The notes beneath the pieces are model-generated. The model had not been told where the DNA came from. It worked only from the letters and a program-made list of their open reading frames with translations, and did no database searches. From an uncultured bacterium (lineage in GTDB: Bacteria; Krumholzibacteriota; Krumholzibacteriia; LZORAL124-64-63), in NCBI GenBank assembly GCA_965369705.1, contig CBDURF010000002.1, forward strand, positions 1 to 49,154: 49,154 nt of DNA, read 5' to 3'. How positions within the stretch are numbered: the stretch's first letter is position 1; every line of letters starts with the position of its first letter. A program made the translations under genes and the position numbers. This document shows, piece after piece, positions 1-49,154 of the stretch.

Positions 1-128
1 TTTTCCTCACGTTTGTGGATTGGAGGGCGGAAAAAATCCAAGTTGAAACAGAAAATCCGGCCTGTTTCCTTCCCAAACACAATTTCAAAGGCACAACCTA
101 CGGCATTTGGGCCACGGCGTTCAAAGTT

Positions 129-260
129 GTGACGTCGGTGGGTTTGTTTGTGGGGCGTGTGGAGGTTTCCGTAGCCATGGAGGCCGGAGGAACCCATAAC
201 CCGAAAGAGGCCGTGACACGATGTCACGGCCCCTTGTCCCCACAAACAAACCCATCGACG

Positions 261-264
<4 letters not shown>
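129..264. repeat. 27-nt inverted repeat (129-155 / 238-264, 1 mismatch) enclosing a perfect 10-bp hairpin (211-233). The right arm overlaps the glmS stop codon.
   Basis: Left arm is gtgacgtcggtgggtttgtttgtgggg. The reverse complement of the right arm is gtgacgtcgatgggtttgtttgtgggg. The inner hairpin is ggccgtgaca-cga-tgtcacggcc, and on the minus strand it is followed by ctctttcgggtt. Confidence 0.8.
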
Positions 265-2081
<1,817 letters not shown>

Positions 2082-2209
2082 TGGCCATTCCTCCATATTG
2101 CAGACGCAAATTCGGGCGCCAAAAGACGATTCACGCTATTAATCAAATTTTCTGGGAACATGATAAGCCCGAACCGGCATAAAGTCACCATCGTATTTCC
2201 CGGGGCGGA

Positions 2210-3544
2210 TCACCGGGCCTCCCGGACCCTGTTGATGAGTTCGACCGCCTCGGCCTCGTCTTTAGCCTCGGCGATGATGCGCACCACCGGTTCGGTGTTT
2301 GAGGGACGCACATGCACCCAGGCGTCCGGACCGATCCATTTCAGGCCGTCGCTGTCATCGATCCGGCCGTCGCCCAAACCGCTCAACACCCGGACGAGAT
2401 CGTCATCTGCGGGCAAATCGTCGCTGGCCACCTTTGTCTTTATCATGGCCACGGGCGGCAGTGCGTCAGCCATCTCCGCCAGGGAGCGGCCGCTTTCGGT
2501 GACGGCCTGCAGGATCATCGCGATGCCGACCAGGGCGTCCCGGCCAGCGTGAATGGTGGGATAGATGACACCCCCGTTCCCCTCACCGCCGAGGATGCAG
2601 TCGTGGGCGAGAATCGCCTCCACCACGTTGGCCTCCCCCACGGGAGTCCGGTGCACGACCTGGCCGTGGCCGGCGGCGATCTTTTCGACAAGACCGGTCG
2701 TGGACAGATTCACGGCCATGGGTCCAGGCGTCTTGCCCAGCAAGAAATCCGCGGCGAGCACCAGGGTCATTTCCTCGCTCAGGGCCCGGCCTCCGCCATC
2801 GACCAGGGCCAGGCGGTCCACATCCGGATCGACGGCGAAGCCGAGATCGGCGCCCTGGGCGCGAACTTCGGCGCACAGGTCCCCCAGATGGGCGGGCGTC
2901 GGTTCGGGATCATGGGGAAACCGACCGGACATTTCACAGAACAGCGGCGTGCAACGGACCCCGAGGGTTTCCAGCAGGGCCGGGACGATGCTCCCGCCGG
3001 CCCCCTCGACCGCGTCCACCACCGCGTGCAGATTTCGGCTGCGGATCCGGTCCACGTCCAGCCAGGGTACGCCGCAGATGGCGTCGAGGTGCTGCTGGTC
3101 GGCGCCGGCATGGAGACTGACCTGGCCCAGTTTGTCGAACGCGACATGCCCGGATCCCTCCTCGTACCGCTGGCGCAGTTCACGGTTCTCGGCCGCCGTA
3201 AGAAAAAGCCCGCCGCCGGACAGGAACTTCAAGGCATTCCACTGCTGGGGGTTGTGGCTGGCGGTGATGATCACCCCGCCGACGGCGTTGCTCTCCTGCA
3301 CTGCGATTTCCGTGGTCGGGGTCGTGGCGATGTCGATGTTCCACACGTCGTGCCCGGTCGATACCAGGGCCGCGGCCACGGCATCCAGGACCATGGGGCC
3401 ACTGATCCTGCTGTCCCGGCCGACGACAACGGGCCCGGGGGGCAGCCAGGCCCCGAAGGCGGAGGCCCAGCGTGCGACCGTGACGGCGTCTAAACCGTCC
3501 CCAATCACCCCACGAATTCCGGAAATACTGACTCGCAAAGGCAT
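2210..3544 (-). CDS. glmM: Alpha-D-phosphohexomutase, probable phosphoglucosamine mutase
   Basis: SISGIRGVIG N-terminus, active-site TASHNP, four-domain length (444 aa), position directly upstream of glmS. The ATG at 3544 is preceded by GGAAAGGA. A PGM/PMM assignment cannot be excluded. Confidence 0.85.
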   Translation of the reverse strand: MPLRVSISGIRGVIGDGLDAVTVARWASAFGAWLPPGPVVVGRDSRISGPMVLDAVAAALVSTGHDVWNIDIATTPTTEIAVQESNAVGGVIITASHNPQQWNALKFLSGGGLFLTAAENRELRQRYEEGSGHVAFDKLGQVSLHAGADQQHLDAICGVPWLDVDRIRSRNLHAVVDAVEGAGGSIVPALLETLGVRCTPLFCEMSGRFPHDPEPTPAHLGDLCAEVRAQGADLGFAVDPDVDRLALVDGGGRALSEEMTLVLAADFLLGKTPGPMAVNLSTTGLVEKIAAGHGQVVHRTPVGEANVVEAILAHDCILGGEGNGGVIYPTIHAGRDALVGIAMILQAVTESGRSLAEMADALPPVAMIKTKVASDDLPADDDLVRVLSGLGDGRIDDSDGLKWIGPDAWVHVRPSNTEPVVRIIAEAKDEAEAVELINRVREAR

Positions 3545-3675
3545 ATGGGATTCCTTTCCGCGCGTTTCACTCGGCGGCCGACGGTCAACGGAGTGTATTT
3601 TGAAATCGGGAAATCCTTCCCGGCGCGATGGCATTCGAACGGCCATCCTAGCTTCCTGGCCGCCCACAATATAGC

Positions 3676-3699
3676 AAAAAAAACCTGCGCAACCGCAGG
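3676..3699 (-). terminator. Rho-independent terminator downstream of tRNA-Thr
   Basis: Minus strand reads cctgcg-gttg-cgcagg followed by TTTTTTTT. Confidence 0.75.
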
Positions 3700-3733
3700 C
3701 TTCTCATACAACCGGAAAATAAATCCGAGTTAA

Positions 3734-3809
3734 TGGAGCTGGTGTGCGGACTCGAACCGCAGACCTGCTCATTACGAGTGAGCTGCTCTACCAGCTGAGC
3801 TACACCAGC
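3734..3809 (-). tRNA. tRNA-Thr (anticodon CGT), CCA encoded
   Basis: Hand-folded cloverleaf: GCTGGTG TA GCTC AGCTGGTA GAGC A GCTCA CTCGTAA TGAGC AGGTC TGCGG TTCGAGT CCGCA CACCAGC T CCA. Confidence 0.95.
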
Positions 3810-3833
3810 TCCTGGGAATTCATTCTTCAACAG

Positions 3834-3909
3834 TGGTGCCTGGGGGCGGAATCGAACCACCGACACCATGATTTTCAGTCATGTGCTCTACCAACTGAGC
3901 TACCCAGGC
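3834..3909 (-). tRNA. tRNA-Phe (anticodon GAA), CCA encoded
   Basis: Hand-folded cloverleaf: GCCTGGG TA GCTC AGTTGGTA GAGC A CATGA CTGAAAA TCATG GTGTC GGTGG TTCGATT CCGCC CCCAGGC A CCA. Confidence 0.95.
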
Positions 3910-3941
3910 CCCAAACTGTTTCCGCTGGAAGCGGGTAGGGA

Positions 3942-3970
3942 ATAAAACACCGCAGGGAATCGATTGTCAA
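3942..3970 (-). promoter_or_regulatory. Candidate sigma70-type promoter for the tRNA-Phe/tRNA-Thr unit
   Basis: Minus strand reads TTGACA, a 17-nt spacer, then TTTTAT. It ends about 30 nt upstream of the tRNA-Phe 5' end. Confidence 0.4.
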
Positions 3971-4045
3971 GCTGGCGGCGGGATTTTTCAACCCGGCGGG
4001 ACAGACGACCGCCGGGCCCCGGCAAAGGGATCATCAACAGGCTGG

Positions 4046-4453
4046 TCAGCTGGCGGCCTTCTGGGTCAGTTCGGTGATCATACTGACAACTTGTTCAAGT
4101 TCAAAGGGCTTATAGAGGCAGGCATCAGCCCTGGACCAGGTGGCGATGAATTTTTCCCGGTCGTGGGAATCCACCTTCCTGGCGGTCAGGAGCATGATCG
4201 GGAAAGACTTGGCCTCAGGATCGTTCTCCATCCATTCCTTGAGCATGCGGCTGACTTCGTAACCGTTGCATCCGGGCAGCATGACATCCAGGATCATGAA
4301 ATCCGGGGGTAGGCGTTTGGCCTTGTCCAGCCCCTCCAGGCCGTCCAGAGCGGTGGCGACCTCGTACCCCTTCTTCGCCAGACTGTATTCGAGGGTTTCC
4401 AGGATGTCCGGTTCGTCATCCACCACGAGAATCCGTAACGCGCGATCCATCAT
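4046..4453 (-). CDS. Stand-alone response regulator receiver (CheY-like)
   Basis: ILVVDDEPDI, phospho-acceptor context ILDVMLPG, and LLTAR...KPF. No output domain is present. GGAGGA lies just upstream of tandem ATG codons, so the start could be 4453 or 4450. Confidence 0.9.
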   Translation of the reverse strand: MMDRALRILVVDDEPDILETLEYSLAKKGYEVATALDGLEGLDKAKRLPPDFMILDVMLPGCNGYEVSRMLKEWMENDPEAKSFPIMLLTARKVDSHDREKFIATWSRADACLYKPFELEQVVSMITELTQKAAS

Positions 4454-4495
4454 CAATCCTCCGTTGCATCGGTACTGGGCCGAAGAAATCGATCC

Positions 4496-5764
4496 TCACA
4501 ATTTATTCGGCCCGTCAGGGGCCGGGTTGACCATTGTTTCCTGTTGTTTCCCGGACGATCCGGCGACCGTCGCATCTTCCCCGGGTTCGGGAGCCAGGTA
4601 TTCCCAGCGGGTCGCCTCAAGCCCTCCGCCCATGCGGGCGACGTAGAGTGCCCAGCGACGGCTCCAATTGACCGGATCCAGAACGGCGGCCGCCCAGAGA
4701 CCGGGGGACGGCTCCCAACCCCGGGCGTAACCCGACGGCTCCCCGCCGAAGAACTCCACCACCTTCAAACCGGCCGGGGAGGTGCCACCGGCGCCCAGGC
4801 GCAGATCGAGCACCCCGACCAGAGGCTGAACACCGTGCCGCGAGCCTCTGGATAGGGCCTCCTTCAGCCGATCCACAGTGCGCTGGAAATGTTCCGCGGC
4901 GGGGTCCCGGGGTAACTTGAGCCAGACGGTGGTGCCCCGACCCGGCAGACTGACCAGCCGGATCTGACCGCCATGGGATTCCACAAGCCGGCGGGTAATG
5001 GAGAGTCCCAGGCCGGTCCCGGCGGCGTTGGCGCCCGCGGAGAATCGACCTCTGTTGAAAGGTTCGAAGATCCTGCCCTGGACGTCGGGGCTCAGGCCCG
5101 GGCCGTTGTCCTCCACGATCAGGTTGAAATGGGCCAGGGGCAGGCCGCAATGACGGGCCAACCTGCCCGCCAGACTCCGCGGGTATCCTGTACACGACTC
5201 CAGCCAAACCCGCACCAGTCCGCCGGGCTCGGTGTACTTCAGGGCGTTGCCCAGCACGTTGTCCAGCATGCGGATCACCAGATCGGGATCCACCCGGGCG
5301 GGAAAACTCTCAGGCAGTCCCGTATCATCGACTTCGAGGCCGCGGCTGGCCGCCGTCATCTTGTGCAGTCGGGCGGCCTCCTTCAGGATCGGGCCCAGAT
5401 CCACCTTGCGCCGCCTGATGGGGATGGAACCCGCCGGCAACCGGGCGGCCGTCAGCATGTCCTCCACCATCCGGTCCAAGCGATCGATGTTGCGTCGGGC
5501 CATGCCCAGGAAACGCCTCTGATCGGGCGTGAGGTCGCCCGCCTCCCCACTCAGCACCAGGTTCAGGCAGGATTGCAGCGAGGACAGTGGTGTGCGGAGG
5601 TCGTGGGTCAGGGATCGGACCGCTTCAGGCAGGCCGGAATCCCCGGGCCGGGAGGAGGGCTTCAGGGCTTCCGGAAGGGCTTCCGGAAGGGCTTTCGGGA
5701 GACCCGTTTCCAGGGACCCCGGATTGGGTGACTTCTGGTCATTGTTCCGAACAACGGCTGGCAA
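4496..5764 (-). CDS. Soluble histidine kinase (HisKA + HATPase_c) with an uncharacterised ~125-aa C-terminal extension
   Basis: H-box SLTHDLRTPLSSL, N-box GNALKYT, G-boxes DNGPGL and GTGLGLSI. No hydrophobic segment is present. The TTG start at 5764 lies 6 nt after GGAGGGG. No in-frame ATG occurs before the H-box. Confidence 0.88.
   Translation of the reverse strand: MPAVVRNNDQKSPNPGSLETGLPKALPEALPEALKPSSRPGDSGLPEAVRSLTHDLRTPLSSLQSCLNLVLSGEAGDLTPDQRRFLGMARRNIDRLDRMVEDMLTAARLPAGSIPIRRRKVDLGPILKEAARLHKMTAASRGLEVDDTGLPESFPARVDPDLVIRMLDNVLGNALKYTEPGGLVRVWLESCTGYPRSLAGRLARHCGLPLAHFNLIVEDNGPGLSPDVQGRIFEPFNRGRFSAGANAAGTGLGLSITRRLVESHGGQIRLVSLPGRGTTVWLKLPRDPAAEHFQRTVDRLKEALSRGSRHGVQPLVGVLDLRLGAGGTSPAGLKVVEFFGGEPSGYARGWEPSPGLWAAAVLDPVNWSRRWALYVARMGGGLEATRWEYLAPEPGEDATVAGSSGKQQETMVNPAPDGPNKL
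5657..5700. repeat. 12-nt tandem repeat (GGGCTTCCGGAA-like, about 3.5 copies) inside the kinase gene
   Basis: It encodes LPKA-LPEA-LPEA-L near the kinase N-terminus. Two units are identical and the flanking units are degenerate. Confidence 0.85.
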
Positions 5765-6058
5765 TTTTTTCCCCTCCGGGTGGCCCGGATCCGGTTGACA
5801 CTCCCCAAGTTATTGTATGGTTACGGGTTGAATAAAAACCCGAAAGCTGCTTCGCCACGCTTGATGGGGCAATTTGCAAGGGATATGCCAAGGCGATGAC
5901 TGCCGCTTCAGTCGGTCGGCGCGCCGCAGGCCCCCCGGGGAGCCTGCGGCCGGAACAACACCTTGAAATTCAACGGTTTAATTTATTTTAGTCCCAATTG
6001 GGAACCTCAAGTTTGCCGAGAGCACTGGCGATAGAATGGCGGCGGGGAAATATCATTC

Positions 6059-6077
6059 AAAAACCCGCCGGCGGGTT
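6059..6077 (-). terminator. Rho-independent terminator about 100 nt downstream of uvrA
   Basis: Perfect palindrome aacccgcc/ggcgggtt, followed on the minus strand by TTTTT. Confidence 0.7.
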
Positions 6078-6179
6078 GTTATTGTCCATTTCATTATTCT
6101 ACAATCGCTTGTGTCCCACAATGTTTCTCTGGAAAGCAAAAAGTCGGACACCATCCGAGGCGCAACCCAATGATTCGGG

Positions 6180-8978
6180 TCAGACCCTGCCGGCAAGCTT
6201 CCGGGCAAGATATCGGCCGGTAAGGGAGGACTTGTCGCGGGCGACCTCCTCGACAGAGCCTTGGGTGACCACGCGTCCGCCGTGGCGACCGCCCCCCGGA
6301 CCGAGGTCCAGGATCCAGTCCGCCTGGCAGATGAGATCCAGATTGTGCTCGATCACCAGCACGGAGTGCTCGCGGTCCACCAGCTCGTGCAGGACCTTGA
6401 CGAGGGCGCGTACATCCTCGGCGTGAAGGCCGGTGGTTGGTTCGTCCAGGAGATACAGGTTGTGCTTGCCCGAGGGCATGGCCAGTTCCCGGGCTATCTT
6501 GAGGCGCTGACTCTCTCCACCGGAAAGGGTCGGAGCCGGCTGGCCGAGCGTCAGATAACCCAACCCCACCTTCTTCAGCAGCCACAGGCGCTGGCTCACT
6601 GCCGCCACGTCTCCGAAGAACGCAAGGGCGTCATCCACCGTCAGTTCCAGGGCTTGGGCGATGTTCAACCCCTTGTAGCGGATCTCCAGGGTGCTGGGGT
6701 TGAAGCGGCTGCCGCGGCATTCCTCGCAAGGCACCGTGATGTCGGCCATGAACTGCATCTCCACCCGATGGTAGCCCATGCCCTGGCAATTGGAGCAACG
6801 CCCTCCCGCCGTGTTGAAGCTGAAGCGGCCCGGCGCGTAACCACGGGCGAGGGATTCCTTGACGCCGGCGAACAGTTCCCGGATCGGGGCGAGGACCTGG
6901 AGATAGGTGGCGGGATTCGACCGGCTGGTCTTGCCGATGGGTGACTGGTCCACGCGGACGACCTTGCCCACACCGTGGCTGCCGTGGATCGAAGTGAAGG
7001 GAAAGGCCCGGCCCGTGCCCCCGGCGACCCGGGCGGTCAGCCCATCGTAGAGACAGCCGTTCATGAGGCTGCTCTTGCCCGAGCCCGAAATTCCGGTCAA
7101 GGCGACGAATCGGCGCAGGGGGATCTTGACCTCGATATCCCGCAGGTTGTGCAGACGAGCGCCCTTGACTGTAAGCCAACGGTCGGCCTTGCCCCGGCGT
7201 TGCCCGGCCTCCCGCAGGGGAACCTGCCCGCGCAGGTGGCGGGCGGTCAACGTGTCCCCGTTTGCCAACAGGTCCGCCAGGGATCCCTGGTAGACGACCG
7301 CTCCCCCGCCCGTGCCGGCTCCGGGTCCCAGTTCCACGAAATATTCAGCGGCCTTCAGCACGGCCAGGTCGTGTTCGACCACCACCACGGTGTTTCCCCC
7401 GGCCACGAGATCGTCAAGGGTCTCGATGAGCCGATCCACATCACCGGCATGAAGGCCGCAGGTAGGCTCGTCCAGGACATAGAGGGTGTCGACCAGCCGG
7501 GCTCCCAGGGCGTTGGCCAGATGGATCCGCTGGGCCTCGCCCCCGGACAGGGTCCGGGTCAGGCGGTCCAGGGTCAGGTAGCCCAGCCCGACGCGGTTCA
7601 GAAACCCCAGCCGGTGGAGGATTTCGTCCCGCACCTCGCCCGCCATCGCCTGGGCACTCTTGGACAGCCGGATTTTCTCCACCTTGCCCAAGGCGTCCTC
7701 GACCGACAGCTCTCCGACCGAGCCCAGGTCCATCCCCTGCACCTTGACCGCCAGGGCCTCCGGGCGCAGACGGCTGCCGCCGCAGGCACGGCACAGAGTG
7801 TCCCCCATGTAACGCCGCGTGAAGAACCGGTGGTGCCCCTTCTTCATCTCCCTGCGCATTTTCTCAAGGAAGGGAATAATCCCCGGATAGCTCTTGTCGC
7901 CCCCTTCCAGGATCAACAGCTGCTGCTTGCTGGTCAGCTTGTGGAAGGGTTTGTCCGCGGGAATCTTCCGGCGGGCGCAGAAACGGAGCAGGCCGGTGAA
8001 ATTGCGGGAAAAACTTTCCGTACTCCAGGGTTTGACAGCCCCGTCCCGCACGGTCAATTCGGGGTCGGGAATGATTTTCTCCTCGTCGAATTCCAGGCGG
8101 TTGCCGAAGCCCTTGCAGGCTGGACAGGCCCCTTCGGGGGAATTGAAGGAGAACAGGCGGGCCGTCGGTTCGGGAAAGACCCGGCTGCAACCGTTGCACC
8201 TCAGATCATTGGAGAACTCGGTGCGCCAGGCGCCGTCCCGGTCCCGCACGGCGGCCAACCCGCCGGATTGACCGAAGGCCAGTTCGACGGCCTCGATGAA
8301 GCGAGCCCGTATCCTGGAGCCCAGGGTCAGACGGTCAACCACCACGTCGATGGTGACCCCGGCGTCCGAGAGGGGGAGATTTTCCACGTCCGGATCGTCC
8401 AGCCGAACGACGGTGCCGGCCAGCACGGCCCTCTGAAAGCCCTGGGCCAGCAGGGGCTCCCACCAGCGGGCCGCCGACTCCGTCCCGGAGACCGTAAGCG
8501 GATAGCAGATCATTACCAGGTCCCCATCGGGATGATCCCGGCGGATGCCGCGCCAGACTGTTTCGGGAGTTTCCCGGTCCACCGGGATTTCGCAGTCGGG
8601 GCAGATCACCTTGCCGACCCGGGCCCAGAGAACCCGCAGGTAGTCGTTGATTTCGGTGACGGTGCCCACGGTGCTGCGACCGCTGGTGACCGCGTTGCGC
8701 TGTTCGATGGCGATGGCGGGGCTGATGCCGTCGATCCAGTCGACGTCGGGTTTGGGCAGCCGGGCCAGGAACTGGCGTGCGTAGGTAGACAACGATTCCA
8801 CGTAACAGCGCTGACCCTCGGCGTAGAGGGTATCAAACACGAGGGAAGATTTCCCGGACCCGGACACGCCCGATACCGACGTCATCACTCCGCGGGGAAA
8901 ATCAACGTCGACATCGCGCAGATTGTGCTCGCGCGCGCCCTTGATGCGGATCCACTCGGTCAATATCCTCGGCTCCAT
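6180..8978 (-). CDS. uvrA: Excinuclease ABC subunit A
   Basis: 932 aa. Two ABC modules: GVSGSGKSSL with LSGGEAQRI, and GISGSGKSSL with LSGGESQRLK. Zinc-finger cysteines are present. N-terminus IRIKGAREHNLRD. Confidence 0.98.
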   Translation of the reverse strand: MEPRILTEWIRIKGAREHNLRDVDVDFPRGVMTSVSGVSGSGKSSLVFDTLYAEGQRCYVESLSTYARQFLARLPKPDVDWIDGISPAIAIEQRNAVTSGRSTVGTVTEINDYLRVLWARVGKVICPDCEIPVDRETPETVWRGIRRDHPDGDLVMICYPLTVSGTESAARWWEPLLAQGFQRAVLAGTVVRLDDPDVENLPLSDAGVTIDVVVDRLTLGSRIRARFIEAVELAFGQSGGLAAVRDRDGAWRTEFSNDLRCNGCSRVFPEPTARLFSFNSPEGACPACKGFGNRLEFDEEKIIPDPELTVRDGAVKPWSTESFSRNFTGLLRFCARRKIPADKPFHKLTSKQQLLILEGGDKSYPGIIPFLEKMRREMKKGHHRFFTRRYMGDTLCRACGGSRLRPEALAVKVQGMDLGSVGELSVEDALGKVEKIRLSKSAQAMAGEVRDEILHRLGFLNRVGLGYLTLDRLTRTLSGGEAQRIHLANALGARLVDTLYVLDEPTCGLHAGDVDRLIETLDDLVAGGNTVVVVEHDLAVLKAAEYFVELGPGAGTGGGAVVYQGSLADLLANGDTLTARHLRGQVPLREAGQRRGKADRWLTVKGARLHNLRDIEVKIPLRRFVALTGISGSGKSSLMNGCLYDGLTARVAGGTGRAFPFTSIHGSHGVGKVVRVDQSPIGKTSRSNPATYLQVLAPIRELFAGVKESLARGYAPGRFSFNTAGGRCSNCQGMGYHRVEMQFMADITVPCEECRGSRFNPSTLEIRYKGLNIAQALELTVDDALAFFGDVAAVSQRLWLLKKVGLGYLTLGQPAPTLSGGESQRLKIARELAMPSGKHNLYLLDEPTTGLHAEDVRALVKVLHELVDREHSVLVIEHNLDLICQADWILDLGPGGGRHGGRVVTQGSVEEVARDKSSLTGRYLARKLAGRV

Positions 8979-9121
8979 CCGGCTACGGGAAAACCATGCT
9001 CAACAGGGATTTTGCAGTCGGATAGAATAACAGAGGTTTGCCGCGGGGACAATGTGAATTAACCTGGGCAGGTTCCCGCACCCGGTTGACCCGGGTTTAA
9101 GCTTTTCCGGAAAGGATTCCA

Positions 9122-9913
9122 ATGCCCAGCAACTTCGAAGAGCTTCTCGCCACCATTCGCACCCTCCGCGCCCCCGGTGGATGTCCCTGGGACCGAAATC
9201 AGACCCTCCATGACGCCGCGCGGTATCTCATGGACGAGGCAGGGGAACTGGTCGACGCCACAATGGCCGAAGACACCGCCGGCGTCCGGGAAGAGTTGGC
9301 CGACCTGCTGTTCATGACCTGCTTCTGCACGGAGATTCTCGGCGAATCCGAACCGGTGACGATGAACGAAATCGCCAAGGAAGGAAACGCCAAGCTCATC
9401 CGCCGCCACCCCCATGTCTTCGGCGACGTCCAGGCCCGCACCACGGGAGAAAGCCAGGAGCGCTGGAACGCCATCAAGAGGGAAGAAAAGAGGGCCCGAG
9501 GTATCGACCCCGACCGGGAGTCGGCCCTCAAGGACATGCCCGCCTCCACGGCGCCCCTTCATCAGGCCTACACCTACCAGCACAACGCGGCGGACTGCGG
9601 ATTCGATTGGCCGGACATCGAGGGAGTCTGGGCCAAACTTCGCGAGGAACTGGGCGAATTCGAGGAGGCCGTCGCAGGGGGGAACACTCCAGCCATCCAG
9701 CATGAACTGGGCGATCTTCTCCTCGCGATCGTCAACCTGGCCCGCTGGCACAAGGTCCAGCCGGACATGGCGCTGCGGCAGGCCAACCAACGCTTCCGCG
9801 ACCGTTTCCACCTGGTCGAAGAGGATTTCAAAGCCCGGAATGTCGACATGAAGAAGGCGGGTATCGAGGCTCTCGAGGAGTCCTGGCAAAAGGCGAAGAG
9901 GCGGCTATCCTGA
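9122..9913 (+). CDS. mazG: Nucleoside triphosphate pyrophosphohydrolase MazG (tandem MazG domains)
   Basis: LRAPGGCPWDRNQT start, two EELADLL / ELGDLL-type helices, 263 aa. Confidence 0.93.
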   Translation: MPSNFEELLATIRTLRAPGGCPWDRNQTLHDAARYLMDEAGELVDATMAEDTAGVREELADLLFMTCFCTEILGESEPVTMNEIAKEGNAKLIRRHPHVFGDVQARTTGESQERWNAIKREEKRARGIDPDRESALKDMPASTAPLHQAYTYQHNAADCGFDWPDIEGVWAKLREELGEFEEAVAGGNTPAIQHELGDLLLAIVNLARWHKVQPDMALRQANQRFRDRFHLVEEDFKARNVDMKKAGIEALEESWQKAKRRLS

Positions 9914-9977
9914 TCGATTCCCAGGTTGGTCCATCCCGGCGGACGAGGGTCAGGGCTGGGACGCGCCAATCCGGAGA

Positions 9978-11453
9978 TCAATCAGGACAGCCGTCCGCAT
10001 CCTCCTCCCCATCGTAATCCTCGGGGTCATCGGGACACTCATCCTCGACGTCGGGGATGCCATCGAGATCGTTGTCCACATCGGGGCAGCCGTCGGCGTC
10101 TTCGAATCCGTCGATATCCTCCGGTTGATCGGGACAGGCGTCGCTGTCGTCTTCCACGCCGTCGCCGTCGGCGTCGCGGAAGTCGTCCGGACAGCCGTCG
10201 TCATCGTTGTGCCCGTCGTAATCCTCCGGTTCGTCGGGACAGAGGTCCCGGCGATCGGGAATTCCGTCCTGATCGTTGTCCCGATCGGGAATCCCGTCCT
10301 CATCAAGGAAGCCGTCATAGTCCTCGGGTTCGTCGGGAGCGCCGTCGCGCCAATCCGGAACGCCGTCCATGTCGTTGTCGTATTCCGGACAACCGTCATC
10401 ATCCCACCACCCGTCGTGATCCTCGGGTACCTCGGGGCATCCGTCCTTCCTGTCCACGATCCCGTCCCCGTCCCGGTCCCTTCCTCCGATCGAGAACTGC
10501 CGCGATCCCGCCACGCTCATCAGCCAATCGGGGTAGGCGGGAAACCAGTCCGTGGTCTCGTCGTCGTTGGCCAGGCTGACCAGGTAGTTGCCGTGCAGGG
10601 CCCACCCCTCGACCACGCCCCAGCGCAGCCCGGCCCCGAGCAGACGCAGATGCTCCCCCGAGGAAACCGTGGCGTTGTCCTGGAATTTTTCCTGGCTGTA
10701 CTCGAGCCAGAGACTGGTCGTGCCCTTGCGGAATTCCATCGCGGCGGCGTAGGTCAGAGCGTCGTTACGGCTGGTTCCCCCGGCGACTCCGGCGGACTGG
10801 TAACGGGGCGGCCAGGGCTGAAAGCCTTCCTGCCCCATGCCGTAGCCGGTGTCCTCGGCCTTGTTCCACCGGTACCAGGCATTCAGGTGCAGACGCATTT
10901 CGGGAACCTGGTCGTCGGTCCAGAAGCGGAAGGTCAGAGCTCCGCCGACGCGCGGTGAGAACACTCCTTCGGCCAGGCCCTGCCCCTCGTCGCCTACGGG
11001 TATATTACCCCCGCCGATCAGGGCGGCATGCAGGAAACCGCGCTTGAGCGGATGCCCGACGGTGACCTGCCAGCTGCCGTCACCCAGGCCCGAGCCGGTT
11101 TCAGGGATGAAGGAGGCACCCTCGGACCATGTCCGCCAAGGCACCTCTCCCCACACATTCAACCAGGGCCACAGGGCCAGTTCGGTCTGCAGGAAGACGT
11201 CTTTCTGGTTCACCCGGTGCAGAAATTCATCCAGAAAATAGACGGTGCTGTAGGTCCGCCACCCCAGGCCCACACTCCACAGGCCGTCCGCGGGCATGAC
11301 CGCCGAGGACACCCGGGTCAGGCGGACCGAATCCTGATGGTTGGAGGGAAGAACTCCCACCGGGTCGTTGGAAGCCTGGAACGGAACACCGGACTGGGCT
11401 ATCGCCGCACCCGCGAAACAAAGGGTCAGCCATGCCAGGAGCAGGGATCTCAA
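9978..11453 (-). CDS. Outer-membrane beta-barrel-like protein with C-terminal thrombospondin type 3 (Ca-binding) repeats
   Basis: Signal peptide MRSLLLAWLTLCFAGAAIA-QS. About 300 aa of alternating aromatic/hydrophobic strands follow, then 169 aa of DxDxDGxxDxxDxCP repeats. The TTG start overlaps the upstream stop (TTGA). Confidence 0.85.
   Translation of the reverse strand: MRSLLLAWLTLCFAGAAIAQSGVPFQASNDPVGVLPSNHQDSVRLTRVSSAVMPADGLWSVGLGWRTYSTVYFLDEFLHRVNQKDVFLQTELALWPWLNVWGEVPWRTWSEGASFIPETGSGLGDGSWQVTVGHPLKRGFLHAALIGGGNIPVGDEGQGLAEGVFSPRVGGALTFRFWTDDQVPEMRLHLNAWYRWNKAEDTGYGMGQEGFQPWPPRYQSAGVAGGTSRNDALTYAAAMEFRKGTTSLWLEYSQEKFQDNATVSSGEHLRLLGAGLRWGVVEGWALHGNYLVSLANDDETTDWFPAYPDWLMSVAGSRQFSIGGRDRDGDGIVDRKDGCPEVPEDHDGWWDDDGCPEYDNDMDGVPDWRDGAPDEPEDYDGFLDEDGIPDRDNDQDGIPDRRDLCPDEPEDYDGHNDDDGCPDDFRDADGDGVEDDSDACPDQPEDIDGFEDADGCPDVDNDLDGIPDVEDECPDDPEDYDGEEDADGCPD
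9981..10487 (-). repeat. Five ~33-aa tandem units of paired TSP3-type acidic Ca-binding motifs (coding repeat)
   Basis: Units: DRDGDGIVDRKDGCPEVPEDHDGWWDDDGCPEY / DNDMDGVPDWRDGAPDEPEDYDGFLDEDGIPDR / DNDQDGIPDRRDLCPDEPEDYDGHNDDDGCPDDFR / DADGDGVEDDSDACPDQPEDIDGFEDADGCPDV / DNDLDGIPDVEDECPDDPEDYDGEEDADGCPD. Confidence 0.9.
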
Positions 11454-11806
11454 CCGTTGTCCTCATCCCCGGCATCATCTTCCTGAACGTCATCCGCGGC
11501 TTCGTTCCCGGCGGCGGCGTCCATTTCCTGGGCGGCCGACTTCTTCACCTCATCCATGTAGTTGAGTTGAAGATCCATCACCGCACCGTCGATCATCCGC
11601 AGCAATTCCTCGGGCGTGTCCGTGCGGCACTTGACCTTGAGCATGTCCAGGACGTCGATGGTGCCCTTGGCCTGGTCCAGATCCTTTTCGATTTCCCCGG
11701 TCAGGGGGTTCTGGATCTTGCCCAGTTGCTGCATGGCGGCCGCCTGGAGACTGAAGACCAGCCCCGCCAGGACATGATCGTGCTTGCTCATCTCGTTGCT
11801 ACCCAT
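11450..11806 (-). CDS. DUF1844-like small acidic protein
   Basis: Core LVFSLQAAAMQQLGKIQNPLTGEIEKDLDQAKGTIDVLDMLKVKC matches my memory of DUF1844. GGGAGGA lies 6 nt before the ATG at 11806. The tail is acidic. Confidence 0.7.
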   Translation of the reverse strand: MGSNEMSKHDHVLAGLVFSLQAAAMQQLGKIQNPLTGEIEKDLDQAKGTIDVLDMLKVKCRTDTPEELLRMIDGAVMDLQLNYMDEVKKSAAQEMDAAAGNEAADDVQEDDAGDEDNG

Positions 11807-12881
11807 GGTCAATCCTCCCGTGAATATGAATCTGCCCGGAAGTTCCTTCCCGGTCCGCCGGCGGATCGAACTCGTCCTGGATCGAGCCGATGACGGTTTC
11901 GATCAGGTCTTCAAGTGTGATCATCCCCAGCGGGTTCCCGCCTCCGTCAACGATCACGGCGAGTTGCCGGCTCTGGCTCCGCAATTCCTCGAAAAGTTCA
12001 TACGGGGACATGCGTTCGTCCACCAGTAAAAACGACCGGATGAATTTGCGCGGCAGGATGCGGTCATGTTCCTCCCGGGACAAAAACAAAAGATCGCGCA
12101 CCAGCACGTACCCTTGCAGATCCCGCCCGTCCTCACGAGTGACGGGCAGCCGGCTGAAACCCGACTGCGAAGCGGTGGCCAGACATTCCCCGACCGTGAC
12201 ATCGGGCCCCACGGTCACCAGGCTGTCCAGCGGCCGCATGCTTCCGGAAAGGGGATGTCCCGCGAGCTCGAGAAACCGGTCCATGGCTTGGGCGAAACGC
12301 TGATCATTGTCGCTGGGCACCGTGTTGGTCAGCAGCAGGGCGGCCAGGCTCCTCCGGTCCAGAGCCGCGTGGTCGAGCCCGGTCGCGGGCAGAAAGCTGC
12401 GCCAAAGTGCGGTGTAGCCCCGCAGCAACCACCGGATCGGCGACAACAGTCCCATGGCCACGGAAATGGCCGGCCCCGAGGCGAGCATCATCCGTTCGGG
12501 GAATTCCCGGTACAGAACCTTGGGCAGGATCTCGCCGAACATTATCACCAGGATCGATACCAAGACCAAGGCCATCCATTCGCCCCGAGCTCCGAACCGC
12601 TCGGCGAAAACCGTGGTGACCAGGGCGGTGAAGAAGACATTGAACAGATTGGTCCCGATCAGGCAGGTCAGGATGGGATCCTCGATCCTGCGCACCTGGC
12701 GTCGCAACCGGCGGACAAGAGGGCTGTCCGCGTTCGGGAGATTGCGCAACCGGACCCGGCTGACGCTCATGTAGCCGGTTTCGCTGCCGGAGAAGAAGCC
12801 GGACATGAGAAGGCTGAAGGCCCCCAGACCGATGATGCTCGCGGGTCCCAGACCGGCCAGGCCTTCGGTGATCAGATTCAC
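11799..12881 (-). CDS. CNNM/HlyC-CorC family transporter (DUF21 + CBS pair) lacking the CorC_HlyC C-terminal domain
   Basis: N-terminal 4-TM DUF21 region (SGSETGY...GEILPK) followed by a CBS pair. The protein ends shortly after ...LEDLIETVIGSIQDEFD. The GTG start overlaps the upstream stop (GTGA). Confidence 0.88.
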   Translation of the reverse strand: MNLITEGLAGLGPASIIGLGAFSLLMSGFFSGSETGYMSVSRVRLRNLPNADSPLVRRLRRQVRRIEDPILTCLIGTNLFNVFFTALVTTVFAERFGARGEWMALVLVSILVIMFGEILPKVLYREFPERMMLASGPAISVAMGLLSPIRWLLRGYTALWRSFLPATGLDHAALDRRSLAALLLTNTVPSDNDQRFAQAMDRFLELAGHPLSGSMRPLDSLVTVGPDVTVGECLATASQSGFSRLPVTREDGRDLQGYVLVRDLLFLSREEHDRILPRKFIRSFLLVDERMSPYELFEELRSQSRQLAVIVDGGGNPLGMITLEDLIETVIGSIQDEFDPPADREGTSGQIHIHGRIDHG

Positions 12882-14185
12882 GACCCACCTCGCAGGGTGG
12901 CGGAAACCCGTTGATCAGCCAACAGGGTCACCTGGATGCGGTCCACCGTATGACCGGTCATCTCCAGAACGGACAACCGCGCCGTCGGCAGGGTCACCTT
13001 GTCGCCCGGCTCGAGGACCCGGCCCAGTCGGGTCATCAGGAAGCCCGCCACGGTCACGTAATCCCGGCTGGGCGGCAGGCTGATCCCGCAGTTCTCTTCC
13101 AATTCCCGCAGGTCGGCCCGCCCACTGACGATCCAGCGGCCGTCTCCCAGCGGGACCATCTCCTGGGTCCGGTCCATGATATCCGCAACCGGGCCCATGA
13201 GAGCCTGCAGACAATCGGCCAGGGTCACGATTCCGGTGAAGTCGCCGTGTTCATCCACCACGGCCGCCAAATGGGTCCGTCCGTCGCGCATATCGGTCAA
13301 CAGGGCGGCCACGTCCTTGCTTTCGGGTACGAACAGGAGTTCGCGCAGCCCCTCCTGCAGCGGCCGGACCGGCACCGGAGTCCGGGCCAGAAGATCCTTC
13401 AGATGGAACAGGCCCACCGGACGGCCGCCGTCGGCGTCCAGGACCGGGTAGCGATTGAAACCGGCGCGTCGGGCAGCGGCCAACACATGCCGCAGGGACA
13501 TGTCCTTCCGCATGGCCACCACCGAGGTCCGGGGCGTCATGATGTGGGACACCTCGAGATCCTCCAGCTGGAGGAGCCGGGCCAGGGACCGGCCTTCGGT
13601 TTCGGTCAGGGTACCGTCCTCCACGGCCAGGTCGCAGGCGGTCTGGAGTTCGGCGGTCGTCAGGTGCAGGGAGCCGGTGCGTTCGAAAGGCAGCCTGTCG
13701 ATCAGGAGTTTCACCAGACCGCCGATGATCCTCAACACGGGACCTGTCGCCGCCAACCAGATCCCCAGGGGTGCCTGGGCCAGCATGGACATCTTCTGCC
13801 GGAAACGCAGGGCGAGCATCTTGGGGGTGATCTCCCCCAGCAGAAGCAGGGCCAGGGTCGTGGCCGGCACCGCCACCACGAGTCCCCCCGGTCCGAACCA
13901 ATGCAGGCACAGGCTGGTGGCCACCACGCTGGCGGCGGTATTCACCAGCAGGTTCCCGATCAAAAGAGCGGAGAGCAGGTCATGGGCGCGGGCCATGAGG
14001 GAGATCACCCGCCGGCCGGCCCGGGTGCCTTCCTTTTCCATGCGGGCGAGTTCCACCGGTCCCAGGGAAAAGAAAGCGGTTTCCGACCCGGAGAATGCGG
14101 CGGACAATCCCAAGAGAACGAGGAGCAGCAGCAGATCCAAGAATAGGGTCTCCACGTCGGGGTGATCCTGTCGGGCCCACCTCAT
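12878..14185 (-). CDS. CNNM/HlyC-CorC family transporter (DUF21 + CBS pair + CorC_HlyC)
   Basis: SGSETAFFSL...GEITPK, a CBS pair, and a C-terminal transporter-associated domain (GRWIVSGRADLRELEE...). 435 aa. Confidence 0.9.
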   Translation of the reverse strand: MRWARQDHPDVETLFLDLLLLLVLLGLSAAFSGSETAFFSLGPVELARMEKEGTRAGRRVISLMARAHDLLSALLIGNLLVNTAASVVATSLCLHWFGPGGLVVAVPATTLALLLLGEITPKMLALRFRQKMSMLAQAPLGIWLAATGPVLRIIGGLVKLLIDRLPFERTGSLHLTTAELQTACDLAVEDGTLTETEGRSLARLLQLEDLEVSHIMTPRTSVVAMRKDMSLRHVLAAARRAGFNRYPVLDADGGRPVGLFHLKDLLARTPVPVRPLQEGLRELLFVPESKDVAALLTDMRDGRTHLAAVVDEHGDFTGIVTLADCLQALMGPVADIMDRTQEMVPLGDGRWIVSGRADLRELEENCGISLPPSRDYVTVAGFLMTRLGRVLEPGDKVTLPTARLSVLEMTGHTVDRIQVTLLADQRVSATLRGGS

Positions 14186-14398
14186 GGGGCCGGTTATCGT
14201 TTCGATGTTACCTTTTTACCGTCCCGTGGGCAAGGCCATCGGCGGCAATCGGTGACAACCTCGGCGCTTTGGAGGCGAACAAATCCTGTTTTTTTCGACT
14301 GTTGAGGCATCGGCGGTAGGAAAAACATTTTCCCGGCCACGTTTTTGGGGGAATATCTGGCGGATGCAGCCGTCCCGGGATTCCAACCGAAAGGTCCC

Positions 14399-15451
14399 AT
14401 GCTTATCAACCCACCGCATACCACACCAGCCGACCCACGCGACATCCTGGTTGTCCGTTTCGGTTCGCTTGGTGACCTGTGCCTGCTGGGCTGGGCCCTG
14501 GCCCGGCTGGCCGATCGCCTGGGCGGTGAGAACCGCCGGGTGACCCTGGTGACCAAATCAGCCTTCGCCCCTCTGATGGAGCACGTGCGCGGAATCCACA
14601 GGGTGGTTCCCTTGCCAGGCTCCGGCGCCGGTGATGTGGTCCGACTGGCCGGGGAATTGCGTGGCAGGTCCTGGGATCTGGTCATCGACGCCCACAACGT
14701 CTTGCGGGGCCATCTGCTTTTTGGCATGATGCGGCGCCGGCCGGAGCGGCGGTTGGCCAAGGACACCGCCGCCCGACTGACCTTCATGGAGTTCGGACAC
14801 CGTGGGAACAGGCTGGACCGCACCATGCACGACCGTTTCGAGGAACTGACCGCCGGCTTGGCGGCCGGTCGGGAAAACCGCGGCGAAACCCTCCCCCCAC
14901 TGGCCTCCCTGACGGCAAACCGGACCGATCAATCCGCGCCGGACATCCTGGGCTTCGCCCCCGGCGCCCAGTGGGACACCAAGCGGTGGCCCGAAGAGCA
15001 TTTTGTCGCCTTGCTGCGCATGCGTCTGCGGGACCACCCCGGTCCCGTCCGGATCTTCCTGGGCCCTCGCGAGGAGAACTGGTTCGACGGCGGTTCCCTG
15101 GCAAGGGCCGTAAGGGACAGCGGACAGACGGAAATCATCCGAGACCGCTCCCTGGCCGAGGTGGCGACCCTGCTGTCCGAGTGTCGCCAACTGGTGACCA
15201 ACGACAGCGGTCTGCTGCACGTGGCCGAAGCCGTCGGCACGCCCGTCCTGGCCATATTCGGGCCGACCGTCCGGGAATTCGGCTACTACCCGGTGCTGGC
15301 CGGCAGCAGGGTTCTGGAACGGCCCCTGGATTGCCGGCCCTGCTCGCGCAACGGCAAGCGGCCCTGCCACCGGGGAGATTTGGCCTGCCTTCGGGACATA
15401 CCGCCGGCCGAGGCCTACGCTGTATTGAACTCCATGGAGGAGGATCGATGA
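14399..15451 (+). CDS. Glycosyltransferase family 9 (LPS heptosyltransferase-like)
   Basis: ILVVRFGSLGDL N-terminal motif and C-terminal LVTNDSGLLHVAEAVGTPVLAIFGPT. The start was chosen at the ATG at 14399. The ORF extends to a TTG at 14345. Confidence 0.85.
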   Translation: MLINPPHTTPADPRDILVVRFGSLGDLCLLGWALARLADRLGGENRRVTLVTKSAFAPLMEHVRGIHRVVPLPGSGAGDVVRLAGELRGRSWDLVIDAHNVLRGHLLFGMMRRRPERRLAKDTAARLTFMEFGHRGNRLDRTMHDRFEELTAGLAAGRENRGETLPPLASLTANRTDQSAPDILGFAPGAQWDTKRWPEEHFVALLRMRLRDHPGPVRIFLGPREENWFDGGSLARAVRDSGQTEIIRDRSLAEVATLLSECRQLVTNDSGLLHVAEAVGTPVLAIFGPTVREFGYYPVLAGSRVLERPLDCRPCSRNGKRPCHRGDLACLRDIPPAEAYAVLNSMEEDR

Positions 15452-16773
15452 TTCAGCGGGAATCCGAGCATTCCGCGCAGGGGACCAGGACCGGCTTTCT
15501 GCTTGGTCTCTACCGCGGACTGAGCCCCGCCCTGTGCGCGGCGACCAGGCTGGCCGGGCCTCTGTCACCAAAACTGGCCGAGGGCATCGCCGGTAGGCGG
15601 GGATTGATGGACCGGCTGACCGAGGGCGCCGCCCTGGTGCGGGGCGGGATCTGGATCCACGTCACCTCCGTGGGCGAGTACGAACAGGCCCGGCCGATCA
15701 TCGACGCCCTGAAAAAGCGGCCCAACCCGCCCCCGGTCGCCGTGACCCACTTCTCCCCCTCGGGTTTCGAATACGCCAAGGGCCGTCCCTGCGCCGATCT
15801 GCATGATTATCTGCCTTTTGATCATCCTGCCGATATGGCCCGCTTGATGGATCTCTGGCGGCCCCGCCTGCTCGTGTTCGTGAAGTTCGACTGCTGGCCC
15901 AACCAGGTCGTGGCCGCGGCTGATCGGAACATTCCGGTGGTCCTGATCGCCGGCTCCCTCCAGCCCCACAGCGCCCGGCTCAAACCCCTGGGCAGGTCCC
16001 TGTTCCGGGACGTCTTCAACCGCTTCGCGCACCTCGGGGTCTGCACACCCGAAGACCGCGGGCGCTTCATCGACAATTTGGGCGTAAGGTGCCCCGTTTC
16101 GGTCACGGGGGACACCCGCGTGGAGCAGGTAATCCTCCGCTACGAAGCGGCCAAGGTCGGGGACACCGCCTCGCGCCTGCGGGAACTGGGCGGTCGCCTG
16201 CTGATCATGGGCAGCACCTGGCCTGCGGATGAGAAGTTGTGGCTGCCGGTGCTTGGCAGGTTGCTGGGGTCGTTTCCCGATCTGCGGGTCATCTTGACGC
16301 CCCACGAACCCACGGCGGACCGTCTGGAGTCCCTGGAAGGCGCCTTGAGCCGCCGGGAAATCCCTCATCGCCGCCTCTCCGTGCTCATGGCCGATCCCCG
16401 CGGCGGCGAGGACCCCACCCGGGTCATCCTCACCGATTCCATCGGAGTGCTGGCGGAGATCTACCGGGCGGGCCATCTTACGTACGTCGGCGGCAGTTTC
16501 ACCACCGGGGTCCACAACACCATGGAACCCGCCGTGGCCAGTATGCCGGTCATGTTCGGTCCCGTGATCCACAACGCCGAGGAAGCAGGGTTGCTGGTCC
16601 GGCGTGGCGCGGGCTTCATCCTGGAAAAGCCCGACGACGCCCTTGCCGTCGCCGGCGGCCTGCTGAAGGAACCGGCCCGTCTGGAGACCCTGGGTGAAAC
16701 CGCCCGGCAGGTCGTCCTGGACCAGCGGGGGGCCACCGCCCGCAGCATGGCCATGATCGAACCCTATCTCTGA
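15448..16773 (+). CDS. waaA: 3-deoxy-D-manno-octulosonic acid (Kdo) transferase
   Basis: IWIHVTSVGEYEQARP (compare the HSVSVGE motif of E. coli WaaA). GT30 C-terminal half. The ATG overlaps the upstream stop (ATGA). The 600-aa ORF extension from 14971 was rejected. Confidence 0.9.
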   Translation: MIQRESEHSAQGTRTGFLLGLYRGLSPALCAATRLAGPLSPKLAEGIAGRRGLMDRLTEGAALVRGGIWIHVTSVGEYEQARPIIDALKKRPNPPPVAVTHFSPSGFEYAKGRPCADLHDYLPFDHPADMARLMDLWRPRLLVFVKFDCWPNQVVAAADRNIPVVLIAGSLQPHSARLKPLGRSLFRDVFNRFAHLGVCTPEDRGRFIDNLGVRCPVSVTGDTRVEQVILRYEAAKVGDTASRLRELGGRLLIMGSTWPADEKLWLPVLGRLLGSFPDLRVILTPHEPTADRLESLEGALSRREIPHRRLSVLMADPRGGEDPTRVILTDSIGVLAEIYRAGHLTYVGGSFTTGVHNTMEPAVASMPVMFGPVIHNAEEAGLLVRRGAGFILEKPDDALAVAGGLLKEPARLETLGETARQVVLDQRGATARSMAMIEPYL

Positions 16774-16798
16774 CGAATCGTCCAACGGGAGGAAATTG

Positions 16799-17752
16799 AT
16801 GCGACCGGAACAGGCCGACCAGATTCTCACCTCAGGCAAGCTCCCCCTCAAGGATGCGGAAGCGCGATGGCGCATGCCCTACGCCGCGAAGCCCAAGTTC
16901 ATCCAGATGGAAACCGTGACCAAATGCAACGCCAAGTGCCCCTTCTGTCCCCAGAACGAGATCGTGCGGGATCCCGCGCGCATGCCGGCGGAGACCTGGC
17001 GGAAGATCGTCGACGACACCCGCGGCTGGGGCCTCATCTATCGGCCGTTCCTGACCAACGAACCTTTCGTCGACAACCGCATGCCCGAGATCGTGCGTTA
17101 CATCAAGGACAATGACCCCACCGCCCGGGTGGAATTCAACACCAACGGCGAACTGATGACCGAGAAGCTGTCCATCGACCTGCTGGAAGCCGGCGTGGAC
17201 ATCATGCGCTTTTCCATCGACGGATTGAGTCGCGAAACCTATGAGCCCTCGCGCATCGGCATCGATTTCACAAAGGTGATGGAACGAACCCGGCGCTTCC
17301 TCGAACTGTGGGACAAGGGCGGCTACCGAGACAAGGTGTTCACCGAACTGCGCATGATCGAGGTTCCCGAAAACAAGCACGAAGTGGAAGCCTACCGGGA
17401 TTTCTGGGGTCCCCGCTGCAGCGAGGTCCTGATCACCACCATGTACCAGTGGCCCTGGACCGGGCAGAAGCGCGAGGACGTGGTGCTCAAGCCCTGTCTC
17501 AAAATCCTGGACGAGATGTTCTTCTACACCAACGGCAACGCGACGATCTGCTGCTGGGACGTCCATGAGCGGGCGGTCGTCGGCAACGTCAACGAGCAGT
17601 CCGTGGGTGAGATATGGGAGAGTTACGCCGCGCGGTGCATGCGGGCCGCCCTGGATGACGGACGGCGCGACCTGCTGAATCTGTGCAGCCGCTGCAACGC
17701 CTACCAGGACTATGATTTTTCCAGGTTCGCTAAGAACGGCGATACGGAATAG
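16799..17752 (+). CDS. Radical SAM enzyme with a Cys-rich SPASM/twitch-like C-terminal region
   Basis: CNAKCPFCP (CxxxCxxC) near the N-terminus. C-terminal cysteines KPC...ICCWD...LCSRCNAY. GGGAGGA lies 5 nt before the ATG at 16799, which is 25 nt after the waaA stop. Confidence 0.85.
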   Translation: MRPEQADQILTSGKLPLKDAEARWRMPYAAKPKFIQMETVTKCNAKCPFCPQNEIVRDPARMPAETWRKIVDDTRGWGLIYRPFLTNEPFVDNRMPEIVRYIKDNDPTARVEFNTNGELMTEKLSIDLLEAGVDIMRFSIDGLSRETYEPSRIGIDFTKVMERTRRFLELWDKGGYRDKVFTELRMIEVPENKHEVEAYRDFWGPRCSEVLITTMYQWPWTGQKREDVVLKPCLKILDEMFFYTNGNATICCWDVHERAVVGNVNEQSVGEIWESYAARCMRAALDDGRRDLLNLCSRCNAYQDYDFSRFAKNGDTE

Positions 17753-18443
17753 GGTCCTCGAGTCCGGCCCGGGCGAAACCGCGCAGCCGCAGTCGGCAGC
17801 TCTCGCACTCGCCGCAGGCCTCGTCGGAGTCGATGTAACAGGACCAGGTCAGATTCAGGGGTACATCCAGCTCGATCCCCCGGCGGACGATGGCCTCCTT
17901 GTCCAGACCGATCAACGGGGTGCGGATGGCGATGTTCGTGTCGGACCTGGTTCCCGCGTCGACGGCGGCCCCGAACAGACGGTAGAATTCCTCCCGGCAG
18001 TCCGGGTAACCGCTGCTGTCCTCCTCCACCGCCCCGATGAACAACGCCTCGGCGCCAATGACCTCGGCCCAGGAAACCCCCACGCACAGGATATGGGCGT
18101 TCCGGAAAGGAACATAGGTCGAGGGAGTTGGTCCATCTTCGGCCGGCAGGCCCGTCTCCACCTGCAGGTCCTCGTCCACCAGGGAAGATCCCCCGATGTC
18201 CTTCAGAAAGGAGATGTCCGCCACCAGCAGTCGGGTGATTCCGAAATGGTCCGCCAACTCCTGGAAGGCCCTGAGCTCCCGGGCTTCGGTGCGCTGACCG
18301 TAGTTGGTGTGCAACAGGGCAACCTCGAATTCCCGCGCCGCCTCGGCCAGGCACACCGCCGAATCAAGGCCGCCGCTGACCAGGACCACCGCCAGGGGCA
18401 GGGTTGGCCTCTCCCTTTTTGACCTGTTCAACGGATCGGCCAA
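17730..18443 (-). CDS. queC: 7-cyano-7-deazaguanine synthase
   Basis: AVVLVSGGLDS PP-loop and C-terminal Zn cysteines SCY...CGECESCRLR. The true start is a non-ATG codon between about 18395 and 18443 (TTG at 18443, or CTG/GTG after AAGGGAGAGG). The long N-terminal ORF extension overlaps queE and was rejected. Confidence 0.88.
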   Translation of the reverse strand: MADPLNRSKRERPTLPLAVVLVSGGLDSAVCLAEAAREFEVALLHTNYGQRTEARELRAFQELADHFGITRLLVADISFLKDIGGSSLVDEDLQVETGLPAEDGPTPSTYVPFRNAHILCVGVSWAEVIGAEALFIGAVEEDSSGYPDCREEFYRLFGAAVDAGTRSDTNIAIRTPLIGLDKEAIVRRGIELDVPLNLTWSCYIDSDEACGECESCRLRLRGFARAGLEDPIPYRRS

Positions 18444-18444
18444 C

Positions 18445-19107
18445 TCAAACCCCCCGGTCGACTTCGGGCCAAACGACCCGGTGCAGCTGGATCTGAAAGT
18501 AGACATCGAGACCATCGGCCAGGATCCATTCAGCCAGGTCGGAAGGACGCAATCTTCCCTGGACGGGTGAAAAGGTGATCTCGGCCTCGGGCGGAATCCG
18601 GTCTCCGGCCCGGACGATTTCCCGGCCCCATTCGTAATCGTTCCTGTCCACACAAACGATCTTGACCTCGTCGCCGGAACCCAGGCCGGCGATCCCCTCC
18701 CAGTCGATGAGCTCGGCGGGGATACCACTCCCGGGCGCCTTGAGGTCGACGATCCGGTGCACGCCCGCGGGAACCTGTCCGAGAGGAACGAGTTTATCAT
18801 GCCCGAGGACACCGCTGGTTTCCAGCAGGACCGTGCGACCGTCGGCCAGTAGGGCCGTCAGGAGATCCACGACCTCCGCCTGCAGCAGCGGTTCGCCTCC
18901 CGTCACCAGGACCGTGGGAAATCCGTGGCCCTGGACCTCGGCGAGGATCTCGCGTACACCCAGGGAGCGGCCGCCGGTGAAGGAATGTTCTGAATCGCAC
19001 CAGACGCAGCGGACATGGCATCCCGTCAATCGCACCAGAGTGCAGGACCGCCCGATGAAACGTGACTCCCCGCAGATGGCGACGTATATTTCGTTGATCA
19101 GAAGCAT
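18445..19107 (-). CDS. queE: 7-carboxy-7-deazaguanine synthase (radical SAM)
   Basis: MLINEIYVAICGESRFIGRSCTLVRLTGCHVRCVWCDSEH, the QueE-type Cx3Cx2C cluster. 220 aa from the ATG at 19107. Confidence 0.9.
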   Translation of the reverse strand: MLLINEIYVAICGESRFIGRSCTLVRLTGCHVRCVWCDSEHSFTGGRSLGVREILAEVQGHGFPTVLVTGGEPLLQAEVVDLLTALLADGRTVLLETSGVLGHDKLVPLGQVPAGVHRIVDLKAPGSGIPAELIDWEGIAGLGSGDEVKIVCVDRNDYEWGREIVRAGDRIPPEAEITFSPVQGRLRPSDLAEWILADGLDVYFQIQLHRVVWPEVDRGV

Positions 19108-19172
19108 GATGCTATCCCGACCGGGTTCGTTGCCGATCCCTGAAACGATGGATTCCAAGGAGAGTCACCCAA

Positions 19173-20408
19173 TTGCGAATCATAACCCATGACGCCGCCC
19201 GCCACAATGCGGCCACCGCTGGTTCGGCCCTGTTCCGCTGGGGCATACTGTTCCTTCTGACCCTGACCGTCAGCGCCTGCTCGCGGGATGCGGCCACGGA
19301 AGGAAAGCCGTCATCGCAAGCGGCGGACCCGGTTGCCGATTGTGCCCTGACCACTGACACCAGTGCCTGGACGGCCTTCAAGGAGGTGGCGGACCGGATC
19401 GCCGCAGGGGCGGACGTGACCAAGGAGGAGTTGATTGCCTTCGGCAACCTGCCGACGGTTACTCTCTGGCGCCACAGCATGGAGCCTGGTGGTTTCCCCG
19501 CCCTTCTCGTGGGCAATTGGTTGGAAGGGACCTTCTGGGAAGAGTTGGACCGCAAGGAACGCCAGAAGAGGAGCGCCAACCGCACCATCTTCACTCGCAG
19601 TTACCATTACAGCCTGAACCATCGGGACCGCATCGACCGACGGTTGGCCGAACTGACCGGCCCCCGGAAATGCGACGTCTCTGAAATAGCGCGCTTCTGG
19701 ATCGAACCCGGCCTGTTGCCCCAGACCTTGACCATCCACTTCCTGCCGGCAAAGGCCGAAATCCGGATCTTCGAAGGTTCCCTCCTGGTCGACACCGGAT
19801 TGGTGGGCGCCAGCAGGGTCGATCAACTCATCCGCCAGATGGCTGCTCTCCTCTACAGCAGATATCAGTCCCTACCGGGGCCCAATCCCATCATGGTGGA
19901 AGGCGACGAAGCGGTCGCCCATTCGTTCCGGTTGTTGATGAACGTGGGTGTCGCCTGCTGGATCGAACAGGCCGCCACCCTCGAATTCGATCGCGGGCAT
20001 ATCACCCTCGGCAAGACCGGGAGCATCCCGGAAGAGTTCTTCCTGACGACCCAGGATGCCATCGGTCTTATGAATCGCAAGCTGGGTTCCATGCTGGATG
20101 ATGAGGCCAGGATGGCCGAGGAGGGCACGGCTTTCGCCAAGCGTCTGGCGAGAAGTGAAGCCTTCAGTGCGACCGGCTACGGGATGTCCTCGGTGATCGC
20201 CGCCCGCCTGGGCGAGGACCGTCTCCGGCAGGTGAGTCGTTCGGTTCCCGCTTTCCTGGCCGCCTATCAGGAAGCCGCCGCAGCGAATCCGTTTCCGATC
20301 CCCGTGCCGGGTGATCTCGGCCACGAACTCTTCCAGACTGTTCCGCCCCTGGATCCGGACATCTTCACCAAACTCCACGCCATGCTGACCAGGATTTTCC
20401 CCGACTAG
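19173..20408 (+). CDS. Hypothetical lipoprotein
   Basis: Lipobox LLTLTVSAC-S after a hydrophobic stretch. The TTG start lies 8 nt after AAGGAGAG. I recognise no family with confidence. Confidence 0.6.
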   Translation: MRIITHDAARHNAATAGSALFRWGILFLLTLTVSACSRDAATEGKPSSQAADPVADCALTTDTSAWTAFKEVADRIAAGADVTKEELIAFGNLPTVTLWRHSMEPGGFPALLVGNWLEGTFWEELDRKERQKRSANRTIFTRSYHYSLNHRDRIDRRLAELTGPRKCDVSEIARFWIEPGLLPQTLTIHFLPAKAEIRIFEGSLLVDTGLVGASRVDQLIRQMAALLYSRYQSLPGPNPIMVEGDEAVAHSFRLLMNVGVACWIEQAATLEFDRGHITLGKTGSIPEEFFLTTQDAIGLMNRKLGSMLDDEARMAEEGTAFAKRLARSEAFSATGYGMSSVIAARLGEDRLRQVSRSVPAFLAAYQEAAAANPFPIPVPGDLGHELFQTVPPLDPDIFTKLHAMLTRIFPD

Positions 20409-20423
20409 CGGCTGTTGAGAAAT

Positions 20424-20448
20424 GGGCGGGATCTGAATGATCCCGCCC
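20424..20448. terminator. GC-rich hairpin between convergent genes (bidirectional terminator candidate)
   Basis: gggcgggatc-tgaat-gatcccgccc, a perfect 10-bp stem. There is only a weak T tract, on the minus strand. Confidence 0.5.
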
Positions 20449-20479
20449 CACGCCCACCGGCTTTCCTGTCCTTTTCCCC

Positions 20480-22228
<1,749 letters not shown>

Positions 22229-22276
22229 GGCTGGCTCCTTGTGTGGAGGTGATGAACGACAGCGGGATACACGGAC

Positions 22277-22305
22277 AAAAAAAAACCGCGACTTCAGCCG
22301 CGGTT
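22277..22305 (-). terminator. Rho-independent terminator downstream of tRNA-Asp
   Basis: Minus strand reads aaccgcg-gctgaagt-cgcggtt followed by a run of T (9 A on the plus strand). Confidence 0.8.
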
Positions 22306-22311
22306 GAGAGA

Positions 22312-22389
22312 TGGCGGGAGCGACGAGACTTGAACTCGCGACCTCCGGCTTGACAGGCCGGCGTTCTAACCAAACTGAACTACGCCCCC
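22312..22389 (-). tRNA. tRNA-Asp (anticodon GTC), CCA encoded
   Basis: Hand-folded cloverleaf: GGGGGCG TA GTTC AGTTTGGTTA GAAC G CCGGC CTGTCAA GCCGG AGGTC GCGAG TTCAAGT CTCGT CGCTCCC G CCA. Confidence 0.93.
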
Positions 22390-22411
22390 GCCTAGAATCG
22401 AAAGAGACCGG

Positions 22412-22440
22412 AATATAGCGGCAGCTCTGAGCCATGTCAA
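22412..22440 (-). promoter_or_regulatory. Sigma70-type promoter for tRNA-Asp
   Basis: Minus strand reads TTGACA, a 17-nt spacer (tggctcagagctgccgc), then TATATT. It ends about 22 nt upstream of the mature tRNA 5' end. Confidence 0.6.
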
Positions 22441-22441
22441 A

Positions 22442-23887
22442 TTAATGTTCCGGCCCCGGTGGGCCGGCAATCAGGTCTTCCGGGGCGATATCGTACAGAG
22501 CCACAACCTTCCAGCCCATCCCCAGCAGGCCTTCCAGGTCGGTTTTGAGTGAGGGATGGCCCAGAACCAAACAGACGCCACGGGACGCCAGGCCGTCCAA
22601 AAGGTCCTGCATTTCCGGCAAGGGCCGGTGGGACGACACCAACAGACGATTCCCGGGCCGTAGCGACGGATTCGGGACGGGCGCCATATTTACCGAATGA
22701 AACATCCGGGAAAGGCGGACGTGGATCATTTCCAGCGGGCCGTCACCACGATTCCCGGCATCCTGGCCCGCGGCGGCTCCCCAACGATCCGAACGCGAAA
22801 AATCCAACCACAATAGATCGGCGTCCGGGTCCGGAAAAACCCTTCCGACAGGAGCCCATGACCGCTGCCTTGTTTCCGCATAGGGCCCCGCGGGGAACTC
22901 GCAACCAGCCTGCGTTTCGGCAGCCACTCCGGCTTCCGGACTGCCCGGCCCCCCTGTCAGGGGAAACGCAGCCCAGGGAATGCCCCTGATCAGCAGCCGG
23001 TCGCAACCGGCGGCGGCCAGATGTTCGAACCAGGCCAACGGAAGCGATCCGGGATCGAACAGACCCGTCTCCTGGTTATCGGGCACCGAAACACCAAGGC
23101 GCTGCATGGCCGGTCCCAGGGCGCCCATGGTGATGTCGTCGGCGAAGAAGAGCAGGTGTTCAACATGTCCGGGCCCGAGTTGCCGTTTTGAATTCGAAAT
23201 GAATTTCCGGTCAAGAGTGGCCGGAAGAACATCGGTTTCATTCTCGCGGTGATCAACGAGCAGATGCCCGACCATCACCGCGCCGGCGCCCGCGGTCAGC
23301 CCGCTTTCGAAAGGAGCAGGGAGTCCGCCCCGGTGAACCGCGGTTTCCCCGAGGTGGCTGTCGCCGCTGCTGCCCCCGTGGCCCGGCCAGTGTTTGAGGC
23401 AGACCTTTACGCCCGCTTCGAGCAGCCCGGTGACCGCGGCGACGGTATGCCGGGTCACCAGCGAGGGATCCGAGCCGAAGGAACGGGCGCCGATCACCGG
23501 GTTGCGTGGTTCCGTCAGGACATCGGCCACCGGCGCCAGGACACGATCGATCCCGACCCCGAGAAGACGGGCGCCGGTTTGTGCGAAGACCCGGGCCGTC
23601 AATCCCACGTCATCCAGGACCCCCAGGCTCCTCGCGCTGGGCGGTCTGCCCAGGGCCCCGGCCATTGGGGAAACCGGACCACCCTCGTGGTCGGTCATGA
23701 TTTCCAGACCGGGAACCAACTTACGGAGAATATCGCAAAGATCTTGCAACGTGTTGTAGTTTTTTACGTTACGAGAAAAAAGAATGACACCGGACGGTTG
23801 CCATTCGGCCAGCCAAGCGGACTCGAAGGCCGTTGGCCAGGACCCTTCCAGCCCCACCACGAGCCGCGCGGCGAGGTCCCCGCTCAC
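22442..23887 (-). CDS. nagZ: Glycoside hydrolase family 3 protein, beta-N-acetylhexosaminidase-like, with an extra C-terminal domain
   Basis: KHWPGHGGSSGDSH catalytic-region motif and a GH3 N-terminal domain. The proposed GTG start at 23887 overlaps the spoIID-like stop (GTGA). An ORF start as far upstream as 23986 is possible. Confidence 0.8.
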   Translation of the reverse strand: MSGDLAARLVVGLEGSWPTAFESAWLAEWQPSGVILFSRNVKNYNTLQDLCDILRKLVPGLEIMTDHEGGPVSPMAGALGRPPSARSLGVLDDVGLTARVFAQTGARLLGVGIDRVLAPVADVLTEPRNPVIGARSFGSDPSLVTRHTVAAVTGLLEAGVKVCLKHWPGHGGSSGDSHLGETAVHRGGLPAPFESGLTAGAGAVMVGHLLVDHRENETDVLPATLDRKFISNSKRQLGPGHVEHLLFFADDITMGALGPAMQRLGVSVPDNQETGLFDPGSLPLAWFEHLAAAGCDRLLIRGIPWAAFPLTGGPGSPEAGVAAETQAGCEFPAGPYAETRQRSWAPVGRVFPDPDADLLWLDFSRSDRWGAAAGQDAGNRGDGPLEMIHVRLSRMFHSVNMAPVPNPSLRPGNRLLVSSHRPLPEMQDLLDGLASRGVCLVLGHPSLKTDLEGLLGMGWKVVALYDIAPEDLIAGPPGPEH

Positions 23888-25299
23888 GGACCCACCTCGT
23901 CCAAGACGGCTCCGGGATAATAATGGGCCAGGATTTCCCGCACGTTCTTGCCCTGTTCCGCCATGACCAGGGCTCCGGTCTGGCACAACCCGATTCCGTG
24001 GCCGTATCCCCGGCCCCGGGTCGCCACCTCCACCAGACGGTCGCCGTCCCTGACCAGTTCCACTTCGAACATCGCGCTGCGCAGGATGAAAGGGTTTCCA
24101 TCCGCCGGCTTGAGAACCCAGCGCACCCGGTCCCCCCTCACGTGGTAGACACCCGCATCGGTGGTGACCGCGAGTCGAGCCACCCGACCGCTGGTTGTCC
24201 TGGCCAGGATTTCCAGATTTCTCAACCCGCCGGGCCTGTCGGCGGAAGCCGATCCGTCCCGGGGCGAAAACACCGGACCCGCCCAGTCGATCCTGCCCGG
24301 CTGGGTCATGTACTTCACGTATTCAGGAAGGCTCTTCCGCATGATCTCTTCCAGCCGTTGCGCTGTCCAGACTTCCCGCCAGTGGAAGTGACGGGAGGTG
24401 GAGCAGTAGGCCTCCTCATCCTTACCGGGACCGTCCGGCTTGCTGATCAGATAAGGCTTGGGCCCACGCGCCCAGACTTCTTCGATGTTGCTGGACACGC
24501 CTCCGCAGCAGGCGCTGTAGTAGGCGTCAATCTCCTGGTCTTCGAAACGCAATACCAGCCCAGCGGTATTTTCAACCGCGAAATTACAGAGGGGATCCTC
24601 GTCGGCGGCTCCCTTGTAGACCTGGTCCTGGACGCTGGCGTACACGTCGAAGCCGCGACTCTTCCGGGTGCCGAGGTGTGAAATGGTGTAGGTGCGGGCG
24701 GCCACGGCCTGGGCCTCCAGGGCGGCCAGCCGATTGCGATCATGGCGGCCGATTTCCCAGGGCACCACACCCCGAAGATAAGACTCCAGGTCCAGGTTGT
24801 TGACCAGAGTGAGTCCCCTGCCGCCGGGGGTCGGCCGCACCAGGAATTCCCCCCGGTACTCGGATTCACCGTGGATCACCCGGTGCCCGGGATCCAGGGG
24901 CTGGAGGATCACCGTTTCGGAGGTGCCCCGCAAACCACCCGCCCGCCAGGCGACCTGGCCACCGTCCCGCGTACAGACCACCTTGCCCGGCCCATCCAGA
25001 CGAGCCAGACGACGCCCGCTGGCGCCGTCCAGGATCAACGACGCGCCGTTGGCGGATAATTCCAGGGAGTTTTCCTTTTCGAGAAGACCGACCCCCAGCA
25101 GGGTTGGTGTCCCTGCCGCCGGCGCCAGGTCCGGCAAAGGTTCAGTTTCAACGGGCTGGGTGCGCTTGGGCCCGGCGCACCCGCCCAGCCCAAAGCCCGT
25201 CAGGGCCAGGCTGGTCAGGACCAGGCTCATCAAGGCAACACGCCACAGGACAAGGCCGTCCCGGGCGAATACATCATGCAGGGTCGAGATCCGTCTCAT
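23884..25299 (-). CDS. SpoIID/LytB-domain lipoprotein (peptidoglycan lytic transglycosylase / amidase enhancer family)
   Basis: AQAVAARTYTISH...FDVYASVQDQVYKG...AYYSACCGG motifs. Lipobox GLGGC-A. GGAAGGGG lies before the ATG at 25299. Confidence 0.9.
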   Translation of the reverse strand: MRRISTLHDVFARDGLVLWRVALMSLVLTSLALTGFGLGGCAGPKRTQPVETEPLPDLAPAAGTPTLLGVGLLEKENSLELSANGASLILDGASGRRLARLDGPGKVVCTRDGGQVAWRAGGLRGTSETVILQPLDPGHRVIHGESEYRGEFLVRPTPGGRGLTLVNNLDLESYLRGVVPWEIGRHDRNRLAALEAQAVAARTYTISHLGTRKSRGFDVYASVQDQVYKGAADEDPLCNFAVENTAGLVLRFEDQEIDAYYSACCGGVSSNIEEVWARGPKPYLISKPDGPGKDEEAYCSTSRHFHWREVWTAQRLEEIMRKSLPEYVKYMTQPGRIDWAGPVFSPRDGSASADRPGGLRNLEILARTTSGRVARLAVTTDAGVYHVRGDRVRWVLKPADGNPFILRSAMFEVELVRDGDRLVEVATRGRGYGHGIGLCQTGALVMAEQGKNVREILAHYYPGAVLDEVGP

Positions 25300-25348
25300 T
25301 CCACCCCTTCCAGGCTGAAAGCCAGCCTGCCACCGGCAAAGGGCAAAG

Positions 25349-28300
25349 TCAACGCATCATCACCAGCCGCTGCATGTCACTGGCCACGACACCCTCGCTG
25401 GTGTCGATCTCCACCCGGTACAGATAGGTTCCGTTGCCCATCTCATCCCCGACATTGTCCCGCCCGTCCCATTCCACGATTCCCGACTCGCCGCCGATGA
25501 ACCGGAAGGGGATGCGGGCAACGGGACGGCCGGCGACCGAAAAGACCCGGATAGTGCCGGAACCGGAAGCCAGTCCGCGCGTCCCGAAAACGAACCGGGT
25601 GACCTCACGCATGGGGTTCGGAAAATTGTAGACCACGCCGAAGGCCTGATCGATGGCGTCCCCGGTGCCCTCTTGAAGCACCAGATCGGTCGGATAGCCG
25701 TCGATCGTCAGCACGACCATGTGCTCATCGTCCGCGTTCTGCGTCGGCGACGTGGCCGTGAAATTCACCGTCAGATGCTGATTCTTGTCCAGCAGGAACG
25801 CCACGTCCGTCAGGGTGAGCGTCTCACTGTCCAGGGCGAAGTCGGCGTCAGGGTCGTACCCCAGCAACCAGGCCGCGCTGGTGACCTGGGAATTGAAGCG
25901 GAGCGGCGTGTCGGCGGGAAACACGAAAGTCGCGGGGTCGATGGCGCTGCCGCCGATCGAAAACACCGCGGTCTGGGGCATCTTCAGAACGAGTTCGTAA
26001 TGCCGGTCGGTTTCCAGGGGTCCGCCGGTATCCCAGACCTTGACCGTCAGGTCGTGATCGAAGGGCCGCACCGGTACCTGCAGGCTGTAGTGCACCACTT
26101 GGTGCCCCGTCGCCCCGGGCGGCAGGGTTTCGGTGACGATATTCCCGGTCAGGTCCACTCCGTCGGAGCCCTTGACCTGGATGCGGTCGATACCGGCTTC
26201 ATCCTTGGCGGTCACGGTCACCGTGCGCACGTTGGTCTCATCGGTGGCGAAGATCTCGGCCTCGCCGGAAATCTCCTGGTCCGGCGAACCGACCAGGGTG
26301 GCGGTGACCTGCGCCTCGCCCGCGTCCAGCCCCATCAGGGGATCGCCCAGGATGACGTACTGGGAAACCATTTCCTGGGTGATGCTTCCCGGGGTCACCG
26401 CGTAGACATCGGCCTCGGCCGCCCACATCAACTCGCCCAGAGCCCAGCGACTGCGAAACTCGGCTCCGGCGCCCACGGAACGCTGGGCGGGGGGATTGAC
26501 CATCCAGCGCCGAAAGATGTACTCCCCGAACTTCCTGTTCTCGGCGATGTATTCATAACCCGAACTGCCATAGGTCGCCGAGGCGCCGGCCCGCGACCTT
26601 AAAAGAAATTTCTCGGAGATTGACCGTTCATGCGCCCTGGTGCTGGATTCCACCGTATTCTGGGCCCAGTCGGCGATATGACAACCCAACCCCATGAATA
26701 CCCAGGGTTTGTCGGTGTTGCCGATCTTGTCCACATCCCGGCGCCCCAAGCCGTCGTTCCTGTCCTTAAGCCAGTATTCCGAAGACAGGAGGTAGGTATT
26801 GGCGTGACCCTGGTAATGGGCCACCAAGCCTCCTTCGCTGAGTTTGGCCAGCAGGATCGGGGTGGCGGCGGCGGCCGTGTAGCTCTGGACATCCCTCATG
26901 TTGCGTGCCTCGGGCGTCGGAGGCGGCGGATCATAGGGGAAGGCCGGATCCAAGGTGTCTTCCAACAGCACCAGAACACTGTCCAGGACTACCGGCGAAC
27001 CGCTGCGCCACAGCCGGGAAAGGGAATCCCGCTCGCTCATGGCGAAAACGTATTCGTTAAACTGGTAGACAAGGGTACTGAGGGCTTGGTCCCCGTACCC
27101 GTTTGACCACCGGTCGTCGGCGAAGAAGATGCCCTTGCGGCGCCAGGCCTGGTCGGCCGCCACGTTTTCCACGGTCATGACCTTGTCGATCATGATGTCG
27201 AGCTCGGCCACCGAGTTGCAGGGAAACCGGCCGGAGTACATGGCCCAGGGACCATACACATCGGCAGGGAAATTATCCTCGGGGTAGTTCATGCCCGATT
27301 CAAGGGTAACATACCATTTGTCCGAGGCCATCAGCTCAGGCGCGTAACTGAGCGCCGTCTGCACATGGTAATGGGTCGGCACCCAGTCCTTGGACCAGGC
27401 GCGGGCCGAAGGAAGCACCCCCTTTTCCAGGACGTTTTCGTTCGCGTCCCCCACCATGGTCAGGGCCCAGCTGTTCCAGCGGGTGATGGCATGGGTCACG
27501 AAGCGTTTGAGGGCCCAGGGATCCTTCAACCCACCACTGTACCAGTCGAACAGGTCCTCCACATCCACCACGTGGACAATGAGGTTCCCGCCTGCCCGGC
27601 TTATGCGGTGCTCGATCCACCGGTCCAGGGCGGCCCGGAAGGTGGGATGGGTGATCACGATCAGATCGGGAGCCGGACCCGCCAGGTCGGTGGGATTGGT
27701 CGGGTCCGCGGCCACGGACGACAGGTGAGACGGGAATTCGTCCACGCCGTCGGTGGAAAAATTCCCCACGGCGGCGAAGGAGCGTGTCGGCCCGGATTGG
27801 TCCGGCATCACCGACAGGGTCCAGGTCAAGCCATCGGACGTCGTGATATTGCCCCCGCCGAGTTCCACCACCACCGGCTGCCGCGGATCGGTCACCTCGA
27901 TAAGACCGATGTTCGCGGAATTGAAACCGGTCACTTCCACCGGCTGCGGCCCGAGGCCGGCGCCGCAGTTGAAGGAGATCCTATTGTTGGTCGCCTGATA
28001 CAGGGCGTCGTAGGAGATCTTGATCCAATTCAGGAAGCTCAACACAATGGTTCCACGCGGGTTGTACATGCGGATTTCGGCATGATCGCCCAAGATGGCC
28101 GCCGGAGGCACGGAATAGTGAAGGGTGTCCTCATAGATGCTCGCCTGGACATGATCTCCCAGGTGCGTGGTCAAACTCGAGTCGGTGATCAGGTCGAAGC
28201 GCAGGGCCCTGCCCGAGTTGTTCAGGCCCACGACACCGATCTTGATTTCCACGTCGGATCCGGTCGGATCCGGGGCCCACAGTGTATTGATGCCCGCACG

Positions 28301-29791
28301 GACATCCAACGCGCGCACGGTGTTGAGGTAGAGGCGATCGACCCACACTTTGGGCAGATTCTCCCGGAAAGCCGGCTGTTCCTCGATGCGTTCGCTATGG
28401 CGATAACCGGACAGAGGGGTGCCCGTGGCCGCGGGCAGGGTGGTTTTCGCCATCCGGGACCAGGGCTGGCCCGCTTCGGCCTCGCTAGCGGCCAGCCAAT
28501 AGACGTTGGCTGCGTTTTTCATCTCCCAGGCGTCGCCGCAGCCGGGTATGGTTTCCGGCCCGTTCCCGAGGTCCGCGACATGGGACCCGTCGTCCCGCAG
28601 ACGCAAGCCGTAGAAGACGAAGAAATCGTCCCCATCGAAATTGTCCCCTTCCCCGACCATGTGGATGGGCACCTCGACCACCACGTACGGAGCCTGCCCC
28701 GATCCGTCGTCGAGAGCCGGGTTGTAACGGCGTTGATAGAGCCGGATCTGATCCTCGCGGATCACACCCTCGGGCAGAAGCCCTCGTGAATTCAGTCGGT
28801 CATAGGTCACGCGCACGAGTCCTGTCTTCCAGACCGCAAGCCGGGTTTCGGGTCCCAGCAGGGTTCCGGTCTTCCCGCCCCGCACCTTGTCCAGGCTGGA
28901 TTCATCGGCATCCTGGAAAGATGAGAAATCAACCCCCTGCCATGCCGCTTCGGTGGGCAATCGAGTCAACAGCTCATCATTCAGGAAGATGCCGCCGAAC
29001 CTGTCGTCGTTGCTGGTCGAGGACTTGCGGGCGTGGGCAGCCGTGATTGACCGGCCGGCGGAGGCGTCGGGCACGAAACGGATTTCCCAGGTACCGCCCG
29101 CGAGCACTTGTCCCGCCACGCCGGCCCCGTCGTGGCGAATGGGAACCACCTGATAGGATACGATGCGCCGCCCACGCCACCAGACCACCTTACCAAGGGT
29201 CACCGCGGTGGAGGCGGAGGCCCTCCCACGGCGGGCCAGGGCCTCGAGAGCCGTGGCCGGGATGACAGCGTCGGTGGGAGGTTCCTCGCCGGGAAGCACC
29301 AAAATTTCGGAGGCGGAATTGTCCCAGGATTCAGCGCCCTGGATGATGACCGGCACGCTTGACAACATCAGGGGACGGTCGCCCGCGGGCATCCACCGCT
29401 CTTCGATGGTCCTCAGTTCCGGGCGCGTTCCCGGAGGCACGACGACCCATCCACCATTACGCGGCAGACTGGGATGGCCCGGCTCACCGGAAGACACGAA
29501 CCCCGCCATGCTCACCTCATAAAGCGTAACAGGCGGGTCCCCGACGGTGCGGGGCGTCCAGACGGGATCGAGTCCCTTGACCGAGAAACGCAGCGCGTCC
29601 GGTCCGCTCGATATGTCGGAGATCCACGCCGCACCGTTTTCTGCTGCATCGGCGGCTGCAGCAACGGCAGGGGCCAGAGGAAAACCCAGAACGAGAAGTC
29701 CCAGAAGGATCCCCCGGCAAATTTGCGGGGTCAAACTCCGGGGATGGGAATTGCGGGTCAAATGGGTTAGACGATACACAGAACCATCCAT
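25349..29791 (-). CDS. Very large secreted peptidase C25 (gingipain-like cysteine protease) with a FlgD-Ig / T9SS type-A-like C-terminal domain
   Basis: C25 core runs from DLIVITHPTFRAALDRWIEHR to TMVGDANE. Candidate catalytic His is in YQGHANTY (codon 26804-26806). Candidate catalytic Cys is in MGLGCHIADW (codon 26681-26683). The last ~95 aa (25352-25636) read VYNFPNPM...IRVFSVAGRPVARI...VEWDGRDNVGDEMGNGTYLYRVEI. The signal-like segment is ILLGLLVLGFPLAPAVAAAADA. AGGAGA lies 5 nt before the ATG at 29791. Alternative starts are 29863 and 29890. Confidence 0.85.
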   Translation of the reverse strand: MDGSVYRLTHLTRNSHPRSLTPQICRGILLGLLVLGFPLAPAVAAAADAAENGAAWISDISSGPDALRFSVKGLDPVWTPRTVGDPPVTLYEVSMAGFVSSGEPGHPSLPRNGGWVVVPPGTRPELRTIEERWMPAGDRPLMLSSVPVIIQGAESWDNSASEILVLPGEEPPTDAVIPATALEALARRGRASASTAVTLGKVVWWRGRRIVSYQVVPIRHDGAGVAGQVLAGGTWEIRFVPDASAGRSITAAHARKSSTSNDDRFGGIFLNDELLTRLPTEAAWQGVDFSSFQDADESSLDKVRGGKTGTLLGPETRLAVWKTGLVRVTYDRLNSRGLLPEGVIREDQIRLYQRRYNPALDDGSGQAPYVVVEVPIHMVGEGDNFDGDDFFVFYGLRLRDDGSHVADLGNGPETIPGCGDAWEMKNAANVYWLAASEAEAGQPWSRMAKTTLPAATGTPLSGYRHSERIEEQPAFRENLPKVWVDRLYLNTVRALDVRAGINTLWAPDPTGSDVEIKIGVVGLNNSGRALRFDLITDSSLTTHLGDHVQASIYEDTLHYSVPPAAILGDHAEIRMYNPRGTIVLSFLNWIKISYDALYQATNNRISFNCGAGLGPQPVEVTGFNSANIGLIEVTDPRQPVVVELGGGNITTSDGLTWTLSVMPDQSGPTRSFAAVGNFSTDGVDEFPSHLSSVAADPTNPTDLAGPAPDLIVITHPTFRAALDRWIEHRISRAGGNLIVHVVDVEDLFDWYSGGLKDPWALKRFVTHAITRWNSWALTMVGDANENVLEKGVLPSARAWSKDWVPTHYHVQTALSYAPELMASDKWYVTLESGMNYPEDNFPADVYGPWAMYSGRFPCNSVAELDIMIDKVMTVENVAADQAWRRKGIFFADDRWSNGYGDQALSTLVYQFNEYVFAMSERDSLSRLWRSGSPVVLDSVLVLLEDTLDPAFPYDPPPPTPEARNMRDVQSYTAAAATPILLAKLSEGGLVAHYQGHANTYLLSSEYWLKDRNDGLGRRDVDKIGNTDKPWVFMGLGCHIADWAQNTVESSTRAHERSISEKFLLRSRAGASATYGSSGYEYIAENRKFGEYIFRRWMVNPPAQRSVGAGAEFRSRWALGELMWAAEADVYAVTPGSITQEMVSQYVILGDPLMGLDAGEAQVTATLVGSPDQEISGEAEIFATDETNVRTVTVTAKDEAGIDRIQVKGSDGVDLTGNIVTETLPPGATGHQVVHYSLQVPVRPFDHDLTVKVWDTGGPLETDRHYELVLKMPQTAVFSIGGSAIDPATFVFPADTPLRFNSQVTSAAWLLGYDPDADFALDSETLTLTDVAFLLDKNQHLTVNFTATSPTQNADDEHMVVLTIDGYPTDLVLQEGTGDAIDQAFGVVYNFPNPMREVTRFVFGTRGLASGSGTIRVFSVAGRPVARIPFRFIGGESGIVEWDGRDNVGDEMGNGTYLYRVEIDTSEGVVASDMQRLVMMR

Positions 29792-29921
29792 TCCGGTCTC
29801 CTGGACAGAAGTTGCTGAATGATCGATCAGGGGCAGGCACGGCCCGGTTGGGCATACTTTCATTATAGGACCGAATGAAAGCGGGGTCAATGACTTGCCC
29901 CCGGAAATCAGGCGTGGAAGA

Positions 29922-29962
29922 GGAAAAACAAACGAAAGGGGCGGGTCAACCCGCCCCTTTCG
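29922..29962 (-). terminator. Strong Rho-independent terminator after secreted-protein gene A
   Basis: Minus strand reads cgaaaggggcggg-ttga-cccgcccctttcg followed by tttgttttt. Confidence 0.85.
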
Positions 29963-30010
29963 ACAATCACGGAACCGGAATCAATCCGGATATCCTTTCA
30001 AGCAAGCTCC

Positions 30011-30634
30011 CTACCGATACAGAGCCTTGACCGATCCGAAGGACGCGTCCTCGATAGCGACGACTTCGCCGTTGAAGGCCCATACGACGGAGTCAGTGGA
30101 CCCACCGGACGGGAACATTTGGATCAGCGGGGGATCGACGGGCAAAAACACCATCTGATCCGGGGCACTGGGAAGGGAAATAGGGCTCAGGGTGACTTCG
30201 ATCAGGCCCACGGTGGTGGTCATGAATTGGAACGAGATCAGCACGACCGACTCGTCTACCACCGCCCACGGGCTGGCAATCCCCACGGCGTATTCCAGGT
30301 AACCATCGCCGATATGGCTGTTGTCACCGATATTGAGGCTATTGGGGGGAAGCGCGTCAAGCAGCTTGAACATGTTGCCCGCGGGGTTGAAGTTCAGCTG
30401 GACTTCGAAAGCGGTGATGGCGGTATAGGGTACGTCGAATTCGTCCGCGGGTCTGGTCAAAACCAGGAACACGTCCACGGCCGAGCCGACGTCCATGGTA
30501 TAGGTATTGCCTGTGCCGTCGGCGAACTGGTAGAGACCCACCTGGTTGGTGTACATGTGTTGGGCAAACCCCGTGCTGGGAGCCAGCAGAGCAAGCGCGG
30601 CCAGTGCCGACACAGCAAAAAACAACTTCTTCAT
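30011..30634 (-). CDS. Secreted 207-aa protein A, paralog of B (unknown family, weak cohesin-like signature, conserved C-terminal tail)
   Basis: Signal peptide MKKLFFAVSALAALALLAPSTGFA-Q. It aligns along its length with protein B and ends ...VVAIEDASFGSVKALYR followed by stop. GGGGA lies before the ATG. Confidence 0.8.
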   Translation of the reverse strand: MKKLFFAVSALAALALLAPSTGFAQHMYTNQVGLYQFADGTGNTYTMDVGSAVDVFLVLTRPADEFDVPYTAITAFEVQLNFNPAGNMFKLLDALPPNSLNIGDNSHIGDGYLEYAVGIASPWAVVDESVVLISFQFMTTTVGLIEVTLSPISLPSAPDQMVFLPVDPPLIQMFPSGGSTDSVVWAFNGEVVAIEDASFGSVKALYR

Positions 30635-31015
30635 TTTCGATTCCCCTTTCTTGGAAAATCCGTTTTTCAGCCCTGGAACAATTGGCGATCCTGCGAAATC
30701 CGAAACCGGCCAGAGCGACGATCCATCATGCCGGGTCCCGACTTGGGCCAGAAACAGGAAACGCTTTCAGCGACAACAGCTAAAAGATACCGAGTCTCAT
30801 CCAGCCCGACAAGTACTCTTTTCGGTCCGAGGCGAATTTTATTGACCGAATAAAATGACCCGGTGTTCCCTCCCTCCGCACGAGCAAAAACAGGTGTTTG
30901 CCAGGTCCAGGAAGGGACAAGATTGAATATCCGGGCAATTTCCAGGTCTGTCAAGGGTTAACAGAAGGCGGGGAATTGGGCTGTTCTCGGTGTCCAGATT
31001 GCCGGGAACAGACGC

Positions 31016-31049
31016 AAAAAGGATCCGGGTGGAATTTCCACCCGGATCC
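31016..31049 (-). terminator. Strong Rho-independent terminator after secreted-protein gene B
   Basis: Near-perfect 29-nt palindrome: 14-bp arms ggatccgggtggaa / ttccacccggatcc around a single unpaired central base. It is followed on the minus strand by TTTTT. Confidence 0.88.
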
Positions 31050-31091
31050 TTGGACCTACGTCCAGCAGCCGAAGCTGCAACTCACACCGTT

Positions 31092-31715
31092 TTACCGGAA
31101 CAAGCTCTTCACGCTGCCAAAGCTGGCATTCTCGACACCAACAACACAGTTTTCGAAGTTGACGGTGGCGACGGGAGTGTCCGGCCCGCCGGTCGACTGA
31201 CCGGCCTGGTACAGAACTTTGGTAACGTCGTTCAAGAGTACCGGGTAGTCCCCGGGGATCGAGGGATCCACCGGGATACTGCTGAGATAAAATTCCATCG
31301 TTACCAACGGGCTCAACAGCATGAACTGCCACGAGTGCAGAACCGTCGCGGGATCACCCGGGAGGCCTTCAGCCAAGCCGACGATGTAGGTACCTTCCAG
31401 AACGTCAGTCTCGTTACCAAGGTTGAGACCGGTGGTGACCCCATTGGCGATGGTGGAGGCTAACCGGAAAAGAAAACCTTCCATTCCGGTAGGAACCACG
31501 ATGCGATAGCCCAATTCGTAGGCGCTGATCGCGGGAGCGGTCGGATTGGTGGTGACGATGTAGGCCATGAACGGCAAGCTGGCTCCAATAATCAGGCAAT
31601 TGTCATCGGCGTTCATGTCGAAGTAGATCCCAATCATGTCATCATCGGGATCAACGACAGCGAAAGCAGAAGTTGCCATCAGACTGACCAGCAAAAGAAC
31701 TACCAACTTCTTCAT
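31092..31715 (-). CDS. Secreted 207-aa protein B, paralog of A
   Basis: Signal peptide MKKLVVLLLVSLMATSAFA-V. AGGAGA lies 6 nt before the ATG at 31715. The 17-codon upstream ORF extension was rejected. It ends ...VVGVENASFGSVKSLFR followed by stop. Confidence 0.8.
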   Translation of the reverse strand: MKKLVVLLLVSLMATSAFAVVDPDDDMIGIYFDMNADDNCLIIGASLPFMAYIVTTNPTAPAISAYELGYRIVVPTGMEGFLFRLASTIANGVTTGLNLGNETDVLEGTYIVGLAEGLPGDPATVLHSWQFMLLSPLVTMEFYLSSIPVDPSIPGDYPVLLNDVTKVLYQAGQSTGGPDTPVATVNFENCVVGVENASFGSVKSLFR

Positions 31716-31875
31716 GTTGTGTCTCCTAATTGTGAGCAGGTACTTTCCGTGAAATCGCCGTATCAATCGGGCGAGACGTTGGTGGCCCTGCCACCTGCAT
31801 TAGCAGAGCCACCCTTGGTCTTGCATCCCGGAATTCCTCCGTCACACCCGGCCAGGCCGGGCGCGGCTGGGAATC

Positions 31876-32550
31876 CTAGGGGCAATGGTTTCCGTAGAAC
31901 TTCGCCATTTCAGGCAGATCGATAATGTTCACGTCAATGTCGAAGTACAGATCCGACCGGAAATGGTACACCGGATCGAAGAAGTCAGCCGTAAACGCCT
32001 GGAGATCAACCAGGTTGACGACACCGTTGCCATCAAGGTCCGGGCTGTTCCAGCTAACATCAATAGTGTTGGACAAGGCGTTGCCGTTGATCACAACATA
32101 AGTTTGAAGGAAGCTTTGTCCACCCGCCGAAAGCGCGTCCTGGAACTCAGTCATTCCATCAATATCCGTGCTGAAATCAGCGGTGCAACCGCCCGTGCAG
32201 CAAATCAAACCGACATTTTCGGTGAGGGGGTCAGAGGGACACTCAAGCCACATATCCTCGGCGGGATAGTTGACGATGGTATCACCCGCGCCATCCCTGA
32301 CTTCCAAATGGATGGTGGCATCGCCGAGTACCTGAGCGGCCGGGTACGGGGCGATAACCTTGACGGCTACATCCAACGAATGCTCTGCGGAACCACCAGG
32401 CACGACAAGTACAACCATCTTACCGGGAAAAAGTGTATCCTCCCGAGCGGCAGTACAGTATGTCACATCCGGAACACCCGCCATAGCGAGCGAAGCGGCA
32501 CCAACAATCAGGGTAATTAAAAAAATACCCATAATTTTCCTAAGAACCAT
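31876..32550 (-). CDS. Secreted 224-aa protein C with a C-terminal dockerin-like duplicated EF-hand segment
   Basis: Signal peptide ...LITLIVGAASLAMA-G. The Cys-containing N-terminal region is probably a beta-sandwich. The last ~56 aa (31879-32046) read SPDLDGNGVVNLVDLQAFTADFF...DLYFDIDVNIIDLPEMAKFY. GGAGGTG lies before the ATG at 32550. Confidence 0.8.
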   Translation of the reverse strand: MVLRKIMGIFLITLIVGAASLAMAGVPDVTYCTAAREDTLFPGKMVVLVVPGGSAEHSLDVAVKVIAPYPAAQVLGDATIHLEVRDGAGDTIVNYPAEDMWLECPSDPLTENVGLICCTGGCTADFSTDIDGMTEFQDALSAGGQSFLQTYVVINGNALSNTIDVSWNSPDLDGNGVVNLVDLQAFTADFFDPVYHFRSDLYFDIDVNIIDLPEMAKFYGNHCP

Positions 32551-32755
32551 TAGGACACCTCCAAAAAAGGCACATTCTAGCGAGGGTGGCTAACCCAAGC
32601 GGACACATTGACTACTGCGTTGAGCTCTCCTTCCCACTCACATGTCCATCACTTGACATCATTAGATTACCATACGCATCGGGCCAATGCAACCAATATT
32701 ATTTATCTTCTGCGGAAAATTAGAGAAAAAATCGAAATCTTCAATTTCGATGAGT

Positions 32756-32803
32756 AAAAAAAGACCCTCGACTCCATTTTTGGGGAGAATCGAGGGTTTT
32801 TTT
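32756..32803 (-). terminator. Rho-independent (bidirectional-looking) terminator downstream of tRNA-Val
   Basis: accctcga(ctcc)...(ggag)aatcgagggt hairpin, flanked by A7 on one side and T7 on the other. Confidence 0.8.
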
Positions 32804-32826
32804 AGAAAATGTGAAATTTTTTTATA

Positions 32827-32903
32827 TGGTGGGCGAAGCAGGACTCGAACCTGCGACTTCCTGCGTGTAAAGCAGGCGCTCTAGCCAACTGAACTATTCG
32901 CCC
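32827..32903 (-). tRNA. tRNA-Val (anticodon TAC), CCA encoded
   Basis: Hand-folded cloverleaf: GGGCGAA TA GTTC AGTTGGCTA GAGC G CCTGC TTTACAC GCAGG AAGTC GCAGG TTCGAGT CCTGC TTCGCCC A CCA. Confidence 0.93.
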
Positions 32904-33070
32904 ACGCTATCCTGGAACGAACGCCACAAAAAGAAGGGCAACAAGACGCAGTAGCCGAGTACCAGCAGAACCGGTCCGAGGGTGAGCATACCGGCGGCCA
33001 GGGTGGCGAAACCCAGGACGATCGCCCCCAGCGAGACCCACAACAACCAGAACTTTTTCACCAAACCCAT
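32894..33070 (-). CDS. Possible 58-aa two-TM membrane protein whose stop codon lies inside tRNA-Val
   Basis: MGLVKKFWLLWVSLGAIVLGFATLAAGMLTLGPVLLVLGYCVLLPFFLWR contains two hydrophobic helices. GGAGGG lies about 8 nt before the ATG at 33070. The last codons, GGC GAA TAG, are tRNA nucleotides. Confidence 0.45.
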   Translation of the reverse strand: MGLVKKFWLLWVSLGAIVLGFATLAAGMLTLGPVLLVLGYCVLLPFFLWRSFQDSVGE

Positions 33071-33165
33071 TGCCTTGCCCTCCGGCAGCGCGGAAACAAA
33101 AAAATCATCGGGACTCGCCGAGCCCCTTGGAATCGGCTGAACAATAAAAGGAGGAAGCGGTTCCG

Positions 33166-34299
33166 TCAATCATTCCGGTGGCCGCGATTTCCGGCCCTGG
33201 CGCGTCGAAATTCCTGCACGGCCGCCTCGTGCTCACGGGCGGTCCTTGAGAAAACGTGTCCACCCTGGCCGTCGGAAACGAAATACATGGCCCGGCAAGC
33301 GGGATCCGGATGGGCGGCAGCCTCAATGGCCGCCAAGCCGGGATTGCCGATGGGCCCCGGCGGCAGTCCCCTGTTACGGTACGTGTTGAACGGGGAGGCG
33401 ACCTCCAGATCCCGGTAGAAAAGGCGTTTGCCCTTTTTTCGCAGGGTGAAGGCAACCGTGGGGTCCGCTTCCAGTCGCCAACCCTTCCGCAGGCGATTGA
33501 CGTAGACCGCGGCAATGAGAGGACGCTCATCGTCGCGCCGGGCCTCGGCCTCCACGATGGAGGCGAGGGTCAGCAGATCTTGAGGAGTGAGGTCGAGATC
33601 CGTCACCGGCACGGAACCGGCCATCACCGAATCCAGGCGAGCCCATTGGGTCGCAACCAGGAAATCCGCCACCTTGGCCGCGCTGGTGCCCTCGGTGAAT
33701 TGAAAGGTGTCCGGCGAAAGATGTCCCTCGCACCACCGGAACCGCCGCGGGTGGCGAGCGGACTCGGCCGCCAGCAGGGAATCGTGAGCAGCTGCCGCGG
33801 TCTCGCCTCCCTTCAGCAGGCGTCCCTTTCGTGCGGCCGTCATCACCAGGGAATCGGCCGCAGCCAGGAAATCGGCCGGTGAAAACCCCAGCGCTTCGGA
33901 TACAAGATCGGCGATCTCCTCGGCGTCCAGGCCCTCGGGAATGGTCACCTTCACCTGCACGGCGACCCCCATGGTCAGAACCTGCAGCAGGTCCCGGGGT
34001 GAAGCGCCGACCGGCAATTCATAGAGACCGGCCCGCAACGCCCGCCCCTTGCCCGTCAACCTGGCTCCCGTCAGAAGAACCGTGGGATGTTTCAGCAGGC
34101 CTCGCGCCGCCAGGGAATCGGCGGCGGCGGTCAGGGTCATGCCGGGGGGAATCCTCATCAGGATCGTCGCGGGTGCGGGTACGGACTCCCGGTCCGACAC
34201 TGTACGCGGACCCGGCCCCGTCCACAGGCGCCAGCCCCACAGGACAATCACCAGACCCAGCAGGAAGGCGACCCCCGCCACGGCGGCCCAGCGTTTCAT
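33166..34299 (-). CDS. mltG: Endolytic murein transglycosylase MltG (YceG-like)
   Basis: N-terminal TM helix, IVEAEARRDDERPLIAAVYVNRL, YNTYRNRGLPPGPIGNPG. The start ATG shares 1 nt with the ruvX stop (TGATG). Confidence 0.93.
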   Translation of the reverse strand: MKRWAAVAGVAFLLGLVIVLWGWRLWTGPGPRTVSDRESVPAPATILMRIPPGMTLTAAADSLAARGLLKHPTVLLTGARLTGKGRALRAGLYELPVGASPRDLLQVLTMGVAVQVKVTIPEGLDAEEIADLVSEALGFSPADFLAAADSLVMTAARKGRLLKGGETAAAAHDSLLAAESARHPRRFRWCEGHLSPDTFQFTEGTSAAKVADFLVATQWARLDSVMAGSVPVTDLDLTPQDLLTLASIVEAEARRDDERPLIAAVYVNRLRKGWRLEADPTVAFTLRKKGKRLFYRDLEVASPFNTYRNRGLPPGPIGNPGLAAIEAAAHPDPACRAMYFVSDGQGGHVFSRTAREHEAAVQEFRRARAGNRGHRND

Positions 34300-34733
34300 C
34301 ACGGCTGCTCCCGGTGAGGCCCGGCCCCCGCGCTCAGGCTGTCCAGGTAGGATTGGAGAATGATCTGGGCGGCCAGGGCATCCCGGTCTTCCTTACCGGA
34401 TCGGCGGCCTTTATCGAGCCAGCGATCCGCCTCGGCGCTGGAGTATCTCTCGTCCCAGAGAATCACCTCCACTTCGAATTCCCTGGCCAGACGCAGGGCG
34501 AATTTGCGGACTCGGCCGGCCATGTCACCCTCGCGCCCGTCGGCGGTCAGGGGCAGCCCCAGCACCAATCCGGTGACGGCCCTGGCCTCGATCAATTTCC
34601 CGAGGTGGGTCAGGATCGAGCTGTCGCGACCCTCCACATGGGTACCCAAGGCAAAGGCCAAGGACGTTGCGGGATCGCTGGCGGCGATGCCGATTCGGCG
34701 CAGGCCGTAATCGAGGCCCAGATAGCAGGACAT
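34299..34733 (-). CDS. ruvX: YqgF/RuvX putative pre-16S rRNA nuclease / Holliday junction resolvase-like protein
   Basis: YLGLDYGLRRIGIAASD N-terminus, 144 aa, DERYSSAEA motif. Confidence 0.9.
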   Translation of the reverse strand: MSCYLGLDYGLRRIGIAASDPATSLAFALGTHVEGRDSSILTHLGKLIEARAVTGLVLGLPLTADGREGDMAGRVRKFALRLAREFEVEVILWDERYSSAEADRWLDKGRRSGKEDRDALAAQIILQSYLDSLSAGAGPHREQP

Positions 34734-34737
34734 GGGT

Positions 34738-35163
34738 TCAGTCGTCTTTGGAAGGTTCGAGTTTCTTGACCATACGGATCATGAAACGGCCGTCCTGGTG
34801 ACGGCCGAACTCGAGGGAATCGGTGAATTCGCGCATGATGAGGATGCCGCGGCCGCGCTGGCGCATGAGTTCGTCGGAGGGCGTCCAGTGTTCGAAGTCG
34901 AAGCCCGGACCCTCGTCCAGGACCGTGATGGTGATCTCGTGGCCCTCCACTTCGAAGATCACCTGGATGGGCAGCACGTCGTCCAGTTGATTCCCGTGTT
35001 CCATGGCGTTGGTGCAGGCCTCGATCACCGAGGTGCCGAGTTCCTCCAGGGCCCGTTTGCAGCAATCCATGTCGCCGCCGATTTCCATCAGCACGGCATC
35101 GGGCACACCAAGATATTCCATGTTGCTGGGCAGCCGGATTTCGATTCTGGACGCCACGATCAA
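34738..35163 (-). CDS. Anti-sigma regulatory factor, Ser/Thr kinase (RsbW/SpoIIAB-like HATPase)
   Basis: IEIRLPSNMEYLG start, as in RsbW. N-box EACTNAMEHGN and G1 box DEGPGFD. The start is a TTG at 35163 or, more likely, a GTG at 35157 placed 7 nt after AGGTGA. Confidence 0.85.
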   Translation of the reverse strand: MIVASRIEIRLPSNMEYLGVPDAVLMEIGGDMDCCKRALEELGTSVIEACTNAMEHGNQLDDVLPIQVIFEVEGHEITITVLDEGPGFDFEHWTPSDELMRQRGRGILIMREFTDSLEFGRHQDGRFMIRMVKKLEPSKDD

Positions 35164-35203
35164 ATCACCTGCCCGCGCTCGTTTCCATCGCCATCAACCA
35201 GCA

Positions 35204-35542
35204 TCAGGAAAAACTCTGAACGGCTTCGTCTTCGTCCTGGAATGACTCGAAGACGGTGTAGAGTTTCGAGACGATGAAGATGTTCTCGATACGGTCCGAA
35301 ACCTTGAGAAGTTTCAGCTCTCCCCCACTTTTCTTGAGGGTGGTATAACCAGAAATGAGGATTCCCAAGCCTGTGCTGTTGACCCACTTCACCCGCTCCA
35401 TGCTTACGATGACGTTGTGACAGCCCTCGTGGATCAGGGTCTTGAGAGTCTCATCGAAGGTCTCGGCATCGGGTCCTCCCATGAGCTTGCCGCTCATTTC
35501 CAGGATGGCCACGCCTTCCCTTTTGCGCTCCTTGATCTTCAC
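35204..35542 (-). CDS. STAS-domain anti-sigma-factor antagonist (SpoIIAA/RsbV-like)
   Basis: 112 aa. VNSTGLGILISGY supplies the phosphorylatable Ser/Thr context. The GTG start follows AAGGGTGA. Confidence 0.85.
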   Translation of the reverse strand: MKIKERKREGVAILEMSGKLMGGPDAETFDETLKTLIHEGCHNVIVSMERVKWVNSTGLGILISGYTTLKKSGGELKLLKVSDRIENIFIVSKLYTVFESFQDEDEAVQSFS

Positions 35543-35682
35543 GCACTTTCACCCTTGAAAAGAGTCGATTCATGCCGCCGGGACCGGATCCTCGGCCAAC
35601 CCGGAGTATTCCCTTGACCGCAACAGCATAGGACACGGGAATCGTCCTGTCCACAAATGGAATCGACCACCACGCCCCGCAT

Positions 35683-36660
35683 TCAGGTGATTTCCCTGAG
35701 GATGGCCAGGACACCGGCCATGTCCGCCGGGGGTTCGGAGAAAAATTCCAGGTTATCATCCGTGACCGGGTGGACCAGCCGCAACCCGGCCGCATGCAGT
35801 AGCTGCCGTCCCGCGGCCTTGACCATGCGGTCGGCCTGGCGGCGGTCGAGGTTGTGGATGCCGCGCGCCCGCAGGTCATCCCCGTACATCCGGTCACCCA
35901 CCACGGGATGACCGCGATGGGCGAAATGGACCCGGATCTGGTGGGTGCGACCTGTTTCGAGCTGAACCTCGCACAGCTGGACGAAACCGAAATCCTCAAG
36001 CACCCGGTACCGGCTCACCGCCGATTTACCGCCCTGGTTCACGATGGCCATCTTCTGGCGGAAGCGGGGATGCCGGCCGATGTCCCCGGTCAGGGTATCT
36101 TGATCCTGTTTCCACTGGCCCCACGACACTGCCAGATAGGTCCGCCCCATGCGGCGATCCTGGAGCTGTGCGGCCAGATGCCTGTGGGCGGCGTCCGTCA
36201 GGGCGACGGCCATCAAGCCGGAAGTGTCCCGGTCCAGGCGATGGACGATTCCCGGTCGCAGGGGATCCCCCCCCGCGGACAGGTTTTTACAATGGTGCAG
36301 CAGGGCGTTGACCAGGGTTCCGTCCGGGTGCCCCACGGCGGGATGGACGACCATGCCCACCGGCTTGTTGATCACCAGGATGTGGTCATCCTCATGGACG
36401 ATGTCCAAGGGGATGTCCTGGGCCACCGCTACCATTTCCCGTTTCGTTCCCGGCCGGAAAAGGACCCGGCTGCCGGCCCGGAGACGGAAACCCTTGGGCC
36501 GCGGGCGGTCGTCCACCAGGACCAGGTCCTTTTTCATGTCGGCGTGGATTCGGCTGCGGGACAGATCGGGGCACTGATCCGCCAGGAAACTGTCCAGACG
36601 CTGTCCCTCGGCTTCCGGCCCCGTGATGAAAACCCGCTCCTTGGGATCCGGTTCAGTCAT
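35683..36660 (-). CDS. rluD: RluA-family 23S rRNA pseudouridine synthase (RluD-like, S4 domain + catalytic domain)
   Basis: HRLDRDTSGLM catalytic Asp motif, N-terminal S4-like region, GRTHQIRVH. Confidence 0.92.
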   Translation of the reverse strand: MTEPDPKERVFITGPEAEGQRLDSFLADQCPDLSRSRIHADMKKDLVLVDDRPRPKGFRLRAGSRVLFRPGTKREMVAVAQDIPLDIVHEDDHILVINKPVGMVVHPAVGHPDGTLVNALLHHCKNLSAGGDPLRPGIVHRLDRDTSGLMAVALTDAAHRHLAAQLQDRRMGRTYLAVSWGQWKQDQDTLTGDIGRHPRFRQKMAIVNQGGKSAVSRYRVLEDFGFVQLCEVQLETGRTHQIRVHFAHRGHPVVGDRMYGDDLRARGIHNLDRRQADRMVKAAGRQLLHAAGLRLVHPVTDDNLEFFSEPPADMAGVLAILREIT

Positions 36661-37132
36661 GGGACCGCCGTCCGTCGAACAGGATACACAGGAACAGGAT
36701 CGTTCCTCCGACCGTCACGCCCATATCGGCCACATTGAAGGTGTAGAACCGGTGGGCGCCGAGGCCCACATCGATGAAATCGACCACGTGGCCGCCATAG
36801 AATAAGCGGTCGACCAGGTTGCCCACCGCACCGCCCAGGATTGCCGCCATGGCCCCCCGGCGGATCTTCAACTCGGGATCCGTGGTGCGGTAGAGGTAGA
36901 TAAGGAAGATGGAGGCCGCGACGCTGATCCCCACCAGGACCGCGCGACCCACCGGGAACAATCCCATGGCCGAACCGGAATTGCGGACGTAGATGAAACG
37001 CAGGAATTCCCCGATGATCGAGACCTTGGACCGCAGGGCCGTTTCGTTGGCCAGGACAGCTCTCTTCGTCGCGAAATCGAGGATGAATACGAGGGGAGCC
37101 CACAACCAGGGTGGGAAAACTCGGCTGAACAT
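36653..37132 (-). CDS. lspA: Lipoprotein signal peptidase (signal peptidase II)
   Basis: DFATKR, NSGSAMG, VVDFIDV...FNVAD motifs. The ATG at 37132 shares 1 nt with the upstream stop (TGATG). The longer ORF start was rejected. Confidence 0.92.
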   Translation of the reverse strand: MFSRVFPPWLWAPLVFILDFATKRAVLANETALRSKVSIIGEFLRFIYVRNSGSAMGLFPVGRAVLVGISVAASIFLIYLYRTTDPELKIRRGAMAAILGGAVGNLVDRLFYGGHVVDFIDVGLGAHRFYTFNVADMGVTVGGTILFLCILFDGRRSHD

Positions 37133-37509
37133 CAAAGGGTCCCCGCCTCCTCCTTCTCCTTGCATTCGATGCACAGACGCGTGTAGGGCAATCGTCTCAG
37201 CCGGGCCGACCCGATGGCTTTTTTGCATTCCTGACATTTGCCGTAGGTGCCGTTCTCGATCCTGCCCAGGGCCTCTTCAATATTGTAGAGGTAACGCCCT
37301 TCGGTGTTGGCGAACTTGATGGTGGTTTCGTACTGGAATTCATCCGAACCCTGATCAGCCATGTGGTTCGAGTGTGCCTTGCCCACCTCCAGACCCGATT
37401 GGTCGTCGGTGTGCTTGATGATCTTTTCATGCTGGGCCAGAGATTGCGTTACCCGATCCTTCTCCTCGGTGAGCATTTTCCTGAATCTCTGAAGCTCAGT
37501 TTTCCGCAT
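37132..37509 (-). CDS. TraR/DksA family C4 zinc-finger protein
   Basis: CQECKKAIGSARLRRLPYTRLCIEC (CxxC-N17-CxxC). 125 aa. GGGGAGGG lies before the ATG. It sits between ileS and lspA. Confidence 0.88.
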   Translation of the reverse strand: MRKTELQRFRKMLTEEKDRVTQSLAQHEKIIKHTDDQSGLEVGKAHSNHMADQGSDEFQYETTIKFANTEGRYLYNIEEALGRIENGTYGKCQECKKAIGSARLRRLPYTRLCIECKEKEEAGTL

Positions 37510-37530
37510 GGGGTCCCTCCCCGGCAGGCA

Positions 37531-40500
37531 TCAGACCCTGTCCAGGGCGATGCAGATTTCAATGTCATCGATCTTGAATGTGTCTTTATAAGCCAAATCC
37601 CCGTCAGAAGCAACGTCCAGAGCAAGGGTTTCGGTGATGATCCGCTCGGAAAACCGGGAAACCGCCGTCAGGACCGCTTCCGGCCCGCTGATGGCCAATT
37701 CGATGCGGTCGGAAACTTCCAGTCCACTTTTCTTGCGCAGGTTCTGGACCTTGTTGATGATCTCCCGGGCCAGTCCCTCCTGACGCAGATCCTCGGTCAG
37801 GGTGGTATCCAGGGCCACCGTCAGCCCCTGCCCCCCGGTAGCCACGAAGGAGCCCACACCCTCTTCGGTGACGATAACCTCCTCGAAGGTGAAGTCGACG
37901 GCTTCCCCCTCGAAATCCAGGGCGACCCGGCCCTCGGCGCGCAGGGTCATGATTTCCGCCGGGGTCATGGCCACGATGCGCTTGGCCGCCAGGGGAGAAC
38001 GCTTACCGAACCGGGGGCCCAGAGCCCGGAAATTGGCCTTGGCCGAAAGGTTCGCGACCTCGCGGGGATCGGCGACCGCCCCCACCTCCTTGACGTTCAA
38101 TTCGCCGGCAATATATCCAGTCAGGAGTTCATCCGCCATCAGCAGCGCCACGCGGTCGTCGTCCGCGTGCATGACGAGCCTGCCCAGGGGCTGCCTGGTC
38201 TTGAGGCCCGCCTCCTGGCGAAGGCTGCGGCCCAGACCCACAACGATCTGGGCGGCCGCCATGGAATTTTCCAACCCCACGTCGACCAGGGTTTCGTCCG
38301 CCACGGGAAAATCCTGGAGATGGACCGAGCCGTGGGGATCGGCATGCGCGGTCAACCCGCGGAAGATCTCCTCCGCGGCGAAGGGCATGAAGGGGGCCAA
38401 CAGGCGCAGGCTGGCATCCAGGACGGTGTAGAGCGTGGAGAAGGCAGCCCGCTTGTCCGGGGTCATCTCCCCCTTCCAGAAGCGGCGGCGACTTAGCCTG
38501 AGGTACCAGTTGCTCACATCGTCCAGGAAGAAGGTGCCGACGGTCTTTGCCGCCCGGGTCAAGTGCAGCGCGTCGAGGTCGTCGGTCATCGACCGGGTCA
38601 CGCTCTGCAGCCGGCTGAGGATCCAGCGGTCCAGCAGGTCGAACTCAAGATCGCCGCCCTCCCCGGGGGTGAAACCATCGAGGTTGGCGTAGAGGGTGAA
38701 GAAGTTGTAGGTGTTCTCCAGGGTGGCCAGCACCTTGCGCTGGGCTTCCTTCACTCCCTCCCGGTCGAAACGCGTGGGGGTCCAGACCGGACTGCAGGTG
38801 ATCATGTACCAACGCAGCGGATCGGCGCCCTCGGTGCGCATGATGTCCATGGGGTTCACGGTGTTCCCCAAGCTCTTGGACATCTTCTTGCCCTTATTGT
38901 CCAGGATCAGCTCGTTCACGAGGCAGCTCTTGTAGCTGCTGGTCCCCTTCAGGAAGATGCTGATCACCAGCATGGTGTAGAACCAGCCACGCGTCTGGTC
39001 AATGCCCTCGCTGATGAAGTCCGCGGGAAACTGGCTGTTGAACAGCTCTTCGTTCTCGAAGGGATAGTGGTACTGGGCGAAGGGCATGCTGCCGGAATCG
39101 AACCAGGCGTCGATGACCTCGGGGGTCCGCCGCATGGTCCCGGAGCAGCCGGCGGCCATACAGCCGAAGGTGAGGTCGTCAACGTGGGGCCGGTGCAGAT
39201 CGAGTTCCGACTGGTCGCTGCCGGTCAGTTCGCTCAGGTCCGCACGGCAGGTGGGCATGTGCTGGTGCCCGCAATCGTCGCAGATCCAGATGTTCAGCGG
39301 AGTGCCCCAGAACCGATTCCGGCTCAGACTCCAGTCGATGTTGCCGGCCAGCCAGTTGCCGAACCGACCGCTGCCGACCTCGGGCGGCGCCCACCTGATC
39401 GCCATGTTGGCTTGAACCAGCTGGTCCCGCATGGAACTGGTCTTGATGAACCAGCTGGGGGTGGCGTAGTAGATCAGCGGGTTGTCGCAGCGGTCATGAT
39501 AGGGATAGTCGTGACTGTAGATTTCCTCCCGCAGAATCCTGCCCTCGTCCCGAAGATGCTTGATGATCCGCCGGTCGGCCTTCTTGACGTGCAGCCCCGC
39601 CCAGGGCGTGACCTCTTCCGTGAAATGTCCGTTGGCGTCCACGGGCTTGAAGAAGGCCAGGTTCTCCAGTTTGCCGATCTGGTAGTCGTCCTCGCCGAAG
39701 GCCGGCGCCATGTGGACGATACCGGTGCCGGAATCGAGAGTCACGAAATCAGCCTCGACCACCACGAAGGCCCTCTCGTCGCCGGGCGACACGAACGGCA
39801 GCAGTTGTTCATAGGTTCGGCCGAGCAGGTCGGCGCCCTTGAACTTGGCCAGGACCTCGGTGGGCACCTCGGGGTCCAACACGCCCAGCCGGGCCTCGGC
39901 CAGGATCAGGACCTCGTCGCCGTGGCGTACGCGCACGTAATCGAAATCGGCGCCGACGGCCAGGGCCACGTTCGAAGGCAGGGTCCAGGGCGTGGTGGTC
40001 CAGGTCAGGAAAAATTCATCCGCGCCGGTGGCCTTCAGTTTGACGAAGATGCTCGGATCGCTGACCGTGCGGTAGCTGTTGGCCATTTCGTGGCTGGAAA
40101 TCGGCGTGGCGCAGACCGGACAGTAGGGCACGACCTTGTGACCCTTGTAGAGCAGGTCCTCGGCGTGGAACCGGCTCAATATCCACCAGACCGTTTCGAT
40201 GTATTTGTTGTCGTAGGTGATGTATGGATCGTCCAGATCAACCCAGTACCCCAGCCGTTCGGTGAATTCGTCCCAATCCGCCTTGCAGCTCCAAACGCTC
40301 TCGCGGCACTTCTCGTTGAAGGGCACCAGGCCGAAATCCTGGATGGCCTGGGCGCCCTGGATGTTCAGTATCTTCTCCACGGCCCGTTCGACCGGCAGGC
40401 CGTGAGTGTCCCAACCCGCCTTGCGCACCACCCGGTGCCCGGTCATGGTCTTGAACCGGCACATGATGTCCTTGCACAGCCGGGCCATGACGTGGTGCAC

Positions 40501-40698
40501 GCCCGGCAGGCCGTTGGCCGTCGGCGGGCCCTCGTAGAACACCCATTCCGGCGCGCCCTCCCGTTGGGCGATACTGCGCCGGAAAGTGTCGTCTTTCTTC
40601 CAGAAACCGCTGATCAGTTCCTCGGAATGGGAATCGTGGAATTTACTCGCCAGGGCAGGATAGACGGGCTTCCTGTCCCTGGATGATGTGTTGGACAT
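37531..40698 (-). CDS. ileS: Isoleucine--tRNA ligase (long, type 2-like form)
   Basis: PPTANGLPGVHHV (HIGH region), KMSKSLGN (KMSKS), CP1 editing-domain length, 1055 aa. Confidence 0.97.
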   Translation of the reverse strand: MSNTSSRDRKPVYPALASKFHDSHSEELISGFWKKDDTFRRSIAQREGAPEWVFYEGPPTANGLPGVHHVMARLCKDIMCRFKTMTGHRVVRKAGWDTHGLPVERAVEKILNIQGAQAIQDFGLVPFNEKCRESVWSCKADWDEFTERLGYWVDLDDPYITYDNKYIETVWWILSRFHAEDLLYKGHKVVPYCPVCATPISSHEMANSYRTVSDPSIFVKLKATGADEFFLTWTTTPWTLPSNVALAVGADFDYVRVRHGDEVLILAEARLGVLDPEVPTEVLAKFKGADLLGRTYEQLLPFVSPGDERAFVVVEADFVTLDSGTGIVHMAPAFGEDDYQIGKLENLAFFKPVDANGHFTEEVTPWAGLHVKKADRRIIKHLRDEGRILREEIYSHDYPYHDRCDNPLIYYATPSWFIKTSSMRDQLVQANMAIRWAPPEVGSGRFGNWLAGNIDWSLSRNRFWGTPLNIWICDDCGHQHMPTCRADLSELTGSDQSELDLHRPHVDDLTFGCMAAGCSGTMRRTPEVIDAWFDSGSMPFAQYHYPFENEELFNSQFPADFISEGIDQTRGWFYTMLVISIFLKGTSSYKSCLVNELILDNKGKKMSKSLGNTVNPMDIMRTEGADPLRWYMITCSPVWTPTRFDREGVKEAQRKVLATLENTYNFFTLYANLDGFTPGEGGDLEFDLLDRWILSRLQSVTRSMTDDLDALHLTRAAKTVGTFFLDDVSNWYLRLSRRRFWKGEMTPDKRAAFSTLYTVLDASLRLLAPFMPFAAEEIFRGLTAHADPHGSVHLQDFPVADETLVDVGLENSMAAAQIVVGLGRSLRQEAGLKTRQPLGRLVMHADDDRVALLMADELLTGYIAGELNVKEVGAVADPREVANLSAKANFRALGPRFGKRSPLAAKRIVAMTPAEIMTLRAEGRVALDFEGEAVDFTFEEVIVTEEGVGSFVATGGQGLTVALDTTLTEDLRQEGLAREIINKVQNLRKKSGLEVSDRIELAISGPEAVLTAVSRFSERIITETLALDVASDGDLAYKDTFKIDDIEICIALDRV

Positions 40699-40743
40699 CG
40701 TTCCGTTTCGTCCTTTGGCGGTTGGATCCGTCCTGGCCCCTAA

Positions 40744-41562
40744 TCAAAGAGTCACTTTTTTAAGGAACCCGGTCACCAGGGCCTCGAGATTGGGTTGGGC
40801 GGCATTGGCCACCTTGATGATCTTTTCAACGTTCGCCGGTTTCAGGGCGTCGGGAAAGCAGGCGTCCGTGATCACCGACATGCCGATGACCCTCATGCCC
40901 CCGTGCAGGGCGGCCAGGCACTCCGGAACGCTGGACATTCCCACCGTATCGGCCCCGATGGTGCGCAGGAACCGGTATTCCGCACCCGTTTCCAGGTTGG
41001 GGCCGGCAACCGCGGCGTAGACCACCTTCTTGAGAGGGATCTTCAGATCCAGGGCCACCTCTTCCATCGTGGCCAGGAATTCGCGGTCGTAGGGTTCGGA
41101 CATATCGGGGAACCGTGGGCCGAGACGGTCATCGTTCCAACCGATCAAGGGGTTGTCGCCCATCAGGTTGATGTGGTCGGACATGACGGTGATGTCCCCG
41201 GGCCCATGCTGGGGATTCATGCCTCCCACCGCGTTGCTCATCAGCAGGGCTCCGCAGCCCAAGGCCTTCATCACCCGGATCGGCAGGGTGATCTGCTGCA
41301 TGCTGTAGCCCTCGTAATAATGGACCCGGCCCTGCATGGCGATGACCTTCCGCCCCCCCAAGGCGCCGAAAACCAACTTGCCGGCGTGGCCGGTCGCCGT
41401 GGATTCCACGAAATGAGGCACCTCACCGAAGGGAATGGTGCAGACCGCTTCGATGTTGTGCCCGAGTTCTCCCAGACCCGTCCCCAGGATCAGGCCGAAT
41501 TCCGGCTCGAAATCGGTCTTCGTGCGAATGAAGCCGGCGGCTTCCTCGATCTGCTGCCACAT
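40744..41562 (-). CDS. punA: Purine nucleoside phosphorylase (trimeric PNP/PunA type)
   Basis: TATGHAGKLVFG, MQGRVHYYEGY, MSDHINLMGDNPL, GADTVGMSSVPE. The start was chosen at the ATG at 41562 (MWQQIEEAAGFIR). A TTG or GTG slightly upstream is possible. Confidence 0.9.
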   Translation of the reverse strand: MWQQIEEAAGFIRTKTDFEPEFGLILGTGLGELGHNIEAVCTIPFGEVPHFVESTATGHAGKLVFGALGGRKVIAMQGRVHYYEGYSMQQITLPIRVMKALGCGALLMSNAVGGMNPQHGPGDITVMSDHINLMGDNPLIGWNDDRLGPRFPDMSEPYDREFLATMEEVALDLKIPLKKVVYAAVAGPNLETGAEYRFLRTIGADTVGMSSVPECLAALHGGMRVIGMSVITDACFPDALKPANVEKIIKVANAAQPNLEALVTGFLKKVTL

Positions 41563-41643
41563 GTCGTTCAAGACGACCCTCCAGGTAGGGAACACGGTTT
41601 TCGGGAACGAGACAAACTAACATGGCCTTAGCGGCCCACCAAG

Positions 41644-41671
41644 AAAAAAGCGGGAATCCGTGGATTCCCGC
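41644..41671 (-). terminator. Rho-independent terminator after divIVA
   Basis: Minus strand reads gcgggaatcc-ac-ggattcccgc followed by TTTTTT. Confidence 0.85.
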
Positions 41672-41746
41672 CATTTTCCGCAATGAGATTGAGGTTCCCC
41701 GCCTCACCGGGCGATGAGGCCCGGTCCAGGCGTTTGGCGCCACCTG

Positions 41747-42682
41747 TCAGATGGTGTCCTTGTTGGATCCCGCCGCGACGGGTTCCTCACCGTGGGTCAT
41801 CACCGGTCCATCGCCGAGTGAGGGTTCCTCTTCCAGGGATTCCCCGGGAGCGGGAGACTTGCCGGCCTCCGCCTTGGGGCTCTCTGGGGATTCAGCCAGG
41901 GATTCGGACACCAGGTCGGAGATGGAGCCGGAGGCGTCATCATCACCCTTATTGCCGGTACCCGGATCGTAGTTACGCCAGACATCGTTTTCCAGGGGAG
42001 CGGCTGGAGCGGCGACTTCCAGCTTATCCTCGTCGCCGCCCACAGGCAGGTCCCGAGGCGCGGACGGATCACCCTCGATCCGGCTTTCCGCGGCGAAGGG
42101 ATCCAGCACCGGGATTGTCTGCGATTTCATCTCAGGGATGCTGACCGGCTGCGAGTCGGTTTTCCGGCGGGTTCGCCCGGCAGTGGCCACGACCGAATCG
42201 ACGATATTCGTCAGGCGTTTGTCCAGATCCTCGAAATCGCTCTCATGGGTCTCGACAAACTGGACCTGGGCCTGGGCCAGGGTCTTGAACCGGGCCAGAT
42301 AATTTTCTTTTTCCTTGCGCAACACCACGATTTCGCGGCGCAACTCCTCGGTGCGCAGACGGCACTCCTCGAGGACCCGCTGGGCCTGCATCTCGGCGTC
42401 CTTGATGATCAGGTCGCCTTTCTTGCCCGCGTTCTCACGGGTTTCCTTCATGACGCGCTCGGCGGTCATCAGGGTATCCCGGAGATTGCGCTCCATGCCC
42501 AGATACTCCTGGATCTTGTCTTCCTGCTCCATGATCATCTCGCGGATCTGCTTGTTGTCCACAAGAACGGTTTCATACTCGTCGGCAAGAGTCGAGAGAA
42601 AGGCCCGGACTTCGTCACAATCGAAGCCTCGGACCGCCTTGCGGAATTCCTGTTTGCGGACGTCGAGCGGCGTGATCCTCAT
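41747..42682 (-). CDS. divIVA: DivIVA-domain protein with a long acidic, low-complexity C-terminal tail
   Basis: MRITPLDVRKQEFRKAVRGFDCDEVRAFL N-terminus followed by coiled coil. GGAGGAG lies before the ATG at 42682. Confidence 0.9.
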   Translation of the reverse strand: MRITPLDVRKQEFRKAVRGFDCDEVRAFLSTLADEYETVLVDNKQIREMIMEQEDKIQEYLGMERNLRDTLMTAERVMKETRENAGKKGDLIIKDAEMQAQRVLEECRLRTEELRREIVVLRKEKENYLARFKTLAQAQVQFVETHESDFEDLDKRLTNIVDSVVATAGRTRRKTDSQPVSIPEMKSQTIPVLDPFAAESRIEGDPSAPRDLPVGGDEDKLEVAAPAAPLENDVWRNYDPGTGNKGDDDASGSISDLVSESLAESPESPKAEAGKSPAPGESLEEEPSLGDGPVMTHGEEPVAAGSNKDTI

Positions 42683-42769
42683 GTCATTCTCCTCCAACTG
42701 CGGATGCCGGGTCCCCGATTCCGGATTGTCGGGCCCGCCATGGACCAGACAGAAATTCAATAATCCGTA

Positions 42770-43018
42770 TCAGGAGCCGACTTGAACTATCAATCTCATG
42801 AGGAGTTGTATCAAGAGCCATGCCAGGATGGGCGACAAATCGATACCGCGCAGGGGAATGAGGGCCCGCAGAAAGCCCAGCAAGGGTTCGGTCACCCGGA
42901 TGACCATCAAAAGAATCTCGTTACGGGGCCGGGGGTTCACCCAGCTCTGGATCACCCGGACGATGATCAGCCAGGAATAGACCTGCAGAACGGCCACGAG
43001 TAGTTTTGTGATGCCCAT
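42770..43018 (-). CDS. yggT: YggT family membrane protein
   Basis: 82 aa, two TM helices, VYSWLIIVRVIQSWV motif, positioned next to yggS. Confidence 0.85.
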   Translation of the reverse strand: MGITKLLVAVLQVYSWLIIVRVIQSWVNPRPRNEILLMVIRVTEPLLGFLRALIPLRGIDLSPILAWLLIQLLMRLIVQVGS

Positions 43019-43062
43019 ATCTCAACCTCTCCGGCCTGATTCTGGCCGGTGGAAATTTTTCC

Positions 43063-43785
43063 TCAGGACTGACGGGGACCGAATATGGCCCCGCCGATCC
43101 GGACCAGGGTGCTGCCCTCGGCGATGGCCGCCTCGAAATCGCCGCTCATGCCCATGCTCAACTCAGGCAACGCCAGACCGGTGGATACCCTGGCATCTTC
43201 GACTACACGTCTTAACGAGGCGAAACTGGTCCGCAACTCGCTTTCTCCCGCCCCGTACCTCGCCATCCCCATCAGACCCTTAAGGTCCAGGCCCGGCAGA
43301 GCGCAGACACGGACGGCCACGTCGGAGACTTCCTCGACCGCCAAGCCCTGTTTCTGAACTTCCCCGGAGATATTGACTTCCAGCAGGACGGTCTCGGTCC
43401 GACCCGCTTCCGTCGCAAGCCGGGACAGCTTTTCCGCCAGTTTGACCGAATCGACGCTGTGCAGCATATGAAAACGGCCGGCGGCCTTGCCGGCCTTGTT
43501 GCTCTGGAGATGACCGATGAAATGCCAACGCAACCGCTCGGTCGGTAGTCCCTCCCCGGCCAGGAGACCGACCAGTTCAGGCTGCCGGTCCACCGCTTCG
43601 GCGACCCTGTTCTCGCCCAGGTCCCACTGGCCCGCCCGGCAGGCCTCGACGACCAGGGACAGGGGGATCCGCTTGCTCACCGCCACCAGCTTGACCGCGC
43701 CGGCGGGTCTTCCCGCCTGGAGGCAGGCCTCCGCGATCCTTTCACGGACGCGTGCCAGTCTTTCGGCCACCGGACGGTCGGCCAT
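43063..43785 (-). CDS. yggS: YggS/PLPBP family pyridoxal-phosphate homeostasis protein
   Basis: LVAVSKRIP (PLP Lys), HFIGHLQSNK, ELSMGMSGDFEAAI. The start is the ATG at 43785 or the TTG at 43791. Confidence 0.92.
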   Translation of the reverse strand: MADRPVAERLARVRERIAEACLQAGRPAGAVKLVAVSKRIPLSLVVEACRAGQWDLGENRVAEAVDRQPELVGLLAGEGLPTERLRWHFIGHLQSNKAGKAAGRFHMLHSVDSVKLAEKLSRLATEAGRTETVLLEVNISGEVQKQGLAVEEVSDVAVRVCALPGLDLKGLMGMARYGAGESELRTSFASLRRVVEDARVSTGLALPELSMGMSGDFEAAIAEGSTLVRIGGAIFGPRQS

Positions 43786-43793
43786 GTCCAATC

Positions 43794-44501
43794 CTATCGC
43801 CAGCGCAACAGCAGGGTTTTCGGGTCCAGTTCGATCTGGACCTGGGCCGGCTCGGTGCTGCCGTGCTCCTTGAGGATCTTGACCTTTACGTGGTCGCTTT
43901 CCGGTTCGAGATTGATGATCACGCCGATCTCGTCATCGAACCGCGCCACGGAATGGGGAACGCCCCGGGCATCGGATTCCTGGCCCTCGCGGTGGATGTT
44001 GCTGCTGGTCCAGATTTCAGCCCCCCACTCGGCGGCCATTTTCTTCATGCCCTGGATTTCCCATTCCTCGGTATTTTCGAAGCGAGGAGTTCCGTCCAGG
44101 ATGACCATGTCCGGCATGAAACCGGCGGCATCCTTGAGGAAGGCCACCGACTGCTCAAGCTTCTCGAGGGAAAAGGAATCGCGGTTGTAGACGTGGATGT
44201 AACGGTTGCGTTCCATGCGGAGCTGCTTCTGGGGAACCTGATCCATGTCCAGGGAAGCGGCCATGGCATGGAAAATCTGGTCGAAGAAGTTGTTGATGTG
44301 CTCGACGCTCTCCTTGGTCGAGATGTAGAGCACCTTCTTGCCCTGCAGCAGCTGATCGACGGCCAGGCCGATCAGGAATCCTGTCTTGCCGACGCCGCGC
44401 CGGGACAGAACCACGCCCAGTTCCCCCTTACCCAGACCGCCGCCGATGGCCCGCTCGAAGATACGGACGGGGCTGCGCTCCATCATGCTTTTTTCCACCA
44501 T
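43794..44501 (-). CDS. Stand-alone RecA-superfamily (DnaB C-terminal / KaiC-like) P-loop ATPase, function unknown
   Basis: GGGLGKGELGVVLSRRGVGKT (Walker A with the preceding GGL...G.L loop, as in DnaB/KaiC). Walker B-like PDMVILDG. A DnaB-like C-terminal pattern VIINLEP...VKILKEHGS. A GGGAGTGAGGAAG Shine-Dalgarno region lies before the ATG at 44501. Confidence 0.7.
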   Translation of the reverse strand: MVEKSMMERSPVRIFERAIGGGLGKGELGVVLSRRGVGKTGFLIGLAVDQLLQGKKVLYISTKESVEHINNFFDQIFHAMAASLDMDQVPQKQLRMERNRYIHVYNRDSFSLEKLEQSVAFLKDAAGFMPDMVILDGTPRFENTEEWEIQGMKKMAAEWGAEIWTSSNIHREGQESDARGVPHSVARFDDEIGVIINLEPESDHVKVKILKEHGSTEPAQVQIELDPKTLLLRWR

Positions 44502-44546
44502 CGTCTTCCTCACTCCCTGAATTGATCCCGCTCTCAGGATAACAGA

Positions 44547-46634
44547 TTACTTACCTTCGGCCTTTTTCTCCAGGTATTCCTTAACCAGTTCCTCGGCCAC
44601 ATCACTGGGGGCCGGCGCGTACCTGGCGAACTCCATGGTGAACTCGGCCTTGCCCTGGGTCGAAGACCGCAGAACCGTGGCGTAACCGAACATCTCGGCC
44701 AACGGCACGTTCGCGTCGACCCGAACGAATCCCTCGTCTTCGGTGGTACCGACGATCACGCCCCGCCGTTGCATCAGGGTCTTGATGATATCGCCCTGGT
44801 ACTCGCTGGGGCCTTCGATGGACACCAGCATCAGCGGCTCGAGGGCCACCGGTTTGCCCTTTTTGTAGAACTCGCGGAAGGTCGCGCGGCAGGCCGTCCG
44901 GAAGGCCATGTCCGAGGAGTCCACCGCATGGGAATTACCGTCGCGCATGGTCACCTTCAGGCCCTGGACCGGGGCTCCGATGTACTGACCCTCGAGGATG
45001 GAAAGTGCGAAACCCTTCCGGCAGGCGCCGATGTACTCGGTCGGAATGCGGCCGCCGACGACCTTGCTCTCGAAGTGGAACTCGCCGTCCTCGCTGGGCT
45101 CCATGGTGCCCTGGACCTTGGCGTACTGACCCGAGCCGCCCGTCTGTTTCTTGTGGGTGTAGTCGAATTCCACCACCTGGGTGATGGTCTCGCGGTACTT
45201 CACCTGGGGGGCGCCGGTGACGACCACCGCGTTGAATTCCCGCTTGATCCGTTCGATGTAGACTTCAAGATGCAGTTCGCCCATCCCGCTGATGATGGTG
45301 TCCCCGGTTTCCGCGTCCACGGAGGTGCGGAAGGTGGGATCCTCCCGAGTGAACCTGTGGAAGGCCTTCGACATGCGCGTGGCGGCGGCGTTGTCCTCGG
45401 GCATGACGGCCAGGCTGACCACCGGCTCGGGCACGTGCATGCTCGACAGGCTGATACGTTCGCCGCCGGTGAAGGTATCGCCGCTGGCGCAATCCACGCC
45501 GAACAGGGCGATGATGTCGCCCGCGGCAGCGTACTCGATCTCCTCCATTTGATCAGCGTGCATCCGGCCCAGCCGGCCCACCTTGACCTTCTTGTTGGTC
45601 CGGCTGTTGTAGATGTCCTCGCCCTTCTTGAGGATGCCCTGGTAGATGCGCACGTAGGTCAGCTGGCCGTACTGCCCCTCCTCCAGCTTGAAGGCGTTGC
45701 AGACCAGGTCGTCGTCGGGGCTGTTGGAAAGGACGAACTCCTCCTCCTCGCCACCCTTCAGCATCCGGATGGCGGTGTTGTCGATGTCCGTCGGGGCGGG
45801 CAGGTAGCGCATGACCGCGTCGAGCAGCAGCTGCACGCCCTTGTTCTTGTAGGCGCTGCCCATGTAGACGGGCGTCAGTTCGTTGGCCAGGACCCCCCGG
45901 CGAACCGCGTCGTGGATCATATCCTCGGTGACAGCGTCCTCCAGGATGGCCTCCATCAGGTCGTCGCTGAACATGCTGACGGTGTCGAGCATGGCCTCCC
46001 GGCGCGCCTCGGCCTCGACCTGCAGGGGCGCGGGAATGTCGCCGGTGACGACCTTTTCCCCATTCTCGCCCTCGAAGGTGTAGGCCTCCATGGTGATCAG
46101 GTCGACCACCCCCACGTGTTTGTCCTCCAGCCCGATGGGAATCTGCATCATCACCGCGTTGTGCTTCAGCTTATCGCACAACTGTTCGGTGACCCGGGCG
46201 GGATTGGCGCCGGAACGGTCGCACTTGTTCACAAACGCGATGCGGGGCACGTTGTAGCGTTTCATCTGACGGTCGACGGTAATCGACTGGCTCTGCACGC
46301 CGGCCACCGAACACAGCACCAGGACGGCGCCGTCCAGGACCTTCAACGCCCTTTCCACCTCGATGGTGAAGTCGACGTGGCCGGGAGTATCGATGATGTT
46401 GACGTGATACCCGTTCCAAGAGGTGTGGGTCGCGGCGCTCTGGATGGTGATGCCGCGCTCGCGCTCGAGTTCCATGGAGTCCATGGTGGCGCCCACGCCG
46501 TCCTTGCCGCGCACCTCGTGGATGTCGCGGATACGTCCGGTGTAGAAAAGGATCCGCTCGGTCAGGGTCGTCTTGCCCGAATCGATATGCGCGCTGATCC
46601 CGATATTCCTGATCATTTTCAGATCTGTAGTCAT
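44547..46634 (-). CDS. fusA: Elongation factor G, mitochondrial EF-G1-like / spd-type
   Basis: [22 protein letters not shown]. It carries the diagnostic stretch [32 protein letters not shown], which closely matches my memory of human GFM1. It is not flanked by rpsL/rpsG/tuf. Confidence 0.95.
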
Positions 46635-46696
46635 GTCCTTGGTCCCGGTTCGCGGCGGACTGATTCCCGCCGACAGAATACACCTTTTTCCAGCCT

Positions 46697-46746
46697 AAAA
46701 AAACACACGTCTACCCCTACACCCTAGTTGCAGGTCAGCAGACGTG
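46697..46746 (-). terminator. Candidate terminator after kbl (bipartite hairpin + T7)
   Basis: On the minus strand, CACGTCT...AGACGTG is the outer stem and CCTGCA/TGTAGG the inner stem, followed by TG TTTTTTT. Confidence 0.45.
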
Positions 46747-46808
46747 GCGCGGGGAAGATAGGCTCAAGCCTCCATAATAGCAAACCCGACCAACACTTCT
46801 GCCGCCTG

Positions 46809-48005
46809 TCAGATCGCTCCGTGCTTGCGACCCACCGCCCCGAAGGCTTCCAGACACCGGTCCACGTGGGCATCGGTGTGCGCCGCCGAGGTCTGCAGCC
46901 GGATCCGCGCCTGTCCCCGGGGCACGACGGGGAAGCTGAACCCGATGCAGTAGATGCCCCTATCCAGCAGATCCGCCGCCATGCCCTGGGCCAGGATGGC
47001 GTCGTTGTCGTGCCCGCGGAAATGCACCGGGATGATGGGGTGATCGCCCTTGTCCACGTCGAAACCGAGCTCGACCAGGCCATCTCGCAGCCGCTTCTGG
47101 TTCCTGGCCAGGGTCCGCAGGGGGCCGGGATCCTCACGCAGGATCTTCAGGACTTCCAGCGTCGCCCCGCAGATCATCATGGGCACCGAGTTGCTGAACA
47201 GGTAGGGCCGGCTCTTCTGCCGCAGCCACTCGATGATCTCCCGGCGGCCGCTCGTGCAGCCGCCCAGGGCGCCGCCCAGGGCCTTGCCCAAGGTAGTGGT
47301 GATCAGGTCCACCCGGTCCATGACGTCAAACTTCTCGTGGGTCCCGCGGCCGGTGGGGCCGGTGAAGCCCGTGGCGTGGCTGTCGTCGACCAGGACCATG
47401 GCCTCGTACTTCCCGGCCAGGTCGCAGATATCCGGCAGCGGCGCCAGATGGCCGTCCATCGAAAAAACGCCGTCGGTGACGACAAGGCGAAACTCGGCGC
47501 CCTGGGCATCCTTCAGCTGGGTTTCGAGGTGGTCCATGTCCGCGTGGTTGTAGATGAACCGCTGCGCTTTGGCCAGCCGCACGCCGTCGATGATCGAGGC
47601 GTGGTTCAACTGGTCGGTGATGATGGCGCTGTTTTTGTCCAGCAGCGGTTCGAACACCCCGCCGTTGGCGTCGAAACAGGCAGCGTACAGGATGGTGTCC
47701 TCGGTGCCGAGGAAGTCGCTCAGTTCCCGCTCGAGTTGCTTGTGCAAGGTGGTCGTGCCGCAGATGAACCGCACCGAACTGAGGCCGTAACCCCACTCGT
47801 CCAGGGTACGGCGCGCGGCTTCCACGACCCGCCGATCCGAAGCCAGGCCCAGGTAGTTGTTGGCGCAGAAATTAAGGACGGTCTTTCCGCCCACCTTGAT
47901 TTCCGCCCCCTGCGGCCCCTCGAGAACCCGCTCGTTCTTGTACAGGCCCTGCTCCCGAATCGAGTCCAGCTCGGCCCGCAGAACCTCTCCGAATTTCCCG
48001 TACAT
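46809..48005 (-). CDS. kbl: Glycine C-acetyltransferase (2-amino-3-ketobutyrate CoA ligase)
   Basis: MYGKFGEVLRAELDSIREQGLYKNERVLEGPQGAEI...NFCANNYLGL. PLP-Lys context TTTLGKALGG. GGAAGGA lies before the ATG at 48005. An 8-amino-7-oxononanoate synthase assignment is less likely. Confidence 0.88.
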   Translation of the reverse strand: MYGKFGEVLRAELDSIREQGLYKNERVLEGPQGAEIKVGGKTVLNFCANNYLGLASDRRVVEAARRTLDEWGYGLSSVRFICGTTTLHKQLERELSDFLGTEDTILYAACFDANGGVFEPLLDKNSAIITDQLNHASIIDGVRLAKAQRFIYNHADMDHLETQLKDAQGAEFRLVVTDGVFSMDGHLAPLPDICDLAGKYEAMVLVDDSHATGFTGPTGRGTHEKFDVMDRVDLITTTLGKALGGALGGCTSGRREIIEWLRQKSRPYLFSNSVPMMICGATLEVLKILREDPGPLRTLARNQKRLRDGLVELGFDVDKGDHPIIPVHFRGHDNDAILAQGMAADLLDRGIYCIGFSFPVVPRGQARIRLQTSAAHTDAHVDRCLEAFGAVGRKHGAI

Positions 48006-48030
48006 CCATCTCGTCCTTCCGGCGGAGCCG

Positions 48031-49047
48031 TTAGTAGCGCTTGGCCATCTCTTCCAGGCTGACAACGGGAACCTTGTCCGCCCAGCCTGCCTGCCCGAAC
48101 GCGATCATGCGGGCCTTGACCACCTCGGCCATGGCCACGCGGGCGGGCTTGAGATAATCGCGGGGATCGAACTTGCCGGGGCTCTCGGCGAAAACCTTGC
48201 GGATGGCGCCGGTGATGGCCAGCCGGTTGTCCGTGTCCACGTTGATCTTGACCACGCCGTGCTTGATTCCCTGCTGGATGGCTTCCACCGGAACGCCGTA
48301 GGTCTCGGGCATCTCGCCGCCGTACCGGTTGATGATGTCGATCAGTTCCATGGGCACCGAACTCGACCCGTGCATGACCAGATGGGTGTTGGGCAGCCGG
48401 CGGTGGATCTCTTCGATGAGATCCATTTTCAGCACGTCGCCCGAGGGCTTGCGGGTAAACTTGTAGGCCCCGTGGCTGGTGCCGATGGCCACGGCCAGAG
48501 CGTCGCAGCCGGTCTCCTCGGAAAAACGCTGCGCCTCCTCGGGATCGGTCAGATGGGCCAGGGCCTCCTCACCCGTCAGGCCGGCGCCGTGTCCGTCCTC
48601 GATGCCGCCCAGACAGCCGATCTCCGCCTCGACCGTCACGCCCAGGGCGTGGGCTTTGGCGACGACCTTACGGGTGACATCAACGTTGTGCTCATAGGAG
48701 GAGGGCGTCTTGCCGTCTTCCAGCAGCGAGCCGTCCATCATCACCGAGGTGAACCCCTGGTCGATCGCGCTGAAGCAGGTCTCCGGGCTGTTTCCGTGGT
48801 CTTGGTGCATGGCGATGGGGATTTTTGGATTCAGTTCGGCGGCGGCCAGCATCAGGTGGCGCAGGTAGTTGTCGTTGGAGTAGGACCGCGCCCCGCGACT
48901 GGCCTGGACGATCACCGGACTGTTCGTTTCGGTGGCGGCCATCATGATTGACTGGATCTGCTCCATGTTGTTCACGTTGAAGGCGCCGATGCCGTACCCG
49001 TTCTCGGCGGCGTGGTCGAGCATGACTCGCATGGGAAGCAAAGGCAT
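48031..49047 (-). CDS. fba: Fructose-bisphosphate aldolase, class II
   Basis: [54 protein letters not shown] lies before the ATG at 49047. Confidence 0.93.
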
Positions 49048-49154
49048 GAGCTCATCTCCTTGGGGGGACCCCGGTGATGGTGAATGATCCTGGCGATTGT
49101 TCCCCGCCAACCTAATCCAACTGAGACCGGGAATCAACGGCCGGAGAAATTACG

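Follow-up and report, generated by a model that had tools for sequence, protein, structure and literature searches.

Four neighbouring genes on the minus strand of a 49,154-nucleotide stretch of DNA from an uncultured Krumholzibacteriota bacterium (the whole of which we call the window) may encode parts of an envelope-tethered cohesin–dockerin-like system, a reading to which we assign a probability of about 0.45. [quoted passage not shown] In the arrangement we propose, the tag would hold the cohesin-fold proteins at the envelope, and the beta-sandwich of A and B would bind dockerin modules, both that of free C and the Ig-plus-dockerin modules that occur within large T9SS cargo. The PorU-like enzyme, for its part, would handle whatever proteins bear a T9SS C-terminal domain, among them relatives that contain several cohesin-fold modules.

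Organization of the locus

An ORF check recovered, at the same coordinates, all four minus-strand frames (C, B, A and C25) on which a preliminary description of this DNA had been built (Table 1). The frame of B extends over 31092–31766, with the real start at the ATG at 31715, so that the protein begins MKKLVV..., whereas that of the C25 gene extends over 25349–29890, with the ATG at 29791 as the likely start. Each gene has a good ribosome-binding site and a promoter-like site of its own, and often a strong terminator as well. The TTGACA and GATATT hexamers recur upstream of the A-type gene in two related loci (L001 and L004), in which the promoter-like hexamers before the C25 gene are identical to those of the window. 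An operon reading is rejected because the terminator-like hairpin and the conserved promoter-like sites part the genes; these sequence signals suggest that the C25 gene is probably transcribed separately from A. The hairpin and the conserved promoter-like site between A and C25 were also counted against a cohesin–dockerin system. Among the other genes of the window is one for host LPS, encoding a Kdo transferase, and no T9SS core genes (SprA/Sov, PorV, PorK-N) were found within its 49 kb. Related contigs (L006, L135) do encode proteins with T9SS C-terminal domains.

Table 1. Features of the locus, with positions counted from the first nucleotide of the window
Feature	Position	Strand	Description or basis
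Gene C	31876–32550	minus	224-aa ORF
Gene B	31092–31715	minus	207 aa; signal peptide, B-subtype cohesin-fold module (VVDPDDDMIGIYFD...) and C-terminal tail
Gene A	30011–30634	minus	207 aa; signal peptide, cohesin-fold module (~30–190) and C-terminal tail
PorU-like C25 cysteine peptidase gene	25349–29791	minus	1480 aa
Tail of B, SFGSVKSLFR, then stop	31095–31124	minus	motif scan
Tail of A, SFGSVKALYR, then stop	30014–30043	minus	motif scan; disordered in model
Dockerin module of C, residues 169–224	31879–32046	minus	family profile; PDB dockerin match
Promoter-like site TTGACA-17-GATATT, 5' of A	30926–30954	minus	hexamers recur in L001 and L004
Terminator-like hairpin	29933–29962	minus	13-bp stem with 10 G-C pairs, T-run after; 49 nt past the stop of A
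Promoter-like site TTGACC-17-TATAAT (11/12), 5' of the C25 gene	29862–29890	minus	identical hexamers in L001 and L004
tRNA-Val(TAC)	32827–32903	minus	directly upstream of C; upstream border of the cassette

A and B, two proteins of predicted cohesin fold

A and B are paralogues (BLASTP E = 7e-10; 40% identity across 114 residues), and sequence comparison places B in the same family as A, with the B ortholog of L001, absent from the HMM, matching the A-family HMM at 1.2e-40. The AlphaFold2 model of A (pLDDT 87.7 and pTM 0.79, with pLDDT >94 over residues 30–190) supports a cohesin-type beta-sandwich; cohesin modules are sandwiches of jelly-roll topology with about 140–170 residues. In a Foldseek search of the PDB, 34 of its 35 top matches are cohesins—the remaining one is a CLIPPER adhesin domain—and these span types I, II and III as well as non-cellulosomal forms, at E-values from 1.5e-5 to 2e-3. 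The best of them is the type II cohesin 1qzn (E = 1.5e-5), and the TM-scores against cohesins, normalised to the target, are moderate (0.5–0.67).

The preliminary description had called A and B cohesin-like on the strength of two strand signatures. The fold it proposed is borne out for A, the model of which is not unrelated to cohesins, while the signatures carry no statistical weight. The strands themselves, ITAFEVQLNF and VVLISFQFM, are real in that they fall within predicted beta-strands 72–83 and 129–139 of the A model, and the CipA strings with which they had been compared are accurate, both being present in PDB 1aoh_A. At the level of families, none of 42 A-family members matches Pfam Cohesin (PF00963) even at E ≤ 10, hhalign detected no similarity between the A family and verified cohesins of CipA (probability 0.3%), and the A-family profile found no cohesin among PDB sequences. 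Searches of Pfam and NCBIfam with A, B and C returned no match, and PDB sequence searches with A, with C and with the A-family profile yielded nothing useful.

The family comprises 1138 cluster representatives, every one annotated as 'hypothetical', and its signal peptide and tail are better conserved than the core. The signal peptides end in ...STGFAQ in A and ...SAFAVV in B, with no cysteine, and the proteins themselves end in ASFGSVKALYR and ASFGSVKSLFR, respectively. In T9SS cargo of type A the C-terminal sorting domain is a beta-sandwich of about 70–100 residues; no such domain is found in A, B or C by match to Por_Secre_tail or FlgD_ig. Numerous A-like genes have no C or C25 gene in their neighbourhood (L006, L007, L010–L014), a point against a cohesin–dockerin system. 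A-like modules also occur, two or three at a time, in proteins of 831–1284 aa whose last domain is a T9SS C-terminal domain (P0227, P0242, P0304). Type V pilins are matured by a C25 peptidase, and A and B were considered as type V pilins or donor-strand proteins. This was rejected on the findings that they lack a lipobox, that no Arg/Lys cleavage site is conserved behind the first strand and that the model sandwich of A is complete without its tail.

The dockerin protein C

C is made up of a signal peptide (~1–24), an Ig-like 'X' domain (~28–168) and a two-repeat dockerin (~169–224), and ends in ...GNHCP. The dockerin-like repeat reported earlier at its end is thus real, as attested by the family alignment, the profile match and the AF2 model. 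It fits the plan of dockerins, in which two segments of about 22 residues stand in tandem and in each of them an EF-hand-like calcium loop leads into a helix. The C-family consensus for the dockerin is DIxGDGVVNLxD ... SDFxxDGxVNLSD, and the invariant residues of the alignment are C118, D171, D182, D200, D204, D211 and C223, with Asp residues invariant in both calcium loops. In the window copy loop 1 reads DLDGNGVVNLVD and loop 2 reads DLYFDIDVNIID, the latter being atypical, with Y at position 3 and I at position 6. The C-family profile matches dockerin 2y3n_B (E = 1e-7), and the AF2 model of C (pLDDT 94; helices at 180–190 and 211–217) compares with the same dockerin at a TM-score of 0.75 and an rmsd of 1.6 Å. 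Foldseek matched the model to the filamin Ig 4umg (E = 9e-5) and also to the XDoc chain 5g5d_B. Pfam Dockerin_1 (PF00404) is matched by 17 of 34 C-family members, at best with 5.3e-6.

Type II cohesins are the natural partners of X-module–dockerins, and by analogy C resembles the X-module–dockerin pairs that bind them. An Ig-plus-dockerin module like C is found within proteins of 835 and 1515 aa that bear T9SS C-terminal domains (L135), distant homologues of C in L005 and L135 are located elsewhere, outside the cassette, and some C-like proteins (L020, L024) carry the tail tag. No catalytic or cargo domain was found in C, the window copy gave no match to Dockerin_1 at E ≤ 1 and its second calcium loop departs from the usual pattern, all of which count against a cohesin–dockerin system. 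The same is true of the family sizes, as the C-family search returned 67 proteins, against the far larger A family of 1138 cluster representatives.

A PorU-like C25 peptidase

The 1480-aa protein has a signal peptide, a long N-terminal region, a catalytic domain at 711–1154 and a T9SS-type C-terminal domain at ~1384–1480. Pfam Peptidase_C25 matches it at E = 2.3e-48 and is covered from model position 2 to 373 of 374; the motifs GHAN at 995 and GLGCH at 1034 provide the putative catalytic His and Cys, residues that are assigned by motif. The match to FlgD_ig is weak (0.016). PorU, a sortase of the C25 family, cleaves the C-terminal domain from T9SS cargo and attaches that cargo to the cell surface. 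The best NCBIfam match of the window protein is the T9SS sortase PorU (NF033707, 6e-42), with a score of 143 bits against an equivalog cut-off of 420 that it does not reach. Among PDB sequences it matches PorU 6za2 and no other (3.8e-16), in an alignment that takes in the catalytic region as well as the C-terminal domain, with residues 1384–1478 opposite PorU 1055–1153 (i-E = 2.4e-5). The protein had been described as a T9SS-tagged C25 protease: its C25 domain and its weak FlgD_ig/T9SS-type C-terminal domain agree with this, whereas the idea of an ordinary tagged protease gives way, since by PDB and NCBIfam comparison it is PorU-like.

A modular C-terminal tag

The tails of A and B conform to a tag with the consensus [ST][WF]GxVKxL[YF]R at the extreme C-terminus. 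In A the tail takes up 10–17 residues that are disordered in the AF2 model, and K203 and R207 within it are invariant among 42 homologues. A metagenome scan for the tag returned 111 ORFs in 50 unrelated clusters, of which 5 ORFs are A-like by hmmsearch (run on tail-trimmed sequences, with a minimum of 100 profile positions); the three BLASTP clusters to which these 5 belong comprise 8 ORFs in total. The tag is therefore modular. It follows a Pro/Thr-rich linker, it occurs on cargo as varied as beta-helix, NHL, PPC, CHRD, phosphoesterase and multihaem cytochrome proteins, and the same domains carry either the tag or a T9SS C-terminal domain, never both. Most of the sampled tag loci, on contigs that are short, have no C25 gene nearby. 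The phyla in which the tag has been seen so far are Krumholzibacteriota and Candidatus Eisenbacteria. No model in Pfam or NCBIfam covers it, the literature held nothing relevant on the tail strings or on T9SS in Krumholzibacteriota or Eisenbacteria, and we know of no dedicated processing enzyme for the tail. The tag was also considered as an outer-membrane beta-signal, which is rejected because its last residue, Arg or Gln, is not aromatic.

A broader, rather unlikely proposal would be that the tag is a signal, previously undescribed, by which candidate phyla of the FCB group sort or anchor proteins, present on at least 50 unrelated secreted families and centred on a slot consisting of mltG/yceG, the dockerin protein, a tag array and the PorU-like C25 peptidase. 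Acting via the PorU-like enzyme or the T9SS, this short signal would take the place of the classical C-terminal domain, with A and B as its main clients in Krumholzibacteriota.

Conservation of the neighbourhood

The four genes are neighbours in relatives as well: six independent loci of Krumholzibacteriia (the window, L001/L002, L003, L004, L009 and L136) have the order tRNA-Val, C, 2–5 A-like genes, C25. A pattern scan of genome contigs gave at least 9 loci. Across the conserved loci the identity of C falls to as low as 35%, the tRNA-Val keeps its position (L001, L003, L004, L009, L136) and the internal order of the cassette is kept as the copy number of the A-like genes varies. Synteny of the housekeeping genes that flank the cassette extends over >20 kb at every canonical locus and is retained in part in Eisenbacteria, with mltG/yceG, tRNA-Val, spoIID and nagZ among the surrounding genes. 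As the whole region is syntenic, housekeeping genes too, adjacency alone is weak evidence.

The corresponding slot in Candidatus Eisenbacteria is occupied by an array of 5–10 copies of a tail-bearing family of ~245 aa that is unrelated to A, together with a dockerin protein and, in one of two loci, a C25 peptidase. A profile search with this array family against PDB sequences gave nothing useful. Homology of the family to A was rejected, as the tail alone aligns and the cores without signal peptide and tail compare at a probability of 0.2%. Thus, across the two phyla it is the tail and the slot that are conserved, not the cohesin fold. That a slot with a dockerin protein should hold a family sharing only the tail with A is a further point against a cohesin–dockerin system.

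Comparison with known systems

There is a close likeness to the type II cohesin/XDoc pairs (the C. thermocellum SdbA cohesin with the CipA XDoc, PDB 2b59; A. cellulolyticus 1qzn): type II cohesins are the nearest structures to the A model, and in C, as in the clostridial XDoc dyad, an Ig-like module stands directly before a two-repeat dockerin. In cellulosomes such a pair tethers the complex to the cell surface. Unlike in clostridial cellulosomes, A and B have no detectable cohesin sequence homology, the proteins are single-module and without SLH or sortase anchors, enzymes or CBMs, and the host, an FCB-group bacterium, is diderm and has LPS genes, with a tag of 10 residues as the candidate anchor. 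Cohesin and dockerin modules outside cellulosomes are, according to a citation in PMC8542988, treated by Peer and colleagues (2009). Those of Archaeoglobus fulgidus (2xdh) and of the C. perfringens toxin complex (2jh2, 2vo8) are likewise stand-alone or few-module proteins unrelated to cellulose breakdown, and 2xdh and 2jh2 are among the best structural matches of A (TM 0.66–0.67); however, they are recognisable as Pfam cohesins by sequence, and A and B are not.

The PorU of Porphyromonas gingivalis (6za2, NF033707) resembles the window protein in having a C25 domain with His and Cys motifs and its own T9SS-type C-terminal domain. This likeness is one of sequence, and the window protein is ~320 residues longer, scores 143 bits against the cut-off of 420 and has no porV neighbour. 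The tag, in turn, recalls PEP-CTERM, GlyGly-CTERM and LPXTG signals and the 'choice-of-anchor' domains of NCBIfam in being C-terminal, in following a Pro/Thr-rich linker, in being common to dozens of unrelated secreted domains and in that some of these domains occur with another sorting signal, here the T9SS C-terminal domain. It differs from them in having only ~10 conserved residues and no transmembrane helix, nor a basic cluster after one.

A precedent is the cellulosome-like system inferred for Cloacimonadota, which has cohesin and dockerin proteins and a scaffoldin that bears a T9SS C-terminal domain (PMC8542988). That system is alike in belonging to an FCB-group candidate phylum and in combining dockerin-bearing secreted proteins with cohesin repeats joined to a T9SS C-terminal domain (compare P0227, P0242, P0304 and L135). 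It differs in that its modules match Pfam/InterPro and its dockerins are on enzymes, whereas the window has minimal single-module proteins only and its cohesin-fold family is unannotated.

Competing explanations

The tag, rather than dockerin binding, might be what defines A and B. They would then be abundant structural envelope proteins, encoded in arrays of paralogues and anchored by the tag at the surface or in association with the outer membrane, in which the sandwich is a mere stable scaffold, and the dockerin of C would bind something else or the tag itself. We consider this somewhat unlikely, though much is in keeping with it: the modularity of the tag, the 2–5 A-like copies in Krumholzibacteriia, the 5–10 copies of a non-homologous family beside a dockerin protein in Eisenbacteria, the transcription and translation signals that each gene has for itself, the conservation of signal peptide and tail above the core and the presence of the tag on some C-like proteins. 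Against this, chance is hard to invoke for the near-exclusive cohesin match of A coupled with the recurrent pairing with a dockerin protein, and both module types are reused in large T9SS cargo, as interaction modules would be.

The neighbouring PorU-like peptidase or the T9SS might instead read the tag as a sorting signal, with A, B and the other tag proteins as substrates of a short-signal branch, which would cross the outer membrane or become fixed to it although they lack the full 80-residue C-terminal domain. In two candidate phyla tag arrays have a PorU-like C25 gene beside them or not far away, the tag and the T9SS C-terminal domain exclude each other on the same domains, Pro/Thr-rich linkers are frequent in sorting signals and the tag-bearing cargo is of types typical of extracellular proteins. 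However, the T9SS recognises a beta-sandwich C-terminal domain, which a signal of 10–17 residues is too short to form, the C25 gene has its own promoter-like site and is parted from A by the hairpin, and most sampled tag loci, on their short contigs, are without a C25 gene nearby. We consider this explanation improbable. Still less probable, in our estimate, is that the four genes are functionally unrelated and became neighbours merely through the ancestral order around mltG/yceG, tRNA-Val, spoIID and nagZ. The synteny of the housekeeping flanks, the separate transcription units and the distant C homologues that lie elsewhere (L005, L135) would suit such a history; yet if any pairing is to be expected of interacting partners, it is that of a dockerin protein with adjacent cohesin-fold proteins, and the order of the cassette stays constant while its copy number changes. 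An envelope-tethered cohesin–dockerin-like system is our preferred reading of the locus.

Implications

If A and B bind dockerins, a large cohesin family that is invisible to sequence searches would be gained, with its 1138 cluster representatives, and cohesin–dockerin biology would extend to diderm candidate phyla, alongside type IX secretion. The tag would allow a simple prediction of the surface proteome in Krumholzibacteriota and Eisenbacteria, and would point to an undescribed step in the sorting of envelope proteins, the clients of which would include enzymes and a multihaem cytochrome.

Folds and families of the cassette proteins

The small secreted proteins A and B are paralogs (BLASTP, E = 7e-10), for which Pfam and NCBIfam scans return zero family matches. 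The AlphaFold2 model of A, built on a 42-sequence alignment, is confident and all-beta (mean pLDDT 87.7; above 94 at residues 30–190), with the final 12 residues disordered. In a Foldseek comparison of this model with the PDB, cohesins account for 34 of the 35 best matches, the sole exception being a CLIPPER adhesin domain; they include the type II cohesin 1qzn (E = 1.5e-5), 4fl4, 5k39, 3ghp and 2b59, and the non-cellulosomal cohesins 2xdh from an archaeon (TM 0.67) and 2jh2 from C. perfringens (TM 0.66). Because these matches are nearly all cohesins, the cohesin-type fold that a preliminary description had proposed for A and B is upheld for A at the level of the predicted structure. The cohesin-like sequence signatures that it cited are at chance level: Pfam Cohesin yields zero matches to A-family members even at E ≤ 10, an A-family profile retrieves no cohesin from the PDB sequences, and hhalign against CipA cohesins (sequences checked against 1anu, 1aoh and 3kcp) gives a probability of 0.3%. 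The strands it quoted do form beta-strands in the model, and its CipA strings are accurate, but they carry no weight as sequence evidence.

Searching 1.84 billion cluster representatives with the A-family profile recovers 1138 proteins at E ≤ 0.001 (519 at E ≤ 1e-10), and nearly all matches are single modules of 190–220 aa. Three larger proteins, P0227 (831 aa), P0242 (1284 aa) and P0304 (1032 aa), carry two or three A-like modules each, accompanied in two of the three by ASH/HYDIN-type Ig domains, and end in a FlgD_ig/T9SS C-terminal domain without the short tail that closes A and B. Two further matches (P0275, P0280) cover only about the first 100 profile positions before continuing into a PEP-CTERM motif or a sulfotransferase domain, and might stem from fused gene calls or frameshifts. 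Homologs keep the signal peptides of A (MKKLLFAVSALAALSLLAPSTGFAQ), B (MKKLVVLLLVSLMATSAFAVV) and C (MVLRKxMGIFAITLIVGAASLAMAG) to an unusual degree, even where their mature parts share only 40–60% identity.

The alignment of the C family, whose search gave 67 matches, displays a highly conserved signal peptide, then a middle domain marked by the motif PAEDMWLE, a dockerin-like C-terminal consensus (NSPDIxGDGVVNLxDV...FRSDFxxDGxVNLSD) and a GAxCP ending. Asp is invariant at loop 1 positions 1 and 12 and at loop 2 positions 1, 5 and 12, as are the cysteines C118 and C223. Pfam Dockerin_1 matches 17 of 34 members, the window copy giving no match, and the family profile finds the dockerin 2y3n_B in the PDB (E = 1e-7), with weaker matches to several X-module-dockerin chains. 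The AlphaFold2 model of C (pLDDT 94.1) comprises an N-terminal helix, an Ig-like sandwich and helices at 180–190 and 211–217; Foldseek relates it to a filamin Ig domain (E = 9e-5), to 2y3n_B (TM 0.75, 1.6 Å) and to the XDoc chain 5g5d_B. The profile, Pfam, AlphaFold2 and Foldseek evidence therefore identifies C as an Ig-like module plus a dockerin, bearing out the dockerin-like repeat previously suspected at its end. Binders of type II cohesins in cellulosomes have this architecture. A C-like module (profile positions 21–211, E ~1e-59) also lies inside two large proteins of locus L135 that have T9SS C-terminal domains; Pfam finds no match in the remainder of either, and a stand-alone C homolog adjoins them. 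Both A-like and C-like modules have been reused in T9SS cargo.

Pfam Peptidase_C25 matches the C25 protein end to end (E = 2.3e-48). Its best NCBIfam match, T9SS_sortase PorU (E = 6e-42), scores 143 bits, under the 420-bit cut-off, and its sole PDB sequence match, P. gingivalis PorU (6za2, E = 3.8e-16), extends over the first part of the catalytic region as well as the C-terminal domain. The motifs GHAN (residue 995) and GLGCH (residue 1034) are consistent with a clan CD His/Cys dyad. Judged by these sequence matches, the protein is a PorU-like sortase homolog, not a gingipain-type cargo protease; of the T9SS-tagged C25 protease described earlier, the C25 domain stands, and the ordinary tagged protease gives way to a homolog of the T9SS sortase.

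Gene order and surroundings

The A/B/C/C25 neighborhood, whose conservation the preliminary description had proposed to check, is conserved across related loci: the window's sequence of tRNA-Val, C, A-like genes (two to five), C25, spoIID, GH3, tRNA-Asp and M49 recurs in five other independent loci (L001/L002, L003, L004, L009 and L136; partially in L008), with five A-like copies in L004 and C identity down to 35%. In the window, the block C-B-A-C25-spoIID-GH3 is flanked by tRNA-Val(TAC) and tRNA-Asp(GTC). Outside the four genes the window is ordinary chromosome, with glmS, glmM, uvrA, Kdo transferase, queC, M49 peptidase, GH3 enzyme and spoIID on the upstream side and mltG/yceG, ruvX, rluD, lspA, ileS, divIVA, fusA and fba on the downstream side. 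Close A homologs bear the names Candidatus Krumholzibacteria or Krumholzibacteriota; every A, B and C homolog is annotated as a hypothetical protein, and C25 homologs at best as C25 family cysteine peptidase.

Since a terminator-like hairpin (13-bp stem) follows A, a promoter-like site (TTGACC-17-TATAAT, hexamers identical in three genomes) stands at C25, and another conserved promoter-like site belongs to the A-type gene, A and C25 are probably separate transcription units. Many A-like genes occur away from C and C25 (L006, L007, L010–L014), and two distant C homologs (L005, L135) are solitary or adjoin large T9SS cargo. In L010, L011, L013 and L014 the head-to-head neighbor of the A-like genes is a ~690–760-aa protein ending ...KMxWDLAWFxKYLLG, in place of C and C25.

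Across window positions 30001–34000, G+C is 0.555–0.571 versus 0.61–0.65 elsewhere, and intergenic spacers are long (e.g., 457 bp between B and A); third-position G+C is 0.68 in B and 0.59 in C, with neighboring genes higher at 0.75–0.88. The low G+C and long spacers may be a sign of high expression or of a cassette with a history of its own. The ~220 and ~140 residues preceding the Pfam domains of the Kdo transferase and QueC ORFs represent N-terminal extensions, or else the ORFs were called too long.

Coordinates of features in the window and in related or tail-bearing loci
Feature	Position	Strand	Remarks
C	window 31876–32550	minus	224 aa
C signal peptide	window 32479–32550	minus	
B	window 31092–31715	minus	207 aa; ORF reaches 31766, real start MKKLVV at 31715
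B signal peptide	window 31655–31715	minus	
A	window 30011–30634	minus	207 aa
A signal peptide	window 30560–30634	minus	
C25 peptidase	window 25349–29791	minus	1480 aa; ORF to 29890, likely start ATG at 29791
tRNA-Val(TAC)	window 32827–32903	minus	same position in related Krumholzibacteriia loci
tRNA-Asp(GTC)	window 22312–22389	minus	same position in related Krumholzibacteriia loci
ORF	window 9059–9889	minus	276 aa; no Pfam match at E ≤ 1e-5
ORF	window 9978–11453	minus	491 aa; no Pfam match at E ≤ 1e-5
ORF	window 14194–14826	minus	210 aa; no Pfam match at E ≤ 1e-5
ORF	window 46728–48062	plus	444 aa; no Pfam match at E ≤ 1e-5
Kdo transferase ORF	window 14971–16773	plus	600 aa
QueC ORF	window 17730–18812	minus	360 aa
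Tail carrier	L012 70–444	minus	small cytochrome, four CxxCH motifs
Tail carrier	L119 8516–8923	minus	small cytochrome, four CxxCH motifs
Large C-module protein	L135 2280–4784	minus	about 834 aa; one Ig-plus-dockerin copy
Large C-module protein	L135 4890–9395	minus	about 1501 aa; one Ig-plus-dockerin copy
~690–760-aa protein	L010 3475–5526	minus	
~690–760-aa protein	L011 7673–9967	minus	
~690–760-aa protein	L013 626–2725	minus	
~690–760-aa protein	L014 7496–9571	minus	
Tail-bearing array	L137 9200–18800		Candidatus Eisenbacteria MAG contig
Tail-bearing array	L138 10000–16800		Candidatus Eisenbacteria MAG contig

A modular C-terminal tag

In the window and related loci the tail pattern [WF][GS]x[VIL]Kx[LM][FY], with one more residue before the stop codon, is confined to the ends of A-like ORFs, except in L007, at the end of an unrelated ~210-aa protein, and in L012, where, as in L119, it ends a cytochrome (...RNWGEVKALFR) whose Pfam class III cytochrome c match is weak. 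A scan of metagenome DNA for WGxVKxL[FY]R-stop found at least 120 stretches. Among the matches listed, at least 111 in-frame tail ORFs of at least 100 aa, compared with the tail removed, fall into at least 50 BLASTP clusters; 103 of the 111 have T or S before W, a position left free by the scan pattern, and a Pro/Thr-rich linker lies just before the tail. The carriers' domains include PPC, right-handed beta-helix, NHL propeller, CHRD, phosphoesterase and class III cytochrome c, and two C-like dockerin proteins (L020, L024) are tailed as well. The tail is thus a modular tag; no Pfam or NCBIfam model matches it in the scanned proteins, and a literature search found no mention of it. By our own reading of the motif, W, V, L and Y may lie on one face of a short helix with K and R flanking, a pattern that would fit an interfacial anchor or docking peptide.

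The commonest carrier family among the matches listed comes from Candidatus Eisenbacteria, in two contigs of which its tandem paralogs (five in L138, ten in L137) lie past yggS, yggT, a PNP phosphorylase gene, lspA, rluD, ruvX (L138 only) and mltG/yceG, this position after mltG/yceG being the same slot as that of the A/B cassette. The family is Cys-rich (~245 aa; GINLSWxDCG ... CxGC ... CIVLN ...), and all copies but one divergent copy in L137 end in TWGxVKSLYR. Beside the arrays lies a ~215-aa dockerin-bearing protein (recognized by HMM in L138, and in L137 by eye from C-terminal sequence only), and two genes beyond in L138 is a C25 peptidase with Propeptide_C25 and FlgD_ig; the L137 stretch stops before the equivalent position. 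Compared with A by hhalign, the family aligns over 17 columns with full alignments and reaches a probability of 0.2% with trimmed cores, and the two have only the tail in common.

Possible function and relation to known systems

These observations may be seen as parts of one envelope system, a reading to which we assign a probability of roughly 45%: A and B would be kept at the envelope through the tag and would bind dockerin modules, whether of free C or carried by large T9SS cargo, and the PorU-like enzyme would process proteins bearing T9SS C-terminal domains. In the main alternative, rather less probable, importance lies with the tag and the slot, and the cohesin-like sandwich is just one scaffold among several; its strongest support comes from the Eisenbacteria arrays. 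A link of the tag to PorU/T9SS sorting, compatible with either of these, is unlikely. Least probable is that the genes are functionally unrelated and share their order by ancestral synteny alone. The housekeeping flanks of the cassette are syntenic as well, which calls for caution over the gene-order evidence.

The closest known systems are the pairs of type II cohesin with X-module-dockerin, the non-cellulosomal cohesins such as 2xdh and 2jh2, and the cellulosome-like system inferred in Cloacimonadota, with a scaffoldin bearing a T9SS C-terminal domain (PMC8542988). A literature search found no earlier link of the host's candidate phylum to cohesin-dockerin-type systems. The proteins of the window differ from the known systems in that their cohesin-fold family is invisible to sequence models, in that they are minimal single modules without enzymes, and in that their candidate anchor is a new short tag, of all the parts the one most likely to prove truly new.

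Follow-up and report, generated by a model that had tools for sequence, protein, structure and literature searches.

Work on each of three C-terminal signals of exported bacterial proteins, LPXTG, PEP-CTERM and the C-terminal domain (CTD) of the T9SS, has uncovered a dedicated machine that processes it and has made it possible to predict surface proteomes. ScaE, an anchoring scaffoldin of Ruminococcus flavefaciens, combines a single cohesin with an LPXTG sortase signal. Another well-known C-terminus is that of E. coli Lpp, which ends in Y-R-K-COOH and is linked via the terminal Lys, with Tyr and Arg contributing to recognition. Known T9SS signals comprise at least 40 aa and at least three strands, the shortest CTDs having 40–55 aa, and in Hbp35 of P. 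gingivalis, the last 22 residues are the part absolutely required for secretion of GFP [PMC11969387]. Here, we describe a much shorter protein end found in Krumholzibacteriota. It is probably a tag for sorting or anchoring, modular and strictly C-terminal, that is carried by small envelope or surface proteins exported through Sec. In the searchable literature, no study linking Krumholzibacteria with T9SS or cohesin was found, nor any that contains the tail strings.

The window, that is, the whole stretch of 49,154 nucleotides analysed (contig CBDURF010000002.1 of assembly GCA_965369705.1, an uncultured Krumholzibacteriota bacterium), encodes two secreted paralogs, A and B (Table 1). Both ORFs named in the first-pass annotation are real at the coordinates that it gave, and both lie on the minus strand, which had not been stated there. 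As read from the sequence, each begins with the type I signal peptide that had been ascribed to it, and their equal length holds once translation of B is taken to start at the ATG preceded by the Shine-Dalgarno sequence AGGAG, the mechanical ORF reaching a TTG at 31766. The two proteins are 36% identical across 149 aa (BLASTP, E=7e-10). Among the shared blocks proposed earlier, hGhY, I[TS]A[FY]E[VL] and S[FW]QFM were recovered in both, while GG.D[ST] fits B (GGPDT) but not A (GGSTDS). Neither protein matches any Pfam or NCBIfam model at E<=1. A has 133 homologs of about 206–215 aa from Krumholzibacteria MAGs and metagenomes, and among its orthologs the signal peptide is almost invariant, with M1 and A24 invariant (alignment A1). 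The family of B comprises 426 clusters at 50% identity with E<=1e-3; of the 150 clusters listed, almost all are 190–215 aa long and match B end to end. Tandem arrays also exist, one locus (L039) holding about eight copies.

Table 1. Features of the A/B region (positions in the window)
Feature	Position	Strand	Remarks
Dockerin protein, secreted, 224 aa, upstream neighbour	31876..32550	(-)	no tag
Gene B, 207-aa paralog of A	31092..31715	(-)	from AGGAG-preceded ATG
Signal peptide of B, residues 1-19, MKKLVVLLLVSLMATSAFA, predicted cleavage before V	31659-31715	(-)	
Tag motif of B, ENASFGSVKSLFR then stop	31095..31133	(-)	
Terminator-like hairpin after B	31010..31049	(-)	14-bp stem GGAUCCGGGUGGAA/UUCCACCCGGAUCC, then UUUUU
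Gene A, secreted cohesin-like protein, 207 aa	30011..30634	(-)	stop codon included; from the ORF list
Signal peptide of A, residues 1-24, MKKLFFAVSALAALALLAPSTGFA, predicted cleavage before Q	30563..30634	(-)	
Predicted cohesin-like beta-sandwich core of A, residues 28-190	30065..30553	(-)	AF2 pLDDT 96-99
C-terminal tag region of A, residues 191-207	30014..30064	(-)	outside predicted fold, pLDDT 58-64
Conserved 13-residue motif of A, EDASFGSVKALYR then stop	30014-30052	(-)	
Intrinsic-terminator-like hairpin right after A	29933..29962	(-)	13-bp stem, 10 GC pairs, then TTTGTTTTTC
Promoter-like site for C25 gene	29890-29862	(-)	downstream of A hairpin
PorU-like C25 cysteine peptidase with a putative T9SS-type CTD, about 1480 aa, downstream neighbour	25349..29791	(-)	start taken at ATG 29791; mechanical ORF extends to 29890

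A and B both end in E[DN]ASFGSVK[AS]L[YF]R immediately before the stop codon, a stretch with ten identical residues. Codons differ at seven of these ten, in exactly the pairs that the first-pass annotation had listed, and the two tails are identical at 24 of 42 nucleotides, which bears out its claim that the tail is held at the protein level and does not reflect a recent DNA duplication. Across carriers the consensus is V-x-x-E-x-x-[ST]-[WF]-G-x-[VLI]-K-x-L-[YF]-R-COOH, 13–17 residues long, with conservation at E-13, [ST]-10, [FW]-9, G-8, V-6, K-5, L-3, [YF]-2 and R-1. R occupies position -1 in 99% of tails and K position -5 in 100% of a set picked with a pattern requiring K; G-8, K-5, L-3 and R-1 are 94–100% conserved across unrelated carriers. 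Loci carrying the tail span 36–75% GC, a range that suggests wide divergence. The tail is, in short, selected at the protein level.

Its position is strictly terminal. Translating the window in all six frames gives just two copies of the motif, each right before a stop codon. Occurrences elsewhere were counted by DNA-pattern scans, and the strict pattern [ST][FW]G[SGN]VK[AS]L[YF]R was found 568 times in a 596-Gb genome collection, where about 8 would be expected by chance; the gap between these 568 matches and the 69 confirmed relatives was not used as a measure of carriers outside the family, because diverged family members can fail tblastn confirmation against A. In the genome loci that were retrieved, a stop codon comes directly after every one of the 92 strict matches. 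The search for related loci was seeded with a 22-sequence alignment, and among the 1273 ORFs of 192 loci there are 235 terminal copies of the tail against 5 near-terminal ones, these 5 'internal' copies lying 1–4 residues from the end or belonging to a tandem-duplicated tail. The motif is thus neither absent elsewhere nor internal, the two outcomes that the first-pass annotation had named as refuting. Within the cohesin-like family, 229 of 270 members have an exact C-terminal match, and the remaining ones are near-misses, fragments or CTD fusions. A profile search with 42-aa C-terminal segments against a database of 5.8 billion proteins yielded 16 candidates and no matches.

The core of A is predicted to fold as a cohesin-like beta-sandwich. 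Foldseek ranks type II cohesins highest (1qzn, 5k39_A and 4fl4_B, with E about 3e-5 and a target-normalised TM of 0.56–0.65), cohesin modules account for 24 of the top 25 PDB matches (E down to 2.7e-5), and the ScaE cohesin 2zf9 is among the matches; target-normalised TM to single-module cohesin chains is 0.54–0.65. At the sequence level, the Pfam model Cohesin (PF00963) has no match to A or B at E<=1. The tail appears to be independent of this fold: AF2 models it with a pLDDT of about 60, against 96–99 for the core, with no strand and with two short helical turns at residues 199–205, predicted at low confidence, and in one homolog (P0125), an insertion of 20 aa lies between core and tail. The possibility, raised earlier, that the tail is simply the last beta-strand of a characterised family does not agree with this prediction.

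Beyond the cohesin-like family, signal-peptide proteins of about 60 groups unrelated by BLAST carry the tail at their end, and BLAST sorts 245 tail ORFs into 65 clusters. About a dozen tail ORFs in the genome loci, and 132 of the 140 in the metagenome loci, fail the cohesin-core HMM. Carriers include Beta_helix, Lectin_C (C-type lectin) and LTD (lamin-tail) proteins, a small multihaem cytochrome and a choice-of-anchor V protein (NF041895, 4.9e-22), all of them annotated as 'hypothetical protein'. Of the 140 metagenomic carrier ORFs, 105 are complete with an N-terminal signal peptide and the others are mostly cut by contig ends. A lipobox is present in 8 of the 105; these lipoprotein carriers and the small multihaem cytochrome could equally be periplasmic. 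The carriers come from Krumholzibacteriota genomes and from metagenomes, the taxon names, seen for a few clusters, all being 'Candidatus Krumholzibacteria' or plain 'bacterium', and in the fragments sampled there are at least 8–10 tagged genes per Krumholzibacteriota genome assembly. No CTD or sorting-signal model of NCBIfam matches ten other carriers at E<=10, and the tail, for which the first-pass annotation had found no named C-terminal tag, is matched by no Pfam or NCBIfam model.

The tail is therefore not only terminal but also modular across unrelated families, and in a few cohesin-like relatives it is interchangeable with the T9SS CTD. Three proteins (P0156, P0201 and P0220, the last on a contig named Krumholzibacteria) have the cohesin-like core with a FlgD_ig/T9SS CTD in place of the tail, as does the apparently frameshifted P0236; in these CTD-fused relatives the core is intact and the tail absent. 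The tag and ordinary CTD cargo are encoded together in 37 loci. In one lipoprotein family with two tandem domain copies, a tail-like motif ends each copy, the internal motifs being FGMTKFLYL (L152) and TWGYVKALF (L190).

The surroundings of A and B are conserved; their cohesin-like fold, dockerin neighbour and PorU-like peptidase were absent from the earlier annotation. The upstream neighbour is predicted (AF2 pLDDT 94) to consist of an N-terminal Ig/filamin-like domain and a C-terminal module with a dockerin fold (about residues 170-224, 31879-32043), which Foldseek superimposes on dockerin 2y3n_B with a target-normalised TM of 0.74 and an rmsd of 1.6 A over 53 columns; PF00404 Dockerin_1 is present in three homologs. 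This gene is syntenic with B and A in 16 loci, and in another locus (L070), its homolog comes after a cohesin-like/CTD fusion gene. The downstream neighbour matches Peptidase_C25 (PF01364, 2.3e-48) and, at 6e-42 and 143 bits, the NCBIfam T9SS_sortase model NF033707, whose equivalog cut-off is 420 bits; judged by these matches, it is a PorU homolog below the certified-equivalog level. Its sole PDB relative is P. gingivalis PorU (6za2_A, CTD included), to whose CTD residues 1384-1478 align. FlgD_ig is weak on this protein (15.7 bits, under the cut-off of 27) and is passed by the C25 homolog of locus L164 (6.8e-9). The motifs YQGHAN and G[LM]GCHIADW are conserved among the C25 orthologs, and we infer that YQGHAN and GLGCH hold the candidate catalytic His and Cys.

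In the genome scan, C25 is syntenic with A in 17 loci at 40–79% identity, and the gene order dockerin protein, B, A, C25 is kept while C25 identity drops from 79% to 40%. In L164, where the C25 protein is 26% identical, two tail-bearing genes lie 3–5 kb upstream of it, and a TPR protein is encoded between them and C25. Most tail-bearing genes are elsewhere in the genome, with no C25 gene nearby. The terminator-like hairpin after A is strong and is followed by the promoter-like site, an arrangement in which A and B are predicted not to be co-transcribed with the C25 gene; the 87-nt region of the B hairpin has a z-score of -6.8. Considering this and the synteny of the whole IleS-to-M49 region, the adjacency could be inherited gene order. 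When all ORFs of the loci were clustered in search of a recurrent neighbour that might read the tag, nothing emerged beyond the dockerin/C25 module and inherited housekeeping synteny, a weak negative because crude ORF calling in high-GC DNA gave antisense shadow ORFs. Cell-wall genes flank the module, namely YceG/MltG, SpoIID and GH3 in the window, and AnmK and SpoIID in L164.

The terminal, out-of-fold, modular and CTD-interchangeable character of the tail supports the sorting, anchoring or recognition logic proposed in the first-pass annotation, and we consider it probable that the tag directs localisation. Tagged proteins would cross the inner membrane through Sec, after which the exposed tag, including the free carboxylate of the terminal Arg and the invariant Lys, would be recognised by a dedicated envelope component that sends them to the cell surface or fixes them there; the surface is their presumed destination. 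A and B, each a single cohesin-like module with a flexible linker and the tag, would be the most conserved cargo, encoded as separate, putatively terminator-bounded transcription units inside a conserved four-gene module. Once at the surface, their cohesin-like modules could hold the neighbouring dockerin protein, a binding suggested by gene context, namely the conserved dockerin neighbour and the homologous pair in L070, which might make them the Gram-negative equivalent of anchoring scaffoldins with one cohesin, such as ScaE. The adjacent PorU-like peptidase, of the sortase type, is the best candidate for reading or processing the tag, with ...PVAVENESFGSVKALYR as the candidate substrate peptide for its C25 catalytic region, but we regard a reading of the tag by PorU-like or T9SS machinery as tentative and rather doubtful.

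Other readings of the tail have to be weighed against a sorting tag. It might be a non-covalent docking peptide, a short linear motif whose free carboxylate binds one shared receptor, which could be a TPR protein or some surface scaffold, and thereby gathers small proteins without proteolysis. The strict need for the extreme C-terminus, the near-invariance of G, K, L and R inside a flexible low-confidence segment, the TPR gene of L164 and the cohesin-dockerin-type docking apparently used next door all accord with this, but no receptor and no recurrent neighbour family apart from the C25 module was found, and the commonest carriers are cohesin-like proteins, contrary to what a scaffold-and-ligand arrangement predicts, which makes docking unlikely. 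Somewhat more doubtful still is a peptidoglycan tether resembling that of Braun's lipoprotein, in which an L,D-transpeptidase or similar enzyme would recognise the aromatic-basic C-terminus and invariant Lys and link the protein covalently or tightly to the wall, so that carriers would be periplasmic and the lipoprotein carriers would be outer-membrane-to-wall tethers. The Lpp precedent, with its Y-R-K-COOH end, is echoed by a tag that has an invariant Lys at -5, an aromatic residue at -2 and Arg at -1 and needs a terminal position, and the lipobox-bearing carriers, the flanking cell-wall genes in the window and in L164 and the small multihaem cytochrome would suit it. Against it, the last residue is almost always Arg and not Lys, the YkuD-type motif [ST]xGC[IVL][RN] occurs 0 times in the window and in the ORFs of the 192 loci, many carriers have extracellular-type domains (choice-of-anchor V, lectin, LTD, beta-helix, and cohesin with a dockerin partner), and in relatives a surface-sorting CTD takes the place of the tail.

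Anchoring in a membrane through a short amphipathic segment of the kind that PBP5 and MinD have as C-terminal helices, with aromatic and basic residues holding the membrane surface, would draw on the two helical turns modelled in the tail and on an arrangement, judged by eye from the amino-acid order, in which one helical face would hold F/W, V, L and Y/F and the opposite one K and R. This is very unlikely, since the helix spans about 7 residues at low confidence, generic membrane helices tolerate substitution whereas G-8, K-5, L-3 and R-1 are kept over a wide GC range, and such an anchor gives no reason to require the exact C-terminus. An ordinary structural end of a domain, a last strand or cap conserved for folding with no sorting role, could explain the lipoprotein family in which each tandem copy ends in a tail-like motif, but the tail is no part of the fold that is predicted with confidence and is set apart from it by a variable linker or by an insertion, it is missing from CTD-fused relatives with an intact core, and it follows beta-helix, C-type lectin, LTD, cytochrome and cohesin-like folds alike; modularity contradicts a last strand, and we find the structural reading extremely improbable. 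A DNA-level relic, whether of recent duplication, of gene conversion between paralogs or of a repeated DNA element, might be suspected from the tandem arrangement of A and B and from the arrays, but the codon differences refute it and the same peptide is encoded at both ends of the GC range, leaving this idea a negligible probability.

If the tail is a sorting or anchoring tag, its wider meaning might be an undescribed sorting route across a candidate phylum, a possibility that we put forward with some reserve. This route would be either a minimal third class of T9SS/PorU-dependent signal, about 15 residues long and lacking a folded domain, or a wholly separate machinery recognising a free ...K-x-L-[YF]-R-COOH end, and it would place dozens of small-protein families at the envelope, including a Gram-negative single-cohesin/dockerin surface system. 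The tag is shorter than LPXTG, PEP-CTERM and the T9SS CTD and escapes current annotation. Searching with a simple pattern or HMM would mark hundreds of proteins of an uncultured phylum as envelope or surface cargo and would point to the machinery that reads them, for which the PorU-like peptidase is the first candidate. A and B with their dockerin neighbour would provide a testable diderm cohesin-dockerin assembly, and, if a 15-residue peptide were enough for sorting, it could serve as a compact display tag.

Several known C-termini resemble the tag in part. With the OMP beta-signal, it shares conservation over about 10 C-terminal residues and the presence of aromatics among them. The last residue of the beta-signal is aromatic and the protein a beta-barrel, whereas the tag ends in Arg on soluble-type folds; with this last residue and the predicted beta-sandwich of A, the beta-signal was rejected as an identity for the tail. 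PEP-CTERM/exosortase, GlyGly-CTERM/rhombosortase and MYXO-CTERM are likewise short extreme-C-terminal motifs on many unrelated secreted proteins of one lineage, 'choice-of-anchor' proteins included, but in these signals a transmembrane helix and a basic cluster follow the motif and the tag has neither. The tripartite sortase-type signals (LPXTG, PEP-CTERM and GlyGly-CTERM) were rejected as well, the tag sequence stopping at the motif with no hydrophobic stretch. With the …YRK-COOH end of Braun's lipoprotein and its essential Lys, the tag shares an aromatic-basic extreme end, and some tag carriers are lipoproteins; unlike in Lpp, the Lys of the tag is at -5 and not terminal, most carriers look extracellular, and no L,D-transpeptidase was found nearby in the window and the 192 loci.

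The likeness to ScaE concerns architecture and neighbourhood, as A and B appear to have one cohesin-type module followed by a C-terminal sorting tag, with a dockerin-bearing partner and a sortase-type enzyme encoded near them. ScaE stands for Gram-positive wall anchoring with a tripartite LPXTG signal (motif, TM helix and basic tail), whereas the host of A and B is a diderm, their tag lacks a hydrophobic stretch, a C25 peptidase rather than a class A-F sortase is the candidate enzyme, and neither A nor B is matched by the cohesin model of Pfam.

Compared with the T9SS CTD, which at its shortest has 40–55 aa and three strands, the tag has 13–17 residues and no folded domain, lacks motif B and the GxY motif D, matches no CTD model (PF18962, PF13860, TIGR04183 or TIGR04131) and marks smaller proteins, with a median of about 220 aa against 730 aa for CTD cargo. 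The two are not simply equivalent signals, because the tag is far shorter, has no motifs B and D and coexists with CTD cargo, which shares contigs with tagged proteins. Nevertheless, the tag would share with the T9SS CTD its role as a C-terminal signal for Sec-exported proteins in a bacterium of the FCB group. Its last residue is basic, as in CTD motif E, genes A and B are encoded beside a PorU homolog, and one and the same kind of cohesin-like core occurs with the tail in some proteins and with a CTD in others.

The two paralogous genes A and B, which the first-pass annotation described as coding for secreted proteins, proved to be genuine open reading frames on the minus strand, of equal length once the AGGAG-preceded ATG is taken as the start of B. 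A classical signal peptide appears to open both products; ORF starts and signal peptides were assigned heuristically throughout. The low identity claimed for the pair was borne out (BLASTP, 36% over 149 aa, E=7e-10), and of the GG.D[ST] block listed as shared, only the copy in B (GGPDT) stood, A reading GGSTDS. The C-terminal ends, EDASFGSVKALYR-stop in A and ENASFGSVKSLFR-stop in B, are identical at 24 of 42 nucleotides, and the codon count reported earlier was exact: seven of the ten identical tail residues use different codons, which contradicts a reading of the tail as a DNA-level relic. No tail motif was found outside A and B in the six-frame translation of the window. The signal peptide of A, MKKLLFAVSALAALSLLAPSTGFAQ, is near-invariant in the alignment of A orthologs (A1), although these share just 40–60% identity overall. 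In A-type proteins, the middle is thus far less conserved than either end, and signal peptides do not usually show such constancy.

Positions of the features discussed in the window
Feature	Position	Strand	Remark
tRNA-Asp	22312–22389		Within the M49 peptidase ORF as mechanically extended at its 5' end
GH3 enzyme, SpoIID	22442–25299		Cell-wall enzymes flanking the module
C25 gene	25349–29791	minus	PorU-like Peptidase_C25
Lower-GC stretch	30001–34000		A, B, dockerin gene and a tRNA; GC 0.555–0.571 vs 0.61–0.65 elsewhere in the window
Gene A	30011–30634	minus	Real ORF, 207 aa
Signal peptide of A	30563–30634
Gene B	31092–31715	minus	Real ORF, 207 aa from the ATG after AGGAG
Dockerin gene	31876–32550	minus	224 aa; no tag, no CTD; conserved ...C-P ending
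tRNA-Val	32827–32903		Module edge, between YceG and the dockerin gene
YceG/MltG	33166–34302		Cell-wall enzyme on the other flank

We detected 133 relatives of A, of ~206–215 aa, the few named ones coming from Candidatus Krumholzibacteria/-ota MAGs. An exhaustive phmmer search with B returned 426 clusters at 50% identity (E<=1e-3); among the 150 listed, almost every one is 190–215 aa long and aligned end to end. No member of the family has a Pfam or NCBIfam annotation. The motif is the exact C-terminus in 229 of the 270 family members fetched, the others being near-misses, fragments or four proteins with a different ending. An unselected 22-sequence alignment contains eight invariant columns (M1, A24, G33, G103, V117, K203, L205 and R207), three of them within the last five residues. 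For A, AlphaFold2 (150-sequence alignment) predicts a beta-sandwich over residues 30–190 (pLDDT 96–99), with the final strand at 183–187 and residues 191–207 outside the fold (pLDDT ~58–64). Of the 25 highest-ranked Foldseek matches in the PDB, 24 were cohesin modules; the best were the type II cohesins 1qzn, 5k39_A and 4fl4_B (E ~3e-5, target-length-normalised TM 0.56–0.65), and the ScaE anchoring-scaffoldin cohesin 2zf9 was also among them. The Pfam cohesin model matched neither A nor B. Based on the beta-sandwich model and the Foldseek matches, A is predicted to be a single cohesin-like module with a flexible C-terminal extension, and B likewise by homology. Tagged cohesin-like genes also occur in rows: about eight in one Krumholzibacteria MAG (locus L039, 6996–12671), each ending LSFCETVPD...FG[AG]VKALYR, and three each in L042 and L032.

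The tail is a module separate from this core, because in one homolog (P0125) a 20-residue insertion divides it from the last strand, because four relatives (P0156, P0201, P0220 and P0236, the last apparently frameshifted) retain the core but end in a FlgD_ig/T9SS-type C-terminal domain (CTD) instead, and because it occurs on unrelated proteins. The contig of P0220 is named Krumholzibacteria, and the adjoining gene is a weak Por_Secre_tail match. This modularity contradicts the tail as a structural element. Over all ORFs of the fetched loci, 235 copies of the motif are terminal and five 'internal', each of the five lying 1–4 residues from the end or being a duplicated tail. Its profile is V(-16), E(-13), [ST](-10), [FW](-9), G(-8), [VLI](-6), K(-5), [AS](-4), L(-3), [YF](-2), R(-1). 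Position -9 is F in 76% of all tails and in most A/B-type proteins, and W in all non-family carriers of the genome loci; the two residues may define two tag sub-classes. In a lipoprotein family with the signature …NFRxAYExxD… (L152 64–1713, L190 1820–3115, L127 1614–2375), the domain occurs in two tandem copies, each closed by a tail-like motif, the internal one (FGMTKFLYL, TWGYVKALF) having lost its terminal Arg. In one member, a complete tail is directly followed by a second.

Scanning one genome per species for [ST][FW]G[SGN]VK[AS]L[YF]R gave 568 matches, against ~8 expected by chance. The 69 genome loci fetched contain 123 tail-ending ORFs, often in tandem; 100 are ordinary family members, and about a dozen, including a small multihaem cytochrome, fail the cohesin-like-core HMM. 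In metagenomes, at least 120 stretches matched the W-type tail, E-x-x-[ST]-W-G-x-V-K-x-L-[YF]-R-stop. Among the matches listed, the core HMM places 132 of 140 tail-ending ORFs outside the family; 105 of the 140 are complete with a signal peptide at the start, most others being cut by contig ends. The 245 tail ORFs from genome and metagenome loci form 65 BLAST clusters (48 singletons). Since a few of the small families score weakly with the core HMM and may be distantly related to the cohesin-like proteins, 'about 60 families' is a BLAST-level count, dependent on BLAST/HMM sensitivity. Known domains among the carriers include right-handed beta-helix, C-type lectin and lamin-tail domains, and one carrier is a choice-of-anchor V protein (NF041895, 4.9e-22); choice-of-anchor domains are named for occurring with alternative C-terminal anchors. 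The few named carriers are annotated as 'hypothetical protein' or 'lectin-like protein' of Candidatus Krumholzibacteria. Three IMG/VR contigs classed as viral (L193, L194, L195) encode in-frame tagged proteins. Since L193 has only 36% GC, the tag extends well outside the high-GC genome to which the window belongs.

The window is ordinary chromosome, encoding GlmS, UvrA, CorC-type transporters, QueC, an M49 peptidase, a GH3 enzyme and SpoIID, as well as YceG, RluD, LspA, IleRS, DivIVA and EF-G. The tRNA-Asp lies inside the extended M49 ORF, and therefore the M49 gene start lies further downstream. Directly downstream of A, a ~1480-aa protein carries a Peptidase_C25 domain (2.3e-48) and, judged by sequence, is clearly homologous to the T9SS (type IX secretion) sortase PorU: it matches the NCBIfam PorU model at 6e-42 and 143 bits, below the 420-bit equivalog cut-off, and in the PDB it is related to P. 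gingivalis PorU alone, in a match that takes in the PorU C-terminal domain. Its orthologs retain YQGHAN and G[LM]GCHIADW, the candidate catalytic motifs. Upstream of B, a secreted protein combines an Ig/filamin-like domain with a dockerin (AF2 pLDDT 94; target-normalised TM 0.74 and rmsd 1.6 A to 2y3n_B), and Pfam Dockerin_1 is found in three of its homologs. Together with the cohesin-like genes, its gene constitutes a cohesin-like/dockerin pair in a candidate phylum of diderms; a homolog of the dockerin protein is also encoded after P0201, one of the fusions of a cohesin-like core to a CTD.

Krumholzibacteria MAGs preserve the gene order dockerin protein, B, A, C25 over C25 identities ranging from 79% down to 40%, and the whole IleS-to-M49 block is syntenic. 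In the distant locus L164 (899–9723), two tail-bearing genes lie 3–5 kb upstream of a 26%-identical C25 peptidase, which has a Propeptide_C25 and a FlgD_ig domain. Between them come, in this order, genes for a TPR protein of 479 aa and, on the opposite strand, for an FG-GAP protein; AnmK and SpoIID are encoded downstream. Strong terminator-like hairpins after A and after B, and a promoter-like site of the C25 gene's own, argue against a strict operon, and most other tail-bearing genes lie elsewhere in the genome with no C25 nearby. The cell-wall genes flanking the module may reflect inherited gene order or a peptidoglycan link.

The tail is exposed, strictly terminal and under strong protein-level selection, and it sits on unrelated Sec-exported proteins, interchangeable with a known surface-sorting domain. 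For these reasons, it probably directs localisation or attachment, and the earlier reading as a sorting, anchoring or recognition signal fits its terminal position, its sharing across such proteins and the CTD interchange. An Lpp-like peptidoglycan tether would agree with the aromatic-basic C-terminus and its invariant Lys, the lipoproteins among the carriers and the cell-wall genes on either side of the module, but the final residue is Arg, and a scan of the window and loci detected no L,D-transpeptidase motif nearby. Non-covalent docking to a shared receptor would give the TPR gene of L164 a place, yet a candidate receptor was not found. The AF2 model contains a weak helical hint of a short amphipathic membrane anchor, for which, if generic, the tail sequence is too invariant.

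As to what might read a sorting or anchoring tag, the PorU-like peptidase, as the only recurrent neighbour, is the best candidate, though it is rather unlikely that PorU-like or T9SS machinery is responsible. Ordinary T9SS-CTD proteins are encoded on the same contigs. Since both kinds occur in 37 loci and the CTD proteins are much larger (median 730 aa vs 220 aa), the tag denotes a distinct class of small cargo rather than a CTD replacement. The shortest described T9SS CTDs are 40–55 aa, and the last 22 residues of Hbp35 are reported as the part absolutely required for GFP secretion (PMC11969387); a minimal PorU/T9SS-related signal would therefore be unprecedented, yet conceivable.

The cohesin-like core of A and B, taken with the neighbouring dockerin protein, suggests a surface docking pair, whose analogue would be the anchoring scaffoldins that combine one cohesin and a sortase signal. 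A literature search found neither the tail sequence nor any work tying Krumholzibacteria to T9SS or cohesins. As the first-pass annotation held, the tail falls outside the named C-terminal tags: no Pfam or NCBIfam model was found to cover it, and none of the described classes fits. The chance that a new sorting route lies behind it is substantial. Lineage-specific C-terminal sorting tags are known as a general idea; this one has no membrane segment and no folded domain, and its last residue is basic.
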